A stretch of 64,000 bases of DNA, from the IMG/VR virus record IMGVR_UViG_3300024999_000038, positions 1 through 64,000 of that record; one strand, 5' to 3'. The position numbers were made by a program, and so were the translations under genes. The stretch comes from a virus. The notes under the pieces are model-generated. The model worked only from the letters and a program-made list of their open reading frames with translations. It did not search any database and was not told the DNA's origin. Shown here in pieces: positions 1 to 64,000 of the stretch (its first letter is position 1; each line of letters begins with the position of its first letter).

Positions 1-860
1 ATTGGATAAAATTTATGAATATAATAATAATGATATTCACCATCTGAATCTGAATTTTCTTTATTAAATTTTCTGTTGAATCCATTTTCTACTAACATTG
101 AAAGGTCATCATAGTTTAATTCATTTAGTTCGATTGATGTTTTGTTAGGGATATTGTTATCATCTGGCAATACATTGTCCTCCTTTCCTGTTTCTAATGT
201 TGGATTATTTATATCAAGATCATCTTGTTTAGAATTGATCTCGAAAACTATTGAATTTTTATCAGACGGTTCTGTTAAATATAAAATTGCTAATCCTGTA
301 AAATCAAATTTAATTGGACATCGCCCATTCATCATGCTTCCGTCTTCATTTACAGACCCATTTAAATAACCGATTTTCTTTTCTTTCCCTTTGCCATTTA
401 TCTCAATTGAACCATAAACCTTATTACTAGAAACTTCTTCTTTTAACCACTTTACGAATAATGGATATCTTTGACTATATAAAAACCCCTCTGTCATAAA
501 AAGTTTTTTTGTTATTCCATCAATCTCAACATCTTCTATAAAACAATTTTGAACAGATCCTACAGAAACGCCATCGAATTCTGCATAACCATCTTCACTA
601 AACGACATAGTTCCATGATCACTAGGAATTTGATTTTCTTCGTCAAGCCAAGATACGACATATGGCATTCCAATAGCAGACTTTAAATTATCATTTATAT
701 ATTCCTCAAGCCATGAAATTCCATTGGAATTGTAACGTGAATTATCTGGAACAATTTCTAAAGCTGACATTTTTATTTTTACTCTTCCTGCAACATCTTC
801 TTCTGACATTTCACAAATTTCTATATACGTATTATTGGGAATTATTGTTGACTCATTCAC
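1..860 (-). CDS. YonD-like head maturation/scaffold-region protein (runs off window start)
   Basis: Not in the ORF track. Hand translation from GTG at 860 (RBS GAAAGGAGGTG): VNESTIIPNNTYIEICEMSEEDVAGRVKIKMSALEI..NSNGISW..PSDHG. Lies immediately downstream of the portal, as yonD does in SPbeta. Confidence 0.6.
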   Translation of the reverse strand, partial: MNESTIIPNNTYIEICEMSEEDVAGRVKIKMSALEIVPDNSRYNSNGISWLEEYINDNLKSAIGMPYVVSWLDEENQIPSDHGTMSFSEDGYAEFDGVSVGSVQNCFIEDVEIDGITKKLFMTEGFLYSQRYPLFVKWLKEEVSSNKVYGSIEINGKGKEKKIGYLNGSVNEDGSMMNGRCPIKFDFTGLAILYLTEPSDKNSIVFEINSKQDDLDINNPTLETGKEDNVLPDDNNIPNKTSIELNELNYDDLSMLVENGFNRKFNKENSDSDGEYHYYYIHKFYP

Positions 861-897
861 AAAACATATCACCTCCTTTCATTACAAAATTATTTAT

Positions 898-2517
898 TTA
901 TTTAGTTGATGGTTTTACTTGATTGTTGCTATTTGTATTGCGAGTTACTTTTCCTCCGACACTTAAATCTTTCTCTTTTTTCAAAGGTGCTCCACCTTTA
1001 ATATCACTAGAACTCATTGTGTTTGCAGATTGATGAACAGGATATTTTTCTTCGTATCCCAATTCAATCTCTTCATCTAAACAGCTAAAGTAGTCCTCTA
1101 CATCGAGTCCTGCACAAGCTACTAAATATCTTCTACTTCCTCCAATTAGTGTATATAAAGATTGTGCTTTTTCAAACATATCATCTTTATTTAACCAAGA
1201 AATTGGCAAATACTTAATGTCAATATAATCTTGTGGTTTAATGCCCAATAATTCATTAATAACTCTAGTATACTCTCTAGCTATCTCATTAACACACTGA
1301 AATACTTGAGAAGATACTAAATCTAAATTTACAGCTAAATTAGCATAAGAACTTCCACCACTTGATTCGGCATTTAAAGCAGAACTAGCAAAACCTAAAC
1401 TTGTAGATATTTTCTTCATATTTTCATCACTTAAAGTATTTTCAACTAAAGAAGAATCTTTACTTAACCTATCTATTTTTGTCCCAGGAGCTAAACTAAG
1501 CGTTGAAATTTTAGCAGAATCTCCACTTGTGTTAATTTTTACAGCACCTTTAAAAGCCTCAATAACTTCTTTTTGCTGAGTTGAGTTAAGACTGCAAGAC
1601 CCCGCTTTTTCCCCTTCTGGTAAGATCATAAAATATATACTGCTTGCTAATTCACTGACTAGTTGATATTGACTATCATTATAATCACTACTTGATTTCA
1701 TATCAGTAAATGCAGAAAGTCCTAAAGGTCTTCCATACGGTTCATCTTCTTTTGATTTAAATTTTAATGCAATAGTTTTTCTATAATCTAATATAAACCA
1801 TCTTTTACTAGCGTCTTTTTTATAATCCATATATGCTTTCATAAATTCTTTTGGAAAATTTTTGATTTCATTTACTAGTCCACCATATTTGAATTGGTCA
1901 AAATACATCATATCAAAAGCAGCAATAGATATATTATTTTGGAATCCTATTATTTTACAATAATCTAAATCTAATGGTTGAATCATAAAGTTATCATCTA
2001 ATGATAATCCTTCAATTCTATCTATTGATTCCACTGTCATTGATCCAGTATCGAGATTTTTATTATTTGCAGAAGTTTCTCTTAATGTACCTATATATGT
2101 ACCATAAATATATTCATTTCTTAATATATCTCTAGTTGTTCGATCATGATTTAATAATTTTAATATTAAATTAAACTTTTTCTTTTTCTCTTTTAACTCA
2201 GGTGTTTTGTTTCTCATAGTTGTTATATGAGATAAAATTGGTATCGCAATCATATAATCACATATGTTACTATAAATGCCCTGCAAACCATAAGCTTGTT
2301 CCGATATAGTTCTTAATATTTCATTATATATCATAGGATATTTTACATATTGTTTTAAATCGCTCATGGGGATATTGTCAGTATCTAATCTTCCTGTTGA
2401 TATGGAATAGGAATTGTAAGATAATGAGTTTGTTTCAACTTCATTTGAGAATTGAGTAGAAGTAGGAGAGTCTGATTGGGAAATTTCTGATGAGATTGGT
2501 TGAGTTTTTTTTGTCAA
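898..2517 (-). CDS. Phage portal protein (SPbeta YonE-like)
   Basis: 539 aa, directly downstream of the terminase; PYGRP motif and a C-terminal GGAP..K tail typical of portals; strong RBS. Confidence 0.75.
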   Translation of the reverse strand: MTKKTQPISSEISQSDSPTSTQFSNEVETNSLSYNSYSISTGRLDTDNIPMSDLKQYVKYPMIYNEILRTISEQAYGLQGIYSNICDYMIAIPILSHITTMRNKTPELKEKKKKFNLILKLLNHDRTTRDILRNEYIYGTYIGTLRETSANNKNLDTGSMTVESIDRIEGLSLDDNFMIQPLDLDYCKIIGFQNNISIAAFDMMYFDQFKYGGLVNEIKNFPKEFMKAYMDYKKDASKRWFILDYRKTIALKFKSKEDEPYGRPLGLSAFTDMKSSSDYNDSQYQLVSELASSIYFMILPEGEKAGSCSLNSTQQKEVIEAFKGAVKINTSGDSAKISTLSLAPGTKIDRLSKDSSLVENTLSDENMKKISTSLGFASSALNAESSGGSSYANLAVNLDLVSSQVFQCVNEIAREYTRVINELLGIKPQDYIDIKYLPISWLNKDDMFEKAQSLYTLIGGSRRYLVACAGLDVEDYFSCLDEEIELGYEEKYPVHQSANTMSSSDIKGGAPLKKEKDLSVGGKVTRNTNSNNQVKPSTK

Positions 2518-2553
2518 ATTGGATATGCCTCCTTTCTTTAGGTAGTTATGTTA

Positions 2554-4381
2554 TTATGAATATGAGAATACAAAATCGTGGTCTGAGTCATCTGTGTTAA
2601 TTATATCCCCTCTTCTTTTTTCATATAAATAATGAGCTAAAAGTAATAATGTATAAAACTTATCATCATACATAATTCTTTCTTTGTCTTTTGGTAGTAT
2701 ATATCTTACGCTTGTTTTTTCAGCATTAGATACTCTATGAATATTAATTGTTTCAGTTTTCATAATGTCAATATTAATTAGTGATAATTCTTCCTCAAAT
2801 GAAAGATTATAATTCTTTAAATTTCTTTCACTTCCATCATCAGAAGCTAATGTTACAAATCCTTTACCAGAATACTCATATGGAAATTTAATTAAATCTA
2901 ATTGCAATAACTCCTGTAATTCTTCACACATTTTATTTCTATATTTATTAGGAGATATTAATGCTAACTTATCCCATGCATTAGGATAATTATAAATTTC
3001 AGTTTCATAAATATCAGAAACTTTATCAATAAATCCTTTATGTTTTATACCTTTATCATCAAACCAATCATCTAATAAATTATCTGCATAAGCTGAAACT
3101 CCTGCTCCTCCTGCTCCAGCGTCGATCAAAAATGCTTCAATATTTTCATAATCAGGATTATTATTACCATTATAGTCTAATATTGTTTGCTTTAAGAATT
3201 TTATTTGGTCTGGGGTTTTCATTTTAATCTTTCTTTTACTAGCTAAGTCAATCATATTTGTACAATTTATAATTTTTCCATAGTAACCAATATTATCATC
3301 TTTTAAGATTTGCATCACAGAAACAATACTTCCATCTCCTGCTCTTGCAGGGTCAAAAGCAATCGCAAATTTTTCTTTTCCAGTTTCATTTGAAAATTTA
3401 GGTAAAGAGAATGTGCTATTTCTTGTTATCATAGCACGTTTATATATTTGTGTTTCTCCACCATCCGAATCGAATTTGTTATAATATTCTCTTAATGCTT
3501 TATCTCTATTTGATGTCATAGCGGTTTCTACTTTAGATTTTTGTAAAAGCGGAGGATGCTCTATCCCATCCATCATTGGATTAATAGGAATATTGCAAGG
3601 AATATCACAACAAAAATAATCTCTATTTCCCATCATCATTTTCATTGCAAAATCTTTGTATTTTCTAAAGAATGTGGTATCAACTGAGGATGCAGAAGAA
3701 GCGTAAATTAATTGTGTAGGAACATTTCTTCTTGATGCTTTAACATCGAAATCTTTTTGAACTGATGTGGCAAAATCACTATCTTGTGTTGCAAATGCTG
3801 CCATAGCTTCCAATAATTCTTCACCGGAATACCCCGCTTCATCAAAAAATACAAGTGATGCGCGCTTGCTCCTGTTATTGTCAGGATTTCCATTAAGTGT
3901 AAATATTTCACTGTTATTATATGTTGATACATGAAACGATACAGGATTATGTGAAAACCCAGTCTTACAAGATGGACTTTGTACGATCTCATTTCTAAAT
4001 ATATCTTTTAATGATTTAATTGAATTAATTCTATCTAAAGCAATGTCTTCAATCTTGGTAAAACATTCTTGTGCTTGACTTCCGACATTACTTACTATAT
4101 AAATATCTTGATCTTCGTATAGAATTGATTTTAAACCCATTAATACTGCTGCTTCAAAACTTTTTCCTGCGTTTCGACTTTCACACCACAGTACGTAAGG
4201 AGTATTCCAACTCATTTGAAGAACCCATTTTTGAAAATCCAATAATCTTATACTAACCGAACAAATCTTCAGCCGCGATAATTGGATTACGTCTCCAAAA
4301 CTTTATAATCTTAGAGTTTGCATCATACATTTCGATTTTTCTTGTTGTTAGTAATTTCTTATCACGGTTAAGATTTGCCAT
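2554..4381 (-). CDS. Terminase large subunit (YonF-like); the first 42 codons are out of frame with the 562-aa body
   Basis: Walker A SRNAGKS, Walker B VFFDEAG, nuclease AFDPA and DDK motifs. The RBS-led ATG at 4381 reads MANL..FWRRNPIIAAEDLFG*, and the protein continues IRLLDFQKW in another frame. Confidence 0.9.
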
Positions 4382-4398
4382 TTAAAATATTCACCACC

Positions 4399-5538
4399 TT
4401 AATCATCTTCTGATTTTATTTTAATTCTTAATTTTCTATTTTCTTCCAATGAATCGTCAAGTTCATTTTGTAAACTTTGAATCAATGTTCTTTGTTCTTT
4501 AACTATATTATCTAAATCATTTTCATCAAATCTAAGTTGTTCTAATATACTACTATTTGAAATATCAGCAGCATGTTTCATTCCTATACCCTTTAATTGA
4601 TCATAATAATCAACTTCTGCATCTTCAAATCCAATTTCTCTATAATTTTTCATCATATAAGTCAAAGTAGATTTTCCAGCTTTTTTATCTCCTCTATTTT
4701 TTACAGATATTGAATTTTCTTTTGCAATTTTATCTGTACTTCCTACTATTTGACTTTTAGTGGAAGACAAAGATTTTATTTCTCCTTGATTGGATATTAA
4801 TGTTTTAGTATCGTTACTTAAAGTGGCAATTACTAAATCTATTTTTCTTATTTGATTATTATTATTAACCAATTGTAAAATTTGAGATAACTTAAACGCA
4901 TCATCCAATAAATCCTCATCCAGATAAGTAATTAATTCATTATATAAAAACTTTTGATCAAAATTTGAATATCCAGCAAATGGGTCATATCCAATAAGTC
5001 TAATTACATCGTCTTTTACTTGTAAATCTTTTTCAGTTAATTGTATATTAAAATCCAAATCTTTTGCTTCAATCTCAAATGAATTAGTTATAAGGTCTTT
5101 CCCGGTTTCTTTGTCAAACAAGAATTTTGGGTCAAAACCAGCTAGTGCGTTATTAAAATTACCTAATGAATTAAGTTTTGTCATATAAATTTTTAATGGA
5201 TGCGCAGTTGGTTTATTAGTGCATTGCTTCATTGCACCATCAAAATCACCCTCATTAAATGGAATATCAAACTTCATACAAGTTATAAGAATTGATTTCT
5301 TAATATCTTTTAAAATATTGTAATAAGTGTCATACGTATTACATATACATTCCTTACAGAATACCATTCTCGATTCATTAGGATGATCAATATTTATCCC
5401 TAGATATAGAGGAGATAAACTTTTATAAAAATTTGATCTTACTTTTGGTTCGTCTGTACACATTGGACATTTTATTTTACTTTCTTCATCTTTTGATTTT
5501 ACTATTGGTTGTTTTACTGTTTTCCCAACTCTAGGCAA
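4399..5538 (-). CDS. YonG-like protein with N-terminal Cys motifs (possible terminase small subunit)
   Basis: CPMC..CKEC motifs; sits directly upstream of terL, as yonG does in SPbeta. Confidence 0.55.
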   Translation of the reverse strand: MPRVGKTVKQPIVKSKDEESKIKCPMCTDEPKVRSNFYKSLSPLYLGINIDHPNESRMVFCKECICNTYDTYYNILKDIKKSILITCMKFDIPFNEGDFDGAMKQCTNKPTAHPLKIYMTKLNSLGNFNNALAGFDPKFLFDKETGKDLITNSFEIEAKDLDFNIQLTEKDLQVKDDVIRLIGYDPFAGYSNFDQKFLYNELITYLDEDLLDDAFKLSQILQLVNNNNQIRKIDLVIATLSNDTKTLISNQGEIKSLSSTKSQIVGSTDKIAKENSISVKNRGDKKAGKSTLTYMMKNYREIGFEDAEVDYYDQLKGIGMKHAADISNSSILEQLRFDENDLDNIVKEQRTLIQSLQNELDDSLEENRKLRIKIKSEDD

Positions 5539-5576
5539 TTAACTCCTTCTCCTTTTAAAGAAGAAGTTAATATTAA

Positions 5577-6950
5577 TTAACTAACTTCTTCTAAAATACT
5601 TTTAAATTCTCCTAATTCATATCTTAATTTAAACTCATAAAAATCTTCAATACTAGCATTCTTAGAATATAACTGATGAAAAAGTATATGTATATTATTG
5701 GAAATACATATCCCGATTGGGTATTTATTATGTAACTCAATAACTTTATCTCTTATCTTAATAAATTCATCACCATTATACTTTTGTTTTATTTCATAAC
5801 TCAATATATCTAACGCTTCAGTTATTATTTCATTGAAAGCTTTAAGATGATGAATATCATATTGTTTATTTCCTGTAAAAATACATTCATTATTGCCATT
5901 TAATTTACTTTGTTTTCTCCATGAATTTATACTACTCCTTAATCTTCTGTTTAGATTCTTTAAACTTTCTTCCGCTCTACATAGTTCACATGGTTGTTTA
6001 GTATTCATTAGACTATGATATGTAACTTTTTGAATTGTACCTAAATGATTAGGACATTCAAATTCTATATGAGTATGAACTCCTCCATATAACTGATTTT
6101 CACAAACTTTCAACCCTCTATTTTTAAAGTAATCAAAAATGAAAGATTTTTCATGCCTTAATTGACTTGCTGTAAACTCATACGCACAATAATTACATTT
6201 ATGGTCTGAATCTAATAATTTAACATAACTTCTATGCTGAACACCTTTATCTAAATGTTCTGGGCAAATAAAAGGTAACATTTGAATATTTTTTCTATAT
6301 TCTTCTGGTTCAAATTTAGGTATCAACCCCTTATCTACAAATGCTTTATATACTTCGTTCCCATCATTTCTCGTTGATTCTGCGGATAATTCATATTTTC
6401 CATAAAAACAACATCCTTTATTATTAAGAAACGTTTCTGCATTTGTTTCCTGTATATCATATTCTAAATGAGCTAAACATATAAATTTTATTCTACTTTT
6501 TTTATTTTCATATTCATATCTTTTTGTAATTAATATTAAGTTTTTATTTATAGCTTGATTTATCATTAATTGAAATGGTTTTTGCTGTCTTTCCCGTGAT
6601 GCGATTTTGTACTCATCTAATTTTTGAATATTATCAACGCCATATGTATTCATCATAATATCTTTAGTTTTATATGCTCCACATTTTTTATTTGTACAGC
6701 AATTACCTAATCCATTTTCTTCATCTTCAGTATATTGTCTATACGGTTTTTCATGTATTCCTTTGCACCCATCTTTTTTATAATCGCAATCTACTAATAC
6801 TTTTGCGGTTGATCCTGGAGGCAAATCTTCTACTCTACATTCAAAATAATCACCTTGTTTAATTTTAGAATAACCTTTTTCTAAATACCATTTTGTTGTG
6901 AATCCATTCCATCTAACCATTACTGTTTTACTAGTCATCATTTTTATCAC
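5577..6950 (-). CDS. HNH-type homing endonuclease with repeated Cys/His (CxxH..CxxC) modules
   Basis: C-terminal CIFTG..DIHHL..HILFHQLY HNH signature; repeated FICxxH modules. Confidence 0.7.
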   Translation of the reverse strand: MIKMMTSKTVMVRWNGFTTKWYLEKGYSKIKQGDYFECRVEDLPPGSTAKVLVDCDYKKDGCKGIHEKPYRQYTEDEENGLGNCCTNKKCGAYKTKDIMMNTYGVDNIQKLDEYKIASRERQQKPFQLMINQAINKNLILITKRYEYENKKSRIKFICLAHLEYDIQETNAETFLNNKGCCFYGKYELSAESTRNDGNEVYKAFVDKGLIPKFEPEEYRKNIQMLPFICPEHLDKGVQHRSYVKLLDSDHKCNYCAYEFTASQLRHEKSFIFDYFKNRGLKVCENQLYGGVHTHIEFECPNHLGTIQKVTYHSLMNTKQPCELCRAEESLKNLNRRLRSSINSWRKQSKLNGNNECIFTGNKQYDIHHLKAFNEIITEALDILSYEIKQKYNGDEFIKIRDKVIELHNKYPIGICISNNIHILFHQLYSKNASIEDFYEFKLRYELGEFKSILEEVS

Positions 6951-6982
6951 TTCCTATTTTCTCTCCCACTAAAATATTAATA

Positions 6983-7040
6983 GGGAAGGAGTGTGTAGGA
7001 GAACACCATCTCAGGCTCATGACTTCCTGATTACCTTCCC
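6983..7040 (-). promoter_or_regulatory. Structured RNA leader of the HNH gene
   Basis: Outer stem GGGAAGG/CCTTCCC enclosing hairpins TCAGG-AAGTCATGAG-CCTGA and GTGT-TCTCCT-ACAC. Confidence 0.5.
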
Positions 7041-7062
7041 ATATGAACAAATTATGCTCACA

Positions 7063-7088
7063 TAAAAACCTCACAAATTAATGTGAGG
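7063..7088 (-). terminator. Intrinsic terminator
   Basis: CCTCACA/TGTGAGG stem followed by a T tract on the minus strand. Confidence 0.55.
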
Positions 7089-7153
7089 CATAATCTAAAC
7101 ACAATTAAATTACAACAAACCAGTCCCTTAAAATTTCAAATTCGAAGGATAAT

Positions 7154-7528
7154 TTAATCCTCCAAAAACTCTCTCATTTCTTCCTTACATTCCTCATAAC
7201 CCTCTTCGTATCCTTCATAATTTCCCTTATCATAAATATCTCCAAGCAATTCAAATACATGTTTAGGACATAATTCATTCTCAAACATAAACTTAACTGC
7301 TTCTGCAAGATAAATCATTTTACGATTTTCCTGACAATCTGGACAGGTGCAATCTTCATCATGTTCTTCTTCTGGATAAGCAATTACTCCTTCTTCATTG
7401 TCATGAACTTCATTTTCTAATTCCATTGCATATGTTTCTACGTCTACTTCCTGTCCATCAATCATTAGAATTTGAATCCACTTTTGTTCATCTTTATCCC
7501 ATGCTGATTCTGTATTAAATACTCTCAT
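7154..7528 (-). CDS. Acidic hypothetical protein (CTCPDC motif)
   Basis: 124-aa ORF with RBS in the late operon. Confidence 0.6.
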   Translation of the reverse strand: MRVFNTESAWDKDEQKWIQILMIDGQEVDVETYAMELENEVHDNEEGVIAYPEEEHDEDCTCPDCQENRKMIYLAEAVKFMFENELCPKHVFELLGDIYDKGNYEGYEEGYEECKEEMREFLED

Positions 7529-7587
7529 TAATAATTTCCTGCCTTTATTATTTTATCTTAATTATTGTTTGTGTTTAATGTAAATAA

Positions 7588-8172
7588 TTAAACAATTTCA
7601 TCAATAAATCCATATGTATCCCTAGCTACTTCTGCTAAACAATATGTTTCATTCCTTCTGATTTTCTTTAATTCTTCAGGAGTAATTTTAGTTCTCCTAA
7701 TAATTAAATCATCAAAAATCTTACCAACATCATCTTTATAGAAAGCGATTATGTCTTCTGCTTCCGCGAAATTTGTATTTCCTAAAGAAATTGAGCCTTT
7801 ATGAAGTAATAGAATTGAGTTAATACTTCCTACCCTATGTTTACAACTCATTAATACATATAAACCTGCACTTGCAGCAACAGATAAAACTCTTCCATGA
7901 ATAGGAATACGAGATTTCTCAATGACATCTACAAGAAATGCACATACATCAGCAGAACCACCATATGAAGAAATCCATATCGTAATAGGTTTTAATTTTT
8001 CTATTGGTATATCAATCTCTAATTCATTTTGCAAAAGAATTGGCGTAGCTATCATATCGATACAATTTTCGTCTATTTCTGCATTTAGGTAAAGAACTCG
8101 TTTTTCTTCCCATAATTTCTTGTATATTTCTTCGTAAATTGAACCTGTTTTAAATCCTGATAATATATTCAT
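7588..8172 (-). CDS. ClpP-family serine protease
   Basis: ISSYGGS, AASAG (catalytic Ser), LLLH (catalytic His), C-terminal YGFIDEI. Confidence 0.85.
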   Translation of the reverse strand: MNILSGFKTGSIYEEIYKKLWEEKRVLYLNAEIDENCIDMIATPILLQNELEIDIPIEKLKPITIWISSYGGSADVCAFLVDVIEKSRIPIHGRVLSVAASAGLYVLMSCKHRVGSINSILLLHKGSISLGNTNFAEAEDIIAFYKDDVGKIFDDLIIRRTKITPEELKKIRRNETYCLAEVARDTYGFIDEIV

Positions 8173-8205
8173 AAATTTATCCTCACAATATATTTTATTT
8201 TTTAT

Positions 8206-9426
8206 TTATTTAAGTTTACAGTCATAAACACAAATTACTCTATCATCACCAATAATACTAACTGTCTGACTTGGCTCTCCTATTACTCTGATCCCAGTAC
8301 AATACGAATCGTTAACACAAAAGCTTCCAGACATAATTGTTTTTACTTTCTGAATTGTATCAACGCTAAAGTGATGGGAATGACCAAAATACACTAACTT
8401 TGGTATTTCTCCAATCATTAGTGTTAATTTTTCTACTATCCTACTAGGCGTATCTTTATCTCCATGCGTAAAGAAACAAGTATTATCCTTAACTTTACCA
8501 ATAGCAATTGTATTATCTAAAATAGAATCATGAAACATAATATTTTTATGATTAGACATTCTTGCTTTTAAATACCAAATAATAAAATTCTCATATCTTT
8601 CGCTATCAAGAGATTCTTTCTTGTCCTGAAAATTTCTCGCATGATTTCCAGTTACAAAGTAAATATTAATATTCTCAAAGTGCTGACTTAATTTATCTAA
8701 AAATTTAACCATATATTCAGAGAAATTTTGCACTTGACTTACAACATTTTCTTGATTAGAATATCTTATAATGTTCATATGTACTCCTGATATCAAATCG
8801 CCTAAAAACGCTATATGACAAGTATTTATCTTATGTATCTTTTTAATCTCTAATATTTGCATTGTATAATTTGCCAATCTCTCAAGAAAAACATCTGTGT
8901 TGTATTTTTCAAACTCATTATCGATAGTTAAAGCATAATGTGAATCAGAAATTGGAATTATCATTTCATTATCTTCACCATATTTATGTTCTGGAACAAT
9001 AAATTCAAAATTATTAAACTGTCCATTTTTAATAGATGATTCTAATAATTCTTTTAAACCTTCACTTCTAGCAGATTGTCTTATTAAGGTATTTAATTTA
9101 CTTCTTTGGTCGCCAAGGCGTATTCTTTCCTTCTTTAACTCTATTTCTTTTAAATCCAAATCATTAAGTTTCTTATCCATAATCTCATCTTTAACATTTT
9201 CCATAATAGAATTTAACTTCTTTAATGTCCCATCTCTATCTTGTCTCTTTTTGATAAACTGCCTAAAATGTTCTCCAGACTTAAAATAACTTCCATTATG
9301 CTTGTTTAAATCATTCCATGAAGGTGTTTTAGTATTAAGTATTACTTTATATTTATCTCTATTATTTTTGAAGTCTACGCCTATAATGTAAAGTTCATTT
9401 TTATCTTTAGACATTAATAACCTCAA
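8206..9426 (-). CDS. Calcineurin-like metallophosphoesterase (YonJ-like)
   Basis: SDSH, GDLISG, GNH, THGD and GHSH motifs. Confidence 0.85.
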   Translation of the reverse strand: MRLLMSKDKNELYIIGVDFKNNRDKYKVILNTKTPSWNDLNKHNGSYFKSGEHFRQFIKKRQDRDGTLKKLNSIMENVKDEIMDKKLNDLDLKEIELKKERIRLGDQRSKLNTLIRQSARSEGLKELLESSIKNGQFNNFEFIVPEHKYGEDNEMIIPISDSHYALTIDNEFEKYNTDVFLERLANYTMQILEIKKIHKINTCHIAFLGDLISGVHMNIIRYSNQENVVSQVQNFSEYMVKFLDKLSQHFENINIYFVTGNHARNFQDKKESLDSERYENFIIWYLKARMSNHKNIMFHDSILDNTIAIGKVKDNTCFFTHGDKDTPSRIVEKLTLMIGEIPKLVYFGHSHHFSVDTIQKVKTIMSGSFCVNDSYCTGIRVIGEPSQTVSIIGDDRVICVYDCKLK

Positions 9427-9473
9427 TCTTTATTTATTTTCAATTTTAACAACCACAAATCGACCATGTGATT

Positions 9474-9620
9474 TTATATTACCGTAAAATGTCCACAATC
9501 TTGACAATATAATATTGTTTTTCCACCATAAAATTTTAAATAGAACCTATTTTTACCACAAGTAAGACTTGGGCAAGTTGTATCTGCATTTTCTATGTCA
9601 TAAGTTAATTCATAATTCAT
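9474..9620 (-). CDS. Small Zn-ribbon protein (48 aa)
   Basis: Hand translation MNYELTYDIENADTTCPSLTCG..YCQDCGH; AAGGAGG RBS. Confidence 0.55.
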   Translation of the reverse strand: MNYELTYDIENADTTCPSLTCGKNRFYLKFYGGKTILYCQDCGHFTVI

Positions 9621-9993
9621 ACATTTTTAATCCTCCTTATAGAGAATACAGTGGTAATATCATACATACAAAATCAAATGAGAAGCCCTACAAGCGAGTT
9701 GTAAGCTTCTCTAAACAAATACACAAACATAGTGTAGGACTCAAAAAATAGCACGCTATGAAGATAATTAAATCTCGATTGCGTTATGAACAAAACTCAT
9801 CCTACTCAGTTTTTCTAAGTGATATGAAATTATAATTAAATTGTATTATAAACACAGTTTTTATTTAGGTTGTACTGTGCAAAACCTATTTAGTATTTTT
9901 GTAACACTCATTTTGGGTGGATGAACAACCACTAGCGTATGCAATATGTAAATTTGACTCCCTATTTGTATAAAGTAAAATAAAAATTAGTAT

Positions 9994-10073
9994 GATTATC
10001 GGATGGGCGGTGTATCCATCATCTCAGGTACTCTTTCGAGTGCGTCGGGAACCATTTCCGATCCTCGATAATC
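9994..10073 (-). ncRNA. Putative structured ncRNA (closing stem plus three hairpins) just downstream of the PBECR-like nuclease
   Basis: GC-rich 80-nt island. Closing stem GATTATCG/CGATAATC; arms TCGG..CCGA, ACTC-GAAA-GAGT, GATGG..CCATC. Confidence 0.6.
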
Positions 10074-10096
10074 AACATAATCACTATATTCACTTC

Positions 10097-10480
10097 TTAT
10101 AACCAAAATATTGATCTCTTAATTCTTCCACTATGTAGTCTTCTAGTAAGTTTAGAATTTTGGATTTCATGCATTGTAGAAACATATAAATAATTTTCAT
10201 CGGAATTTAACTTAATTCCAATTAAGATATTTTTATTTAGTATTTTGATTAATTCTATGGTATCTCCATCTTCGTTTGGATTTATCCCAACATAATCAGG
10301 ATTTTTTATAATATCAGAAATACTATCTATATGCTTTAAACAATTAAAGTGTTTCCTATTTATTAAATGGGCAGGAAACCCTTTTGAACGATAAATTTTC
10401 TGTAATGGCATGTTTGAACCAATTACATCATTTAATTCTTGATAAAAATCCCCAACTTCAATAAACTTTTCTTCATCCAT
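10097..10480 (-). CDS. PBECR (phage Barnase/EndoU/ColicinE5/RelE-like) fold nuclease-like protein
   Basis: Pattern H..RKH..I..IIKNPDYVGINP..IELIK..LYVSTM resembles PBECR2/3-type proteins (recognised by eye). Confidence 0.6.
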   Translation of the reverse strand: MDEEKFIEVGDFYQELNDVIGSNMPLQKIYRSKGFPAHLINRKHFNCLKHIDSISDIIKNPDYVGINPNEDGDTIELIKILNKNILIGIKLNSDENYLYVSTMHEIQNSKLTRRLHSGRIKRSIFWL

Positions 10481-10729
10481 TTAATCTCCTCCAATCTATC
10501 AAATTGACAGAAAAGAGGTAAGCTTGGATTTAGAAATGATTACATATATTATATAATCATTTCTTGTAATCTGAGTATTAGAAATTATATAACTATTTTA
10601 AATCTCATAAAAACTCAAATATTATGTTTTGTTTTACATGCATTACCTCAAATTTAAAACTTTATTAAGTTTTGAAACTTATATTTATCATAATCTAATA
10701 TATGAAAATAAATTATTGTTTATTAGTAT

Positions 10730-10960
10730 TTACTCATCATCTTCAGTTTCTCCGTCTTCCATTACATCTTCAACTTCCTCTTCTGTAAAAGAAAATTTAA
10801 CATATTTTCCTGAGAAATTTTTAAGTAGTTCATGAAGAGTTTTAACACCTTCATCTGGGATCGAAACCACAATTAGATTATTATCACCAATTGTCAATTC
10901 ACCTTCAGATGCTAATTTATGTGTAATTTTCTTTGTTTCAGTGAGTTTTGATTTTGCCAT
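10730..10960 (-). CDS. YonK-like small protein
   Basis: 76 aa, L..F.GK.V pattern, acidic tail; position between the phosphoesterase and HU matches SPbeta. Confidence 0.6.
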   Translation of the reverse strand: MAKSKLTETKKITHKLASEGELTIGDNNLIVVSIPDEGVKTLHELLKNFSGKYVKFSFTEEEVEDVMEDGETEDDE

Positions 10961-11017
10961 TGTTGATTTATTCCACCTTTTAATTTATTTTATTAATGTA
11001 ATTATTAAATTTTTATA

Positions 11018-11092
11018 TGGAGCCACTGATAGGACTTGAACCTACAACAAACTGATTACAGGTCAGTTGCTCTACCATTGAGCTACAGTGGC
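11018..11092 (-). tRNA. tRNA-Thr (anticodon UGU), CCA encoded
   Basis: Cloverleaf GCCACTG..GCTC-AATGGTA-GAGC..ACTGA-CCTGTAA-TCAGT..GTAGG-TTCAAGT-CCTAT-CAGTGGC-T-CCA. Confidence 0.95.
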
Positions 11093-11179
11093 ATGTAATG
11101 TGCTACTTTTGCCTTATACTCAATGATATCTATTGAATATAAGGACTTACTGTAGTAGCACAAATATTGTTATGTTATT

Positions 11180-11473
11180 TTATTCTACAATACCCTTAAT
11201 TTTATTATCAAACCCTTTGCCAGCTTTAAAGGAAACCCTAAATGAATCCTCAGAAGTCCATTTTTCTCCTTTGCGATCACCAAATTGGATAGTTCCCTCA
11301 GTTCCCTTAGTTGGTTTCTTTTCAAAGTTGCCAAAATTAACAATTTTTACAGGTTCTCCAGATGCTACAGTTTCTTCAATTACATCTAATACTGTTTGGA
11401 TTGCTTGCTCTGCTTGCTTCTTGGACATTTCGCCTTTGATTGCTACTGCTGCGATTAATTCAAATTTATTCAT
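11180..11473 (-). CDS. hup: HU-family DNA-binding protein (YonN/HBsu-like)
   Basis: MNKFELIAAVA..V.IVNFGNFE..FKAGKGF signature. Confidence 0.9.
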   Translation of the reverse strand: MNKFELIAAVAIKGEMSKKQAEQAIQTVLDVIEETVASGEPVKIVNFGNFEKKPTKGTEGTIQFGDRKGEKWTSEDSFRVSFKAGKGFDNKIKGIVE

Positions 11474-11775
11474 GTTTTAATATATCCCCTTTTTATTTTA
11501 AATTTTTTATTTTTGTTATTACTTTTGACTACTAATATATTATTTTAATCTGAAACCTTATGAGTGTCAGATTATGTGTCTAATATTGGTGCATTGTACT
11601 TTTTTATTAAGTACAAAGACCTATCTTCAATAGTTTGTTTTTAATTATGGTCAATACATTACTTAAATCTTCCCTCCTTAAATTTAATTAAAGAGGCAAC
11701 AGTTATACATACTGTCCCTAACTCCGTACAGATAAACATTCTGAGGGAGAAAATTGATTTGATTTAAAATGTGTT

Positions 11776-12531
11776 CTAGATATTTAATCCAGATTTTAAT
11801 ATTTTATCAACCGCATTATAACTTAATAGTAATGTTTTACAAATTTCTTTAACCATACAACCATTATTGCGTAATTCTAAAACTTTATCGCTTATTTGTT
11901 TGGTAATTTTTGTTCTTTTTCTTTGTTTCGATTTTAATAATATATTGTATTGATTAAGAATAGAAGACCATATTTTTAATCTTTTAATATCCTTAATATA
12001 ACTTTCCGTCACATTAAATAAATCACAGATGTCTTTTGGTTTCATATCCATTAATACAGCAATTTTAACTTTATATGCAATTTCTTTAGGATATAAATAT
12101 GCGTTAGGAGTCATTAATTTCTTAGTTCCTATTGCCTTATCACTCATTAATTTTTTAGTTTCTTCTGTATGCTTTTTACCAATCATGGCATTTCTCATTT
12201 TCAGTAAAGATTCTTTTGAATGCTTATATCCTAAATTACCTGACTTCCCTCCTAAATTCATATTGTACCCATTTGTAAATGAGTCATATTGATCAATATA
12301 GAGCATTTCTAGTTTATCAATTTTATCATTATCTTCATTTATTTCAACGATGTCAAATATAAAATTTTCTTTTCCGTATTTATTCCATGACCTTTGTAGA
12401 TGTAAATTATTATGAATATTCTTATTTAATTCATTTTTATGTTCTTTCCATCTTTTTTCAATATCACGTTTTGTTTGACCAATATAAACTTTATTTGTTA
12501 TAATGTTGACTATTTTATATATGCCTTTCAA
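11776..12531 (-). CDS. GIY-YIG homing endonuclease with NUMOD3 and HTH
   Basis: GIYKI..VYIGQT..RW..H; KHSKES/KHTEETKKLMS NUMOD3 repeats. Confidence 0.9.
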   Translation of the reverse strand: MKGIYKIVNIITNKVYIGQTKRDIEKRWKEHKNELNKNIHNNLHLQRSWNKYGKENFIFDIVEINEDNDKIDKLEMLYIDQYDSFTNGYNMNLGGKSGNLGYKHSKESLLKMRNAMIGKKHTEETKKLMSDKAIGTKKLMTPNAYLYPKEIAYKVKIAVLMDMKPKDICDLFNVTESYIKDIKRLKIWSSILNQYNILLKSKQRKRTKITKQISDKVLELRNNGCMVKEICKTLLLSYNAVDKILKSGLNI

Positions 12532-12596
12532 AAAGAAACACCTGTCTTTCTAAGGTATCTACTCAAATTAGGTAGTACCGAACAAATAACTAATTT

Positions 12597-13847
12597 TTAT
12601 TTCTTCTCAAACAAATCTGAAAATATACTTGAAGCAACACTTCTTACATCTTCTTCTAAATAAACACATCCAAATTCTTTTTTGCCTTTTAGTTCATTAC
12701 ACATCTGTACCAAAGCATTATTTTCTGACGAGTCAATACAAGATTGTTTATAATCACCTGCAAAATATATTTTGGATTTATCTCCTAATCTAGTACCGAC
12801 AAGTTTCAATTGTTTTTGTGAAAAATCAGAACTTTCATCAACCACGATTACAGTCTCATCGTAAGTAGTTCCTTTTAGATAAAAGGGAATATTAGATTCT
12901 AGCACTCCACGGGATAGAAGGACTTCTAATTCTCTTTCTCCTCCTTCTAAAGAATGAACAATTGGTTTAAAAAACATAGAAGTCTTTTCTTCAAAAGTTC
13001 CTTTTAAATATCCTACTTCTTTACCTTCCCCAATTGCTTCTCTAATAGCTAGAAGTTTATTAAAATCACCTTTATCAACCGTTTGATGCAAACCCATTCT
13101 TACACATAAATAAGTTTTCCCTGAACCAACTTTCCCGTTTATAGCACAGATTGGTATTTCTTTATTGTTTAATAAATCTAAAGCACATCTTTGTAAACTA
13201 TTTTTACCTTTTATTATTTTAGAATCTGGAAGTTTTAATCCTATGAACTTTTTTCCATTGAATCTATATTCATCTGTCTTTTTTGCATCAGAGTTATACA
13301 TAATAAGATATTCATTAATTACAAAACCATATTTATTGATTCCATTATCAATATCTAAAAAGAAATCATTAATAAACTTTGTGTCTCCGCTTAATTCCTG
13401 ATACCCTTTGTAAATTTGACCATAAGATTCATTCCCGAATTTCTCACAAGGAATGTTGAGTGATTTACACTTAGCTCTAAACAATAAATCATTACTTATA
13501 GAATAAAATCCATCATCTTTATCATGTAACTCTTTCAAGAGTGCAATTATTTTGTTGTCCATAACGTCTTTATCAAAATATGACGGAAGATTATTATAAT
13601 CTGTTTCATCAATTATGTAAGTGATTTTATCCTTGTATTTCTCGATATCTCTGGTGGCTCGTCTAGCCTGAAATTTAACTTCTTCTGTTTTTCCATTTTT
13701 TTTCAGATTATCTAATTCACCAAGAACATATCCAAATAAATGAATATTATCAAGTGATTCAAAAACTTCTTTAGAATAAGGCAATAATATGTTGGTATCT
13801 AAACATGGTTTAGATTTATCTGAATCTAAACATGGTTTATTGGGCAA
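12597..13847 (-). CDS. phoH: PIN-domain PhoH-family ATPase
   Basis: PIN motifs LDTN, ELD, DNKI, SND; Walker A GKVGSGKT; GYLKG; VVDES; GDYKQ. Confidence 0.9.
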   Translation of the reverse strand: MPNKPCLDSDKSKPCLDTNILLPYSKEVFESLDNIHLFGYVLGELDNLKKNGKTEEVKFQARRATRDIEKYKDKITYIIDETDYNNLPSYFDKDVMDNKIIALLKELHDKDDGFYSISNDLLFRAKCKSLNIPCEKFGNESYGQIYKGYQELSGDTKFINDFFLDIDNGINKYGFVINEYLIMYNSDAKKTDEYRFNGKKFIGLKLPDSKIIKGKNSLQRCALDLLNNKEIPICAINGKVGSGKTYLCVRMGLHQTVDKGDFNKLLAIREAIGEGKEVGYLKGTFEEKTSMFFKPIVHSLEGGERELEVLLSRGVLESNIPFYLKGTTYDETVIVVDESSDFSQKQLKLVGTRLGDKSKIYFAGDYKQSCIDSSENNALVQMCNELKGKKEFGCVYLEEDVRSVASSIFSDLFEKK

Positions 13848-13883
13848 TATAAACCAATCCTCTACTATTTATTTTACTGCTCA

Positions 13884-14150
13884 TTATGAGACACATTCAC
13901 TATTATTACTGTTACTACCAAACAAATATCTCTGATTTTCTTTTATATCATTAATATTCTGTTTATCCTTATCACTTTGCTTTAATCTAATAAGGTAATT
14001 ATATAATGGATCTGTGATATATCTCTGTTTTCTCAAACCACTACTGAACTTACCTATTACTACTAGATTATCTCCGTAATTTCCATGTGTCTGTTTTAGA
14101 ATGTTTCGACTGATTAAGTAAGACGTATCTTGTTTTGATATTTTTTCCAA
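13884..14150 (-). CDS. Hypothetical protein
   Basis: 88 aa with AAAGGAG RBS. Confidence 0.6.
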   Translation of the reverse strand: MEKISKQDTSYLISRNILKQTHGNYGDNLVVIGKFSSGLRKQRYITDPLYNYLIRLKQSDKDKQNINDIKENQRYLFGSNSNNSECVS

Positions 14151-14743
14151 TGTTTTACAAGGACTCCTTTGGAGTTATTTGTTTTATTGTTGACATTATT
14201 ATATATTTAAACTGCAATCGACCAATACAGTTTAATAGCAATTTTAGTAGGGAAGAGTAAGTAATAAATTTAAAACTTACTCCTTTACCCTCTATTTAGT
14301 TCGATATGCTGTGGTCTAGCACATGCCCTCACTACTGTAAGTCGTAGGTTTTGGCATTTTTTTTCATGTGCTAACAGCATATTTGTCTCCTATTTTCATC
14401 CGACCAAAGACTACTCATATTTGACGTTTAGTTTATTATGTGAGAAACTAAGATGTCAGATGTGTATTATCTATAACCCTTACTTTGATAATACTCTATA
14501 CTAGATTATCCGAACAGTCCTATTGGCAAAACTTACAGATAATTTCGCAAAGTTTTCTACTAACATAGCCAATTGTGTTGAATCTCGTTAGTAAGGAAAT
14601 TGGAATTATTTAAAGTGCTATCAGACAAAACACTTATATACCATATACAAGGAATTAAGCATCTTTTTCAAACCCTACTGTAGCAATGGTTTCAGAGGTT
14701 TTATAAATTTATATAATTGTGAAACACCTTATTTTACAATGTT

Positions 14744-17440
14744 TTATATATTTATATCTTCCTTTTTAACTTTCTGATATTTGTTACCAAAAATATTAAA
14801 ATCATAATTGTCTTTTATCTTAATTAATATCTCACATGAATCTAAATCTTTTTTCTTGAAACATTTTAATACTTGTATTTTTTTTGCTATAAATAATAAA
14901 TTTAAAGTCAATATACTATATTTTTTAAACTCAAATTTATCACCCTTTATTTCGGTTAAGCATTTTTTTAAAACTGTTAATATTGTAGAATCATTTGGTT
15001 CAAGTTTTTTAAGTTTTTCAATTGTTTCTTTTTTTGATTTTCTTTCGACAGTCTTTTTAGCTTTGTCATTTAAATTACAACTCTTTGATCTCAAACCATT
15101 TATTCTTTTACCACATTCTTCAATTAGAATAAAAATTGCTTTAGCACTATCTTCTTGATAAATGCCATTTAATTCCTTTGATTGAACCAATAAATCAACA
15201 AAATCCTTATTATTGCTTTTTGATCTTTTTCCCCCTTCAAATACCAATACATCTTGTAATATATCCAAAGGAGTATTAAATTTCTCAAAAATTCTATAAT
15301 CGTTAGACTTAGATATCATACTAAAGAAATGAGGAACTACCATCTTGTCTACCATTTCTCCAAACTTATCTTCCTCTTGAATATATCTTATAGATTCAAT
15401 TTTACGTATTTTACTTAATTCTTTACTCATACTTATATTATCAAATACTTTTTTACTTTTATCTATTTCAATCTGACTCATACTAGACAATCTGCTACTT
15501 GCTTGATATAGTTCATCTGTTATTTTCTTTGATTTTCCTTTTGAAATTGCATCGTTTAAATATGAATTAACTATCTGGCTCATATTGACTATACGACCAA
15601 TATAGTTATCACTTAAAATTACATCTAACTTTTGTAATTCAACCATATTGTTTTTTCTTGGTTTAGAACTACCTTTAATTCTATTTATAGGAGTGGGAAA
15701 ATTAATTTCACAATATTTTGCTTTTGCTGATAAAATATTTGTCGGAATAAGTAATAATGTGTCGGAATCAGTGTCACATCCCTGTAAACGGTCTGGGGCA
15801 TCATTGTCAAAGAAATTTATTATACATATATTTTTAGTGAAATTAAACCAAGTATTATATTCTTTATGATATTTATTTTTAGTATACATTACATTACCAG
15901 AATTGATGTGAGGATTACGTGTTGCACAAAATTCTTGACCATCTTTATAATATTTACAATATATTTCTCTTCCTTTCATAATTGATTTATTTTCATATTT
16001 TCCAACTGTAGCCAAAAGCATTTCATAGGGATTAGATATCAATGTTACATATTTAGTATCCTTTAATCTTATCTTGCCTTCTTTAAGATGTTTTATATAA
16101 TTAGCAATCAAATCACTCTTCATCTTCTTGAATTTTTTAGTATATTGTATATCTGAATTAACTAATAATAAAGCATTCATTAAATCTATATTTTCATATT
16201 CACTTATATTTTCTTCTTCTAAAGATTTCTCAAATTTTATATTTTCCTCTGCATCTGCACATAAATAATTTCTAAATACAGCATTGTCATTTTTTAACAA
16301 CATTACATAATCTCTTTCTATTTTTGTTATTTCCATCAAGTCATCATATGATAGGTTAGGAATACTATTTAATAACTGATAAGTAGTTCTATTATAATTA
16401 CCAAAGTTTCCTTGTTTATCACATTTTACTACTCCAAATACACTATCAATATTATCTACCCAATATTTATGACATTCTTTCTTGTTATCATCTCCTAATT
16501 TATAAGCAAATTTTAAAAATTTTAATGAATTAGGGGTAGTAACTAATTTAATTTTACAGGTTTCATAATCATTTCCAAACATATCTTTTACTACTTTTAC
16601 CTGATTAAATTCAAACCACTTTTGAAGTTTAGTATTAAACGCACAACATTTAAACATATCGCTTCTTAATAACATAAATCCCTTATCTTTTTTTTCATAT
16701 TCTTCAAAAATTGATTCGTCTAAAAGTCCTTGTCCATCAGTCAGACAGTTTTGTAATTTTAATGTTTCATTTTTAGTAGTAATTTCTTTATTTTCTTCTC
16801 TTGTAACGCTTGCTAAACTATTAAATTCCAAACCATATATATCATCTATTAATAAAATTTCCGTCTTAGGATCTAATTCAATAGTAAACTCTATTCCAGA
16901 AGAAATTAATGATTCATAGGCTAATAATGAGGTTAAATCCAATTCTTCATCTTCTTCAAAATCTAATCCCAATCTACTTCTACTCAATAAATCTTTTTTC
17001 ATATTTTCCTGAATAAAAAGCGCATAACCGTTTTTTGCTTTTCCAGAACCTCTTTTGTAAAAAACATAATGTTCATTATCCATAGTAAATCCGTTTATGT
17101 ATAAATATTTTCTAATCTTTTTACTATTAGCAATAGTTATTCTTTTACCATCTATTATATCTCCTTCTTTATCTTGCCATTGTTTTTCTGTATCCCAAAC
17201 AGAATAATTTTTGTCAAAGGTTACATTAATTATTGCTTTTGTATACTGTTTACTATGTACTTCATAAAAAGTTTTTGGAAACATTTTATCCATTCTAATT
17301 GTTTCTAAACTGTAAGGAATGGTGGCAGAGAATAGTTTTGCTAGGTCTCTGCCCTTACATGTAATTTTCTTATTGTCTAATGTATCTTTATATATGTAAC
17401 AAGCTTCTAGATTCATAATATATGCACTTTCTTTTTTCAA
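14744..17440 (-). CDS. yonO: YonO-type single-subunit DNA-dependent RNA polymerase (RdRP-like double-psi barrel)
   Basis: 898 aa; TDGQGL, RNPH and metal-binding GCDTDSD motifs, SQIEID.SK; lies upstream of the HU/late cluster as in SPbeta. Confidence 0.85.
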   Translation of the reverse strand: MKKESAYIMNLEACYIYKDTLDNKKITCKGRDLAKLFSATIPYSLETIRMDKMFPKTFYEVHSKQYTKAIINVTFDKNYSVWDTEKQWQDKEGDIIDGKRITIANSKKIRKYLYINGFTMDNEHYVFYKRGSGKAKNGYALFIQENMKKDLLSRSRLGLDFEEDEELDLTSLLAYESLISSGIEFTIELDPKTEILLIDDIYGLEFNSLASVTREENKEITTKNETLKLQNCLTDGQGLLDESIFEEYEKKDKGFMLLRSDMFKCCAFNTKLQKWFEFNQVKVVKDMFGNDYETCKIKLVTTPNSLKFLKFAYKLGDDNKKECHKYWVDNIDSVFGVVKCDKQGNFGNYNRTTYQLLNSIPNLSYDDLMEITKIERDYVMLLKNDNAVFRNYLCADAEENIKFEKSLEEENISEYENIDLMNALLLVNSDIQYTKKFKKMKSDLIANYIKHLKEGKIRLKDTKYVTLISNPYEMLLATVGKYENKSIMKGREIYCKYYKDGQEFCATRNPHINSGNVMYTKNKYHKEYNTWFNFTKNICIINFFDNDAPDRLQGCDTDSDTLLLIPTNILSAKAKYCEINFPTPINRIKGSSKPRKNNMVELQKLDVILSDNYIGRIVNMSQIVNSYLNDAISKGKSKKITDELYQASSRLSSMSQIEIDKSKKVFDNISMSKELSKIRKIESIRYIQEEDKFGEMVDKMVVPHFFSMISKSNDYRIFEKFNTPLDILQDVLVFEGGKRSKSNNKDFVDLLVQSKELNGIYQEDSAKAIFILIEECGKRINGLRSKSCNLNDKAKKTVERKSKKETIEKLKKLEPNDSTILTVLKKCLTEIKGDKFEFKKYSILTLNLLFIAKKIQVLKCFKKKDLDSCEILIKIKDNYDFNIFGNKYQKVKKEDINI

Positions 17441-18888
17441 GTGGTTATTCCTCCTAATTTATTTATTTCCAACTTCCTTCTAGATATTAAATTTCCATGA
17501 TTTACAGCAGATTGAATAGCTCCTTTTGTTGTATCTAAACTATTAGCGATTTCTTCATAAGTCAAGGATGTATTTATTATTAACTTTTGTGCATCCTCAA
17601 ATTGCCATTTTCTTTTTTCTCTACTACTCACCAACCTACATTCATCTACTGCCGAAGCAATTGTTGAAAATGGAACATCTACTTCTTTAGCAATTTCTTT
17701 ATATGTCATATTTGTAGTATCTAATAAACTTTGTGCTTTTTCTACATCCCACTTAATTTTTAATCTATTGTTAATTAATGATCCATTGTGTACGGTGCTT
17801 GATATAATATTACTATTAATACCCATTTTGTCTGCTATTTCACCATATGTTAATTCTGTATTATCTAAATACCATTGAACCTTTTCTAAGTCCCAATTTC
17901 TTTTAACACCTTCAAAAAATTTTATGTATTCTGGAATTTCTTTTATATGTGGGAAAAATACCTGTATTGCGTCTAAAATGTTTTTATAATCTCTATGATC
18001 TATTTCTACAAAATTATATTTATGTTCAATTGCATAAGTCTTTTTAATTATATCCTTTTTCTTCTGTGCCTCATTGTCATGATATTCACTTTGACACTCT
18101 ATTATTAAATTCAATGTCGGAACATAAATATCATATGGTAAATTATTTTTATATTTAGCACCTAAGTTTGCTTCCCATATAGTATCAGGATATTCATGCC
18201 TAAATACTTGTTTTAGTGCCGATGCCATTTTTGACTCAACTTGTAACATTACACAGTCATTACAAAACACACCTTCATTTCTAATATGACTTAACCCCTT
18301 TAGAAAACTCTCACCACAATTTTCACAAATAAAGTAATATTCTTGTGAAGTTTTAGAATATGTATTTTCAGGTGTTCTTTCCTTATTATTTATATAATCC
18401 CATTGTTTTGACCAATTATATTTATCATTATTAATAAAATTTTTATTTTCATTAGGGAATGTTTTTATTATGTTCCTATTTTTATCTCCGCAACTAATAC
18501 ATCTCATACCTTCTCCTTTTGTGGTAATGGTAGATAAACTTATAAAATTCTCTTTATCTTTTCCACAATCTATACAAGTTGTTCTTACCATAAGACTTGT
18601 TTTTGTACGCTTTATTTCTAATAATTTAATTCCAATTGGTTTTAATCTTTCAATAATTTCATCATCTAATATTTTAGAATTACGTCTAGCATATATAATC
18701 CCACACTCTTTGCATCTAACTTTATTCTTTTTTAGATTAGATAATGAAATCCATTTCTTCTTACCACAATCTATACATCCTATTTCTAAAAACCATCTTT
18801 TATTTTCGTATTTTGTATTATGTAACTCCACTTTTTTCTGCATTACTACATTTAATAAATCATCATGTGTTATCTCTTTTCTAGGCAA
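17437..18888 (-). CDS. Zn-ribbon / PD-(D/E)xK-like endonuclease with three C-terminal HTH repeats
   Basis: Several CxxC pairs; PYDIY..IECQSEYH nuclease motif; three ~48-aa W..E..TY.EIA repeats. Confidence 0.65.
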   Translation of the reverse strand: MPRKEITHDDLLNVVMQKKVELHNTKYENKRWFLEIGCIDCGKKKWISLSNLKKNKVRCKECGIIYARRNSKILDDEIIERLKPIGIKLLEIKRTKTSLMVRTTCIDCGKDKENFISLSTITTKGEGMRCISCGDKNRNIIKTFPNENKNFINNDKYNWSKQWDYINNKERTPENTYSKTSQEYYFICENCGESFLKGLSHIRNEGVFCNDCVMLQVESKMASALKQVFRHEYPDTIWEANLGAKYKNNLPYDIYVPTLNLIIECQSEYHDNEAQKKKDIIKKTYAIEHKYNFVEIDHRDYKNILDAIQVFFPHIKEIPEYIKFFEGVKRNWDLEKVQWYLDNTELTYGEIADKMGINSNIISSTVHNGSLINNRLKIKWDVEKAQSLLDTTNMTYKEIAKEVDVPFSTIASAVDECRLVSSREKRKWQFEDAQKLIINTSLTYEEIANSLDTTKGAIQSAVNHGNLISRRKLEINKLGGITT

Positions 18889-18991
18889 TTAATTATTCCT
18901 CCATCTTTTATTTTATTATAATAGGCATAAGGAGAGCATAAAACTCCCCTATACCATATAATACACCAACACCAAACCCCTAACAATCCTC

Positions 18992-19255
18992 TTATTCCCC
19001 ATAAATCAAAGCACAAATTCTCTCAACAATATATTCTTTATCACATTTTACATGATACATTGCCAATAAATCATAAGCATCTCTTAACTCTAATTCATAA
19101 AACACTTGTGGAGATTCATTTAAATCTATTAGAAAATAACTTTCGTCATCACCTTTTACTCCATCTAGTAGTCTATATCCAAATAAATCAAATAATGTTC
19201 TTGCACCATTTTGTGCTTTATCTAAGTAAATTTTATCTGTAATTTTATTAATCAT
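18992..19255 (-). CDS. Hypothetical protein
   Basis: ORF with RBS. Confidence 0.55.
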   Translation of the reverse strand: MINKITDKIYLDKAQNGARTLFDLFGYRLLDGVKGDDESYFLIDLNESPQVFYELELRDAYDLLAMYHVKCDKEYIVERICALIYGE

Positions 19256-19302
19256 TTTAATTTTCCTTCTTTCTATTTTTATATTACCTGTAGTTTTTTG
19301 AA

Positions 19303-19533
19303 TCAGAACTCATACAGTGCAAAAATATCTTCTTTGTATACCAATACACATTCATTTAGTACATGGTTATATCCCGTTGCTAAATCTACAACATTATATG
19401 AAATAGAATTCTTTCCATCTGAATAAAAATATACGTTCTCAACACTTATTATCCCAATAGGTGACAATGAATCAGTTTTATTCCAAAATAATTTATCACC
19501 AATGTTAAACTTTGTGTCAAATTCTATATGCAT
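19303..19533 (-). CDS. Hypothetical protein (start revised to MHIEFDTKFNIGD)
   Basis: GAAAGGAATGTG RBS precedes the ATG at 19533. Confidence 0.55.
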   Translation of the reverse strand: MHIEFDTKFNIGDKLFWNKTDSLSPIGIISVENVYFYSDGKNSISYNVVDLATGYNHVLNECVLVYKEDIFALYEF

Positions 19534-19653
19534 AAAATCACATTCCTTTCCTATTAATATTTTCCAACCAACGCACCAAAAACAGCATTTAGTCGCGTTG
19601 GTTGGTTTTATCAAATAAAATCAAATAAAACTCACCATTTATAGGACATTATT

Positions 19654-21267
19654 TTATAATTCTATAAACAACTCTTTAAATATCTCTTCTAATACATTAA
19701 CAACTATACTATTACCTGCCATCTTATAAATCTGGCTATTAGAAATCCCATTCTCTTTTAATATGTAATAGTCTTCATCATCAAAACCCATTAGACGAAG
19801 GCATTCCAAAGGGGTTAATTTACGGATTCTATATGTATTTTCTAAATATAATCCTGTATTACTTCCTAATCCTCCTCCATTAGTTTTTTGACAACATGCT
19901 ATTCCCTCACTGTCATAAACTCTATAACCTTCTTTATAATTTCTACTAAAATCTTTTTCATTATCAATCCATTTATTTGTAGTGTCAATTCCACAGATAA
20001 ATTTTAATTCATTTTCTATAAGTATTTTATTACCTTCTCCTTTGTTGGTTGTTACAGTTGGAGCCAAACCATTTTCACTATAAACACAACCATTCATTCC
20101 ATTGCCCGAAGGATTAGTATTGCCAACTTTAACTACTTTTGCTTGACTATTTTCATTAATAATTAATATTCCATGTTTATCCTGTGTGTTTAGTGTAAAA
20201 CTTGGTTCTCCGTCTTCTTTAAATCTCCTACCATTTTGTCTTTTTTCTACTCTATCAGGAGTTAAACATGGTCTGACTTCTACTACAGCATTTTGATCTT
20301 GATTTCTGTTTAATCCTCGCCAATCGCTTGCATTTAAGCTATGAGCATTATCAATTTCATTTTTTATCCCATCTTTACGGTTAAAAGTTACTACTTTTTT
20401 CGGCTCTTTAAAGTCATTAGTGAGAAGAGTTGGGCATATTCCTTCATAAGTTTTAACCCCACCAAACCCATTTTTAGCATCTAAAATCATATTATTCTTT
20501 AGACCTTTTTTAACTTGTTCTTCATTAAATTTTTCTAATAGTTTTTCTGTTTTCTCTTGACTTATGTAATATTTTTCATCTACATCTGACTCTAATAAAT
20601 CCTTTAACCTAATACCATTATCAAATCCTTCTGGAAATTTAAAACTACAATCATCTATATCTTTTCTTATACTTATCACAAAAACTCGTTCCCTGTTTTG
20701 AGGTATACCATAATCTTTTGCATTCAACACTTTCCAATATATATTATATCCATATTCTTTTAATTCTTCTATAATCTTATCAAAACTTGGTTTAAATTGT
20801 TTACCAACAAGACCTTTAACGTTTTCCATAAGTAAATATTTTGGGTTTTTGTATCTAATAATTCTTAATGCTTCTACTACTAAACTTGATCTTGTCTTAT
20901 TAATGTTTTTATTGTTACAATTGGGGCAACTATCTCGTTTACTATAATGGACATCTAATGGATTCCATTCATGACCACAATCCTTACAATTCCACGTAGC
21001 ACCTTTCTGTTTACCAGCTATACTGAAATCCTGACATGGACTACCGAATGTATATAAGTCTAAATCTGGGAGTTTTGTTTCATCTATTAAACAAATATCT
21101 CCATAATTAAGTTTTTCTTTTATATTGTGTATTAATCCAAAAGATTTAATTGCATACTTATCAATCTCTGAAAACCCTACTAGCTCATGAGGTATATCTA
21201 ATCTCTCTATCGCTTTGCTAACAGCACCTAGACCTGCAAATCCCTCAAATATTTTTATTGTTTCCAA
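19654..21267 (-). CDS. DNA (cytosine-5) methyltransferase, multi-TRD phage type
   Basis: FAGLG (I), SPCQDFS (IV), ENVKG (VI), PQNRERVF (VIII), RKLTP.ECLRLMGF (IX), AGNSI (X). Confidence 0.95.
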   Translation of the reverse strand: METIKIFEGFAGLGAVSKAIERLDIPHELVGFSEIDKYAIKSFGLIHNIKEKLNYGDICLIDETKLPDLDLYTFGSPCQDFSIAGKQKGATWNCKDCGHEWNPLDVHYSKRDSCPNCNNKNINKTRSSLVVEALRIIRYKNPKYLLMENVKGLVGKQFKPSFDKIIEELKEYGYNIYWKVLNAKDYGIPQNRERVFVISIRKDIDDCSFKFPEGFDNGIRLKDLLESDVDEKYYISQEKTEKLLEKFNEEQVKKGLKNNMILDAKNGFGGVKTYEGICPTLLTNDFKEPKKVVTFNRKDGIKNEIDNAHSLNASDWRGLNRNQDQNAVVEVRPCLTPDRVEKRQNGRRFKEDGEPSFTLNTQDKHGILIINENSQAKVVKVGNTNPSGNGMNGCVYSENGLAPTVTTNKGEGNKILIENELKFICGIDTTNKWIDNEKDFSRNYKEGYRVYDSEGIACCQKTNGGGLGSNTGLYLENTYRIRKLTPLECLRLMGFDDEDYYILKENGISNSQIYKMAGNSIVVNVLEEIFKELFIEL

Positions 21268-21324
21268 TATTGTATTTCCTACTTTCTATTATTTATTTAT
21301 ATATTATTATTAATGATTCACCTT

Positions 21325-21585
21325 TTATTCCTCAGCAACCATTTCACTCTTCTCATGCCATAAAAATCTCTTAACCTCACCTTCAAACCATATTTGATTA
21401 ATAAATGGTTTATCAGATAATTTAGCACAATAATGATAATAATGATTATCTTTTAAATCCAACCAATAAAAGTGAGGCCATTTACATTTAAATATTTCTA
21501 ACCATGAACCTCTTTTATGTATTATTGTTTTAGTTGGGTTTAGTATGAATTGTTTCCACGCTCCTAATAGACAATTACTATACAT
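21325..21585 (-). CDS. Hypothetical protein
   Basis: ORF with AGAAAGGAGA RBS; WPHFYW motif. Confidence 0.6.
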   Translation of the reverse strand: MYSNCLLGAWKQFILNPTKTIIHKRGSWLEIFKCKWPHFYWLDLKDNHYYHYCAKLSDKPFINQIWFEGEVKRFLWHEKSEMVAEE

Positions 21586-21599
21586 TTGTCTCTCCTTTC

Positions 21600-21842
21600 T
21601 TAATATATTTCCTTACACTTTACTACATCAATATTATGATATTTTGCACAATCTTTGCAATAATATAAATCATCTTCTTTTCCTACAAAGATATCTTCCA
21701 CTCTAATTAATTCTTCTTTGCAATAATGGCAATTTTCAGAAATATAATCTAGTTCATCCTCTACAATATTATGATTCAATACTTTTTGCATCTTCATTAC
21801 GAATCGTTGCCTCCGCAATTTCAAAGCTAGTATAATCTTCAA
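21600..21842 (-). CDS. Small Zn-finger protein (true start probably downstream)
   Basis: CHYC..CKDC. Confidence 0.5.
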   Translation of the reverse strand: MKIILALKLRRQRFVMKMQKVLNHNIVEDELDYISENCHYCKEELIRVEDIFVGKEDDLYYCKDCAKYHNIDVVKCKEIY

Positions 21843-22164
21843 TCACTAGTTCACAAAAATTATCTACATTCTTAAATAACCAATTCTCTAATTGCATAGA
21901 GCCGATACAATATCCTTCGATTTTGTGTGATTTATCTCTACACATATGTAAATTACCCATACCATTGAATGATTCTGTACTATTGTATACTCTTCCTACC
22001 ACCCTAACTAATTTACTTATTGATGAATCCCTATTAAATATTTCTTCTAAAATTGATGTAATGTTGGTTTTTTCTTGAGTCACTTTATCAATTATAATGT
22101 AATCCATTTTATTGTTTTTTGTATCATCTAATATAAGTTGACCATTTAAATATATTGATTTCAT
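21769..22164 (-). CDS. Hypothetical protein
   Basis: ORF with RBS. Confidence 0.6.
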   Translation of the reverse strand: MKSIYLNGQLILDDTKNNKMDYIIIDKVTQEKTNITSILEEIFNRDSSISKLVRVVGRVYNSTESFNGMGNLHMCRDKSHKIEGYCIGSMQLENWLFKNVDNFCELVIEDYTSFEIAEATIRNEDAKSIES

Positions 22165-22429
22165 TTTATTTTTCCTTCTTTCTTATTGTAAATTTATTTT
22201 TATATTTATATTTATATTTATATTTATTAAACTTTTACTAGATACATGTCTCTCGCTGTAATAATTATCCTAATATTTACCAGCTCTACAACCCTAGTGT
22301 AGCAAGGGTTTGAAATACACATTTTTAGAGAATTAAAATATTTGAGTCTAGAATCAATTAGATTATCCTTTGTGAATACTTGTTAGTATGCAAATATTGA
22401 ACGTCTTAGATAGTCAAATATTTGTGATT

Positions 22430-22849
22430 TTATGTATTTGTAATATTATTTTTCTGTTCTTTGAGTTTTAACTTTTCTTCTTTTAATTTTTCTTTCAGTT
22501 TCCATTCTTTAAGTTGCTGGTTGCTTCCTTTGGTTAATATTCTTACTATTTTATGTATTTCATGTAAATCACATTCATTAAAATGAAGAATTGCCTCTTC
22601 ACAGATATCACCACTAATATGTTCCCATACTTTAATTCCTGCTGATTCAAACTTTGGCATTAGATTGTTTACTGTACTTGAACCAGACGGTAGTAACATT
22701 GCAAGAATGTCAGGATTATCTGAGTATCTGTATATTTGATTGTTTTTAAATTTTAGATAATTATCGTCTTTGTTCTTTGATAGTTTTCCGTCTGTATTGG
22801 TTTCAAAAAATATGGTGTACAAACCTAAATACTTTGTTATTTTTAGCAA
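22430..22849 (-). CDS. Hypothetical protein
   Basis: 139 aa with GAGAGGAG RBS. Confidence 0.6.
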   Translation of the reverse strand: MLKITKYLGLYTIFFETNTDGKLSKNKDDNYLKFKNNQIYRYSDNPDILAMLLPSGSSTVNNLMPKFESAGIKVWEHISGDICEEAILHFNECDLHEIHKIVRILTKGSNQQLKEWKLKEKLKEEKLKLKEQKNNITNT

Positions 22850-22873
22850 CTCCTCTCTATATAATACGTATAC

Positions 22874-24400
22874 TTAATCGCAATAAGACCATAAAAGTTT
22901 TTCGTTTGTTATAGGGTGTTTTCCTGCGAAATCCAACTTATTGTTACAACAAGCAGATATGTTATTTACATTATATTCTCTACTTGCCTCTGCTAGAGAA
23001 TTAAAAACTTCACCTGTTGTTAAACATACTACTTTTTTACTTCCTTGTCCCCCTTGTAAAATACCATTCGCTTTTTGCTTTTCTTTTGGGTTATAATTAC
23101 ACCATCCCAAAATAACTCCTTGCTTTAAATAATTTGTAACAGTACCTCTGTTTAATTTTAGTTCATTTGCTATTCCTAATGTGCTTGTAATTCCTGAAGA
23201 CCATAGGTCGCAAGATTTTTTTACAAAACTAGAACATGCAAATTCATGACATTTTAACCAATCAATATCATCTTCTTTGAAGTTTAATAATATAGGCAAT
23301 TTACTGTTCATAATACTATTTTTAATCCATTTCATTTCCGATTTTCTACAATCTAATATTATGTAATTTTTAATACCATTTACTTTAGCAAGTTGTTCTT
23401 TACTTTTATCATTTTTCTGTGTTTCATTTAAAGAGGTTATCCAATTTTTGTTTTCCTTATAGTGTTGTAATCCGTGAGTTTCGACAATTCCATTTATTTT
23501 AGTGATATAATTATCATATTTATAATCTCCACACCATTCAAATGTTATTTTGCTTAATTGTGTTTTAAATTCCAAGTTCAATTGTTCAAACACACTAAAC
23601 AAAAACTTTTCTGAGTAAAATCCATCTGAGCATTTAGGACAAGAAAGTCCACTTTTTATAAATCGTCTAGGAGTTATTGGTTTTTCATATCCACAATCAG
23701 GGCATTTCATAAGAAGTTTTTCTGCTGTACCAACTGAATAATTTAATGCATCTTCTTTATTTACTAGATGTTTTACTAATTCTGGATTTGTTACTGCAAT
23801 TGCATTACATTGATAGCAATCAATATTTCCATTCTTCCTAACAACAAAATTAGCTATATTTTTCCTCTCTGAAATATGTTCAGGATTGTCCAAACATTTA
23901 AACCAATACCCCTTAAAATTTTCCCCTTGTGATCTATAACTTATTTCACTTGGTTTTAATTTATTTAAATCATAATCCCATCTATCTAATACATCTTGTC
24001 TATTATTTTCAATACACCATTGATAAAATGATTTAGATTTATCTAACCTAATTTTTGTTATTTTTTCTTTTCCAAATAATTCGTAAGCACATCTATTACA
24101 ATAATATTTTTCATCTTCTTTAACGTATCTTTTATAATTGGCCCAAGTTATATTTTTTAATATTTCACCACATCCATCACATTGAACATCAATTAAGATA
24201 CGTGACCAATCTTGTAAATCTTCAACTCTAACTTCAAATTCTTCTTTCCATTTTGTAAAAATATATTTCTTATCTTCGTACCATTTTTTATTTTTCGGAT
24301 TCCATTGCGTAAATACTGTTTTTGTTAAAATCATATTTTTCATCTCCTTTACATTATATTTACATAGTATGTACCAATATATTTTAGAATTACTTTTCAC
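22874..24400 (-). CDS. Zn-ribbon / PD-(D/E)xK-like homing endonuclease with C-terminal NUMOD1-type HTH
   Basis: WDYDLN and CPDCG..CPKC repeats; YKYD..VETHGLQHY; VVCLTTGEVFNSLAEA. Confidence 0.7.
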   Translation of the reverse strand: MKSNSKIYWYILCKYNVKEMKNMILTKTVFTQWNPKNKKWYEDKKYIFTKWKEEFEVRVEDLQDWSRILIDVQCDGCGEILKNITWANYKRYVKEDEKYYCNRCAYELFGKEKITKIRLDKSKSFYQWCIENNRQDVLDRWDYDLNKLKPSEISYRSQGENFKGYWFKCLDNPEHISERKNIANFVVRKNGNIDCYQCNAIAVTNPELVKHLVNKEDALNYSVGTAEKLLMKCPDCGYEKPITPRRFIKSGLSCPKCSDGFYSEKFLFSVFEQLNLEFKTQLSKITFEWCGDYKYDNYITKINGIVETHGLQHYKENKNWITSLNETQKNDKSKEQLAKVNGIKNYIILDCRKSEMKWIKNSIMNSKLPILLNFKEDDIDWLKCHEFACSSFVKKSCDLWSSGITSTLGIANELKLNRGTVTNYLKQGVILGWCNYNPKEKQKANGILQGGQGSKKVVCLTTGEVFNSLAEASREYNVNNISACCNNKLDFAGKHPITNEKLLWSYCD

Positions 24401-24487
24401 CTCCTCTTCCTGTAATCATTATACCATATTACTTATTGAATTGCAAATAATTATTTTACTATTTACAAAACAAAAATCATACTCCTT

Positions 24488-24769
24488 TTACATCGTACAA
24501 TTATACAAATCCTTCATCTCATCTTTTAAAGATCCATATCCATATTTATAATCTAATCTAGGAAATATAGTAACTGAGCGTTTCCAATCCATATGCTCTA
24601 TAGTTAGAATAATTTCATGCCCTATACTGTGTCCTTCATTATCAAGTTTGTCATATTGACTGACTATGAATTTAGGAGGAGAATCTGTATCATTTTTGTA
24701 TTCTTGTTTGCATATTTTATCTACTGCAAATTGAATGGAATCAATAATGTTTATGTATTCTAATTTCAT
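24488..24769 (-). CDS. Hypothetical protein
   Basis: ORF with RBS. Confidence 0.55.
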   Translation of the reverse strand: MKLEYINIIDSIQFAVDKICKQEYKNDTDSPPKFIVSQYDKLDNEGHSIGHEIILTIEHMDWKRSVTIFPRLDYKYGYGSLKDEMKDLYNCTM

Positions 24770-24786
24770 TTGTTATTTCACTTCCT

Positions 24787-24966
24787 TTATACATCAAATT
24801 CAACTTCGTATTCATAATTACATTGTGGACATTGTACCTCATAATTATCTCCACCATGCAAATAACGTGGTTTAAAATTACATTTAGGACAATTAAATTC
24901 ATCAGGTAGATGTTGATGTTTTATAATCAATTTGTTTACAAATGGTGACAACCAATCATTATCCAT
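24787..24966 (-). CDS. Small Zn-ribbon protein (59 aa)
   Basis: Hand translation ..FNCPKC..VQCPQCNYEYEV; AGGAGGTG RBS; upstream TTGACA-17-TATACT promoter and a long hairpin. Confidence 0.6.
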   Translation of the reverse strand: MDNDWLSPFVNKLIIKHQHLPDEFNCPKCNFKPRYLHGGDNYEVQCPQCNYEYEVEFDV

Positions 24967-25119
24967 ATTTTCACCTCCTTTTATTGTTAGATTTTGAGGT
25001 AAGGGGTTTACATATTTAATTGCAAAGTTTTAATATGTAAACATACGCCCCGTACCTCTATATACAGTATATCATTTAGTCAATGTTATGTCAAATAAAT
25101 TTATTTATTAATTTAAAAA

Positions 25120-26907
25120 CTATTTAGAAAAAACATTATGTAATTCATGACCATTTGTTTTATGTCTAAGCAATAAATATCTCTTAATAGTATCACTTAA
25201 TTCAATCTTATTACTCGCTCTTGAAATCCCGACATATACAATCGCCATCTCTTCAAATAGGTTGTTATTAACTTTCTTTTTATCTGGATCAACTTCAATA
25301 AACTTATTATAATATTCACTTTCAATATCAAAATGATCATCACTAATATATACAGGTATTGAATAAGTTTGGCCTTTACTGCGGTGAATGGTGGAAAATA
25401 TAATATTTGCATTTTCTTTTTTAGTTACTGCATTATTTTTAATTCCATTTACAATATCAATAATTCTTGAACCATATTTCTTTACCATTCTAATTAGTGA
25501 AAGAAGTTCTAAATCAACTGTTTTTTCTGAGTATTCTTCTAAGTCTTGATAATTCTTAAATTTTGATAATATTTTATTTTTGGTTTGTTTTCCTATACTG
25601 AAATAATAGCAGTCAGAAATATTTTCAAAGTTATAAGATTTATATGTTCCTTCGAAGAAAAACTTTTTATTATTATCTAAATATAAAGCTTCTGCAATCT
25701 CAGCAAATATATATGCATTAGTTCTACACAGACACACATAGGGCTTTGATTTATCAATTTTATCTACTATAGTTTGTTTTGTATTGAATCCTTTCATTTG
25801 AATATCATTATCTGACATATCTCCAATAATTAAATTTGCAATATGGGCTATATTTTGTGATACTCTAAATGAAGTTGTTAGAAAATATTCTTTTGCTTCA
25901 AATAATGGCATAATATTAATTGCATTACGCCAAGAGTACAAAGCTTGGAAGCGATCTCCACAAATACATATACCTTTAACATTAGAATTTTCAATAATAT
26001 CAAACATCATCTTACTGCTGTCCTGTGCCTCATCCAAAAGGATAATATCATATTTATTAGATAAATCTTGCTGACTTAATTGAAATAATTTTAAATAAAA
26101 ATCATGCGTAACCTTTATGTTATTTTTATATGATTTCATCATAGTCCATAATTTTTCACATAGGGATATTATTTGTCCTCTCATTTTATCATTTATGAAT
26201 AACTCTAAATCATTAAATGTTTGGACATCCGACAACATATATTGTTTCATCATTTCATTAATTTTTACTGCCAATTCCATATCATTATGCCAATTAAGAT
26301 TAAGATCCTTAATAATATCCACAGTTCCATAATTAAATGTAAGTTTATCTTTATAGAATCTTCCGACATGTCCAAAAGCCAATCCGTGTACGGTTTTTAC
26401 GTCAACAAAGTTAAGTTTTCCAAAACTTCCATTTTGTGCCTCGGTTTTCATTGCTGTATTATATACCAAATACAATATCTTTTTGAATGGTCTTGCTTTC
26501 GAGTAATAGTAGAGGGTGCTTGATTTGGCACTTCCTGCTAAAGCTGATATTTTTATTCTATCTTCTGTAGAATTTATAATATCTTTTTGTTCATTTGTAA
26601 GAGCAAAACCATCATCAGACATATAATCAGACATTTCAATAGTAATATTATCAAACTGTTTGTTATAAAATTCATTAGATAATATATTAGATTCAGATTC
26701 TTGTAATATTAAACTCTCTTCTTTTAATATCAATTTCATTTTCAATTCGCATTCTTCACCTAGTCCTTTGGGATGAGCATAATATTGTTTTTGAGCACCA
26801 AATTTTCTTGTAAGATTCTCTCCACATACTGAACAATGATATGTATTTTCGGAAACTGACTCTATGATATCTACCATTTTATTATTTTGATCTAAAGCTT
26901 TTTTCAT
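25120..26907 (-). CDS. UvrD/SF1 DNA helicase with N-terminal CoiA-like Zn finger
   Basis: ALAGSAKS, LLDEAQD, GDRFQ, SFR, STIHRSKG, YVGISRA motifs. Confidence 0.9.
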   Translation of the reverse strand: MKKALDQNNKMVDIIESVSENTYHCSVCGENLTRKFGAQKQYYAHPKGLGEECELKMKLILKEESLILQESESNILSNEFYNKQFDNITIEMSDYMSDDGFALTNEQKDIINSTEDRIKISALAGSAKSSTLYYYSKARPFKKILYLVYNTAMKTEAQNGSFGKLNFVDVKTVHGLAFGHVGRFYKDKLTFNYGTVDIIKDLNLNWHNDMELAVKINEMMKQYMLSDVQTFNDLELFINDKMRGQIISLCEKLWTMMKSYKNNIKVTHDFYLKLFQLSQQDLSNKYDIILLDEAQDSSKMMFDIIENSNVKGICICGDRFQALYSWRNAINIMPLFEAKEYFLTTSFRVSQNIAHIANLIIGDMSDNDIQMKGFNTKQTIVDKIDKSKPYVCLCRTNAYIFAEIAEALYLDNNKKFFFEGTYKSYNFENISDCYYFSIGKQTKNKILSKFKNYQDLEEYSEKTVDLELLSLIRMVKKYGSRIIDIVNGIKNNAVTKKENANIIFSTIHRSKGQTYSIPVYISDDHFDIESEYYNKFIEVDPDKKKVNNNLFEEMAIVYVGISRASNKIELSDTIKRYLLLRHKTNGHELHNVFSK

Positions 26908-28033
26908 TTAATTAATTCCTCTTCTCTTTTGTTTCTTTCATTCAATTCATCCTCAATCTGTTGCAAAACATCAATAGGTATTTGTGAGCGATTTAAATCT
27001 TCTATTTCTTGAAGTGATTTCTGTTCTTCAATTGTAAGTTCAATATTCCAGTAATTATCATTATCCTCAAATGGATCTTCAAATATATCTGGTTCATCTT
27101 CATTATCATATATTTTTGGTAGAGGTAAAGGTTTTCTGTTCTGAAGTCCTATTCCTTTAGGCTTTATTTCTACAGGTTCATTTTCTTTAACTAGTTCTTT
27201 CTCTTTGTATTGTAATTCTTCATACTGTTTAAGTTTTTCCTCCAATTCTTTAATCTTAATATCTTTTTCACTTAAAATATTATTTATCTTTTGTTTAACA
27301 CTTCTTTTTACATTGGATTTTACTTTATCTGTATATATTAACCCTTTCGAACTTACTTCTATCTGTAATTGGTAATTAAAATTCACCTCATCGTCCCAAT
27401 TACCTATAAATGTAGTACAATAATGTTTATCTGGTGTCAAGTAACTATTATTAAATCTAATCAGATGCAAATCATCTTGCAATATCTTATTATATCTCTG
27501 AATGGTTCTTGAATCAGTAATTAACTTCTTTAATTTACCTTGAGTTAAATATCCAAAATTACTATCATTATGAGAAACTCTTTTACAAGCAATAAAATAT
27601 CTGATTATATTAAACTTGCTAATATTCTCACCATGTAATTGATTAAATATATGTATTATATCTTTATCATAAAGTTTAAAGAAATGATCTTCTGGTGGTC
27701 TGATTAATTCAATCTGAAATAATGAATCTTTACTTGATGTTGCCTCTTCAAAAGTTATCTCTTCATCACTTAAATCATAAAATTTAATTATATAATTTTA
27801 TCAGTTAAACCTTTCATAGATTCCTTTATTTTTAATACCATACCTCTATTGTTAGATGTATCAATTTTCATCATACTTGCTATTGCTTGAATTGAACATA
27901 GTCCAATTGATTTACTTAATTGATAATGTTTATACATCAACACGAATACCGTAACTTCTTCATTAGAAATACTTAAATCATCATATATACTATTTGGCAA
28001 CATAATAAAATTTCCTTTTGGATCATCATTCAT
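26904..28033 (-). pseudogene. Rep/HTH-like replication protein split by a 1-nt frameshift at ~27797
   Basis: The 81-aa ORF (FIMLPNSIY..) and the frame of the 192-aa ORF, which is open back to ~27800, join into ~376 aa if the A4 run in GATAAAATT is A5. Confidence 0.6.
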
Positions 28034-28067
28034 AATTTAATCAATCTCCTCAATCATATTAATTATT

Positions 28068-28256
28068 TTATTTAAGACTATTATAGAACTCAGTTAATGC
28101 TGTGAATAATTCTTCTGTCTTTGTAAATTTATAAGTTCTTATTATATTGTCTCTTTTAATGAATATTGGCTTAATACCTTTAGTGGATAAATAGTCTACC
28201 TCTACACTCCATTGTGTAGCATATTCTTTATCAAATTTCATTTCAAAATCAACCAC
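28068..28256 (-). CDS. Small hypothetical protein
   Basis: EY.TQW..EV.YL..KGI..YKF.KT.ELF pattern typical of small Firmicute phage proteins. Confidence 0.6.
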   Translation of the reverse strand: MVDFEMKFDKEYATQWSVEVDYLSTKGIKPIFIKRDNIIRTYKFTKTEELFTALTEFYNSLK

Positions 28257-28278
28257 CTTTATTGATATTTTATTATGT

Positions 28279-28558
28279 ACCTATGTAATGTGTACGCAAA
28301 ATTGTACTAAGATTACATAGGTGACTGCCTCACGAATTACCGTACACATTACATAGCACCTTGTAATCTTTACGCAAAACCGTGAGGCAATACACGTAAT
28401 GTTTACGCCAGAGCGTGAGGCAGTCGTTGTAAAGTATATAGTTAATTTGTACTAAGATCACAGTGAATAAAGATAGATATAAGTATAAAGAAATAAAGAA
28501 GTAATAAAGAGAAAAATATAATAAAGAGATATATTCATTTGCTAAAGCAAAATGAGAT
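28279..28558. repeat. Iteron-like direct/inverted repeats plus a purine-rich tract (candidate origin)
   Basis: ~28-bp unit GTAATnT(G/T)TACG-N6-CGTGAGGCA at ~28363 and ~28396, inverted at 28326-28353; perfect 16-bp inverted repeat 28281-28296/28341-28356. Confidence 0.6.
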
Positions 28559-28590
28559 TTGTTTTCTCTAATTTATTTTATTAACTTTTA

Positions 28591-29226
28591 TTATTCACTT
28601 AACAATGAATAGCAAATTACATCATTTTTAGATATTAAATTAATATTATTTACTTCAGATATTTCTTCAAGATGAAAAACTCCTTCATTAAATAATTCAA
28701 CTAAGTATTTTTTTATAGTTCTTGAGTCTTTTATCCCAAGTTTATGTAATATTATATTAATAGTAGTATATCTGCAATTATTATAAACTACCTCTTTATT
28801 TAGAATGTCAATAATTCTATTTTTAGTACTTTCTTTTCTTTCTTTATTATGTATATAAGGTTTAATAGTTAAGATATTTTTATTAATATCATAATTCATT
28901 ATTTCTACATTTTTTATATTTTGTAAACCAAAATATATATGATTTTCATATTCTGGAGCTATAGTTATCATCCGATTTGGTTCATTAAAACATGTTGGAT
29001 AATATGAAGATTACCAAATAATATCTTTACAATCAGTAACTATTTTAAGTTCTATTATACATAGTGTATTGTTTTTATCTCTTGCTAATATATCTATAAT
29101 TCCATTTTCAATTTTAATTTGGTTACCTATAAAAGTCATACCCTCTTCGATTACTGAAATGTCATTAATTATTAACTGTTCTAAATCCGTCTCTTTTTCA
29201 AACAATTTATACTCTCTCCTATTCAT
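28591..29226 (-). pseudogene. NucS-like PD-(D/E)xK endonuclease interrupted by an in-frame TAA
   Basis: IDILARD..IIELK..IIW*SSYYP. The two track ORFs are in frame, and the TAA sits where the Q of a Q..Y motif is expected. Confidence 0.7.
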
Positions 29227-29375
29227 TCAAAGTTTATTGTGAATCCTTCTGTGCCTATTTGTTTAAATATGCTTACTCCTATCTCTTCACCGATTTCATT
29301 CTTTTCTATTGTAAATAGAGAGTTAGGGATTTTAATAAATGTTTTGTTTATTATTTTATTTGTGTTTTCACTCAT
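29223..29375 (-). pseudogene. Truncated Rep-like N-terminus
   Basis: MSEN..TFIKIPNSLF.., similar to FIMLPNSIY of the 28033 gene; ends after 50 aa. Confidence 0.35.
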
Positions 29376-29659
29376 GTTTGGTTATTAATCTCCTTTTGAT
29401 ATTTATAATTTGATTTATTGGATAAGATAGGGAACTAAAATTAAAATACCATTCCGCATAGCTACATTAGTATTTTAATTTTATGCTACGCAAAACTAAT
29501 TATATTTATTTTCTACTTTATGTAAAACCAATAATATCAATTTGTATCATCAATATATTTATCTCCTTTCTGAATTTATTATAGTTTCTCCCCTCCTACT
29601 AAGTATACCACATTATATTAGTCCGTGTCAAATATTTATTTTAATATTTGTAAAAGAAT

Positions 29660-29995
29660 TTATAGTAAGTTAATCACCAATATCATTATAAATCCAATCA
29701 AATACTCAATATATTTTTCCATCTCACTTTTAACTGCTAATCTAACTTGATCAATTCCATGTCCTAATTCTATATGAGATATTTCTGTATATATTTTTCT
29801 TCTGAATGATTCTGGAATTGTTGAACTGATTTCCCTCCATTTAGTTTTACCTTTATGGAAGGAATGTGTGCAGAATATGTTGTTTAGGATGTAATCAAAA
29901 TCTTGAGCAATGGAAAAGAGATTGGATATTGATTTTAGTTGTGATTTATAGTTAGAGAATTGATTGAGATTGTTTTGTTTAGATTTTTTATTCAT
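29660..29995 (-). CDS. Hypothetical protein
   Basis: 111 aa with GAAAGGAG RBS and a sigmaA-like promoter. Confidence 0.55.
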   Translation of the reverse strand: MNKKSKQNNLNQFSNYKSQLKSISNLFSIAQDFDYILNNIFCTHSFHKGKTKWREISSTIPESFRRKIYTEISHIELGHGIDQVRLAVKSEMEKYIEYLIGFIMILVINLL

Positions 29996-30859
29996 ATGTT
30001 TTTGTTACTCCTTTCTAGGTACTGATTTTTTATTGGATTTGTACCTGTGATAATTGTAACATATTATAGGTGATTAAGTCAAGTATTTATTTTAGTATTT
30101 ATTATAGAAGAATTAGAATCAATTTTTCAAAATTAAGTTATATAATTTCTCAAGATCCAAATGATGAATATTCACAAAAATATTTTCATCAAATTTTAGA
30201 GAGTCGTATATGGGAGATAATTGTATCGAACTCAAATGTAAACTATACGCCCCCTATAGTAGAAGCAATATGATATAATAGATAAAAGTGTTGTCAGAGT
30301 AGGGATTAGAGGATTATTTTGTTATTGAGATTTATTGATGGATAATTATGCAGTTTATTAATTTTAGATGTGATAATTTTGTTCGATGGAATTGTAAGTG
30401 ATTTATTGATTTGGATTTTTAGATGAGAATTTAAGATTGATTATTGGAGATCATAGAGTATATTTTGTGGAATGTTTATGCCAGAGAATTGTTGTTGGAG
30501 TAGGGTTTTAAGGTGATTTTAGTATTATGGATTTATTGAGAGTATTATATAAAATAGATATATTTTATTAAAATTTTATGAATAATTTATTAAATTTATT
30601 TGACTTTTGGGTGGATTTATGAATGATATTTTGATAGTTGGGTGGTTAGAAATTGTTGTGTTGATTATGTTTTTGCGAAGAAAATACGAATGGGATTTTG
30701 AGATGGAATTTGAGATCAATGAAAATAATTTTAGATTTATTATATTTTAATATTGACATTTTTACGAAAGTGTGATTTGTTATTTTATTTTAGATTGGAA
30801 GAAATTTATTTAAAATTATTTTATGAAAACCCTGTATCGCAGTCGTAGCTTGGGTTTTG

Positions 30860-30895
30860 TGTCGAAGTTGATGTACTGTGTCGAATACTGTCGAA
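30860..30895 (+). promoter_or_regulatory. Three Spo0A boxes (TGTCGAA)
   Basis: Exact TGTCGAA at 30860, 30879 and 30889; further copies at 31246 and 45882. Confidence 0.65.
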
Positions 30896-31388
30896 TAAAA
30901 GGAGATAATGTTTGTAATCCATGCCCCACCTATCTATTATAGTTGGCATGGAAATTGAAAGTAAAGTCTTACAATGATTTTAGGTATATGTTTTACTTAT
31001 GACAAACTGAAAACATCATGGGCCGATGCTACCACAAACGCTACAACCTGCCTATAGGTTGATTCTTCCCATTTTTTGAATGTAACAAAAGAGGGATGTG
31101 TTACATTCGATGAGAAATGAGGGTTAGTTTACTATGCAAAATGATTTTGAAGAGCTTAGAAGGACTGTTTTGTGGATGAAATGAAAAGAAGAACCAGAAG
31201 AGGATAATGTCCTGGCATTGATACCTGCTGCACTTGATAATGATTTGTCGAATTGAATTTGATCGGCTGAAATGGATATGAATGAAGGAAAATGAGTTGA
31301 TCATTGGGTCTTGATTGCATTGTGCGTTATAACGCTCAAACTGTCGGATCTTATAACATGCACGAAATCTTTGAAGTATTAATAAATT

Positions 31389-31564
31389 ACATGCTATCAC
31401 ATTGCTACCATTACACTACCAAATCAATAGTTGTTTACTATCAACACAATACCACTATAATAACATCACACTATTATCATGCTATCTATGCACTATCCAA
31501 ACGCTACCAACATGATACCAAAATAATACCGTTATACTATCAATTAACTATCATAATGATACCA
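31389..31564 (+). repeat. Tandem array of 16 degenerate 11-bp units (nnnnR[C/A]TAYCA)
   Basis: acatgctatca-cattgctacca-ttacactacca-..-ttatactatca-attaactatca-taatgatacca, in unbroken 11-bp phase. Confidence 0.85.
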
Positions 31565-31627
31565 ATATATTTTATGAATTCTAACACCTAATACTCCATA
31601 TACCATGTTCCACAAATACAAAAATAA

Positions 31628-31643
31628 TGTTCTACGTGGAACA
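31628..31643. promoter_or_regulatory. parS-like palindrome
   Basis: TGTTCTACGTGGAACA, one mismatch from TGTTCCACGTGGAACA; TGTTCCAC half-sites at 31606 and 31663. Confidence 0.65.
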
Positions 31644-31933
31644 TATCAAAAATAATCCTCTATGTTCCACACTATTTTCCACAATCCCTTCCGGTAAATC
31701 CTCTTACCCTTCACCCATACAAATACACCAATACTACATTCCAACTCAATACAGACCATTCTAGAGCCTCTAATCACAATACAGTGCAATCATTTCCATG
31801 TACTAAATTTATCCCACTATGATGAATCGATAAATAAATTTATTTTATAAATCCCTTGAAAACCTATGTACATTACCCATGAATTTTGCTATAATAAGAT
31901 AAGAAATAAAAACATTGAAGGAGTTGCTTAAAC

Positions 31934-32245
31934 ATGATTTTTGCAGGAGTAAGAGAAACCACTCAACTGACCATTATTGACGGATACAGCAACAATAAAA
32001 CAGTCAATGGAGCACTGAAAGACCTTGCTAAAGAAGTTGAAAAATACAGCAAAATTGAAGCAGAAGCACTCAAGGATATGATCAAAGACAAATCAATTTC
32101 CAATATTCTAAACATAGACAATGGGAATGACTGCTATTACATAGAATGTATCGAAGTTTCCCAAGCAGCGAGAATGATAAACGATGAAGAAAACGAATAC
32201 AAAGACGCAAACTTTTACATAATGATAAGATTCATTAAGGACTGA
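31934..32245 (+). CDS. Hypothetical early protein
   Basis: Own promoter, RBS and terminator. Confidence 0.75.
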   Translation: MIFAGVRETTQLTIIDGYSNNKTVNGALKDLAKEVEKYSKIEAEALKDMIKDKSISNILNIDNGNDCYYIECIEVSQAARMINDEENEYKDANFYIMIRFIKD

Positions 32246-32600
32246 GAAGTCCTTTTTCTTTTTCCAATTAATCCATAACAAAATCATTATAACAGACCAC
32301 ACTGTATAACAGATTGATTATAACAGTATAACAATAACAGACTATTAAGCAGGGAACAGTCTATTTTACTTATCCTTAAACATTATACCTCTCACAAATC
32401 AAAACCTCTTATAATGCCCTTCTAGGGCTTATAAACGCTACATATCACACTAATTACATGTACTATTTTAACCCTATATAGTAGAAGCAATAAAATCACA
32501 CCTATAAAAATAAATATTAACTAACATGGTTTTTCCTATTGTTTCTGTGCTATAATATACATAGTAGATCAAATAAATTAAACAAAGGAGTTGCTTACAT

Positions 32601-33080
32601 ATGACTGCTACAGCTAACCTCTTGGGCTACACTGGTAAAGTAAATATCCTAGAAGAAACCACTACAGGTTACGAACTCGAACTTCTCCAAGGTGATCTAA
32701 AAGGAAAGAGAACATTCATTTCTAAAAATTCCAAAAATGAAACACTAACCATTTCAAACCAAAAATTCACTTCTAAAATCTCTTACATAGTAGACAAAGA
32801 ATATAACGAGGACACCAAAACAGAGCAAGTATACACCAGAAATTTTGAACTAACCATAACGGCATCAAGTGAAGAGATAGCAGGAGAAATTTGGGATAAC
32901 TGCTTCAAATACTTAGTAAAAAATTCTGACATAAATCTTGGTTGGGTAGGATGTCCTGGAACAGAGGATTTAGAAAATGGAAAATTTAGCTACACTGATT
33001 GCATAACAATATTTGACAAATCAGAATATGAAGAACTTAAGGATATATACAAAGAATGGAAGAAGTTGGGTAAGATATAA
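32601..33080 (+). CDS. Hypothetical early protein
   Basis: Own promoter, RBS and terminator. Confidence 0.75.
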   Translation: MTATANLLGYTGKVNILEETTTGYELELLQGDLKGKRTFISKNSKNETLTISNQKFTSKISYIVDKEYNEDTKTEQVYTRNFELTITASSEEIAGEIWDNCFKYLVKNSDINLGWVGCPGTEDLENGKFSYTDCITIFDKSEYEELKDIYKEWKKLGKI

Positions 33081-33394
33081 AAGTCTTACCTTTTTCTTTG
33101 TCAATTCTTCCATAACAAAACTATTATAACAGCATAACAATATACTTATAACAAATCAACTTAATTCTACAATATTAAAATAATTATAATTATTTGACAT
33201 ATATCATAAAATTTGATAACATAGAATAAATTATACAAATCTAGAGAAAGGAGAATTAAATTTGAATATTTTAGATTGTTTAGGTTGTAAATATATTGTA
33301 ATTGAAGGTTATTGTTTTGAAATGCAAATAGAAATATACAAACTAAAAACCAAATGTCCTAAATGCACTAGGCAATAAGGAGGAATTTTGAACT

Positions 33395-33826
33395 ATGTAT
33401 AAAACTATTACAACTTATGATAAAAATGGAGATTGGAATCATAAATATGTAATTGATAAAGAAGACGACAAATATTATTATTTTATTGATGGATTTCAAG
33501 GCGACGAATTAAGATTAGATAAAGAATTGGAAATTCTCCAGTATAATGGTAACAACAATTCATGGATAACTTTTAAAAATTGGTTAGATGTAAAAGAAAA
33601 ACCAACATTTAAAGTAGAGTTTAAAATGGTAAATGAAGATATAGAAGACATGCAAGAAAGAATTATATTAAAAAGTTACGAAAGAAAATATTATCACATT
33701 AAATTTGAATCTGAAAAACTTCGAGAAGTTATGCTAAAATTAACTGAAAAAATTAATGAACTAAGCGACGAGCTAGACATAGTTGGAGAAATGTTTGAAA
33801 ATAGTTTAAAATTTAATGAACAATAA
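33395..33826 (+). CDS. Hypothetical early protein
   Basis: AAGGAGG RBS; terminator follows. Confidence 0.7.
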   Translation: MYKTITTYDKNGDWNHKYVIDKEDDKYYYFIDGFQGDELRLDKELEILQYNGNNNSWITFKNWLDVKEKPTFKVEFKMVNEDIEDMQERIILKSYERKYYHIKFESEKLREVMLKLTEKINELSDELDIVGEMFENSLKFNEQ

Positions 33827-34229
33827 ACAAATTAGAGGCTCTAACGAGTCTCTTTTCTATTCCCATATAATCACACCACTTCCCACATTAAACCTCTTAC
33901 AATCAATCCTGAAGCATCTAATGCTATCATATAACTCTTATTACCTTTGCCTTATTGCCCTTATTATTTATCTATCCTCTGCTATCACTCACAAATTAAC
34001 CAAAAACAAATCATAAAATAAAATTTGACAATCCATCCTATAAATGTTATACTTATTGCCTAGAATAATTATATTTATTCTAAATAAATTGAAAGGAGAA
34101 AACATGCTAATAATGATTTATATCTATTCGTCCGGCTATGTGTAGCACTCTATTTATCTATTATCATTCAGCCACCAAACCACTGCAATAAACATAAAAA
34201 TAAATTAAAATGAAAGAGGTAAAATTAAA

Positions 34230-35258
34230 ATGATTAAATTACCCATAGCACTAGATTTAAATGCTAATCAATTAACCCATATTACCAACGTAAATAAAGA
34301 CAATAAAGAATCTTTTAACTTTGTTTGCCCACAATGTAAAACTACTTTAATGGTTAAAATAGGAGACATAAACGTCCATCATTTCGCTCATAAAAATCAA
34401 TGTGATATTAATTCAGAAACAATAATACATATATTGGCTAAAAAAGTGATAGCAGAAAATAATGAAATAGTTTTACCTATTTATAATCCAATTAGTCTTA
34501 AATGGCAACATGTTAAAAAAGATTATACATTAAGCGCAGTAGAATCTAGTTATGAGGATATTATTCCAGATGTTATAATAAATATAGACGATAGGCCCAT
34601 ATTTATTGAAGTTGCTTATAGTCACTTTATTGATAATGATAAACTTGAGAAGTTAAAAAGAATAAATATTGAAACATGGGAAATTGATTTGCGTAAAATA
34701 GATTTATTTGATTATGATAGCTTTAAAAATATACTATTAAACGAGATATATAATAAGCAATCTATAATAATTGATTATAAAAATTATGGCAAAGAATTAA
34801 TGAATGAATTAAAGATACTTAAAAAATCAAATATATTTTACAATGAATTATTAAATCAATATAAGCAAATTAAAAATGAAGTATTTATAAAAACTAAAAA
34901 ATTCACCTTATTAAATGGTGATAATTATCTAAGATTAGTTGATATGAAAGATAATAAAGAATATTGGTTAGTTATTAATGCATTACATAGAGATATGTTA
35001 TCATATGCATTTGTTGGTGCTTATAGTTTTTCAGATAAAAATATGAAATACAATAATTCTATTCATTATTCAATTGGCAAAAATAAATATTATTATCAAT
35101 CTGGATCAATTAAAGCAGAAGGACTTGGAAGTTTACACTGGGAATTAGAAAAACTATTGAATGGAAATAGAGTTAATTTAAAAAGCAATATTAAAAATGA
35201 TAAATTTATGTTATTCAGTACAATTCAAATAATTAAACCATTAAAGGAAGTAAAATAA
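34230..35258 (+). CDS. CoiA-like PD-(D/E)xK nuclease
   Basis: CPQC..HHFAH..SET..H..AK, IPDV..IFIEV..SH motifs. Confidence 0.75.
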   Translation: MIKLPIALDLNANQLTHITNVNKDNKESFNFVCPQCKTTLMVKIGDINVHHFAHKNQCDINSETIIHILAKKVIAENNEIVLPIYNPISLKWQHVKKDYTLSAVESSYEDIIPDVIINIDDRPIFIEVAYSHFIDNDKLEKLKRINIETWEIDLRKIDLFDYDSFKNILLNEIYNKQSIIIDYKNYGKELMNELKILKKSNIFYNELLNQYKQIKNEVFIKTKKFTLLNGDNYLRLVDMKDNKEYWLVINALHRDMLSYAFVGAYSFSDKNMKYNNSIHYSIGKNKYYYQSGSIKAEGLGSLHWELEKLLNGNRVNLKSNIKNDKFMLFSTIQIIKPLKEVK

Positions 35259-36512
35259 ATGAATATATTAAAATTAAGAGAATATGTCCTAACATCTAAT
35301 TCAATCAAAAATTATAAAATCCTTTGTGGTATCTTAGATATACCAGTTAAGGCCAGCACAAACAGTAAACAAGCACAATATAAGGAAATGGATAGATACT
35401 TTAAATATCATAAAGAGGGAAATAAATTTATTATTGATGAAATATACAATGAAATATTGCCTAAAGTTGATAATAGAGGTGGCGCACATAATGTCACAGA
35501 ATACACTAAATATATAGAAAACTTAATACTAGATTTATTAGTACAAGGAGGAAACAATAAGCAAGGATTCGGGAGAGTTTTCCTAAGTAAAAATCAACTC
35601 TTCAAAGAATTTAATATGATTAATGATAATTATGTTTTTTGTAAACGCAGAATATTAAAATTATCTAAATTTATGAATATTAATAAAGAAACTGTAGAAG
35701 AGTGGTATGATCTAAATGATGATATGCTTGAAAGAAATTTAAACCAAGCATTGAATAGTTTGGAAAATCAATCTTTAATAACGTGGGAAAAGGAGTTAAC
35801 TGTGGCTAAAGCAATGCCTCTAGCAGAAATTAAAAAAGATGGTACAGAAGTAGTTAAAAGAAAATATATAGACAAATATGATGAGGAGCAAATTGATTAT
35901 AAGTATCGCGCAGATGATGAAATACAATTAAATTATAGGGAAGGCACTGATAAGGAAAAAGCATTTATAATAAAGACAGAAAAGGAAATTTTTAAAGAAT
36001 TAGGTTGCGATAGCAAACAAAAGGTTATTAAATTTGGTTTATGGGAAACATTTAAAAATAAAGTAGATGATATAGTATTGAAAGAATTAAATATTGCTTT
36101 CTACTATAAATCATATAAAATCTTATTTAATGAAGAACACATATCAGAAGCAATTGATGATATTTATGGCAAATGTGAATTAACTGAAGAAGAGAAACAT
36201 GATAGTAAATATCTTATTAATAATGATGTAATAGACAGAACCATCACAAATGCAGAAAATAGACATGAGAAGGCAGTAAAAGAAAAATCTAAAATCATTG
36301 GCAGAATGAAAAATGATAAAGAAGGTAAAAGAACTAAAAGAAGGGCTGAGGAAAATTATATAGATGATAATATTGAATTAGGAAATAGTTTAATATTTAT
36401 AAATGCTACTAATATTAAGGATAAAGTAAAGAAAACTAAATTAGATGTTATTGTTGATATAGATATGGATGAAATATTAGATAAATTATTAAATGAAGAT
36501 GAAATAGAGTAA
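35259..36512 (+). CDS. Conserved phage protein, possibly replication-related
   Basis: 417 aa, KNYK.LC..SK.AQ.KE..RYF..G.KFII.EIY pattern; followed by a long inverted repeat. Confidence 0.55.
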   Translation: MNILKLREYVLTSNSIKNYKILCGILDIPVKASTNSKQAQYKEMDRYFKYHKEGNKFIIDEIYNEILPKVDNRGGAHNVTEYTKYIENLILDLLVQGGNNKQGFGRVFLSKNQLFKEFNMINDNYVFCKRRILKLSKFMNINKETVEEWYDLNDDMLERNLNQALNSLENQSLITWEKELTVAKAMPLAEIKKDGTEVVKRKYIDKYDEEQIDYKYRADDEIQLNYREGTDKEKAFIIKTEKEIFKELGCDSKQKVIKFGLWETFKNKVDDIVLKELNIAFYYKSYKILFNEEHISEAIDDIYGKCELTEEEKHDSKYLINNDVIDRTITNAENRHEKAVKEKSKIIGRMKNDKEGKRTKRRAEENYIDDNIELGNSLIFINATNIKDKVKKTKLDVIVDIDMDEILDKLLNEDEIE

Positions 36513-36826
36513 GAAATAAAATCGACCAATTTGAAGTGTCCATTATATTATAGTATATAAAGGGGATGTCTAATTGGTCGATTCTTATAATTTTATTATT
36601 ATTAATCAATCAATCAAAGAGAACCCAACGAAAGCAGGTGTAGCGGTTGAAGCGTCAACCTTGCTAAATATTCGCTATCGCTCATATTTAGGATTATTCT
36701 TTGCTTATCATTTTTCTTCTTTCTCTATTTAGAAACATAAAATAATAATTGCCATACGTTAAATATTTTGATATACTATCAATATCCACTAATTCCACTA
36801 ATTAAATATCAAAAGGAGGTTTCCCA

Positions 36827-37255
36827 ATGGCAAAACGAAGAACCAACCAAGACATGCAAAAAGCAGCAAACACTTGTCGCTTATTTCTCTTAGCAGACAA
36901 TAATCCTCATACAGCTTATGAGCAATACATAAAAGATCATATGCTTTCCGGTCAACCAATGCCTTATTATATCCAAGGTATTAAGGATTTTATCACAGCG
37001 TCAAAAATGCTACAACAAGATATCCTGGCAATCAGAAAAGAAAAAGAACGCTCAGAAAATCAATTAAATGAAAAGCAAACAGACTTAGAACTTATCAAAT
37101 CCTTAGATATTAAATTAGTAATGCAAGCTTATAAAACATCATCGGGAACCGCTAAACTAGAATTATGTAATTTAGCAAATATGATACACGCTAAAGACTT
37201 TACTGGTATTACGCAATCAGAAATCTATACTGCAAAGGAATTTCAATTAATTTAA
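36827..37255 (+). CDS. Hypothetical early protein
   Basis: TTGCCA-17-TATACT promoter, AGGAGG RBS. Confidence 0.75.
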   Translation: MAKRRTNQDMQKAANTCRLFLLADNNPHTAYEQYIKDHMLSGQPMPYYIQGIKDFITASKMLQQDILAIRKEKERSENQLNEKQTDLELIKSLDIKLVMQAYKTSSGTAKLELCNLANMIHAKDFTGITQSEIYTAKEFQLI

Positions 37256-37332
37256 AAAGAAAGAAGGCCACCAAAATGTTGGCATAGGTTTTTTTATTAA
37301 ATTAATCAAATACATATTAGGAGGTTGTTTAA

Positions 37333-37911
37333 ATGTTTATACATCCAGAACTTAAAACCACTGCAAAGGTTACATACAACATTGAATATACTGAAAAGGA
37401 TGAAGATTTCAAAGATGATTTTTCCAACGTAAAAAAAATCAATTGCAAGGACTTAGAGGAAATGACTAAGTATATGTTCCAACTCAGACAACGCAATATG
37501 TACAATATTAATCTTTATACATTAGTCGAAAATAATGGTCAATGGATTATGGAAGATCATGCACAACAATGTGAATTTTATAAAGATACTTTACAAGCTG
37601 AAAAGACTCACAAATATAACCGAGAATTAACTGAAAATATGGAGGAAATGCAGAAAGAAATAGACTTATATAAAAAATTCATTGCTCAGTATAATGCCAC
37701 AAAAGAATTCGAAAAATGGAAGAAGGAACAAACTGCTTTTACTTATTATTATAGACTGAGACCTCCCAGTATTGGTTGTCAACCAACAAAAGGAATGTTA
37801 GAAATGAATGGCGAAAAGATAATTCACAATGACAGAGAGTATTGGGGATCTTGCAATTATGATAGAGAATTGACTGATAAAGAACTTTATGAATATGACT
37901 TAGATAAATAA
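37333..37911 (+). CDS. Protein with C-terminal DarA_C-like (defence against restriction A) domain
   Basis: YYYRLRPPSIGCQP..YWG...Y.RELT..EL..YDL motif. Confidence 0.6.
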   Translation: MFIHPELKTTAKVTYNIEYTEKDEDFKDDFSNVKKINCKDLEEMTKYMFQLRQRNMYNINLYTLVENNGQWIMEDHAQQCEFYKDTLQAEKTHKYNRELTENMEEMQKEIDLYKKFIAQYNATKEFEKWKKEQTAFTYYYRLRPPSIGCQPTKGMLEMNGEKIIHNDREYWGSCNYDRELTDKELYEYDLDK

Positions 37912-38166
37912 AATATATTAGAGAACTAAATTAATTATTAGTTCTCTTTTCTTTTGTCTATGTTCTTACCCTCATATAATCCCTTCAGACCTTCCACGAT
38001 GTCATATAAGCTCTTATAAATCAAATCTGATATAATCCCACAACAAAAAGATAATAAGGCCACAAACAACGCTAATATAATTATTTATGTTTTGCTATTG
38101 TATTTATGTTACAAACGATTATAATTATAGGTAATTACATATAAAATTTAAAGGAGCTGGCACAAC

Positions 38167-38340
38167 ATGGACAACAAAGCATTAGACACCAGAAACGAGT
38201 TAAATTTTATCAAGGATTTTACAAGATCAACTCTTACCGGATTAGAAGTAAATAATAGCATAGAGGATTATGCAATAAAAAATTACATCAAAGAAGTTGA
38301 AAGAAGTATCGCGCTAATCAAAAAAGCAAATAATCTATAA
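38167..38340 (+). CDS. Small hypothetical early protein (57 aa)
   Basis: Hand translation; own promoter, AAGGAG RBS and terminator. Confidence 0.65.
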   Translation: MDNKALDTRNELNFIKDFTRSTLTGLEVNNSIEDYAIKNYIKEVERSIALIKKANNL

Positions 38341-38518
38341 GTCGGAAACGGCTTATTTTTTTTGCGCTTATATCCGGCATTTATGACGCAATCAATACTT
38401 TCAAACTCTTGTTTTAATGGGATAATTAATAAGTGTAAAATAATTGTTGACTAATTAGCATTCAGTGTGATAGAATACATTAACGGATTAAATAAGGAAA
38501 TGAAAGAGGTTATAACTT

Positions 38519-38737
38519 ATGAGAATGCATATAAACCGTGACAAGGAAATCGAGGAAAGAATTAATAATGAAATTGATGCTTGCAAAATGGCCTATAAAA
38601 TTCAGGACAATGAAGGTAATAGATTTGTTTTTGGCGGTATAGAAAATGGTTTTCCTTGGTATCGAACAAGAGGAGGAAGTAAACATATTTTTGATTTAAA
38701 TGGGTACGAAGTGTTAGAACAATATTGTAAATTATAA
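38519..38737 (+). CDS. Hypothetical early protein
   Basis: Own promoter and terminator. Confidence 0.7.
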   Translation: MRMHINRDKEIEERINNEIDACKMAYKIQDNEGNRFVFGGIENGFPWYRTRGGSKHIFDLNGYEVLEQYCKL

Positions 38738-39042
38738 TTAAGACTCTCAGGAGTCTTTTTTCTTTTCCTTAAACATCATACCCAATACTAATTAAAACCT
38801 CTCTAATGGCCTATTCTATAGCTCTGATAGTATCCGGGAATCCCTTGTGTATGTTTATTCTGTATCCCATAAACCGAAAATAAATATTCAAAAGTCATAT
38901 ACAAATATGTAAAAATTATGATACAATGAATTGAACGCTAATTTTAATTTATTGATATAGTGAATATAAATATAATTGTTGACGTTCAATAATAGAAATG
39001 CTATAATGCATTATCAGGTTATTTTAAGGAGGTTCATTACAT

Positions 39043-39450
39043 ATGAAGTCAATGTCTAAACCACAACAACGACGATATCTATCTTATCAACGTGATAACC
39101 GCACTGAAAAAGATTCTTACTACTCAAGTTCAGATATAGTGATTTTCAGACAATATGATAAAAGACTTAGTATACTAAAAAGTGATAATGTTTTTGTATT
39201 TGAGAATATAATGAAAGAATATTTTTTAGGGAATTACATTTATGACATTGATACATTTTGTGCTTACTTACTTTTAAACTATAAAAAGACACAAACAGGA
39301 CTAGTAAAAGTTATGGAAGAAATGAATGTATCAAAATATCATAGAGAAAAATTAGAGAGTTATTGCTTGGGGTTACAAGTAAGGTATAGATACGAAGTTA
39401 TAACCGCATCATTTACTAATGATTTGGATACAATCAATATTAAAATCTAA
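39043..39450 (+). CDS. Hypothetical early protein
   Basis: Own promoter and terminator. Confidence 0.7.
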   Translation: MKSMSKPQQRRYLSYQRDNRTEKDSYYSSSDIVIFRQYDKRLSILKSDNVFVFENIMKEYFLGNYIYDIDTFCAYLLLNYKKTQTGLVKVMEEMNVSKYHREKLESYCLGLQVRYRYEVITASFTNDLDTINIKI

Positions 39451-39699
39451 GAGCCTCTAAACAGGTTCTTTTTTTCTTTTCCGGTACTAATTGACCATGA
39501 ACAAATTTAAACCTCTTAAAGCGTCCATTCTGACTCTCTGAAACTAGCCTATAGCCTCATTCTACATTTCAATTTATAGAACCAAATGCCCATTTCATGG
39601 GTTGAGTATAAAGGGAAAATAATTATTTTTATTAACATGGTTTTTCTTATTGTTTCTATGCTATAATAAGGCATAAGCAAAAAGAAAGAAGGTTATTGT

Positions 39700-40236
39700 A
39701 TGAAAAAGGTTACACGTAGTTACTTCACTATTCGCCAAGTTGACATGGGCCACGGTTGGGTATCTTATGAAAAACAATTCTTAGGAGATATGAAGTTTAT
39801 CAATATCTCATACGTTGACTATGATCAAGATGATAATGAAGTTGGTTCTGGTAATGAAGACTTTAGCCTTGAAAGATACTTAAAAGTTATGGAAATCAAT
39901 CTTAATGAATTAGTCAGAAACAATGCACCAGTTAAACCAGAAGTTACCCAAACAACCTTTGTACAATACATAAATGCAAATAGATACAATCAAGTATTCA
40001 CTTCTGACATAGAAAAGTTTAGTTCTGAATTATTATCCATCATGATAGCTAAAGAAGGAGAAGTCAGAAGAACTGGGCAGGATTTCGGCGGCTGGAATTA
40101 TGAAGTAATAAACAATAGAATTCTAGTCCTCGAACTTGGTGCTTGGAGATATGGACAAAAAATTAAGTGGGATATGGAGAAAAATTGCATAGCTGATAGT
40201 AGAAAGAAAGAGTATAGAGAATTAATTAAGAAGTAG
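39700..40236 (+). CDS. Hypothetical early protein
   Basis: Own promoter and terminator. Confidence 0.7.
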   Translation: MKKVTRSYFTIRQVDMGHGWVSYEKQFLGDMKFINISYVDYDQDDNEVGSGNEDFSLERYLKVMEINLNELVRNNAPVKPEVTQTTFVQYINANRYNQVFTSDIEKFSSELLSIMIAKEGEVRRTGQDFGGWNYEVINNRILVLELGAWRYGQKIKWDMEKNCIADSRKKEYRELIKK

Positions 40237-40372
40237 AAATACTTCTTTTTCTTTGTCCCTGCTCCTATAATCCCAATACCCATGAATCCTATATTTGGTC
40301 TGGTTAAATTAGAGTAAAAAAATTAATTATTTTTACATTATATTCTATCTATGTTATAATCTCTAAAAGGAG

Positions 40373-40555
40373 GTGAAAAATAAAATGGACAATGATAAAT
40401 TAATTGATGTACTCTATTCCATCACGGCAAGCCTAGAAAGATTAAATTTAGAAATTGCACGAATAAATGAAAAAATCGAATTGAATTATGAAGAGCGCAA
40501 CCTATCAAAAGAAATTGAAAATATAAACAAAGTAATAAAAGAAATCAGTAAATAA
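40373..40555 (+). CDS. Small coiled-coil protein
   Basis: Own promoter, RBS and terminator. Confidence 0.6.
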   Translation: MKNKMDNDKLIDVLYSITASLERLNLEIARINEKIELNYEERNLSKEIENINKVIKEISK

Positions 40556-40713
40556 GAGTCTTACATAGACTCTTCTCTTTTTTATAGGGTAGCTCATACC
40601 TACCGGATCACAAATAAATATAAAATAATTTATAAAAACTTAACACAAATTAATAAATCTGTGTTATAATAAATCAAGTTCAAAAATACATAAAAAGAAA
40701 GTAGGTAATATAT

Positions 40714-40989
40714 ATGGTAGTTTTTATTCCAACTACTGAGGAATCCCCAATTTATAGTTATATTTTTGAAAATCCAAATGTTTATGAGGAATTTTTAGCA
40801 CCTACTATTTGCCGGATCATGAAAGGGAGAGAAAAATATCCACATTATGACCGGAATCGGCAATATAACACATTTTACAAAGTAGCAAAACAAATAGTTG
40901 AATACTACATGGCGAAACATGGTGAAATTCATGACATTAAAACTTTAGCTTGGGATCTAAACAATTACTGCCATGAAATATATGTTTAA
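40714..40989 (+). CDS. Hypothetical early protein
   Basis: Own promoter and terminator. Confidence 0.7.
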   Translation: MVVFIPTTEESPIYSYIFENPNVYEEFLAPTICRIMKGREKYPHYDRNRQYNTFYKVAKQIVEYYMAKHGEIHDIKTLAWDLNNYCHEIYV

Positions 40990-41265
40990 AATAAATTATG
41001 TGTAAAGGTTAGATAGATAATATCTAACCTTTATTTTTTGTCTAAAAAATGTCTCCCCGGTAGCAGCAGAGCAATTTTTAAAAATCTTGTGGGGTTGGCA
41101 CTTGTCATCAAATTACCTTTTAAGCCTTAAAATAACCCTTAGAAGCCACAAATGGCACTCTAAGGGCTTTATACTCTATACCATAGATAATCGAACCACT
41201 AGCAAAAACACAACCCCTTTAAACTTTATTAAAATATAAAATAATTATTCAATACCTATATACAA

Positions 41266-41403
41266 ATGTCTAAAAATCGTTATAAAACATTTGTTAATGG
41301 TTTTGGTGAAGCAACAAAAAGAAATATAACTTGTTCTGGATATGAAAGAGCAGAAAAACGTAATAGCAAAGCAATGTTATTGTTTGTAGGAGGTAAAAAT
41401 TAA
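41266..41403 (+). CDS. Small ORF without RBS, possibly a 5'-deleted cassette
   Basis: 45 aa ending at a standard cassette terminator; the ATG lies inside a promoter-like sequence. Confidence 0.35.
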   Translation: MSKNRYKTFVNGFGEATKRNITCSGYERAEKRNSKAMLLFVGGKN

Positions 41404-41520
41404 AGGGCTGAAAAGCTCTTTTTTCTTTGCTATCAATTCAAATATAATTATTGACCATTTTATATATTCTATGTTATAATTCATTAACGTCAAATTTAAG
41501 AAATCGAAGGAGTGCTACAT

Positions 41521-41673
41521 ATGAAATATGAAGTAACAAGATTATTCACTAAGGGGATATTCAAAGGAAAGACCCACACGGAAATTACCTCAGTAAAATT
41601 CGAGGTAGGATTCATTTGCAAGAACGCCATCGGTGGTAGCGACTATAAAATAATTTCCTGCAATCCAGTGTAA
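41521..41673 (+). CDS. Small hypothetical early protein (50 aa)
   Basis: Hand translation MKYEVTRLFTKGIFKG..; promoter and AAGGAG RBS. Confidence 0.65.
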   Translation: MKYEVTRLFTKGIFKGKTHTEITSVKFEVGFICKNAIGGSDYKIISCNPV

Positions 41674-41714
41674 ACATAAGGAAGGGTAAAACCTTCCTTT
41701 AATAATTTTAAGGA

Positions 41715-42071
41715 GTGGTAAACATGTTTAAACCAGTTACCAAAAAGCAAACTAATAAATTTCAAGAAAACTATGGTAAATTCATTTCTTCTCTTTTTGG
41801 CGTTGAAGTTGTTGGAGATACCAAAAAAGAAGCTGAGGAATATTTAGCAAATTTCATTCAATGGAATATGGAACCATTTCAGAAAATTTATCAATTTCAG
41901 AATCATCTTGCTATTCTAAAGCGCAGTAAGAATGCTGTAAATCAATACGAATATTCCAGAATAGAAAATGGTTTAGCACAGGGATCTACAATATTTAGTG
42001 CTGTAAGTGACAGAGCAGCAGAAACAAAAGGCAATGACTATTTCAGTCAATACTTAGATTGTATCAATTAA
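41715..42071 (+). CDS. Hypothetical early protein
   Basis: RBS and terminator. Confidence 0.7.
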   Translation: MVNMFKPVTKKQTNKFQENYGKFISSLFGVEVVGDTKKEAEEYLANFIQWNMEPFQKIYQFQNHLAILKRSKNAVNQYEYSRIENGLAQGSTIFSAVSDRAAETKGNDYFSQYLDCIN

Positions 42072-42250
42072 GGGCTAAATAAAATTTAGCTCTTTTTCTT
42101 TGTCCTGCTATAGTTTTACCCTAAACATATTCTGAAGCCTTAGAAGTGCTATTATGGGCCTTAAAATGCAAAATAATAATAGTTGACATAGTACCATTCA
42201 ATCCTTATAATACTAAGTAATTACATATTAATTTTTAGGAGGTCGAAACC

Positions 42251-42580
42251 ATGAACGAACTAAAAGAACTTGCTAAAAGTGCCATTGACCGCGAAGACTG
42301 GCAAGAACTTGAAAGACTAGTATTAAGGTTAAAAGATGAACAAAAAACACCTGAAATAAAATATGTCATTGCGGGGATCTACTCAGCCAGAACGACACCT
42401 AAAATTCACATAGCAAAATATGAAAATGGACATTATACTAAGTGCCAATGCCGATGTCAGGGAACACAAGGACTTCAAAAATGGGAATTAGAAGAATTTT
42501 TACTAAAAGGCAAACTTGAAAATTATAGATTTGGATTGACTGATATTACCATAGAAAAATGCAAAAAATGTTTTAAGTAA
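42251..42580 (+). CDS. Hypothetical early protein (Cys-containing)
   Basis: Consensus promoter 42183-42211; terminator. Confidence 0.75.
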   Translation: MNELKELAKSAIDREDWQELERLVLRLKDEQKTPEIKYVIAGIYSARTTPKIHIAKYENGHYTKCQCRCQGTQGLQKWELEEFLLKGKLENYRFGLTDITIEKCKKCFK

Positions 42581-42755
42581 GAGCTAGTTGATAGCTCTTT
42601 TTTCTTTGCTTATGCTATAGTTTTACCCTAGATACATTTAAACCATTTAGAAGTACCATTATGGGCCTTAAAATCTAATATAATTAATATTTGACGTTTG
42701 TATAATTACTATGGTATTATGTATCAGTAATAAATAAAATTGGAGGTTATAAAAT

Positions 42756-43235
42756 ATGAAAGCATTTGACTTTGTAAAAATCCAGAATATCGGCGTAGGT
42801 AAAATTCAAAGTATATACGATGGTTATGGGGCAACCATTAATATTTGTTATACAAATTATTATAGGGATCTATCAGAAGATACAGACATCGAACCATCTA
42901 CAGAAAAAGAATACATAGAATTTATCAAATTTATGGTTAAAGAGTTAACCGCGAAATCTAAAAATAAAAGGAGCGAGGCAGCACAATATAATAAAGATGT
43001 TGAAGGAGAAGCCACCAGGAGAAAAGGTAAGGTTAGTATAATTAATGGCAACTATGCTTTTGGGCTTTGTGAAAATTCAATATCTAGCTATCATAGAGGA
43101 TTACTGTCCGATGCTAAAAAAGCAAAGGAACTAAAAGAAAAATTGAAAAAGGAAATAGCATGGTATAAACACAGAGATAAATTAATTAAAGAGGCTGAGA
43201 AGGAAAGAAAGAATAAGGCAAAAAATGCAGGGTAA
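42756..43235 (+). CDS. Hypothetical early protein
   Basis: Own promoter and terminator. Confidence 0.7.
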   Translation: MKAFDFVKIQNIGVGKIQSIYDGYGATINICYTNYYRDLSEDTDIEPSTEKEYIEFIKFMVKELTAKSKNKRSEAAQYNKDVEGEATRRKGKVSIINGNYAFGLCENSISSYHRGLLSDAKKAKELKEKLKKEIAWYKHRDKLIKEAEKERKNKAKNAG

Positions 43236-43721
43236 ACCTCTAAAGACTAGAAATAAAATTCTAGTCTTTTTTATGTTCATTCAGCCGGATCAACTCATTT
43301 CCCCATTTCAATCATTCACAAACTAAAAATACACGCACAGAAACAGCCATTCTTGCCTTTAGAATCAATTGCCCTTTATAATCTTACCTTAATACATTTT
43401 AAACGTCTCAGAATCAAAATAGGGTTATTTGTAGCTATAGATCCCATGTAAATATAAAAATAATATTAAATAAATAGCTATACTGCGTATATGGTAGCAA
43501 TCAATAGATAATACCATATAATCAACTGTAAACAGGTTAAAACATGATTATTTGAGAATGTACAATATTATTTTGAATATGTTATACTTAAGAGTACCAT
43601 AAATACATAAATAATTTGAAAGGAGATAAAAGAGATTTTTATTAATATTTTCGGTTATACATAAATAGGTTATTATTGATAAAGGGTTATAAAATAAATT
43701 AATTACAAAAAAGAAAGTAGG

Positions 43722-44498
43722 ATGAAAAATATAAGTATTTCAATTAAAAATCATATTGGAGAAACAAATACCACGGGCTACGGCTCACTAATGACTGTTA
43801 TTAATTATATAGATTATAGAAATATTATTGTAAGATTTGATAAATCGGATTATGAAAAAAATACAAGTTACGAACAATTCAAAGATGGTAGAGTTAAAAG
43901 TCCATATTGCAAATCGGTACATGGTGTAGGATTTTTAGGGGAAGGTAATTATACAAGTAGAATGGGTGAAGAAAAGGCTCCTCAGTATGTAGCGTGGAAT
44001 AATATGTTACAAAGATGTTATTCCGCTAAATTCCAAGCAACAAGACCAACATACATAGGGTGTACAGTTTGTGAAGAGTGGTTAAATTATCAGAATTTCG
44101 CAAAATGGTATGACGAGAATTATTATGAGGTAGAAAGTAAAAGTCAGCGCGGAATGAATCTCGATAAAGATATATTAAAGAAAAATAATAAAGTATATTG
44201 TCCTGAATTTTGCGTTTATGTTCCAGACAGAATTAATTTATTGTTTTTAAAGAAAGATGCAAATCGAGGTAATTTGCCAATAGGTGTAACAACAGAAGGT
44301 AAAAAATATTCTTCTCATAGTGTTATTGATGGTAAAATTGAGCATTTTGGAAATTTTAAAACTCCAGAATTAGCTTTCAATGCTTATAAAAAGTTCAAAG
44401 AAAAATATATAAAACAGGTTGCCGATGAATATAAAAATAAAATACCAAAAATATTATATGATGCATTGTACAGATATAAAGTAGAAATCACGGATTAA
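43722..44498 (+). CDS. HNH-like homing endonuclease with AP2-like C-terminus
   Basis: W..ML.RCY..VCEEW..F..W..LDKDIL..Y.P..C.YVP..N; GNF.T.E.AF.AY. Confidence 0.75.
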   Translation: MKNISISIKNHIGETNTTGYGSLMTVINYIDYRNIIVRFDKSDYEKNTSYEQFKDGRVKSPYCKSVHGVGFLGEGNYTSRMGEEKAPQYVAWNNMLQRCYSAKFQATRPTYIGCTVCEEWLNYQNFAKWYDENYYEVESKSQRGMNLDKDILKKNNKVYCPEFCVYVPDRINLLFLKKDANRGNLPIGVTTEGKKYSSHSVIDGKIEHFGNFKTPELAFNAYKKFKEKYIKQVADEYKNKIPKILYDALYRYKVEITD

Positions 44499-44734
44499 AC
44501 AATTAAGAGGGTTTTCAGCCCTCTTTCCCTATATTCAACTAACCCCAATTAAATTCCATTCTAAGGTCACAAAACATAATCACACGTAGTCCTATACCTT
44601 TATAGATCCAAACGTCTTAAACTCTATCTGGTGTCCTTAAAATCAATTACACGGCATCTTCTATAATTTCATTTATAAGATTCCTTTCCTAAATATAAAT
44701 ATAAAATTTATTTTTATAAATGCCTAAAATGCTA

Positions 44735-44763
44735 TTGCAATTACTGTCAAGATGCTTTAAAAT
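44735..44763 (+). promoter_or_regulatory. sigmaA promoter of the long early operon
   Basis: TTGCAA-17-TAAAAT. Confidence 0.65.
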
Positions 44764-44769
44764 GAGTAC

Positions 44770-45300
44770 ATAAGAGGGAACAAAGAAAACCTCTTGAAGA
44801 ACTAGTCAAAGTCAATTATTCATTTGAATCTAAAAATAATTATACATAAAGGAGGGCAATAACCACAAAGTATCTTGTGGCGTGACTAGGAAAACAACCT
44901 AGCACGAATTCTGTAAAAAGAGTTGAGACGATCTTTGAAAACTGAATTAAGAGACTAGCCAGCCAACACTTGTCAAATAACATACATTAGAGTATTCTTT
45001 TAGAATATCCTCTGAGGGTTAGAATCAAGAAAGTGGTAAAAAATTCGAGTGCGATATGGGCTAGTATAAGCAAAAAAGAGAGAATTAACCAAAAACATTC
45101 TACTAAATCCCTTTAGTTTATCATTATTACAATTTAACTATAACAATTGCATTAAACATGCATAACAAAATTAAAATGTAGGTTGATTGTAATTTAATGT
45201 TAGATTAATTATACTTAGAACTAAAGGGATTAATTTTCCGCAAGGTGTGAGCTTATGACAAATGAGTTTAGACCTTGTGAAAAAATTTAAGAATGAAAGA
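44770..45300 (+). ncRNA. Structured leader RNA containing an rRNA-type boxA (44930-44946)
   Basis: No ORF; at least 6 stems; GATCTTTGAAAACTGAA matches the Firmicute rrn boxA. Confidence 0.6.
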
Positions 45301-45310
45301 GGTTATAATT

Positions 45311-45545
45311 ATGAAAAATTGTAAAACTGTTAACGGACTTGTAAACACGATCAAAAAAGGAGAAGTTGCATTATTGAAGGTGTGGGACATAATGGATGGT
45401 ATTGGCGCAGAAGGAAAAGGAGCATACTTAAATTTAGGTGAAGGGAAATTCAGAGGAAAATTGGTTATTAATTAGGGAATGGGTTGTAGATCAAGATGGT
45501 ATATGGTGCAGTGAAGACACAAAATACTCTAGATTTTATCAATAA
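45311..45545 (+). pseudogene. Small gene with an apparent +1 frameshift at ~45444
   Basis: Removing one G from GGG extends the ORF through SEENWLLIREWVVDQDGIWC..FYQ* up to the terminator. Confidence 0.4.
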
Positions 45546-45871
45546 CCTATCCCAATCAAAAAGACATTTCTTGGGAGTGTCTTTTCTCTATTGTATTAAA
45601 ATCTGATATGATAGAGGAAGGACATTTAAAGTCCTCAAAAAAGGAGAGTATTTTTAATGAACAAGACATCAAATTATTATGAGCAAGTCGGAGACAATCT
45701 AAAAGGTGGAGAGGCCACAAGAGCATACCGACAAGCGCAAAATCAACTAAACCCTTCTGAACCAAATTATTTAGAAAATGTCAAACGAATCCAAAACAAA
45801 ATTATCAAGTCACTATCTTAAAGTTTATTGGTCATTAGCAACAACAAAACATAAATAACAGCATAACAATT

Positions 45872-47254
45872 TTGTTGCTAGTGTCGAATCAATTTAAAGG
45901 AGTGGTAAAAATGTCTGAAGAAAAAGAAATTACCTACACCACTGAAAAACGAGATATTGGAACATTAGTGGAGCATATCGAAAAGCAATACTACACCGTG
46001 GGCAAACATCTTCAAAATTTTCTAGCCGACAAAAAGGAAGCTGAAGGCAAAGAACTAAAAACCCTTCGTGAATTTATGGAATCTCAACGTGGTTATGTTT
46101 GGGAAACTTGGAGAGCATCAAATTTAATTCAGACTGTCTTGCTTAAAAATCCTATCCCTGAAATAACAGTTTACAGAGCCGATGATAAATCACAGTTTCG
46201 CAAAACAGTCGATGGGCAACAAAGACTAACGTCAATTTACCTTTTCATTAATGATGGATTTAAGCTTGACATGAGTAAAACCATGTTTCCTAAATTCACA
46301 ATTGAAGGTGAGCAATTCAACGCTACTGAAACTCTTCAAGGCAAAACATTTTCCCAATTACCTGAACTATGGCAAGACGTTATTCGCGGTTATCAACTAC
46401 GAATAACAACTATGAACAATTGTAGCGAGGAAGATGCTGAAAAAGCATTCGTTCAAATGAATAGCGGTGCTAAAGGGCTGAAAGCTTCAGAAATTCGCAA
46501 AGCAGCAATGGGAACTAGTACACGAAAATTCTTTAGATCAATATTGGATTCTGATTGGGTATTACACGCACTGACCGCACTATCAGCAAAGGGCAACGCT
46601 GGAGACGAAATATTATCACAAGTCATAACATTAGTACATAACAATTGCCCTGTTGAGTTGTCAAAAGACAATATTGACAAGGTTATATATGGGTTCAGGG
46701 AATTAGGACTACCGGAAACCCTTGAGGATGACATGATAAATATCTCCAATTTTCTCAGCCAAGCAACAAATATCTGGATTGAGAACAAGAAGAAAGAAGA
46801 TGCAAAAGAGGGATCTAAGAAAGGAAAGCAGGTTAAAAATTATTCGACTTATCGCTTTACATGGTTAAATAAAACCAATACTGTGATGTTAGTGTATTCT
46901 GCTTATCAAGCAGTAAGAAATAATGTTGAAGTCGAAGAGTTCTCTGCATGGGCATACAACTTCTTTCAATTTCCTACAAAGGAGTATAAGGAGGGTTTAC
47001 AGGACAAAGCGATTGATTTAAAACGTGTTGAAATGCGTATGAGTGCAATTAATGTAGAATTGGGGAAACTAGGTTCTTTTGAACAAGTTCAAGAGGTTGA
47101 GGAAATCATTGAAGAACAATGGGAACAACCTCTGCAAGCTGAAAACCTCAAACCTGTCATAACACCAGACCAAGAAGAGTTGGGCGAAAGCGCAGAAAAC
47201 AAAGAAGAAGCAAAACTAATTCTAAGTATTGCAAATAATACTAATGTTGCCTGA
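45872..47254 (+). CDS. DUF262 (GmrS / ParB-Srx-like) domain protein with acidic tail (likely start 45911)
   Basis: QRGYVW..LI.TVL...PIP..DGQQRLTSI..F..MN.G..L motifs. Confidence 0.8.
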   Translation: MLLVSNQFKGVVKMSEEKEITYTTEKRDIGTLVEHIEKQYYTVGKHLQNFLADKKEAEGKELKTLREFMESQRGYVWETWRASNLIQTVLLKNPIPEITVYRADDKSQFRKTVDGQQRLTSIYLFINDGFKLDMSKTMFPKFTIEGEQFNATETLQGKTFSQLPELWQDVIRGYQLRITTMNNCSEEDAEKAFVQMNSGAKGLKASEIRKAAMGTSTRKFFRSILDSDWVLHALTALSAKGNAGDEILSQVITLVHNNCPVELSKDNIDKVIYGFRELGLPETLEDDMINISNFLSQATNIWIENKKKEDAKEGSKKGKQVKNYSTYRFTWLNKTNTVMLVYSAYQAVRNNVEVEEFSAWAYNFFQFPTKEYKEGLQDKAIDLKRVEMRMSAINVELGKLGSFEQVQEVEEIIEEQWEQPLQAENLKPVITPDQEELGESAENKEEAKLILSIANNTNVA

Positions 47255-47400
47255 ATTGTAAAATAATTATTTTGGGAATTAGTCTTAATTCCCTTCTAAG
47301 TTCATACTAAATGTGATAAACTATATATCATAAGAGTATGAGTTTAGAAGGCAGTTGTGGTTAATACCTATAACAATTGACCTATAACAATTGAAGGAGC

Positions 47401-47661
47401 GTGTTGAAAATGAGTATTACAATTATTAAATTAACCCATAATCTAGAAGAAATTAAGCCAGAATTTAAAAACTGGAATTATTTATCCCAAACTCAAAGAA
47501 ATTTCCTTGAATCTTACAATGAATTCAGAATAACAAATCATGGTCAGGAAATGCTAATTTATCAAGGAAGGTTAATTGTTGCTAGTTGTTCAATATCAAT
47601 GACTTATCATGATAAAATAGTTATTGATAGTATATGGACAAAGGAAGGAGAAATAAAATGA
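47401..47661 (+). CDS. Hypothetical protein
   Basis: RBS; operon context. Confidence 0.6.
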   Translation: MLKMSITIIKLTHNLEEIKPEFKNWNYLSQTQRNFLESYNEFRITNHGQEMLIYQGRLIVASCSISMTYHDKIVIDSIWTKEGEIK

Positions 47662-47819
47662 ACATAAAAGAGGTAGCTCAAGCAATGCAGGAAATTGAAT
47701 TTGTCTTATTTAGTGTTAAAAATGGTGACAGATTACATGCCGGAGAAGTTGAGCGAGCACACAAAAAGGCTCAAGAAATCATGGAAAGACATTTAAAACC
47801 TATGGGAGCATTTGAATAA
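47634..47819 (+). CDS. Hypothetical protein
   Basis: AGGAG RBS before an internal ATG. Confidence 0.6.
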   Translation: MDKGRRNKMNIKEVAQAMQEIEFVLFSVKNGDRLHAGEVERAHKKAQEIMERHLKPMGAFE

Positions 47820-47879
47820 AGGTCGAAACTAGTATAACAAATTAGTTGTACTAGTCCAAGGGTTAAGCCCTTACTGACG

Positions 47880-48695
47880 ATGACCAAATATATTAAGAAA
47901 GAGGTTTTTGAAATGACTAAAACATTATCAACTAAAACATTAGTATTCGAGGGTGCAGGATGGGACGGAGCAGAAGTTAGTACCAAGTCTGGCGTAGGAA
48001 ATTGCAGAATCAGAACTCGTATTCGTAATATTGAAGGTAGACTTATTTATCTAGAATTGGGTGGCACTCAATTTTCAGGTAAACACATTCCAACATATGC
48101 AAAAGGTTTGAATTATGCTTCACACATTGACCATGTTTTTTATGATGATTCTAAATGGGACTCAAAAAGAAATTCTTCTGGAGCATTGTCACATATTCGG
48201 AATATCCATTTTGAGTATAACAAATCATCAATACTCAATTTTGTCAATAAAAATCTTAATTGCTCATTTAATGACATAGAAATAATTAACAAAGGTTTAC
48301 ATGTCCATGATACTGAAGAACCTCTCTGTGATTGCAGTCGAGAAGGTTACATACCATTTAAACAGATAGAAATAAATATTTCTATCTTAGACGGAGTTAA
48401 ACCTATGCAGGATTATAGTGATCGGAGATTAGGCCAATATAAAATCAATTATGATTTTGTCAAAGATTTACCTGTCATTGATAAATGGATTAAAGACAGA
48501 ACAGAGCGAGAACAGCAGGGTTTCCCGAATTATACTTATTATTTCAGTATTAGATGGGATCAAAATGGAATCATTAATAGTCTTGAGTTGTCTGCTAGAC
48601 AAGGTTTTTGTACAATGGGTTTTAGTGCTGAAGACTTGGAAAATGTAATTAATTTTATCAAATTATCAAATGCTAAAATCACATTATCTGCATAA
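47880..48695 (+). CDS. Hypothetical conserved phage protein
   Basis: LVFEGAG..NCRIRT..G..IYLE motif. Confidence 0.7.
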   Translation: MTKYIKKEVFEMTKTLSTKTLVFEGAGWDGAEVSTKSGVGNCRIRTRIRNIEGRLIYLELGGTQFSGKHIPTYAKGLNYASHIDHVFYDDSKWDSKRNSSGALSHIRNIHFEYNKSSILNFVNKNLNCSFNDIEIINKGLHVHDTEEPLCDCSREGYIPFKQIEINISILDGVKPMQDYSDRRLGQYKINYDFVKDLPVIDKWIKDRTEREQQGFPNYTYYFSIRWDQNGIINSLELSARQGFCTMGFSAEDLENVINFIKLSNAKITLSA

Positions 48696-48817
48696 CAATT
48701 CACAAATACCAGTTTAATTATTCTCTGTACCGCGCTATACTGTGTTAAATCCAAATATAATATAGTGCGGTACGGAGAGCATTTAAGCTCTAATAAAATT
48801 CTAGGAGGTTTATTATT

Positions 48818-49228
48818 ATGACAGTTAAAGCATTTGTAAAAGATTGTAAAAACAATAGTTGGAATGAGGTAAAAATTATTGATACTGAAACAGGAGAATT
48901 CACCCAATATAATACTAATAAAAGTATTGGGTTTCCTTTCGGCAATCCGTATACTACCACAGTTTTTCAAATGGGGTATAAATCAGTTGATGAGTGTTTA
49001 AAATCTCTTAAAAAAAATAATTATCTAGGGGATGAGATAGGCTATAAGAAGCAAAAAGAATCGGAAAGAATAGGTTATATTAAGCTAGGAATGGAAAGAA
49101 TTAAGCGAGCAGGGAGAGTCAATACTACAGACTTTGAGGACATTTGCAACAAATTAAATAAATATGGTATGGGTTTCTGTGATGCTCAGAATTCAATTAT
49201 CGAATGTCATTTGCAATGTATAAACTAA
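48818..49228 (+). CDS. Hypothetical protein
   Basis: AGGAGG RBS. Confidence 0.65.
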   Translation: MTVKAFVKDCKNNSWNEVKIIDTETGEFTQYNTNKSIGFPFGNPYTTTVFQMGYKSVDECLKSLKKNNYLGDEIGYKKQKESERIGYIKLGMERIKRAGRVNTTDFEDICNKLNKYGMGFCDAQNSIIECHLQCIN

Positions 49229-49488
49229 AAGGAGTGATTAACATGTTAATAGGTAAAAAAGTTAAAATTATTCCACACGAAAATTTAAGTGATGATTATT
49301 TTAACTTAAATGGTACTATTGTCAATTATCAAGAAGAGGAAGAAATTAAACGAAATCCAGAACATAACAATAACACAGAGCCTGCAGGAAAAATTATTTC
49401 TATGTATCAAATCGAATTTTACCAATTACCAAGGAAAGAAATGTGCAAAAAATTATGGGTATTTGATGATATGTTTAAAATTATCTGA
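49204..49488 (+). CDS. Hypothetical protein (SH3-like start)
   Basis: IGKKVKI..GTIV; RBS. Confidence 0.6.
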   Translation: MSFAMYKLKGVINMLIGKKVKIIPHENLSDDYFNLNGTIVNYQEEEEIKRNPEHNNNTEPAGKIISMYQIEFYQLPRKEMCKKLWVFDDMFKII

Positions 49489-49569
49489 TTTTAAGTTTAT
49501 TGGTCATAAGGTAGCAAAATTATATAACAGATTGTCTGCTACCTTGCGTCGAATTAATTTAAAAGGAGC

Positions 49570-49920
49570 GTGTTAACTATGAATATAAAAACTGATGGCG
49601 TTTGGGTATGGACTGCTAAAGCTGAACAGGTCGCTAAAGAATTGAATCTAGAAGAAAGGAAAGAAAATATCCCTGCATGGTTAGGTTATGAATTACTAGG
49701 CCAATATGCACCTCAAAAATGGGTTGAACTTGTATATGTTAAGGAATCAAAATGTCAAGTATTAATCCATAATTCAAAAACTAAAGAATCAGAATGGATC
49801 AATGGAATTATAACAGGGACTTCAGCCGGAGACGTTGGAGAAGACTTCGAGCGAATTAATGTAGTAGAAAATGGAAATAATTATATTGGTTGTCATCCTA
49901 ATTGTGTCAGGTACATATAA
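49570..49920 (+). CDS. Hypothetical protein
   Basis: RBS. Confidence 0.6.
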   Translation: MLTMNIKTDGVWVWTAKAEQVAKELNLEERKENIPAWLGYELLGQYAPQKWVELVYVKESKCQVLIHNSKTKESEWINGIITGTSAGDVGEDFERINVVENGNNYIGCHPNCVRYI

Positions 49921-50431
49921 TTATTTTGCTGTATAACCAATAACAGCAAGCCCTATAGGGTTCGATGGTATTCCTATAAAATACCCTTCAATATTTTAAA
50001 AGGTGGTTAGATTATGTATATTGACTATGATTATAAAGGTTCTACTGCTTATAACTCAGTTATGGGAGCATCTAAACAAGGTTTAACTAATAGAATCCCA
50101 TACACCAAAAACGCTATTAAATTCCATACGGAAAATAACAATCAAGGACAAATAAAGTTTTTTTACTGGTGAACTTCAATTGATTAATAAAAGGTTGAAG
50201 TCTTTGAGTTATTAAATAATTATTTTCAAATTTACTCTATCTGACGTTTTCAAGTCTGTGATGATATGATACAATAAGTCATGGACTTGAAGCAACAAAT
50301 AATTATTTTGGTAATGCCTAAGCACCTGCAATCTATATAACAGACCATAACAATAGGTTGCAGGTGTTTGGAGTTTATCAAGGTATAAAGATGTGATAGA
50401 CTAAAGAGGAAGAATTAAGGAGGAATACATA

Positions 50432-50869
50432 ATGTTAGAATTAAAGTATGGTGCAATTGTCAAGCATAATGACCAATTAGGGGAATTAGTCACAGAAGAT
50501 GGTAAATTTTATTTTCATCCTGTCAAGTATGGCAATTATTATTGCTCAGACCTAACTGAAGCAACTGAAGAAAATATTCAAGAAACTTCCCACGATGAAA
50601 AGATTGAATATCTCAAACAAGAGTTCCCATGGGGAGAAATTATCAAAGTTCATAACATTGGTGAATATGTTATTTTTGAGTATATTAATGGATATGACCT
50701 TAGAAACGAAGAAAAAACAACTATTATGTTCCATACTTATATGGATTACAAGAATATTGCTAGGTCATATCATTCTCTAGATTCTTGCTTAATCGGCACA
50801 TTAGCGCACAAATATGATGGAGCCAATAGTCAGGCAGCTACATTTTTTAGGCGTATGGTTAAAATGTAA
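50432..50869 (+). CDS. Hypothetical protein
   Basis: AGGAGG RBS. Confidence 0.7.
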   Translation: MLELKYGAIVKHNDQLGELVTEDGKFYFHPVKYGNYYCSDLTEATEENIQETSHDEKIEYLKQEFPWGEIIKVHNIGEYVIFEYINGYDLRNEEKTTIMFHTYMDYKNIARSYHSLDSCLIGTLAHKYDGANSQAATFFRRMVKM

Positions 50870-51194
50870 ATCCCACGAAATACGAATTTCGAAGTATTTT
50901 AAATTAGAAAGGAGTTTTAAAAATGTTTGAATGGATTGTAGAAAATACTAGAACTGTAGAGGGGATTATAAACTTATCAAAACAAGATTTATATTATGCT
51001 TGGAAATATCTTGAAGAGGACAGAATTGAAATGTCAAGCGAAGTTGTTAGTGAATTAGCTACTCAAATGTGTTTTAATTATTAGGGCAGTCAGTGCCCTT
51101 TAAAACCTCCAAATCTGTATAATAATCATAACAGCACACTTACATAGGTTGGAGCGTTTAAAGGATATTGAAATCCTAAATAAAATTAAGGGAG

Positions 51195-51542
51195 TTGTAT
51201 TTAATGGAATTTGATATTAAAAAATCTTATTGGTGTGAAACTGGAAAATTTCAAGAGGAGATAGATAAACTTAATGATTTAATGCCGGACTATGGATATA
51301 CAACTAACGATTATATGAATTTATTTGTTGCAATTTCAAAAGTTTATTATCGTAAATATAACGATGGTGATTCAATTTTTGAATTTGAAAGGATAGTGGA
51401 AAAATATATTGAACCTTTTACAGAGCAAATTAACTTCAATTCTAATAAGGATTATGAAGGGCATGATCTTGAAAATTTAGTTGATAGGGTAGTCGAATTT
51501 ATCAAGGATAAAGATTTAAGGTATGAAAGCATTGAATCTTAG
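51195..51542 (+). CDS. Hypothetical protein
   Basis: YW..G..Q..P..G..YY..YNDG motif. Confidence 0.65.
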   Translation: MYLMEFDIKKSYWCETGKFQEEIDKLNDLMPDYGYTTNDYMNLFVAISKVYYRKYNDGDSIFEFERIVEKYIEPFTEQINFNSNKDYEGHDLENLVDRVVEFIKDKDLRYESIES

Positions 51543-51823
51543 GGCAATCAAAGCCCTTCTAAACCCTTCTGAACTCTCATATCAGCCATAACAGCCAACA
51601 CATTATAACACCACGACTATGAGCGTTCAGGAAAGTATTAAAACCTTAAAATAAATAAAGGAGGAACGCATCAATGAGCAAATTAAAATTACTCCAAGAA
51701 TTCAAAGTAATCTGTGATACTCATCAAATTCCATTCACTTTTGAAAACTTCGAAAAGCTTATCGCTCATATTTCTAAATAATCTTACATATGCTATATTA
51801 AAAAATAAATCCAAAAATAAATT

Positions 51824-52120
51824 ATGAAAGAAGGAATTCCAATGCAAAAGTTTGAGAACTCTCAAAACTTAACCCTGAATGCTTCAATTCTTAATTCCTT
51901 ATATCTAGGTAAAAAATTAGTGTATAGATTCTTCAAAGGAGAAATTATAAATATTGCTTATTATTCAGACCTTGAACCTGTTCCATATGCTGAAGTGAGA
52001 CTAACACTATGGAATAACCGGACAGTCACTAAGATTATGAAGTTATCTGATGTGGTTATTGTTGCTTCCAGTAAAGTTAAGAAGGAAAAGAAATCAAAGA
52101 AATCCAAGGTAGCAGCATAA
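51824..52120 (+). CDS. Hypothetical basic protein
   Basis: RBS; Lys-rich tail. Confidence 0.6.
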   Translation: MKEGIPMQKFENSQNLTLNASILNSLYLGKKLVYRFFKGEIINIAYYSDLEPVPYAEVRLTLWNNRTVTKIMKLSDVVIVASSKVKKEKKSKKSKVAA

Positions 52121-52276
52121 TTTGTGTAATTTAATAGGCATTGCATAAAGCGTAAAATAATTATAACAATTGTCATTCATACGCTCGCTCATGCAATGCA
52201 ATTTTAAAATACATTGGTTAGAATGTATTAGTCGTTTTAACTATAACAAAAGCATTAAGGAGGTCGCCCAACTACT

Positions 52277-52537
52277 ATGTCAAACATAAATGTATTAAAA
52301 TCTAATTATGATATCATTCTTAGAGAAGCAAGTCAAAAAGGATTTACTTATACTGGAGATAATTTATTATCCTATATTCAGTGGAAATCAAAAGGATATA
52401 TGATCACAAGAGACCAGAAGGCGTTCATTATGGTTTATCTCTGGAATAAAGGTGAGAACAGAAGGAAAGTATTAACTGGACTCTTTACATCAGAGCAAGT
52501 TAAGAAAACTCGATGCAATCAATTTAGTATGGTATAA
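52277..52537 (+). CDS. Hypothetical protein
   Basis: AAGGAGG RBS. Confidence 0.65.
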   Translation: MSNINVLKSNYDIILREASQKGFTYTGDNLLSYIQWKSKGYMITRDQKAFIMVYLWNKGENRRKVLTGLFTSEQVKKTRCNQFSMV

Positions 52538-52592
52538 TCTTGTAAATGGCATTTATGCTATAACAGTTTGAGTTCTGATATTCAGAGATTAT

Positions 52593-52853
52593 TTGAATAA
52601 ATTACTAGGAGGTTTTAACATGATGCAAGATGAATATAAAAATGATTTTTTCAGTCAAAAGTTTTGTTGGGTATTAGATAGCAGAACATTCTTTCAACAT
52701 CAAAGTGCAAAGGAATATTTGATTAGGATGCAAAAACGATCAGAACAATTTGTTGTAGGTTATTTGGTATTACTGAAAGAAGAATATTATAGACTAAAGG
52801 ATCAGAAAGAGCAGACAAATCAATTAGAGGAATTATTAAAGGATACTATATAA
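52593..52853 (+). CDS. Hypothetical protein
   Basis: RBS before an internal ATG. Confidence 0.6.
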   Translation: MNKLLGGFNMMQDEYKNDFFSQKFCWVLDSRTFFQHQSAKEYLIRMQKRSEQFVVGYLVLLKEEYYRLKDQKEQTNQLEELLKDTI

Positions 52854-53023
52854 GTCCTTTAGCGTTGATATCTACGCCATTTTAGCAATAACAGAACACT
52901 CAAAATGGTTGCAGGTATTTATGCTAAAGTCCTTGTAATGGGCTAATAAATAAGAAAGGAGAAGAAATTTAGGTCTATAAATAACAAAATAAATAAAAAG
53001 AAAGAAGGTATAAATAAAAAAGA

Positions 53024-53926
53024 ATGACAAGAGAAGAACGCAAACAAATAAGTTATAATTTAGTTCATAGAATAAATAATGATGGAGTAGAAGAAAAGTA
53101 TTGTAATAATTGTAAGACATGGAAAATAATGAACCTAGATAACTTTTACAAATGGAAAAGTAGTAAAAATGATGGACTTCATCCACAATGTAAAGAGTGT
53201 GTTAAAAAGAATGCAATAATTAACAAAAGCAATAATAAAGAAAGATATTCTGAATATGATAGACAATATCGCGGAAGAGATAACAATAAAGAAATTATGA
53301 ATGAAAGAAGTAGACAGTGGATGGTAGATAATCGTGAATATGCTAAAAATTATATTAAATTGTGGCAACAATCCGAAGGAGGTAAACAATACTTTAATAC
53401 TTATTGGCATGAAAAAGGAAAACAACATCAACATGATATATCAGAAAAAGAATGGGAAGCATGTAAAAAATATTTTAATTATAAGTGTGCTTATTGTGGA
53501 ATGCCATTAGAATTACATAAAGAGATAGTAGGTCAAGATTTACATAGAGAGCATAAAGACCATAATGGATCAAATGGTCTATCTAATTGTGTTCCTTCCT
53601 GTAGATTATGTAATAGCACAAAACACGATAAATTATTTGATGATTGGTATAATAAATCTAATCAAAATTATACGAAGTCAAGACATAATAAGATAATTAG
53701 ATGGACTACAGAAGGATATAAGGATTATGTAGAAGAAAAACAGCCTTATAGAATTGTTAAAAAGAAAAATGAGAATGATAATAAATTCCATTGGCAATTA
53801 TGGTTAGTAGATGAAAAAAGAAACATGACAAAATGTATTGAAGTTAAAGTTAAAAAGAAAGAAATAATTAAAGATATAGAAGGAGGGATTCTAGATGAAA
53901 TATCAATACATGAAGTAGCAAAATAA
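53024..53926 (+). CDS. HNH endonuclease
   Basis: KYCNNC..CKEC N-terminal finger; CAYCG..HREH..NCVPSCRLCNSTK. Confidence 0.85.
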   Translation: MTREERKQISYNLVHRINNDGVEEKYCNNCKTWKIMNLDNFYKWKSSKNDGLHPQCKECVKKNAIINKSNNKERYSEYDRQYRGRDNNKEIMNERSRQWMVDNREYAKNYIKLWQQSEGGKQYFNTYWHEKGKQHQHDISEKEWEACKKYFNYKCAYCGMPLELHKEIVGQDLHREHKDHNGSNGLSNCVPSCRLCNSTKHDKLFDDWYNKSNQNYTKSRHNKIIRWTTEGYKDYVEEKQPYRIVKKKNENDNKFHWQLWLVDEKRNMTKCIEVKVKKKEIIKDIEGGILDEISIHEVAK

Positions 53927-54024
53927 TATTAATTGTAACACCTAGACTACTCATGTAAACTGTGATAGTCTAGGTATACCTTTTAGGATATTACATTGGA
54001 TGGTAGCGAAAGGAGTGATTATAA

Positions 54025-54318
54025 ATGACAAATCATGATAAGTTTTATAATTGGTTAAAGAAAAATCAAAATCAAAATAAACCTGTAGAGATTTCAGTAC
54101 ATGCTTATGAATTTGGATATTATGCAACATGGAAGAATGGATTTTCTGTTCAAGTTGGAGATGCTATTCGAGACAATGTAACAGGCAATGTAATTAACTT
54201 ATTACTTGATGCTGAAGATTATGACTTAACTTTTGATCCTGATGTAATGAGTGTTATTCCTGAAGGAGATTGTGAAGCAGGTACAGAACATTTTTCAATA
54301 GGTTTTAAATTGATCTAA
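54025..54318 (+). CDS. Hypothetical protein
   Basis: RBS. Confidence 0.65.
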   Translation: MTNHDKFYNWLKKNQNQNKPVEISVHAYEFGYYATWKNGFSVQVGDAIRDNVTGNVINLLLDAEDYDLTFDPDVMSVIPEGDCEAGTEHFSIGFKLI

Positions 54319-54384
54319 ATAATCTGTGCTAACGATTTAATCCCATAGACTACATAACAGAAATAACTTATAACAGCAGGGCAT

Positions 54385-54717
54385 ATGGGTTTGTGGGATT
54401 ATATCATAGCATTGGTTGCTAAATTAAATCTAAAGGAGAGTGAATCAATGAACGGATGGTTATCTCCAGAAGGTAAATTCTACAGCACTTTCAATTTACT
54501 ATCTCATTATAAAAAGGCTGAAGAAATTGCAGATTGGAATGAGATTAGTTTTAATATTATTGATCCTTTGACTAATACTCATCCTTGGTGTGCAGAAAGA
54601 TTATTAGAGGTTTTAGGTTGGTTTAAAATTGGAAGCGATGAAAGGATTATAGATTTAGATGTTGATGCTTTAACAGATAAGCAAATTAAGTTTTTGTTGA
54701 AGCATAAATTAGTGTAA
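54385..54717 (+). CDS. Hypothetical protein (likely start MNGWLSPEG)
   Basis: GWLSPEG.F..H..L..LGW..LT.KQ motif. Confidence 0.65.
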   Translation: MGLWDYIIALVAKLNLKESESMNGWLSPEGKFYSTFNLLSHYKKAEEIADWNEISFNIIDPLTNTHPWCAERLLEVLGWFKIGSDERIIDLDVDALTDKQIKFLLKHKLV

Positions 54718-54801
54718 TTATATATTTGTCAATATTTGTATAACAGCCGACCATATTTATTGCATGGACTTTTTAATAAAAATTATTAGGAGGAATATAT
54801 T

Positions 54802-55023
54802 ATGAAAATACCAAAAGACAATCAATTTACTTATAAAACAAGTGATGGAATGATTAAAGGATATTTCAATATTTATCAAGGAAAAGATGGTAGAATATAT
54901 TTACTTATGGGCGAATCAGTAACTCCTTTATCCATGAAACAAATTCAAGAATTACGCATAGATTGCTATTCTCTTATTGATTTTGATCATGAATTGTATA
55001 TGAAATCTTACTTAGTCAATTAA
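54802..55023 (+). CDS. Hypothetical protein
   Basis: AGGAGG RBS. Confidence 0.65.
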   Translation: MKIPKDNQFTYKTSDGMIKGYFNIYQGKDGRIYLLMGESVTPLSMKQIQELRIDCYSLIDFDHELYMKSYLVN

Positions 55024-55101
55024 AATGTTATTTTTATTTGGTGGAATTTGTATTTAATAAATTAAAGGATGTGATGCAATTTGATTGTAAATATTGATTA
55101 A

Positions 55102-55785
55102 ATGATAATAAATAAAGAAAAGAAGGAGAATATACATATGGTTTTAAAATCAATTAAAAAATCAAGTCGAGTTGACGGAATTATAAATATTCCTAAGAAT
55201 GAAGAAATAATTAACAAAGAAGTATTCGATATAATGTTAAAACAAATGGAAGATGATATGAAAGTTGGTATTAATACAACAACTTTTGAATACGTTTATT
55301 CACTGGTTCAAAATATTAGGTATAATCGTTCAATATTATTAAATTCTCCAACGGTGAGGCATGTTTATAATTTTCTAAAAGTATTATATGAAAATAGTGG
55401 TGATAATAAATATCATTATTTTGCCCAAGATGTATTTCAAGATTATGTTGATCTAAAAAAGATGGAAGTTGACTATCCTGAAAGAAAAATAAAAGAGTAT
55501 ATTATAGAAAATTTTAATGAAATATTTTTTAATTACAAATTCATAAAATCAGAATACCATATTAATAATGAAAACTTTATAGACATTTTAGCTGAAAATA
55601 AATTAACTAAACATAAAGTAATCATTGAAATTAAAAAATCTAAGAATAACCCAAATCCACAACTTATTAGATATGGTAAACATTTTGAAAATCCTGAATT
55701 GGTCGCAATATCAGAAGAACCAATAAAAACTCAATTAGACAATGTACAATATTATTTAGTAGAATATATTATTAAAAAAGAATAA
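55102..55785 (+). CDS. NucS-like PD-(D/E)xK endonuclease domain protein
   Basis: E..I..YI..SEY..FIDILAE..IIEIK..QL.RY. Confidence 0.65.
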   Translation: MIINKEKKENIHMVLKSIKKSSRVDGIINIPKNEEIINKEVFDIMLKQMEDDMKVGINTTTFEYVYSLVQNIRYNRSILLNSPTVRHVYNFLKVLYENSGDNKYHYFAQDVFQDYVDLKKMEVDYPERKIKEYIIENFNEIFFNYKFIKSEYHINNENFIDILAENKLTKHKVIIEIKKSKNNPNPQLIRYGKHFENPELVAISEEPIKTQLDNVQYYLVEYIIKKE

Positions 55786-56181
55786 GCAATCACCAATTAA
55801 TTAAAACCCTAACCACTATAACAATAACAGTGGTTAGGTTGGGCAGTTTCAAAGCATGAAAAATTCCATTGCTCCGACTGTATGGTAAACATATAATAAA
55901 TTTTAGGAGGTTAAAAATTATGAAACACGATTGTTGGACTTGTTTACACTTAATTTGTGACAGAATTGAAGAAACATCTTGTAACAAAGGTAATAATTTA
56001 TTCCCTATTTTCATAGAAAACAAATGTCAAGACTGGAATGAATAGATCAATAATCTAAAAATCCTAAAATACAATACTATTTACAAAAATTAAAAATAAA
56101 TTTGTTGATGGTATTGTATTTTTATACTAATGGATATATAATGTAAGTAAGAAATAAAATATTAGAAAGAAGGAGTACATA

Positions 56182-56415
56182 ATGTTAAAAAGAAAAATTG
56201 GTGATAAAGTATTCATAAATCCATATTCAGATGTTACAGGTGTAATCATAGATTCTAAGGAAGCAAATTCAGAATTTAATCCAAATTGGGATTACAAAGT
56301 TAAGTTTGACAATCCAGTAAGTTATGGTTTCGGGCCAGTAGAATCAGAGTATTTCAACGATGTTGAACTGGATAAACTTTTAAGTAACTGGAATGTGATT
56401 AAAGGAATTAAATAA
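56182..56415 (+). CDS. Hypothetical protein (SH3-like)
   Basis: KIGDKV..GVI..YKVKFD; preceded by a promoter. Confidence 0.65.
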   Translation: MLKRKIGDKVFINPYSDVTGVIIDSKEANSEFNPNWDYKVKFDNPVSYGFGPVESEYFNDVELDKLLSNWNVIKGIK

Positions 56416-56429
56416 AGGAGTGATACATA

Positions 56430-56645
56430 ATGAGCAACGATGAAAAAATCAAGAACAGCATCAAGATTGAATTTGTGGATTATAATGGAGATAAGCATAT
56501 GTTTTATAATGAAGAAGCTCCGTCCAATCAAGTTGAGTTTGTTGGTAAAAGTCTAGCAAAATTCTTTAAATCTATTGGATGGTCAGAAACTGTTATAGAT
56601 GATGCTTTAGAGAGCCTACAATTTGAGTTAAATTGTTTGAAATAA
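56430..56645 (+). CDS. Hypothetical protein
   Basis: RBS. Confidence 0.65.
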   Translation: MSNDEKIKNSIKIEFVDYNGDKHMFYNEEAPSNQVEFVGKSLAKFFKSIGWSETVIDDALESLQFELNCLK

Positions 56646-57130
56646 TCCCAAGAAAGGCAGAATTTATGGTATGTGAAAGGAAGTTTGATTACATGTCAAA
56701 AAATATAAAAGAATATAAAGTTATTAGTGGATATTACGAAGGTAAAACTCTTATTGCTTCTGACGATGCATTATGGCAAAGACATCCTGCATGGCCTTGT
56801 GATCATTGGATTTGTGACGAAGATTCCGATTATACTAAAGAGCATTGTAAATTAATTGAATTTGAAAGGATGAGTAAAATGGAAAATTACACCCCTGAAA
56901 AACATGGGATAGTAACAGCAATTAGACTTTTCTATGAAAATGACAGGCAACCAATGGCGGAATTAGCTTTTTGTTTTGGTGGTACAGATATTATTGAGTG
57001 GACAAATGTTAGTCAAAGAGAAAAATATAGTAAGGGAATTAACGGTTATACATTTTTCTTTGATGAAAGACAGAGAAATGATTTTGAAAGTTTTAAGAAA
57101 ATAACGGAGAATCTATGCAAATATGCCTGA
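56633..57130 (+). CDS. Hypothetical protein
   Basis: Operon context. Confidence 0.6.
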   Translation: MFEIIPRKAEFMVCERKFDYMSKNIKEYKVISGYYEGKTLIASDDALWQRHPAWPCDHWICDEDSDYTKEHCKLIEFERMSKMENYTPEKHGIVTAIRLFYENDRQPMAELAFCFGGTDIIEWTNVSQREKYSKGINGYTFFFDERQRNDFESFKKITENLCKYA

Positions 57131-58244
57131 ATTAATTATGGAGATAAAGGATAAGTTATTATTAAGTTTAATTAAAAAAGAAAGAAAGAAGGAATTTATA
57201 ATGAGTCATTTTACTGTTGCTGTATTTACTGATGGAAACAAAACTGTTGAGGAATTATTAGCTCCATATCAAGAAAATAATATGGGAAATTGCCCAGAAG
57301 AATATATGGAGTTTAATGATGTTACTGAGGAATATCTAAAAGAGTATGAAAATGATGGTAATGAAATGGTTAAAACTCATGAAGGTGAATTATTGTATAA
57401 ATGGGATGATAAATTTAGAAAACCAAAGACTATTGGTACTGGTTTGGATACTCACGAAATCCCTGAAAACAAAGGATATGAAATAGTATATGTAAAACAC
57501 AATGAAAGATATAAAACCTTTGATGAATTTATCCAAGATTATTGTGGTTATGAAAAAGACGAAAAGACAGGTAAATATGGAAATTGGGAAAATCCTAATG
57601 CTAAATGGGATTGGTATCAAGAAGGTGGAAGATGGTCTGGATTGCTAAAGTTAAAATCTAAATTATATTTAACGAGCAATAATACATTCAATACTCTTGG
57701 ATTTAATCAAAATGAATTTTTGAATTTTGTTAATTGGTATAAAAATGATAAAGACAAGTTCGATTCAATTATTAATAAATACAAAGGCGTAGAACAAAAG
57801 ATCATAGATGAAGTAAAAATGTATATAGGTATGATGGAAAGTCCAGTGAAAAAAGTAAATTCTGCAAAAATTAAAGATATTGATTTTTCTTTAGATGCTA
57901 ATGAATATAACAAAGCTATTAGATTTTGGGAATTAATTGTTGAAGGAGATACGCCTAAAAACAAAGAAGAGGAAGATATAGTTGGGTGGTGTTTCTACAA
58001 ACCAGAGTACTATAGTAGTAGATACAAAAATAAAGAACAATATGCACAATTAACTGCCGAATTTGGCACATATGCAGTAATTACTCCAGATGGTATATGG
58101 CATTCAAAAGGTGATATGGGTTGGTTTGGTTTTAGTTCTGAATCTAGTGAAGAAGCAAATAATTGGATCATTAGTTTTAAAGAAAAGTTTATTAATAACT
58201 CTGATCCAGAATGGACTTTAACAGTTGTAGATTGTCATATTTAA
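57123..58244 (+). CDS. Conserved phage protein (likely start MSHFTVAV, 57201)
   Basis: NPNAKWDWY..GGRW and TYAVITPDG.W..G.MGW..VVDCH motifs. Confidence 0.75.
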   Translation: MPELIMEIKDKLLLSLIKKERKKEFIMSHFTVAVFTDGNKTVEELLAPYQENNMGNCPEEYMEFNDVTEEYLKEYENDGNEMVKTHEGELLYKWDDKFRKPKTIGTGLDTHEIPENKGYEIVYVKHNERYKTFDEFIQDYCGYEKDEKTGKYGNWENPNAKWDWYQEGGRWSGLLKLKSKLYLTSNNTFNTLGFNQNEFLNFVNWYKNDKDKFDSIINKYKGVEQKIIDEVKMYIGMMESPVKKVNSAKIKDIDFSLDANEYNKAIRFWELIVEGDTPKNKEEEDIVGWCFYKPEYYSSRYKNKEQYAQLTAEFGTYAVITPDGIWHSKGDMGWFGFSSESSEEANNWIISFKEKFINNSDPEWTLTVVDCHI

Positions 58245-58371
58245 ATAAATGTCCTTGTGTGGTGGACAAATTAAACCTTAAATAGAAGTAAATCCACCAT
58301 ACAAAGACATCATATCCGATAAATTGTAACATTTAATTGAAATTATTATAAATAATAAGGAGTGATTAAAA

Positions 58372-61300
58372 ATGGACACTACAACATGTATCTCCGAAAT
58401 AAGAAACAAAATTGAGAAAGCAAGAATTAATGTGGCACAAGGAATGGATGAATATGAAGCTTTTAATGCGGTTTATGATTATATGTCTTTCTCACAGAAA
58501 TGTGGTCTATTAGAAAAGGAAGCTTTAAATATATTGTGGAGAGAGTTGCAAGAAGCAACAAATATTATTTAAAAATAGAAAGGAGAATTTTAATATGAAT
58601 AATTATTTTGTTGCTCTAGAATTACCTTCTGGTGGCAGTCTTGGATTTAATGTTGAAGCATATGGAGAACACGATGCTTATAGAAAAGTTATTATGTTTT
58701 TACCAGATGATTTAATTCAATTAGGCATAGTTCATCATATAGTGATTCCACAATGTAGGATTGATTGTGATTTTTTAAGAAAGGGAAATGATTAATATGA
58801 GAAGTGCAGAATCTTTAAAATTATTAGAAATTGGTGTTCTTAAAAAGGGATGTAAAGTAAAAATGAATGGTCTTAAAGGTTTTGATACATTTACAGAAAT
58901 TGATGATGCTTTTATTAAGAAAGCAAGACCAGGAGAATTAGAAGATGACTGGGTAGTGGTCGTAATTAATGGGCAAACATATGATTCAGCTTGGATAAGC
59001 GAAGTGGAAGAAACGATTAATATGACATGTAGTGAGTGTAAAAACAACTCAATAACAAATCCTAACCTTAAATTTATAACTTGTCATGATTGTTGTTTTG
59101 GAAAAACGTGTTTTGAATGTGATGAATGCAGAGAATGTGATGGTTATGTTATTAAATTTGAGAAGAAAGAAGGTTAATTAAAATGTATAAAGAAAATGAC
59201 AAAGTTATGATTACATGCAAAGAGATTAGTAGTAAAGATGAACTAGCATATATTGCTTCTAAAACTCCTTTTGGTGCGTATGAAGTAACATTATTAATGG
59301 ATCATGAACCAAGAAAGGCATTCGATCCTGTTAGAATATTTGGAACAGATCAAATTAGTCTTGCTACAGAACAGGAAATTACTGATGCTGTGAGAGAATG
59401 GGAAGAGAAGCATAATTATAAATTAGGAGGTATGATATAATATGAGCATAACCGGATGGGTTAATAAAGAAGATTTAACCTTTAAGGAATACAGCAGTCT
59501 ATGTCCAACATATGGGTTGTTTAAAGGAGTTAATTTTGAAAAGGTCAAATATTACAGGGACGAAGATGGTAAAATTTATGAATTAAGCTATTGCATAGAT
59601 GGTAGTATGAACGAAAGATTAGAAAAATTGAGAATCGAACAAAAGAAAAAAGAAATTATGAAGAGTTTTGGATTATAATAAGATGAAAGGATGATTGATT
59701 ATGAATTACAACAAACTTAAAGATGATATAATTATGGGTAAGGGTTTTAAAATGTTATGTAATGAATGTGGCAATGAAATTATTTTTCAACAAGAGTTAA
59801 CTCCTGAGTGCTATGACGATAAAAATATTCAAGTTTCTTTTAGAAGAAATGATATTAGTTTTGGTTTTATCTGTACTTGTGGCAATTCAGCATATGTGAG
59901 TGATTAGTGGTAATCAATGATCAATGATTATGTAGTTAAATTTGAGTAGAAAGAAGGATAATTATTGTGAATGATTGTTTTACATGTGAATTTGCAAAAA
60001 GAGATATACACAATAGGTTTGAAGATAGATGTTCTGGTTTTAGTAATTGTAGTTATTCTAAATTTGAGGGAAATATTAAACCAACTCTTAAACAATATCT
60101 TGAAGATATTCAAAGAAATATTTCTACATCTAAAATGGATAATACCTATAAGAACGGTTTTAATTTTGCTATTCAACTTATTGATGAGTGGGAAGCAACT
60201 GAATAAAATAACTATTGATCCTTTTAAGACAGAGAATAAAAATAAATTCTCTGTCTTTTTATTATTCTTATTGACTATATATTTATTTGTGATATAATTT
60301 AAATAGTAAAATAAATATTTGGAGGAATACATATGTCAAACGTAAGAAGAATTTATGGAAGATTGAATGATTACATTGGACTACAAAGGTCTATGATTCT
60401 AAAAGAACATAATGGAGAAATGAATATTTCCAAATCCTCTAATGGAGGTTTTCATTTATTCCTTACATCTAACAAAGGTTTTACCTATGGCTTTGATTTA
60501 AATGCGTTTAAACAAGCTACCGCAGATTATGAGCATTTACTAAACAAGAACGAAAATGAAAGAAAAACCTTTGTTGTTGAGGTTGAAAATGAAAGACTTA
60601 GAAAAGAACTTGAACATTGGGGATACTAGGAAACTGGTACTTTAAGGGATAGAAAGGAAATGATTAAAATGAGTTATAAACTATCAAAATATGAAGCAAT
60701 AGAGCAAGTGAAAAGACTTAGAATTGACGGTATATTATCATATATGCCTAATTTATATCCAACTTCTGAAACTCGTATCAAATGGGTAACAGAGTTTATG
60801 CTGTATCTTGAAAATGATTATTCAGGAAATCATAATGGACTTAGAGCTTGTACGGCAGAGTTCAACAGGCATTATTGGATACCAAAATATAAGAGTGATT
60901 GGAGTGAATTATAATGAACACATTTAGAGAATTCTATAATCATTCTGTTGATATGGTAAATTGTATACCAATGTCAAGTTTAAAAGATAAAGAAAAATTC
61001 AGAGATATGATAATGATACACTGTGTTAACTTTGCTAAACATTATGCAAAAGATATTAAATTCAAAAATGAAGCAGATGAGTTTTTGAATTATCAATTGA
61101 AATACAATAGACGTTGAAAGGAGAATACATAATGGATAAGTTCAAAATCATGAAAGAGGCATTAGAAAAAATATCAAATGCATGTGATGTTTTTGATATG
61201 ACAGGCAAAAGTGATTACGACTGTTTTGAAGAATGTATATACATTGCTTCAAAAGCATTGAGTCAAATAAAAGAAGAAAAACATTGCTTGGTTGATTATT

Positions 61301-63526
61301 GTCGATATAATTCAGATTTTAAATGTTCTCTTAATCATAATTTATCATTTTCTAAACAGATTAAAACTACAGATGAATGTCCTTTTGGTTAATACCTCGA
61401 AACATGCAACTCAAAGGAAAATTGCATAAATAACTGCAATTCAATTATTAATTGCTATAATTAAACTAAGGAGTGAAAAACATGAAACAATGGTATACAT
61501 GTTCAAATATGGAATGCGATTATAAGTCTAATGAATATCCAATGGTAATAAGAATCTATGAAATGGAAAATGAAATTGGAACAAGATGTCCAGTTTGTGG
61601 CAAGGTGTTACTTTATAATGCTCAGTAATCAAATTCAAAGGAGGAGAATATATAATATGTTTGGACATGAAAATTACGAATTGGAACTAGAATTTGATGA
61701 TGATTTACCTGTATATAATATCAGTGTTGAAGAGTGGAATTCTATGTCATCAGAACAGCAAGAGGAGTGCATTATAATCAATAACATCAAAGTAAAATAT
61801 TCTACTGATATCTCAGATACTTTATCAAGGGGATTTGGACATTTAGATAATTGGGGATTTTGGGAATATCAATGTAAATATGTTTAAGGGAAAGGAGATT
61901 TAAAACATGCAAGAATTTTTTCTAATTTGTTTTGAAAATACTACAAAAGCGGTCGATATTATTCAAGCAAATTCTGAAAATGAAGCTATACAAGAATATG
62001 CTGTAAATAGAGGTGGATGTTTGCAAGAAGAAAATGATATATTGTATTATAAAATACCGAAATCAGATTATAGATTATATGCACTAAATAATAATTATAC
62101 CAGAAAATGACGATTTGCAGGGATTTAAGAAAGGGGAGATAACTATGTTTGGTTTAGTAAGAAAACAAAAAATACTTAATCAGATTGCCTATATTGATTG
62201 TAACATTGACAAATGGAAAGATATTTGGAAAGATGCTAAAGATGAAAATGTTAGGATCACAGTATTAAACACACTAGACAATATTCATAACTTAGTTTTA
62301 GAAACTGCAAGATATATAGATAAGGCTTAAATTTATAAACCTATTATAAAAAGTATTTTGAAGGAGGATTTTAAAATGAAAACATTTTACGCAATGATTA
62401 TTGTTTTGTATTTAGGTGTTAGTTTGTTTATGTTTTCTATGTATCAATTTGTTCATCAGGTATTTGGATATCATGGTTATATTCATCTTATTATATTTAC
62501 GGTGTATACTTTAGTAAACATAGTTATTTTAATTGGATATACAATGGGAGTAAAAAGGGATATACAAACACCTATGAATTAATAATACTTGAAGTTAAAT
62601 AAAGGAGGAAATAATTATGAATGATTGTTTTACTTGTGAATATGCAGATAGGGATAAGCATAATAGATTTATTGACAGATGTTCTGGATTTGGTAACTGT
62701 AGTTATGTAGAATTTAAAGGGGATATTAAGTCCACATTATCGGAGATTATTAATATTCTTAACAAGAATCTCAATAATACCAATGACGATTATGCTAAAG
62801 GGTTTAAAGATGCCTTATCATTTATTGAAGTTTGGAATGAAGATGAATAATAACTTAAAATAATACTTTTATTTTATTTAAAAAATAAATTATAAAGGAG
62901 GAAATTTCAAACAATGGAGAAAAACAAATTAATTGACCTACTTGTAAAAGAATGTAATGATAGAGGTCTCTTACTATATGATTCAAATTTGTTAACTGTA
63001 TTAAGAGAATTAAGTACAGAAACAATTATTAATTATTTGAAGGAGAATGATTAAAATGGAAAAGAAAATCAAAAATATCTCAAAAGTATGCACATCTATG
63101 TCTTGCCCAAGTAAACAATTCCCATATTGTGCTGAGTGGTGTTTATCAGCAGTTTTAAAAGTTGAATATGAAAGAGATGAAAAATAAGAAATGAGTAATT
63201 ATTATTCAGTTGCAGTCATAGAAGATAAAACAGTTTATTATATGGGTAAGGCCAGTTCTGCTAGATTTATACTCCCATTATTCTTCAAAAACAATTGTGC
63301 CAACAAAACATTTTGCATCTATGGTGATGAAACTCATGCATGGTGTGAGGATAAATATGAATATGATGAAGGTTACGATCTTATCGAATTTGACAGTTAT
63401 CCGGCAATTGAGACAGAATGGGTTGAAGAACATTGTTTATCTAAAGAGCAATTTGATAAATTAATTCATGAAATTAGTGGAAAAGAAATTAGATTAGGTG
63501 ATAATGGAGATTTTATAATAGTTTGA
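58372..63526 (+). other. Cluster of ~20 small hypothetical genes (58372, 58595, 58788, 59183, 59442, 59695, 59967, 60333, 60660, 60914, 61114, 61482, ~61657, 61907, 62115, 62358, 62617, 63191 and others)
   Basis: Tightly packed plus-strand ORFs, each with an RBS; several are Cys-rich and 62358 is hydrophobic. Terminator at ~60226 and TTGACT-16-TATAAT promoter at 60271. Confidence 0.7.
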
Positions 63527-63663
63527 AAGAATGCTTTTAAGGCATTGTAATATAATTTAAGGATGTGATGATATACATGATTGTAAGGTGTTAGAGTTAA
63601 TTATACTTCTAAATACATAATAAAATAAATAAATAAAAATAAGAAGGATGGTAATGTATAAGC

Positions 63664-64000
63664 ATGAGCAATGAATTAACAATTTTTGAAGGTCAAGAAT
63701 TAGAAATCCTAACAAAAGAAGATGTAAATTTTGAGTTTGAGGGAACTGTATTGCTTAATGGAATACAATGTGTTTCAATATTAGGGTATACAAATCAAAA
63801 TAGAGATATTGAAAGACATTGTGAAGAAGAAGATATCTATATAATTACTAAAGAAAAACTCAGTACCGAAATGGTATTGAAGTTAAAACTCAATACATAT
63901 GAACTTACACTAGGCCAAAGAGGTACTAAGTTTATAAATGAAGATGGAGTATTCGACTTGATTTATAATTCAAAATTACCCAATGCTAAACAATTTAAAA
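63664..64000 (+). CDS. BRO-N domain (antirepressor-like) protein, partial
   Basis: Hand translation MSNELTIFEG..LGY.N..I.RHC..FINEDGVFDLIYNSKLPNAKQFK. Confidence 0.8.
   Translation, partial: MSNELTIFEGQELEILTKEDVNFEFEGTVLLNGIQCVSILGYTNQNRDIERHCEEEDIYIITKEKLSTEMVLKLKLNTYELTLGQRGTKFINEDGVFDLIYNSKLPNAKQFK

Follow-up and report, generated by a model that had tools for sequence, protein, structure and literature searches.

The untranslated leader that opens the first long operon of an uncultured phage carries a motif that, to judge from its sequence, is an rRNA-type boxA, and this motif recurs in most related loci while the leaders around it diverge. We consider it probable that the leader resembles that of an rRNA (rrn) operon and recruits host NusB-S10, NusG, and NusA for processive transcription of the operon, independently of any N-type protein. 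Because the leader contains an exact copy of an rrn boxA, the phage probably borrows the antitermination machinery of its host.

The window, i.e. the whole 64-kb stretch analyzed here, is the first part of a 150,268-bp IMG/VR record (28.5% G+C; completeness, 71% by CheckV). Since related phage records span 178–230 kb, the virus is a jumbo-size phage of ~200 kb. Partial matches to the stretch were found exclusively in DNA runs from groundwater metagenomes, and none of the matching runs was an RNA run. Positions 1–31 kb hold minus-strand genes for portal, terminase, helicase, exonuclease, and methyltransferase proteins; amid these replication and packaging genes, also on the minus strand, are a skipping-rope RNA (9994–10073; RF02924, 70.8 bits) and a tRNA-Thr(UGU) gene (11018–11092). 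Small plus-strand genes occupy the sequence from ~31 kb onward. Just upstream of the leader lies an HNH endonuclease gene (43722–44498; phrog_953) with its own terminator, which looks like a mobile insertion because the relatives compared by blastn do not have it at the same position.

The boxA motif and its conservation

The motif GATCTTTGAAAACTGAA (44930–44946, + strand; core, 44932–44943) lies ~160 nt into the predicted transcript, after three hairpins and 365 nt before the first ORF. A scan for the exact 17-mer in one genome per prokaryotic species matched at least 120 stretches. Among the matches listed, the bearers were mostly Paenibacillus, Bacillaceae, Lactobacillales, Veillonella, and Erysipelotrichaceae, with some from other phyla, and many of the matches lay at contig ends. 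Again among the matches listed, the 5′ end of 16S followed within 600 nt in 41 of 80 loci (median, 136 nt), 32 of the 80 were cut by contig ends, and seven had no 16S, so that, of the 48 loci open to assessment, 41 precede 16S. Rfam, applied to six loci, placed 16S 68–130 nt downstream on the same strand in five of them. In B. subtilis, the rrn boxA consensus, AUGAUCUUUGAAA, directly follows a small hairpin, and NMR has shown that it binds BsNusB (2026; PMC13753749). The phage boxA, ACGAUCUUUGAAA, matches 12 of the 13 positions of this consensus, bearing in mind that the boxA of the phage's own host may differ. The match to the 17-mer is not due to chance: base-composition arithmetic gives an estimate of ~1e-4 expected copies per 150 kb on both strands, and the whole 150-kb record contains no other intergenic + strand copy of the core with up to one mismatch. 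The identification of the motif as an rRNA-type boxA, put forward in an initial annotation made from the sequence alone, is borne out by the 17-nt identity to rrn leaders and by the agreement with the B. subtilis consensus.

We rejected the idea that the boxA is a captured fragment of a host rrn leader because the identity to rrn leaders stops with the 17-mer. The boxA does not allow a host to be named because the same 17-mer occurs in several phyla. Four unrelated contigs (L009, L032, L082, and L160) contain a boxA-like word followed by GAATAGTGCGGTATT, apparently upstream of promoter-like sequences; since such words, also found in Clostridium hominis, seem to lie upstream of promoters, we set them aside as a different element. 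In two further unrelated phage contigs, a boxA-like word directly follows the 3′ end of a tRNA (L007:6417 and L033:5016) and precedes a run of tRNA genes by a few hundred bases, like the boxA of rrn spacers.

Related loci were found through a syntenic ParB/GmrSD_N-like gene (45872–47254 in the window), which yielded four viral and 43 metagenomic loci; the 25 with at least 3.2 kb of upstream sequence were used to count conservation, with T[CT]TTTGAAAA[CT]T as the search pattern. The boxA core was present in 20 of these 25 loci, 0.6–2.8 kb before the ParB-like gene and downstream of a consensus-like promoter. After near-identical flanks were collapsed, the boxA-bearing loci represented at least 14 leader types whose sequences on either side of the motif are hardly alike. 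Outside the positions covered by the search pattern, there is likewise an invariant G two bases ahead of the core and an AAT behind it; the phage variants read GA-, GC-, or GT-TCTTTGAAAA-C/T-T. Conservation in homologous leaders, on which the initial annotation had staked its proposal, is thus what the relatives display, in flanks that have diverged. When five related phage records were scanned in full, three contained exactly one copy and two contained none. No recognizable boxA was seen in L226, L241, L244, and L254, relatives with enough upstream sequence, and in the complete relative G001/L002, the expected position, following a hairpin, is occupied by no more than a degenerate GTTCTTTCTCAACTTAAT. 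With four or five relatives devoid of boxA, the downstream operon can apparently do without it. One of them (L226:2300–2800), which shares its promoter type and downstream first gene with the window but joins them by a different leader of ~400 nt, is a natural boxA-less comparison. Two other queries gave nothing: blastn of 44500–45320 had no match in phage and plasmid collections, and the 60-aa frame at 45293–45475, which contains the first ORF of the operon, retrieved no related loci.

Promoter, folded modules, and operon

The predicted promoter (TTGCAA-17-TAAAAT; 44735–44763, + strand), listed in the initial annotation, is of the sigmaA type, with a predicted transcription start near 44770. 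It matches the consensus at nine of 12 positions and is hence only moderate; at the equivalent place, the relatives have TTGACT/TTGACA-17-TATAAA/TTATAAT. An A/T-rich tract at 44692–44722 (+ strand) may be a UP-like element, and a ATATAAAATTT-type tract stands at an equal distance before the promoters of relatives, which is weak evidence because the genome contains only 28.5% G+C. From the start, ~540 nt are untranslated: no ORF of five or more codons preceded by a Shine–Dalgarno sequence exists in 44765–45310, which agrees with the ORF-free region of ~550 nt reported earlier, and the first such ORF begins at ATG 45311 (ribosome-binding site GAAAGAGG and ORF, 45295–45475, + strand; 54 aa, no known family).

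Three hairpins described earlier in the 5′ part of the leader were all recovered in the sequence and in the minimum free energy (MFE) fold (all + strand). The first (44772–44795; AAGAGG/CCTCTT) has an A-rich loop; among type-1 relatives and in L215/L250, the loop varies and the stem is retained. The second (44863–44880) is formed by CCACAA and TTGTGG. The third (44882–44905) occupies the position of a boxB, 24 nt before boxA; in relatives, a one-sided change from C to T turns a pair into G-U, which pairs only in the + strand RNA, and in other leader types, this position is taken by a different hairpin. Between the first and second hairpins lies an orphan Shine–Dalgarno-like sequence, AAGGAGGG (44849–44856, + strand), with no start codon after it; type-1 and type-2 leaders retain its AAGGAGG, and it may act as a 5′ stabilizer. 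Many leader types, the window's type not among them, have yet another hairpin before boxA: in L220, L221, L224, L228, L231, L234, and L240, it lies ~30 nt after the predicted start and combines a conserved GGAAGYAGT loop with a covarying stem (e.g. CCTGCTA/TAGCAGT, CTTGCTA/TAGCGAG, and CCACTA/TAGTGG).

The leader folds better than shuffled sequences in both of its halves (z = −3.3 for 44768–45075 and −7.2 for 45068–45300), and no shuffle folded as well. The + strand folds better than the − strand (−67.5 versus −56.5 and −59.3 versus −41.3 kcal/mol), as expected for RNA structure with G-U pairs. We note that the leader is not the single RNA of ~530 nt that had been proposed but a chain of separable modules that relatives shuffle. 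As judged by blastn, module A (44755–45069) and module B (45068–45313) occur independently: L002 and L005 have B without A, and in L010, L249, and L247 a non-coding module C of ~200 nt and a small ORF are placed between A and B. Module A contains the start region, the three hairpins, the orphan AAGGAGG, boxA, and a 112-nt domain, D. Domain D (44954–45065, + strand) has four nested helix regions and is closed by ACTAGCC (44954–44960) and GGCTAGT (45059–45065). When five sequences, including the diverged L251, were analyzed with RNAalifold, six pairs of D still paired after changes on both sides, and three cells were broken (columns 48/96, 120/127, and 121/126) besides the gaps at the alignment ends. 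In module B, an outer helix (CATTC/GAATG) surrounds a long hairpin (45106–45231) and a second hairpin (45240–45279), the whole spanning 45097–45295 on the + strand; in 15 relatives, we counted 64 consensus pairs with many G-U/A-U exchanges and five pairs changed on both sides. Both the domain closed by ACTAGCC/GGCTAGT and the long stem thus fold as first described, and the expected covariation is present in D and B to the extent that pairs change on both sides, in very few independent lineages. The long hairpin behaves as a container with variable cargo. Its arms, AATCCCTTTAGT and ACTAAAGGGATT, enclose 220–565 extra bases in L218/L219, L222/L223, and L247 (enlarged hairpins at L218:2518–2896, L222:3698–4338, and L247:3010–3325, the insert of the last with several ATAACA words).

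A switch between two exclusive folds, in which TGACTAG in the third hairpin would pair with CTAGTCA at 44802, had been suggested as well. We reject it because the partner is not conserved even in relatives that are ~87% identical in this part of the leader, the closest of which read ACTTAGAAAAG or CACTTAAAAAG at its position. In the MFE fold of the window, 44801–44807 pairs with 45059–45065.

Rfam searches returned no match for 44765–45310 even at E values up to 10 (44400–45700 searched; put, EAR, ROOL, GOLLD, and riboswitches included), no match in the leader when the whole window was searched at gathering scores, and no family for the leaders of 10 relatives at gathering scores. Further downstream in two relatives, a few kilobases after the ParB-like gene, Twister-P5 ribozymes were found (RF02684; 58 and 54 bits; L216:9867–9931 and L226:8761–8825); Rfam found no twister ribozyme in the window. 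A hammerhead-like core, scoring below the Rfam gathering score, consists of CTGAnGAG, a short stem with TCTTTGAAAATT, and then CGAAA, and was seen in L216 (~7860–7900), L217, L220, L227, L236, L238, and L251.

As a speculation that we think unlikely, the operon head would be an 'RNA operon' built by the phage on the model of rrn: an rrn-like promoter and boxA, interchangeable folded RNAs matured from the leader, and a Nus complex that serves as a folding chaperone besides being an antiterminator. If this speculation were right, new classes of functional RNA would be represented by domain D, by module C, and by the long AUAACA-loop hairpin together with its variable cargo. A slightly less likely variant describes a miniature unit like an rRNA operon, in which D, C, and B, cut out at the helices that close them, would themselves be functional and the boxA complex would mainly be a co-transcriptional chaperone, helping the long-range closing helix to form as it does for the 16S leader-trailer helix. 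Consistent with such a unit, the MFE fold of most leader types has a domain that is closed by a long-range helix and starts 8–25 nt after boxA; the closing helix has undergone compensatory changes between the window and L251 and L239, and reads GAACTGAC/GTCAGTT in L216/L218 versus GAACTAGC/GCTAGTT in L222; and the modules are self-contained, shuffled, and, in the case of the long hairpin, loaded with variable cargo. This must be weighed against the lack of a match between any module and a known RNA family, against the very small number of independent lineages on which the covariation rests, and against the nature of the closing helices of the other leader types, which are MFE predictions only.

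The arrangement of genes changes at the leader. The 14 kb upstream (30500–44750) contain 19 terminator-like sites versus 4.5 expected and several sigmaA promoters matching the consensus at 11–12 of 12 positions, and form an array of promoter-gene-terminator cassettes that ends at the boxA leader. In the 19 kb downstream, the terminator-like sites drop to five versus 4.8 expected, and the next strong terminator (60226–60257) and the next strong promoter (60271–60298; both + strand) likely mark the end of the operon. The first long operon, ~15.5 kb in length, thus has the boxA at its head; the figure of more than 18 kb of co-oriented genes given in the initial annotation is corrected to this terminator-poor stretch. 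Inside the operon, the terminator-like hairpin after the first gene (45559–45585) is the only one. Noted before as a terminator, it is weak: it has three G-C pairs and a poor U tract, and its 3′ arm is common to an overlapping and more stable hairpin of 22 bp (45577–45625; the two together, 45559–45625, + strand). The hairpins that share this arm (region 45546–45640) form an attenuator-like pair of exclusive folds, whose 5′ arm, ATCAAAAAGACA, is the best-conserved piece among relatives. For the hairpins at 45560–45660, Rfam gave only weak matches at chance level, Phe_leader among them.

Proposed action of the leader

Taken together, we favor a mechanism in which the host RNA polymerase would transcribe the first long operon from the promoter and through the untranslated leader at 44735–45310, and the single-copy boxA, once present in the RNA ~160 nt from the start, would bind host NusB-S10, by analogy with rrn leaders and the early leader of T7. 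With NusG and NusA, NusB-S10 would convert the polymerase to a processive form resistant to termination, above all by Rho, and a phage N-like protein would not be needed. The modified polymerase could then cross 0.4 kb (up to ~1.4 kb in relatives) of untranslated, strongly folded modules, pass the weak terminator at 45559–45585, and continue through ~15 kb of small genes with untranslated hairpins between them; the boxA complex would thereby guard the lengthy leader RNA and the rest of the operon against premature termination. Transcripts of this kind, structured and untranslated over a long stretch and then dotted with untranslated intergenic hairpins, would be open to attack by Rho. Both the binding of Nus factors and their effect on termination are predicted here from the resemblance to rrn leaders.

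The search for factors encoded by the phage agrees with this mechanism. No homologues of NusB, NusG, or S10 were detected in the 150-kb record, and no N-like protein (at least four Arg per 18-aa window) was found among the ORFs of at least 35 aa on the + strand of 31–64 kb that start with ATG after a Shine–Dalgarno sequence. The earlier statement that no N-like protein is evident thus holds for 31–64 kb; a phage factor could be encoded elsewhere because the record is only 71% complete. A lambda-type nut site consists of boxA and then boxB, used with N; here the hairpin precedes boxA, and no Arg-rich protein was found. The leader agrees with the rrn type in the boxA sequence, in its position on the sense strand after a predicted promoter, in the upstream hairpin, and in conservation.

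Some observations weigh against antitermination by host Nus factors. The operon has one weak intrinsic terminator only, while rrn-type complexes act mainly against Rho; the promoter matches only nine of the 12 consensus positions; and four or five relatives have no boxA. Further, in B. subtilis, Rho is dispensable and direct evidence for rrn antitermination is lacking (PMC13753749).

It is improbable, to our minds, that the motif merely resembles boxA and is instead a site for a phage protein or a host RNase, or an operator at the level of DNA. The boxA-like words with GAATAGTGCGGTATT in the four unrelated contigs suggest that the word has other uses, and some relatives do not have the motif; against this stand the 17-nt identity to a genuine rrn boxA, the fixed orientation and the placement behind a promoter and hairpin that rrn leaders also show, and the occurrence of one copy, at the head of the operon. 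We give very little credence to a role as a decoy, in which leader RNA made early and in abundance would titrate NusB-S10 and lower the synthesis of host rRNA during takeover of the cell: an exact mimic of the rrn boxA behind an early sigmaA-type promoter, in a block of likely host-takeover genes, would suit this purpose, but a sponge would be expected to multiply its sites rather than to have one boxA per transcript and genome, and the position at the head of a long operon fits action in cis. Repression mediated by boxA, as documented for suhB in E. coli (PMC5725501), would have Nus factors lower translation of the first gene or promote termination, for feedback control; it is just as implausible here because the distance to the first ORF is large and variable (365 nt in the window and ~0.1–0.3 kb in the relatives read), whereas the cited survey sought such sites within 50 bp of the start codon (PMC5725501).

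Relation to known boxA systems

The phage leader has in common with rrn leaders an identical boxA sequence, the order of a hairpin and then boxA, a sigmaA-type promoter, and untranslated structured RNA enclosed by a long-range helix after boxA. It differs from them in the distance of boxA from the start (~160 nt versus ~40–60 nt in rrn), in what follows (small RNA domains and then ~30 protein genes, with no rRNA or tRNA), and in its flanking sequence, which has no similarity to any rrn leader. The closest phage parallel is T7, in which our check of the sequence located an exact E. coli boxA 63 nt after promoter A3, although the RefSeq record of T7 has no boxA annotation. As here, an exact rrn boxA stands in the leader of an early operon that is transcribed by the host polymerase with no N protein; in T7, promoters A1–A3 precede it, and the R0.3 RNase III site and gene 0.3 come after it. 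The requirement of T7 for Gp2 is altered when this boxA is mutated (PMC3709561). The T7 motif is of the E. coli type, GCTCTTTAACAA, with ~110 nt from boxA to gene 0.3, whereas the phage studied here, uncultured and of ~200 kb, has the boxA type common in Firmicutes in a modular, structured leader of 0.5–1.5 kb.

The nut sites of lambda likewise place a boxA and a hairpin in an early phage leader and bring about processive antitermination with host Nus factors, as predicted for the leader described here. In lambda, however, the order is boxA-spacer-boxB and a weakened boxA works with the N protein; here, the hairpin comes before boxA, as in rrn, the boxA has the full rrn consensus, and no Arg-rich N-like protein was found. 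The boxA of CRISPR arrays protects an untranslated transcript from Rho. In γ-proteobacteria, boxA is also present upstream of suhB and CRISPR operons (PMC13753749). These cases share with ours the use of boxA outside rRNA, for protection from Rho or for regulation, and differ in being cellular loci of proteobacteria with an E. coli-type consensus (GYTCTTTAANA).

Thus, boxA was already known from rrn operons, T7, lambda nut sites, and CRISPR arrays, and its use by a phage without N is documented for T7 in E. coli. What is new is the presence of the Firmicutes-common boxA in an uncultured jumbo-phage lineage, kept across 14 diverged leader types, together with three unclassified structured RNA modules from jumbo phages. 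On boxA and Nus factors outside the proteobacteria, the 2026 study of B. subtilis reported binding and noted no direct evidence of antitermination (PMC13753749). The phage leader and its terminator offer a compact natural cassette for testing boxA/Nus function. The exact boxA, kept while its surroundings diverge, constitutes independent evolutionary evidence that boxA has a function on transcripts other than rRNA.

Follow-up and report, generated by a model that had tools for sequence, protein, structure and literature searches.

Several described systems share parts of the arrangement reported here. In the nut/boxB-N system of phage lambda, the loop and not the stem of an early-operon RNA hairpin is read by a phage protein. 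The RNase III sites of T7 and of the Bacillus phages SP82 and SPO1 are long imperfect stems without U tails that lie between the cistrons of a long early message; the enzyme reads about two turns of duplex and cuts in the stem, independently of the loop sequence, and these sites have neither a common loop hexamer nor an avoidance of such a word elsewhere. In T4, the RegB system uses GGAG, a short word concentrated in intergenic early mRNA, which marks messages for phage-specific RNA-level action. Rolling-circle plasmids have single-strand origins (ssoA) in which a long, imperfect hairpin of variable stem sequence carries a conserved terminal-loop hexamer (CS-6); these origins work in a single orientation and only in the single-stranded form. 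The EcoP15I site in T7 is an asymmetric hexamer nearly missing in one orientation across most of the genome, such single-orientation loss being the classical signature of Type III evasion. Finally, integron attC sites and T4-type promoter-stem-loop (PeSL) cassettes belong to mosaic, hyperplastic regions whose small promoterless genes each have a hairpin at their 3' ends.

The window analysed here is a stretch of 64,000 nucleotides from a virus (IMGVR_UViG_3300024999_000038:1-64000), and its genome context is SPbeta-like, with a YonO-type RNA polymerase, YonN and a YopQ/YopR module found by tblastn in the SPbeta order (YonO match in the relative G001: 23% identity, E = 9e-9). By gene order, a non-coding stretch at 30.0-31.9 kb corresponds to the pac region that lies between yonP and yonR in SPbeta. 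The genomes carrying the word described below form a small family of double-stranded DNA phages of 150-180 kb. Whereas the upstream 32-45 kb consists of promoter-plus-terminator units, the hairpins studied here fill a 15-kb unit at 45.1-60.2 kb that is headed by a conserved leader hairpin. A promoter scan of this unit detected no strong sigma-A promoter in 45.6-60.2 kb, its only + strand terminator-like site (45559) has no real T run, and no + strand intrinsic terminator was detected at 64-84 kb.

The first-pass annotation had proposed about 16 long intergenic hairpins without U tails, some of them preceded by a short GGGC..GCCC hairpin, and had taken the mainly G-T mismatches on the + strand of the long stems to point to folding of the transcript; the calculations bore this out. 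As + strand RNA, all 16 sites folded with z values of -2.7 to -9.5 against 200 dinucleotide shuffles each, and at 13 of them no shuffle equalled the native fold. The mean z over the 16 sites was about -4.9 on the + strand and weaker, about -3.3, on the - strand. The stems of 48 motif hairpins from five genomes contained 713 Watson-Crick, 89 G-T and 23 A-C appositions, whereas a G-T to A-C ratio of only about 1.5:1 is our estimate from composition alone. Stem lengths ranged from 10 to 23 bp, the stem bases of different hairpins had unrelated sequences, and the hairpins started 4-25 nt past a stop codon, at a variable distance from the next ribosome-binding site. The short GGGC..GCCC hairpins were seen upstream of long ones at 51083 and 51542. 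None of the 16 hairpins has a U tail, and the terminator scan reported no intrinsic terminator, a G+C-rich stem with a U tract behind it, at any of them. Rfam covariance models gave no match at E <= 1 across 44.4-58.5 kb; in the rest of the window they matched a tRNA and a skipping-rope RNA only.

What most of these hairpins have in common, as had also been claimed, is the word ATAACA (in full, H-ATAACA-R), which lies in the terminal loop or at the loop edge of 11 of the 16. It is in the loop at 45106, 45836, 49508, 50320, 51097, 51566, 52138, 52856, 54339 and 55808 and half in the stem at 47829, and hairpins 47292, 48722, 50249, 53940 and 58255 have other loops. Counted by strand, the 45-56 kb region held 38 copies on the + strand, where about 8 were expected, and 3 on the - strand; its intergenic DNA (2,562 nt) held 22, compared with 0.6 expected from the intergenic DNA of the rest of the genome. 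ATAACA ranked first among hexamers for clustering in this genome and second in the complete relative G001, and the same orientation was favoured in six related phages (+ versus - copies 48:6, 35:7, 32:7, 35:4, 30:2 and 9:5); no clustered hexamer of this kind was found in SPbeta itself. In the + strand fold, the mean probability of being unpaired was 0.74 for motif bases and 0.45 for the intergenic background, a difference reached in none of 2000 random placements, whereas in the - strand fold the values did not differ (0.50 and 0.49). Sixteen of the 22 mostly unpaired copies fell in terminal loops, which contain 32% of the unpaired bases (P = 1e-4), and the word was the exact start of the loop in 14 of 48 loops. 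Loops that bear it are 8-31 nt long and often hold two copies.

Table. Features of the ATAACA arrays and of the hairpin unit
Feature	Position	Strand	Remarks
Array B1, six tandem copies, start-to-start 14, 17, 14, 8, 6	32275..32339	+	20 nt past intrinsic terminator
Array B2, four copies, spacing 14, 8, 14	33112..33153	+	Between terminator and next sigma-A-type promoter
Leader, long imperfect hairpin, two ATAACA in apical part	45094..45236	+	z = -5.4
Second leader hairpin, loop ATGACA here, ATAACA in relatives L004 and L007	45238..45292	+	
Hairpin, two words in loop	45827..45889	+	
Wordless hairpin 47292-47352, then linear word doublet 47370, 47384, directly 5' of ribosome-binding site	47292..47389	+	
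Short hairpin, word half in stem, partly paired through G-U	47829..47856	+	
Word over stop codon (48692), then very stable hairpin 48711-48790 with different loop	48692..48790	+	z = -9.5
Hairpin, single word in 8-nt loop	49489..49564	+	
Small hairpin, ATAACC and ATAACA in loop and 3' arm	49927..49948	+	
19-bp hairpin, 16-nt loop with word at both its ends	50318..50371	+	
Hairpin, single loop word, GGGC..GCCC hairpin upstream	51105..51155	+	
Hairpin, two words in 31-nt loop, GGGC..GCCC hairpin upstream	51567..51632	+	
Two-storey hairpin, word in apical loop	52138..52199	+	
Hairpin, single loop word	52857..52929	+	
Linear intergenic words outside hairpins at 52243, 52560, 52981, 54740	52243..54745	+	
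Hairpin, two loop words	54334..54405	+	
10-bp hairpin, loop of two overlapping words	55808..55838	+	
First strong intrinsic terminator past leader, then consensus promoter at 60271; taken as unit end	60226..60257	+	

Comparison between relatives and between paralogous hairpins revealed compensatory and G-U-preserving changes in the stems. The leader, whose conservation had escaped the first reading of this DNA, is better conserved than any other part of the region: it hardly varies among 6 phages, the differences being C-G/U-G/U-A exchanges and many one-sided G-U changes. The 45827 hairpin is a paralogue of that at 49507, with identical outer flanks and a different but fully compensated inner stem. 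Relative to L004, the stem of the 49489 hairpin has changed twice from G-C to G-U and once from A-U to G-C. One stem pair of the 54334 hairpin is T-A, A-T and G-C in three phages, which have this hairpin in common next to different flanking genes. The 50318 hairpin is much more stable on the + strand (-28 kcal/mol, z -6.3) than on the - strand (-17 kcal/mol, z -2.2).

The region as a whole is a mosaic between relatives. The entire 47292 spacer is kept as a module in L004 and L006, and a homology block common to L004 and L005 begins 5 nt upstream of the 48692 word. The hairpins might be recombination sites of a gene-cassette array, like attC or the PeSL modules, with the word as crossover or recognition core. 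In agreement with this idea, hairpin modules stand beside different genes (49490-49568, 50290-50403, 54319-54404), some homology-block boundaries fall within a few bases of the word (48687, 52172), the short box ATAATTATTTTG recurs past stop codons at an indel boundary, and a short tyrosine recombinase, the only conserved one, lies 18 kb downstream, at 74.3 kb. However, the core sites of attC (RYYYAAC/GTTRRRY) are paired at the stem base, whereas the conserved word here is unpaired in the loop, where a crossover would split two co-evolving arms; there is no integron-type integrase beside the array, and no early promoter joined to the stem-loop as in PeSL modules. Tandem arrays and a genome-wide 6-mer purge (see below) are foreign to attC, and ordinary homologous exchange at conserved regulatory spacers predicts mosaicism equally. 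We regard cassette recombination as very unlikely.

Our preferred explanation, which we put forward tentatively, is that H-AUAACA-R labels the mRNA of an early accessory (anti-defence-like) operon at 45.1-60.2 kb as a single-strand "address tag" read by a sequence-specific factor; the RNA as carrier, a protein as reader and the effect of binding are what we infer. The operon would be transcribed as a single long message, in which each cistron would end 4-25 nt upstream of a stable hairpin holding the unpaired word, often doubled and often at the first loop position. A sequence-specific single-strand-binding factor, probably phage-encoded and probably a dimer or multimer, would dock on the loops, the leader and the two arrays, and once bound it would decide, for each gene separately, what becomes of the message: endonucleolytic processing, 3' end protection or timed decay. 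Because such a tag would be potent, the word would have been removed from other + strand sequence.

The first-pass annotation had already suggested that variable stems with a common loop word imply a sequence-specific factor acting across one operon, and this part of its proposal is still the best reading, whereas the two mechanisms that it named fared worse. RNase III processing alone requires no loop word, and the word here is conserved and enriched in the loops. Antiterminator reloading would have nothing to act on, because no strong intrinsic terminator precedes 60226 and none lies in the next 20 kb. As in lambda, a conserved-loop hairpin stands at the operon head, in the predicted nascent early transcript; but lambda has two nut sites and this family has 20-45 sites per genome, with loops of 8-31 nt that often hold the word twice, unstructured arrays, a strand-wide purge and no strong internal terminator to override. 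Neither a boxA nor any other conserved linear element was noticed next to the hairpins, and family searches identified no arginine-rich N-like protein, the small proteins of the region having no match in Pfam or PHROGs. The nearest analogue of the proposed mechanism is the use of GGAG by T4 RegB in early messages, although GGAG is also the ribosome-binding site and is not displayed in a loop, a RegB homologue was not found here, and the purge follows DNA strand polarity.

This purge was, together with the two arrays, absent from the first-pass annotation. In three genomes pooled, leaving out the hairpin unit and the array places, 36 + strand copies of ATAACA were seen under plus-strand genes, where 160 were expected, and 12 under minus-strand genes, where 92 were expected. 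In the latter, the antisense strand was depleted in each genome (1/19, 8/20 and 3/52 seen over Markov expectation; 2 versus 26.7 by synonymous shuffles), whereas the messages of the same genes contained AUAACA at the expected rate. Plus-strand genes elsewhere shun the word through synonymous codons (8 versus 26.8 and 13 versus 31.8 expected), whereas coding sequence inside the hairpin operon tolerates it (9 versus 3.1). Only the exact hexamer was purged, all 18 single-base variants tested being at expectation except for a mild ATAAGA deficit in + strand gene regions. The tag predicts neither the antisense-strand purge nor the persistence of AUAACA in these messages, and a purely transcript-level model would not predict a purge that extends to minus-strand genes. 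A purge that goes by DNA strand, independent of how the genes point, is explained by no purely RNA model, so DNA-level rivals stay in contention.

One of these would be a coincidence of ordinary RNase III or stabiliser hairpins with a strand bias left by escape from a Type III-like restriction enzyme of the host that requires sites in inverse orientation, as with EcoP15I in T7. Its signature is that of single-orientation loss, and the purge matches in size and exactness that of two palindromes in the same genome (AGATCT 0 versus 40 and CTTAAG 3 versus 32 expected). The supposedly forbidden orientation is, however, enriched about fivefold at the arrays and the hairpin unit, where 52 + copies, in loops and kept in all relatives, lie among - copies; with the opposite orientation also present between and beyond these clusters, inverted pairs abound. 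One hexamer taking part in two unrelated phenomena is very improbable, and this is the least likely of the explanations considered.

Slightly higher in our ranking, but still below cassette recombination, is the possibility that a phage-directed RNA polymerase uses the word as its promoter core. This enzyme would be the YonO-type polymerase or the host polymerase together with a phage factor. The word would be displayed by a hairpin, as in phage N4, or be recognised as a short sequence, as in phage AR9, whose late promoters also contain AACA. The word stands upstream of almost every gene of a unit without strong sigma-A promoters, and a YonO-like polymerase (14744-17440) with an adjoining sigma-region-4-like protein is encoded. 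Against it, the excess of G-T mismatches speaks for folding of the non-template strand, the hairpins lie close behind the upstream stop codon with the next start at a variable distance, leftward copies are unpurged although they would then drive antisense transcription, and the late genes of the relatives have no conserved upstream copy.

A stronger contender, albeit an unlikely one, is that the reader recognises the word in single-stranded + strand DNA instead of RNA. One strand of the whole genome would be exposed, say as the displaced strand or as the lagging-strand template when one-way rolling-circle replication makes concatemers. Hairpins of the + strand would offer the word to a protein specific for single-stranded DNA, which might serve priming, loading, nicking or protection, and stray + strand copies would be harmful and hence purged; a hybrid, in which an RNA reader also binds exposed + strand DNA, is possible. 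This provides the only simple route to a purge of one DNA strand independent of gene direction. Loop presentation fits, as does the likeness to ssoA hairpins with their loop hexamer, and because G-T pairs stabilise DNA hairpins too, the strand asymmetry also fits. SPbeta-type phages do replicate via concatemers (10.1101/2021.11.22.469490). Nevertheless, composition at four-fold-degenerate sites was equal in minus- and plus-strand genes, so there is no mutational footprint of one-way replication. Each ssoA plasmid has one origin, whereas these double-stranded DNA phages of 150-180 kb have dozens of sites at cistron ends; that 25-45 should be needed within a single stretch of 11-20 kb, with none outside it, is unexplained, as is their exact placement at the ends of cistrons in a promoter-poor operon. 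A gene of HUH or Rep type, or another rolling-circle initiator, was not found, and of the relatives only one has an IS200-type transposase.

The arrays bear on both the RNA and the DNA readings. Unlike the hairpin-borne words they are unstructured, and as they lie past strong intrinsic terminators and before the next promoter, most transcripts should not contain them; this argues against the RNA tag, whereas a reader of single-stranded DNA would need no transcription there. G001 has B2 with identical copies and spacing, as do metagenome relatives with 67-77% identity in the upstream protein; one relative with 64% identity in that protein lacks B2. This conservation beside the pac-equivalent region suits a further DNA-level idea, in which the word would act in double-stranded DNA as a polar signal for headful packaging or DNA entry, located in the last-packaged and first-injected DNA. 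A moving terminase or bound protein would read one orientation, for example slowing or stopping packaging before pac, and the RNA hairpins would be a separate feature, with the word kept to loops only because any stem copy entails an inverted one. The purge is orientation-specific, transcription-independent and confined to the exact hexamer, both word clusters lie within about 26 kb rightward of the 30.0-31.9 kb stretch, and packaging in SPbeta starts at pac, runs towards the late genes and leaves almost no permutation, although the direction in this phage would have to be taken from SPbeta by analogy. A duplex site gives no reason for the preference for terminal loops, for the loops that open with the word or for a word unpaired in the + strand fold only, and a polar packaging signal of 6 bp has no precedent known to us. 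Packaging is rather unlikely, more so than a single-stranded DNA reader though less so than cassette recombination.

With these rivals weighed, the address tag on early mRNA is the explanation that we tentatively retain. The search for its reader yielded no protein. As a lead only, the PIN-PhoH protein of this phage (12597-13847, - strand) is a candidate: mycobacterial PhoH2, of the same architecture, has been reported to unwind RNA and cut it at AC[A/U][A/U][G/C] (PMC7390352). Against this lead, the protein of this phage (G000) shares only 32-34% identity with its counterparts in G001 and G003, and yet the word is common to all three phages. Whichever molecule carries it, a word common to the loops of otherwise unrelated hairpins and purged from most other + strand sequence suggests that single-stranded RNA or DNA is read by a factor not yet described.

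The window makes up the first 64 kb of a 150-kb IMG/VR phage contig (G000; completeness 71%, ~28% G+C) in which tblastn searches with SPbeta proteins revealed homologues of YonN, YonJ, YopQ and YopR. The related complete 178-kb genome G001 also matched YonO (23% identity, E = 9e-9), YorI and YorJ, and no close relative carrying the YonO-like protein was found among isolate genomes. Minus-strand genes occupy 1-30 kb of the window, those for a C5 methylase and for a UvrD-type helicase included, and every gene from 31.9 kb onward lies on the plus strand. This arrangement recurs in SPbeta, whose pac site occupies the matching gap between yonP and yonR; by this equivalence of position the non-coding DNA where the strands switch is a candidate for a pac site or an origin. 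The 483-aa protein encoded next to the YonO-like polymerase (see the table) could be its specificity partner. The yonN-yonJ interval of SPbeta has been reported as the start of the YonO transcript, upstream of an unannotated non-coding RNA.

Coordinates of features in the window and, where indicated, in the related genome G003
Feature	Position	Strand	Remarks
Skipping-rope RNA (Rfam RF02924, 70.8 bits) and tRNA-Thr (UGU)	9994-11092	-	between yonN and yonJ homologues
GIY-YIG/NUMOD3 gene	11776-12531	-	
PIN-PhoH fusion	12597-13847	-	PhoH2 architecture, predicted RNA helicase-nuclease; also in G001 and G003 (32-34% identity to the G000 copy), not in SPbeta
YonO-like RNA polymerase ORF	14744-17440	-	898 aa
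YonO-type ORF plus 483-aa protein	14744-18888	-	4-nt overlap; 483-aa protein with sigma-70 region-4-like helix-turn-helix units, zinc ribbon and PvuRts1I-like N-terminal domain
Non-coding stretch	30000-31900		1.9 kb, at strand switch; left half G+T-rich with repeated GATTTATTGA-like words, right half A+C-rich with many CTATC, CTACC and ATACC words
Single-gene early units	32000-45000	+	each with near-consensus TG-extended -10 promoter and canonical terminator; terminators of one form, AAGAG...CTCTT then TTTTCTTT
Array B1	32275-32339	+	six ATAACA copies, unstructured, directly 3' of the intrinsic terminator of the first early gene
Array B2	33112-33153	+	four ATAACA copies, unstructured, directly 3' of the intrinsic terminator of the second early gene
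Promoter downstream of B2	33194-33222		-10 hexamer TAACAT overlaps ATAACA, non-consensus (T after the word)
Leader hairpin	45094-45236	+	143 nt, two ATAACA copies, opens the operon
ATAATTATTTTG boxes	47264, 49917, 50217, 50297		just past stop codons; one copy C-ended
One-gene segment	49.93-50.29 kb	+	flanked by two ATAATTATTTTG copies; missing from related contig L005
HNH endonuclease gene	53024-53926	+	very A+T-rich, between two array hairpins
First real terminator-promoter pair after leader	60226/60271	+	
IS200-type Y1 transposase	G003 109206-109568		E = 8e-45; G003 only among relatives

Intercistronic hairpins are common in phages. The first-pass annotation had described long imperfect hairpins without U tails at 16 sites between the genes of the 45-58 kb region, and all 16 proved more stable as plus-strand RNA folds than dinucleotide shuffles (z -2.7 to -9.5), with no U tract at any of them in a terminator scan. 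The hexamer ATAACA, which had been placed in about ten of the loops, is found in the terminal loop of 10 hairpins and at the loop-stem edge of one (47829), the other 5 having different loops. Between 45 and 56 kb the plus strand carries 38 copies of this word (~8 expected) and the minus strand 3. In 2.56 kb of intergenic DNA, where a count had been proposed as a check, there are 22 copies against 0.6 predicted from the remaining intergenic DNA of the genome. The full form is H-ATAACA-R, a G preceding the word in 1% of copies and a purine following it in 87%. No Rfam family matches the hairpin region.

In partition-function folds of the spacers the probability of being unpaired was 0.74 for motif bases versus 0.45 for all spacer bases, a value that 0 of 2000 random placements matched, and no unpaired preference was observed for its complement in minus-strand folds. 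Sixteen of 22 mostly unpaired copies were located in terminal loops, where 32% of the unpaired bases lie (P = 1e-4); over five genomes, the word stands right at the start of 14 of 48 loops, and doublets are frequent.

Stems of the 48 hairpins from these five genomes contain 713 Watson-Crick, 89 G-T and 23 A-C appositions, which bears out the earlier remark that mismatches are largely G-T on the plus strand; the G-T:A-C ratio expected from composition only is ~1.5:1 by our own estimate. The plus-strand fold is the more stable one at 10 of the 16 sites, several by 8-15 kcal/mol. Moreover, one pair of the stem at 54334 is T-A, A-T and G-C across three phages, the stem at 49507 shows two G-C to G-U changes and one A-U to G-C change between relatives, and 45827 and 49507 are hairpins with common outer flanks whose inner stems differ but are fully compensated. 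Because changes keep pairing, G-T prevails over A-C and most plus-strand folds are stronger, the structures are under selection, and on the plus strand; the carrier could be mRNA or plus-strand single-stranded DNA. Hairpins that hold nothing constant but a loop word imply a dedicated factor that reads single-stranded nucleic acid by its sequence.

The hairpin region is a mosaic in which several hairpins recur as modules beside different genes, and the orientation of the word is kept here in six related contigs (48:6, 35:7, 32:7, 35:4, 30:2 and 9:5). SPbeta has no clustered hexamer of the ATAACA kind, and three spaced copies, sought across IMG/VR, turned up solely in coding repeats (Ile-Thr and Asn runs) and in repeats of giant viruses, with no other clade using the word in this manner.

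The operon opens with a leader hairpin that is near-invariant in six phages, almost all of its changes being pair-preserving and many occurring via G-U. Hairpins start 4-25 nt past the upstream stop codon and 8-67 nt ahead of the next ribosome-binding site, and the 45.6-60.2 kb stretch lacks both strong sigma-A-type promoters and strong terminators, in marked contrast to the single-gene units of 32-45 kb. Apart from GmrSD-N, HNH and NucS-like domains, the unit encodes small orphan proteins, and a DarA C-terminal domain is encoded upstream of it, in 32-45 kb; the word would thus target a group of small early genes, some with matches to domains of restriction and defence. The HNH gene is probably a free-standing mobile endonuclease. 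Since ATAATTATTTTG copies bracket the segment absent from L005, a gain or loss of this segment by short-homology exchange is suggested. The 32000-56000 region has a distinct codon usage, because C at four-fold-degenerate sites is doubled there (13% vs 7% elsewhere in the genome), with G at 6%. Beyond the window, positions 64001-84000 of G000 contain tightly packed plus-strand genes, lack strong sigma-A-type promoters and plus-strand terminators, and therefore probably represent very long transcription units.

Tandem copies of the word also form two arrays. B2, with its copy number and 14/8/14 spacing, is kept in G001 as well as in metagenome relatives that share 67-77% identity in the upstream protein; it is missing from one relative with a 64% identical upstream protein. 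Neither Pfam nor the protein atlas gave a functional match for P0001 and P0002, whose genes end in the terminators ahead of the arrays; a P0002 homologue is present on a 250-kb contig.

Outside 32-33 and 45-56 kb, ATAACA is the most depleted non-homopolymer hexamer of the plus strand, beyond AGATCT and CTTAAG. Its plus-strand copies (seen/expected) under minus-strand and plus-strand genes, respectively, were 1/18.9 and 13/62.5 in G000, 8/20.5 and 20/77.4 in G001, and 3/52.5 and 3/20.1 in G003, and 12/92 (P = 1e-25) and 36/160 (P = 2e-32) when the three genomes were pooled. The reverse complement was at 0.6-1.0 of expectation, and 17 of 18 tested single-base variants stood at expectation, ATAAGA being mildly depleted in plus-strand gene regions only. 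Synonymous-codon shuffles that kept every protein gave the same outcome: minus-strand genes avoid sense TGTTAT (in G003, 2 vs 26.7 ± 4.0) and not sense ATAACA, and plus-strand genes avoid sense ATAACA (8 vs 26.8 ± 4.7) and not sense TGTTAT. The word is tolerated in coding sequence of the operon itself (9 vs 3.1). Because minus-strand genes avoid ATAACA on the antisense strand and plus-strand genes on the sense strand, the polarity of the purge is tied to the DNA strand and not to the transcript. The purge, which acts through synonymous codon choice in both gene orientations, matches restriction-site avoidance in strength. In the whole of G000 the palindromes AGATCT (0 seen vs 40 expected) and CTTAAG (3 vs 32) are themselves scarce, a classical restriction-site avoidance that hints at the enzymes of the host.

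None of the standard explanations considered produces the purge polarity. Avoidance of spurious extended -10 promoters on the minus strand (TGnTAT) was rejected, as ATATCA, ATAGCA and ATACCA occur about as often as expected. No phage small RNA with complementary UGUUAU loops was found as a kissing partner, and intergenic TGTTAT between 34 and 44 kb mostly belongs to TGnTATAAT-type promoters. A role of the word as YonO late promoter was discarded because the minus-strand double copy behind the yonN homologue (11168) is missing in G001 and G003 and the P-YonO region of SPbeta lacks such a word. As to a link with the SPbeta repressor operator (SPBRE), ATAACA shows no relation to the annotated SPbeta palindromes, and anticodon-loop pairing (phage tRNA-Thr UGU; UAACA complements the tRNA-Asn loop) found no support when considered from sequence. 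Readings as promoter, recombination cassette or restriction evasion each conflict with a feature that was tested. The IS200-type transposase of G003 is probably a recent insertion because it is present in that genome only.

The best explanation, which we adopt tentatively, is that the hairpins are a transcript-level tag for a sequence-specific single-strand binder, because hairpin placement, plus-strand selection, loop presentation and operon layout fit it. Binding of the tag would then likely lead to processing, 3'-end protection or timed decay. The sequence-specific RNA-binding factor acting across the operon that had been proposed in the first-pass annotation therefore agrees with plus-strand placement, loop presentation and selection, but not with the purge under minus-strand genes or the arrays behind terminators. 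Its other suggestion, antiterminator reloading, has to be set aside as unlikely, since the unit has no terminators to override. As for the reader, PIN-PhoH is a lead taken only from the specificity reported for mycobacterial PhoH2 (PMC7390352).

The purge under minus-strand genes does not follow from any RNA model based on the sense strand. It would be expected if some process exposed or scanned a single strand along the whole chromosome. Candidate processes are the displaced strand in one-way rolling-circle replication, polar DNA entry, and a packaging motor that, if its direction is as in SPbeta, would run from pac toward the late genes (10.1101/2021.11.22.469490). With that direction both clusters of the word, at 32-33 and 45-56 kb, would fall in the last-packaged, first-injected DNA, as packaging or entry would have it. 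The terminal-loop preference of the word speaks against versions in which duplex DNA is read, and the replication version is at odds with the absence of a one-way strand footprint at four-fold-degenerate sites. A genome-polar single-strand code, in which the hexamer is allowed on one strand only in loops and arrays near the packaging end and is read on an exposed or one-directionally travelled strand (rolling-circle tail, packaging motor or entering DNA), is conceivable, though in our view less likely than not. If true, it would represent a type of cis-signal not yet described, one that ties the control of early genes to the chromosome's physical polarity. The reader and its tag might also find use as an orthogonal pair for tagging RNA or single-stranded DNA. 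For SPbeta-type phages, little is yet understood about the late polymerase promoter, the packaging machinery or early regulation, and the polarity of the purge offers a clue, open to direct testing, to a step in their life cycle that runs in one direction.
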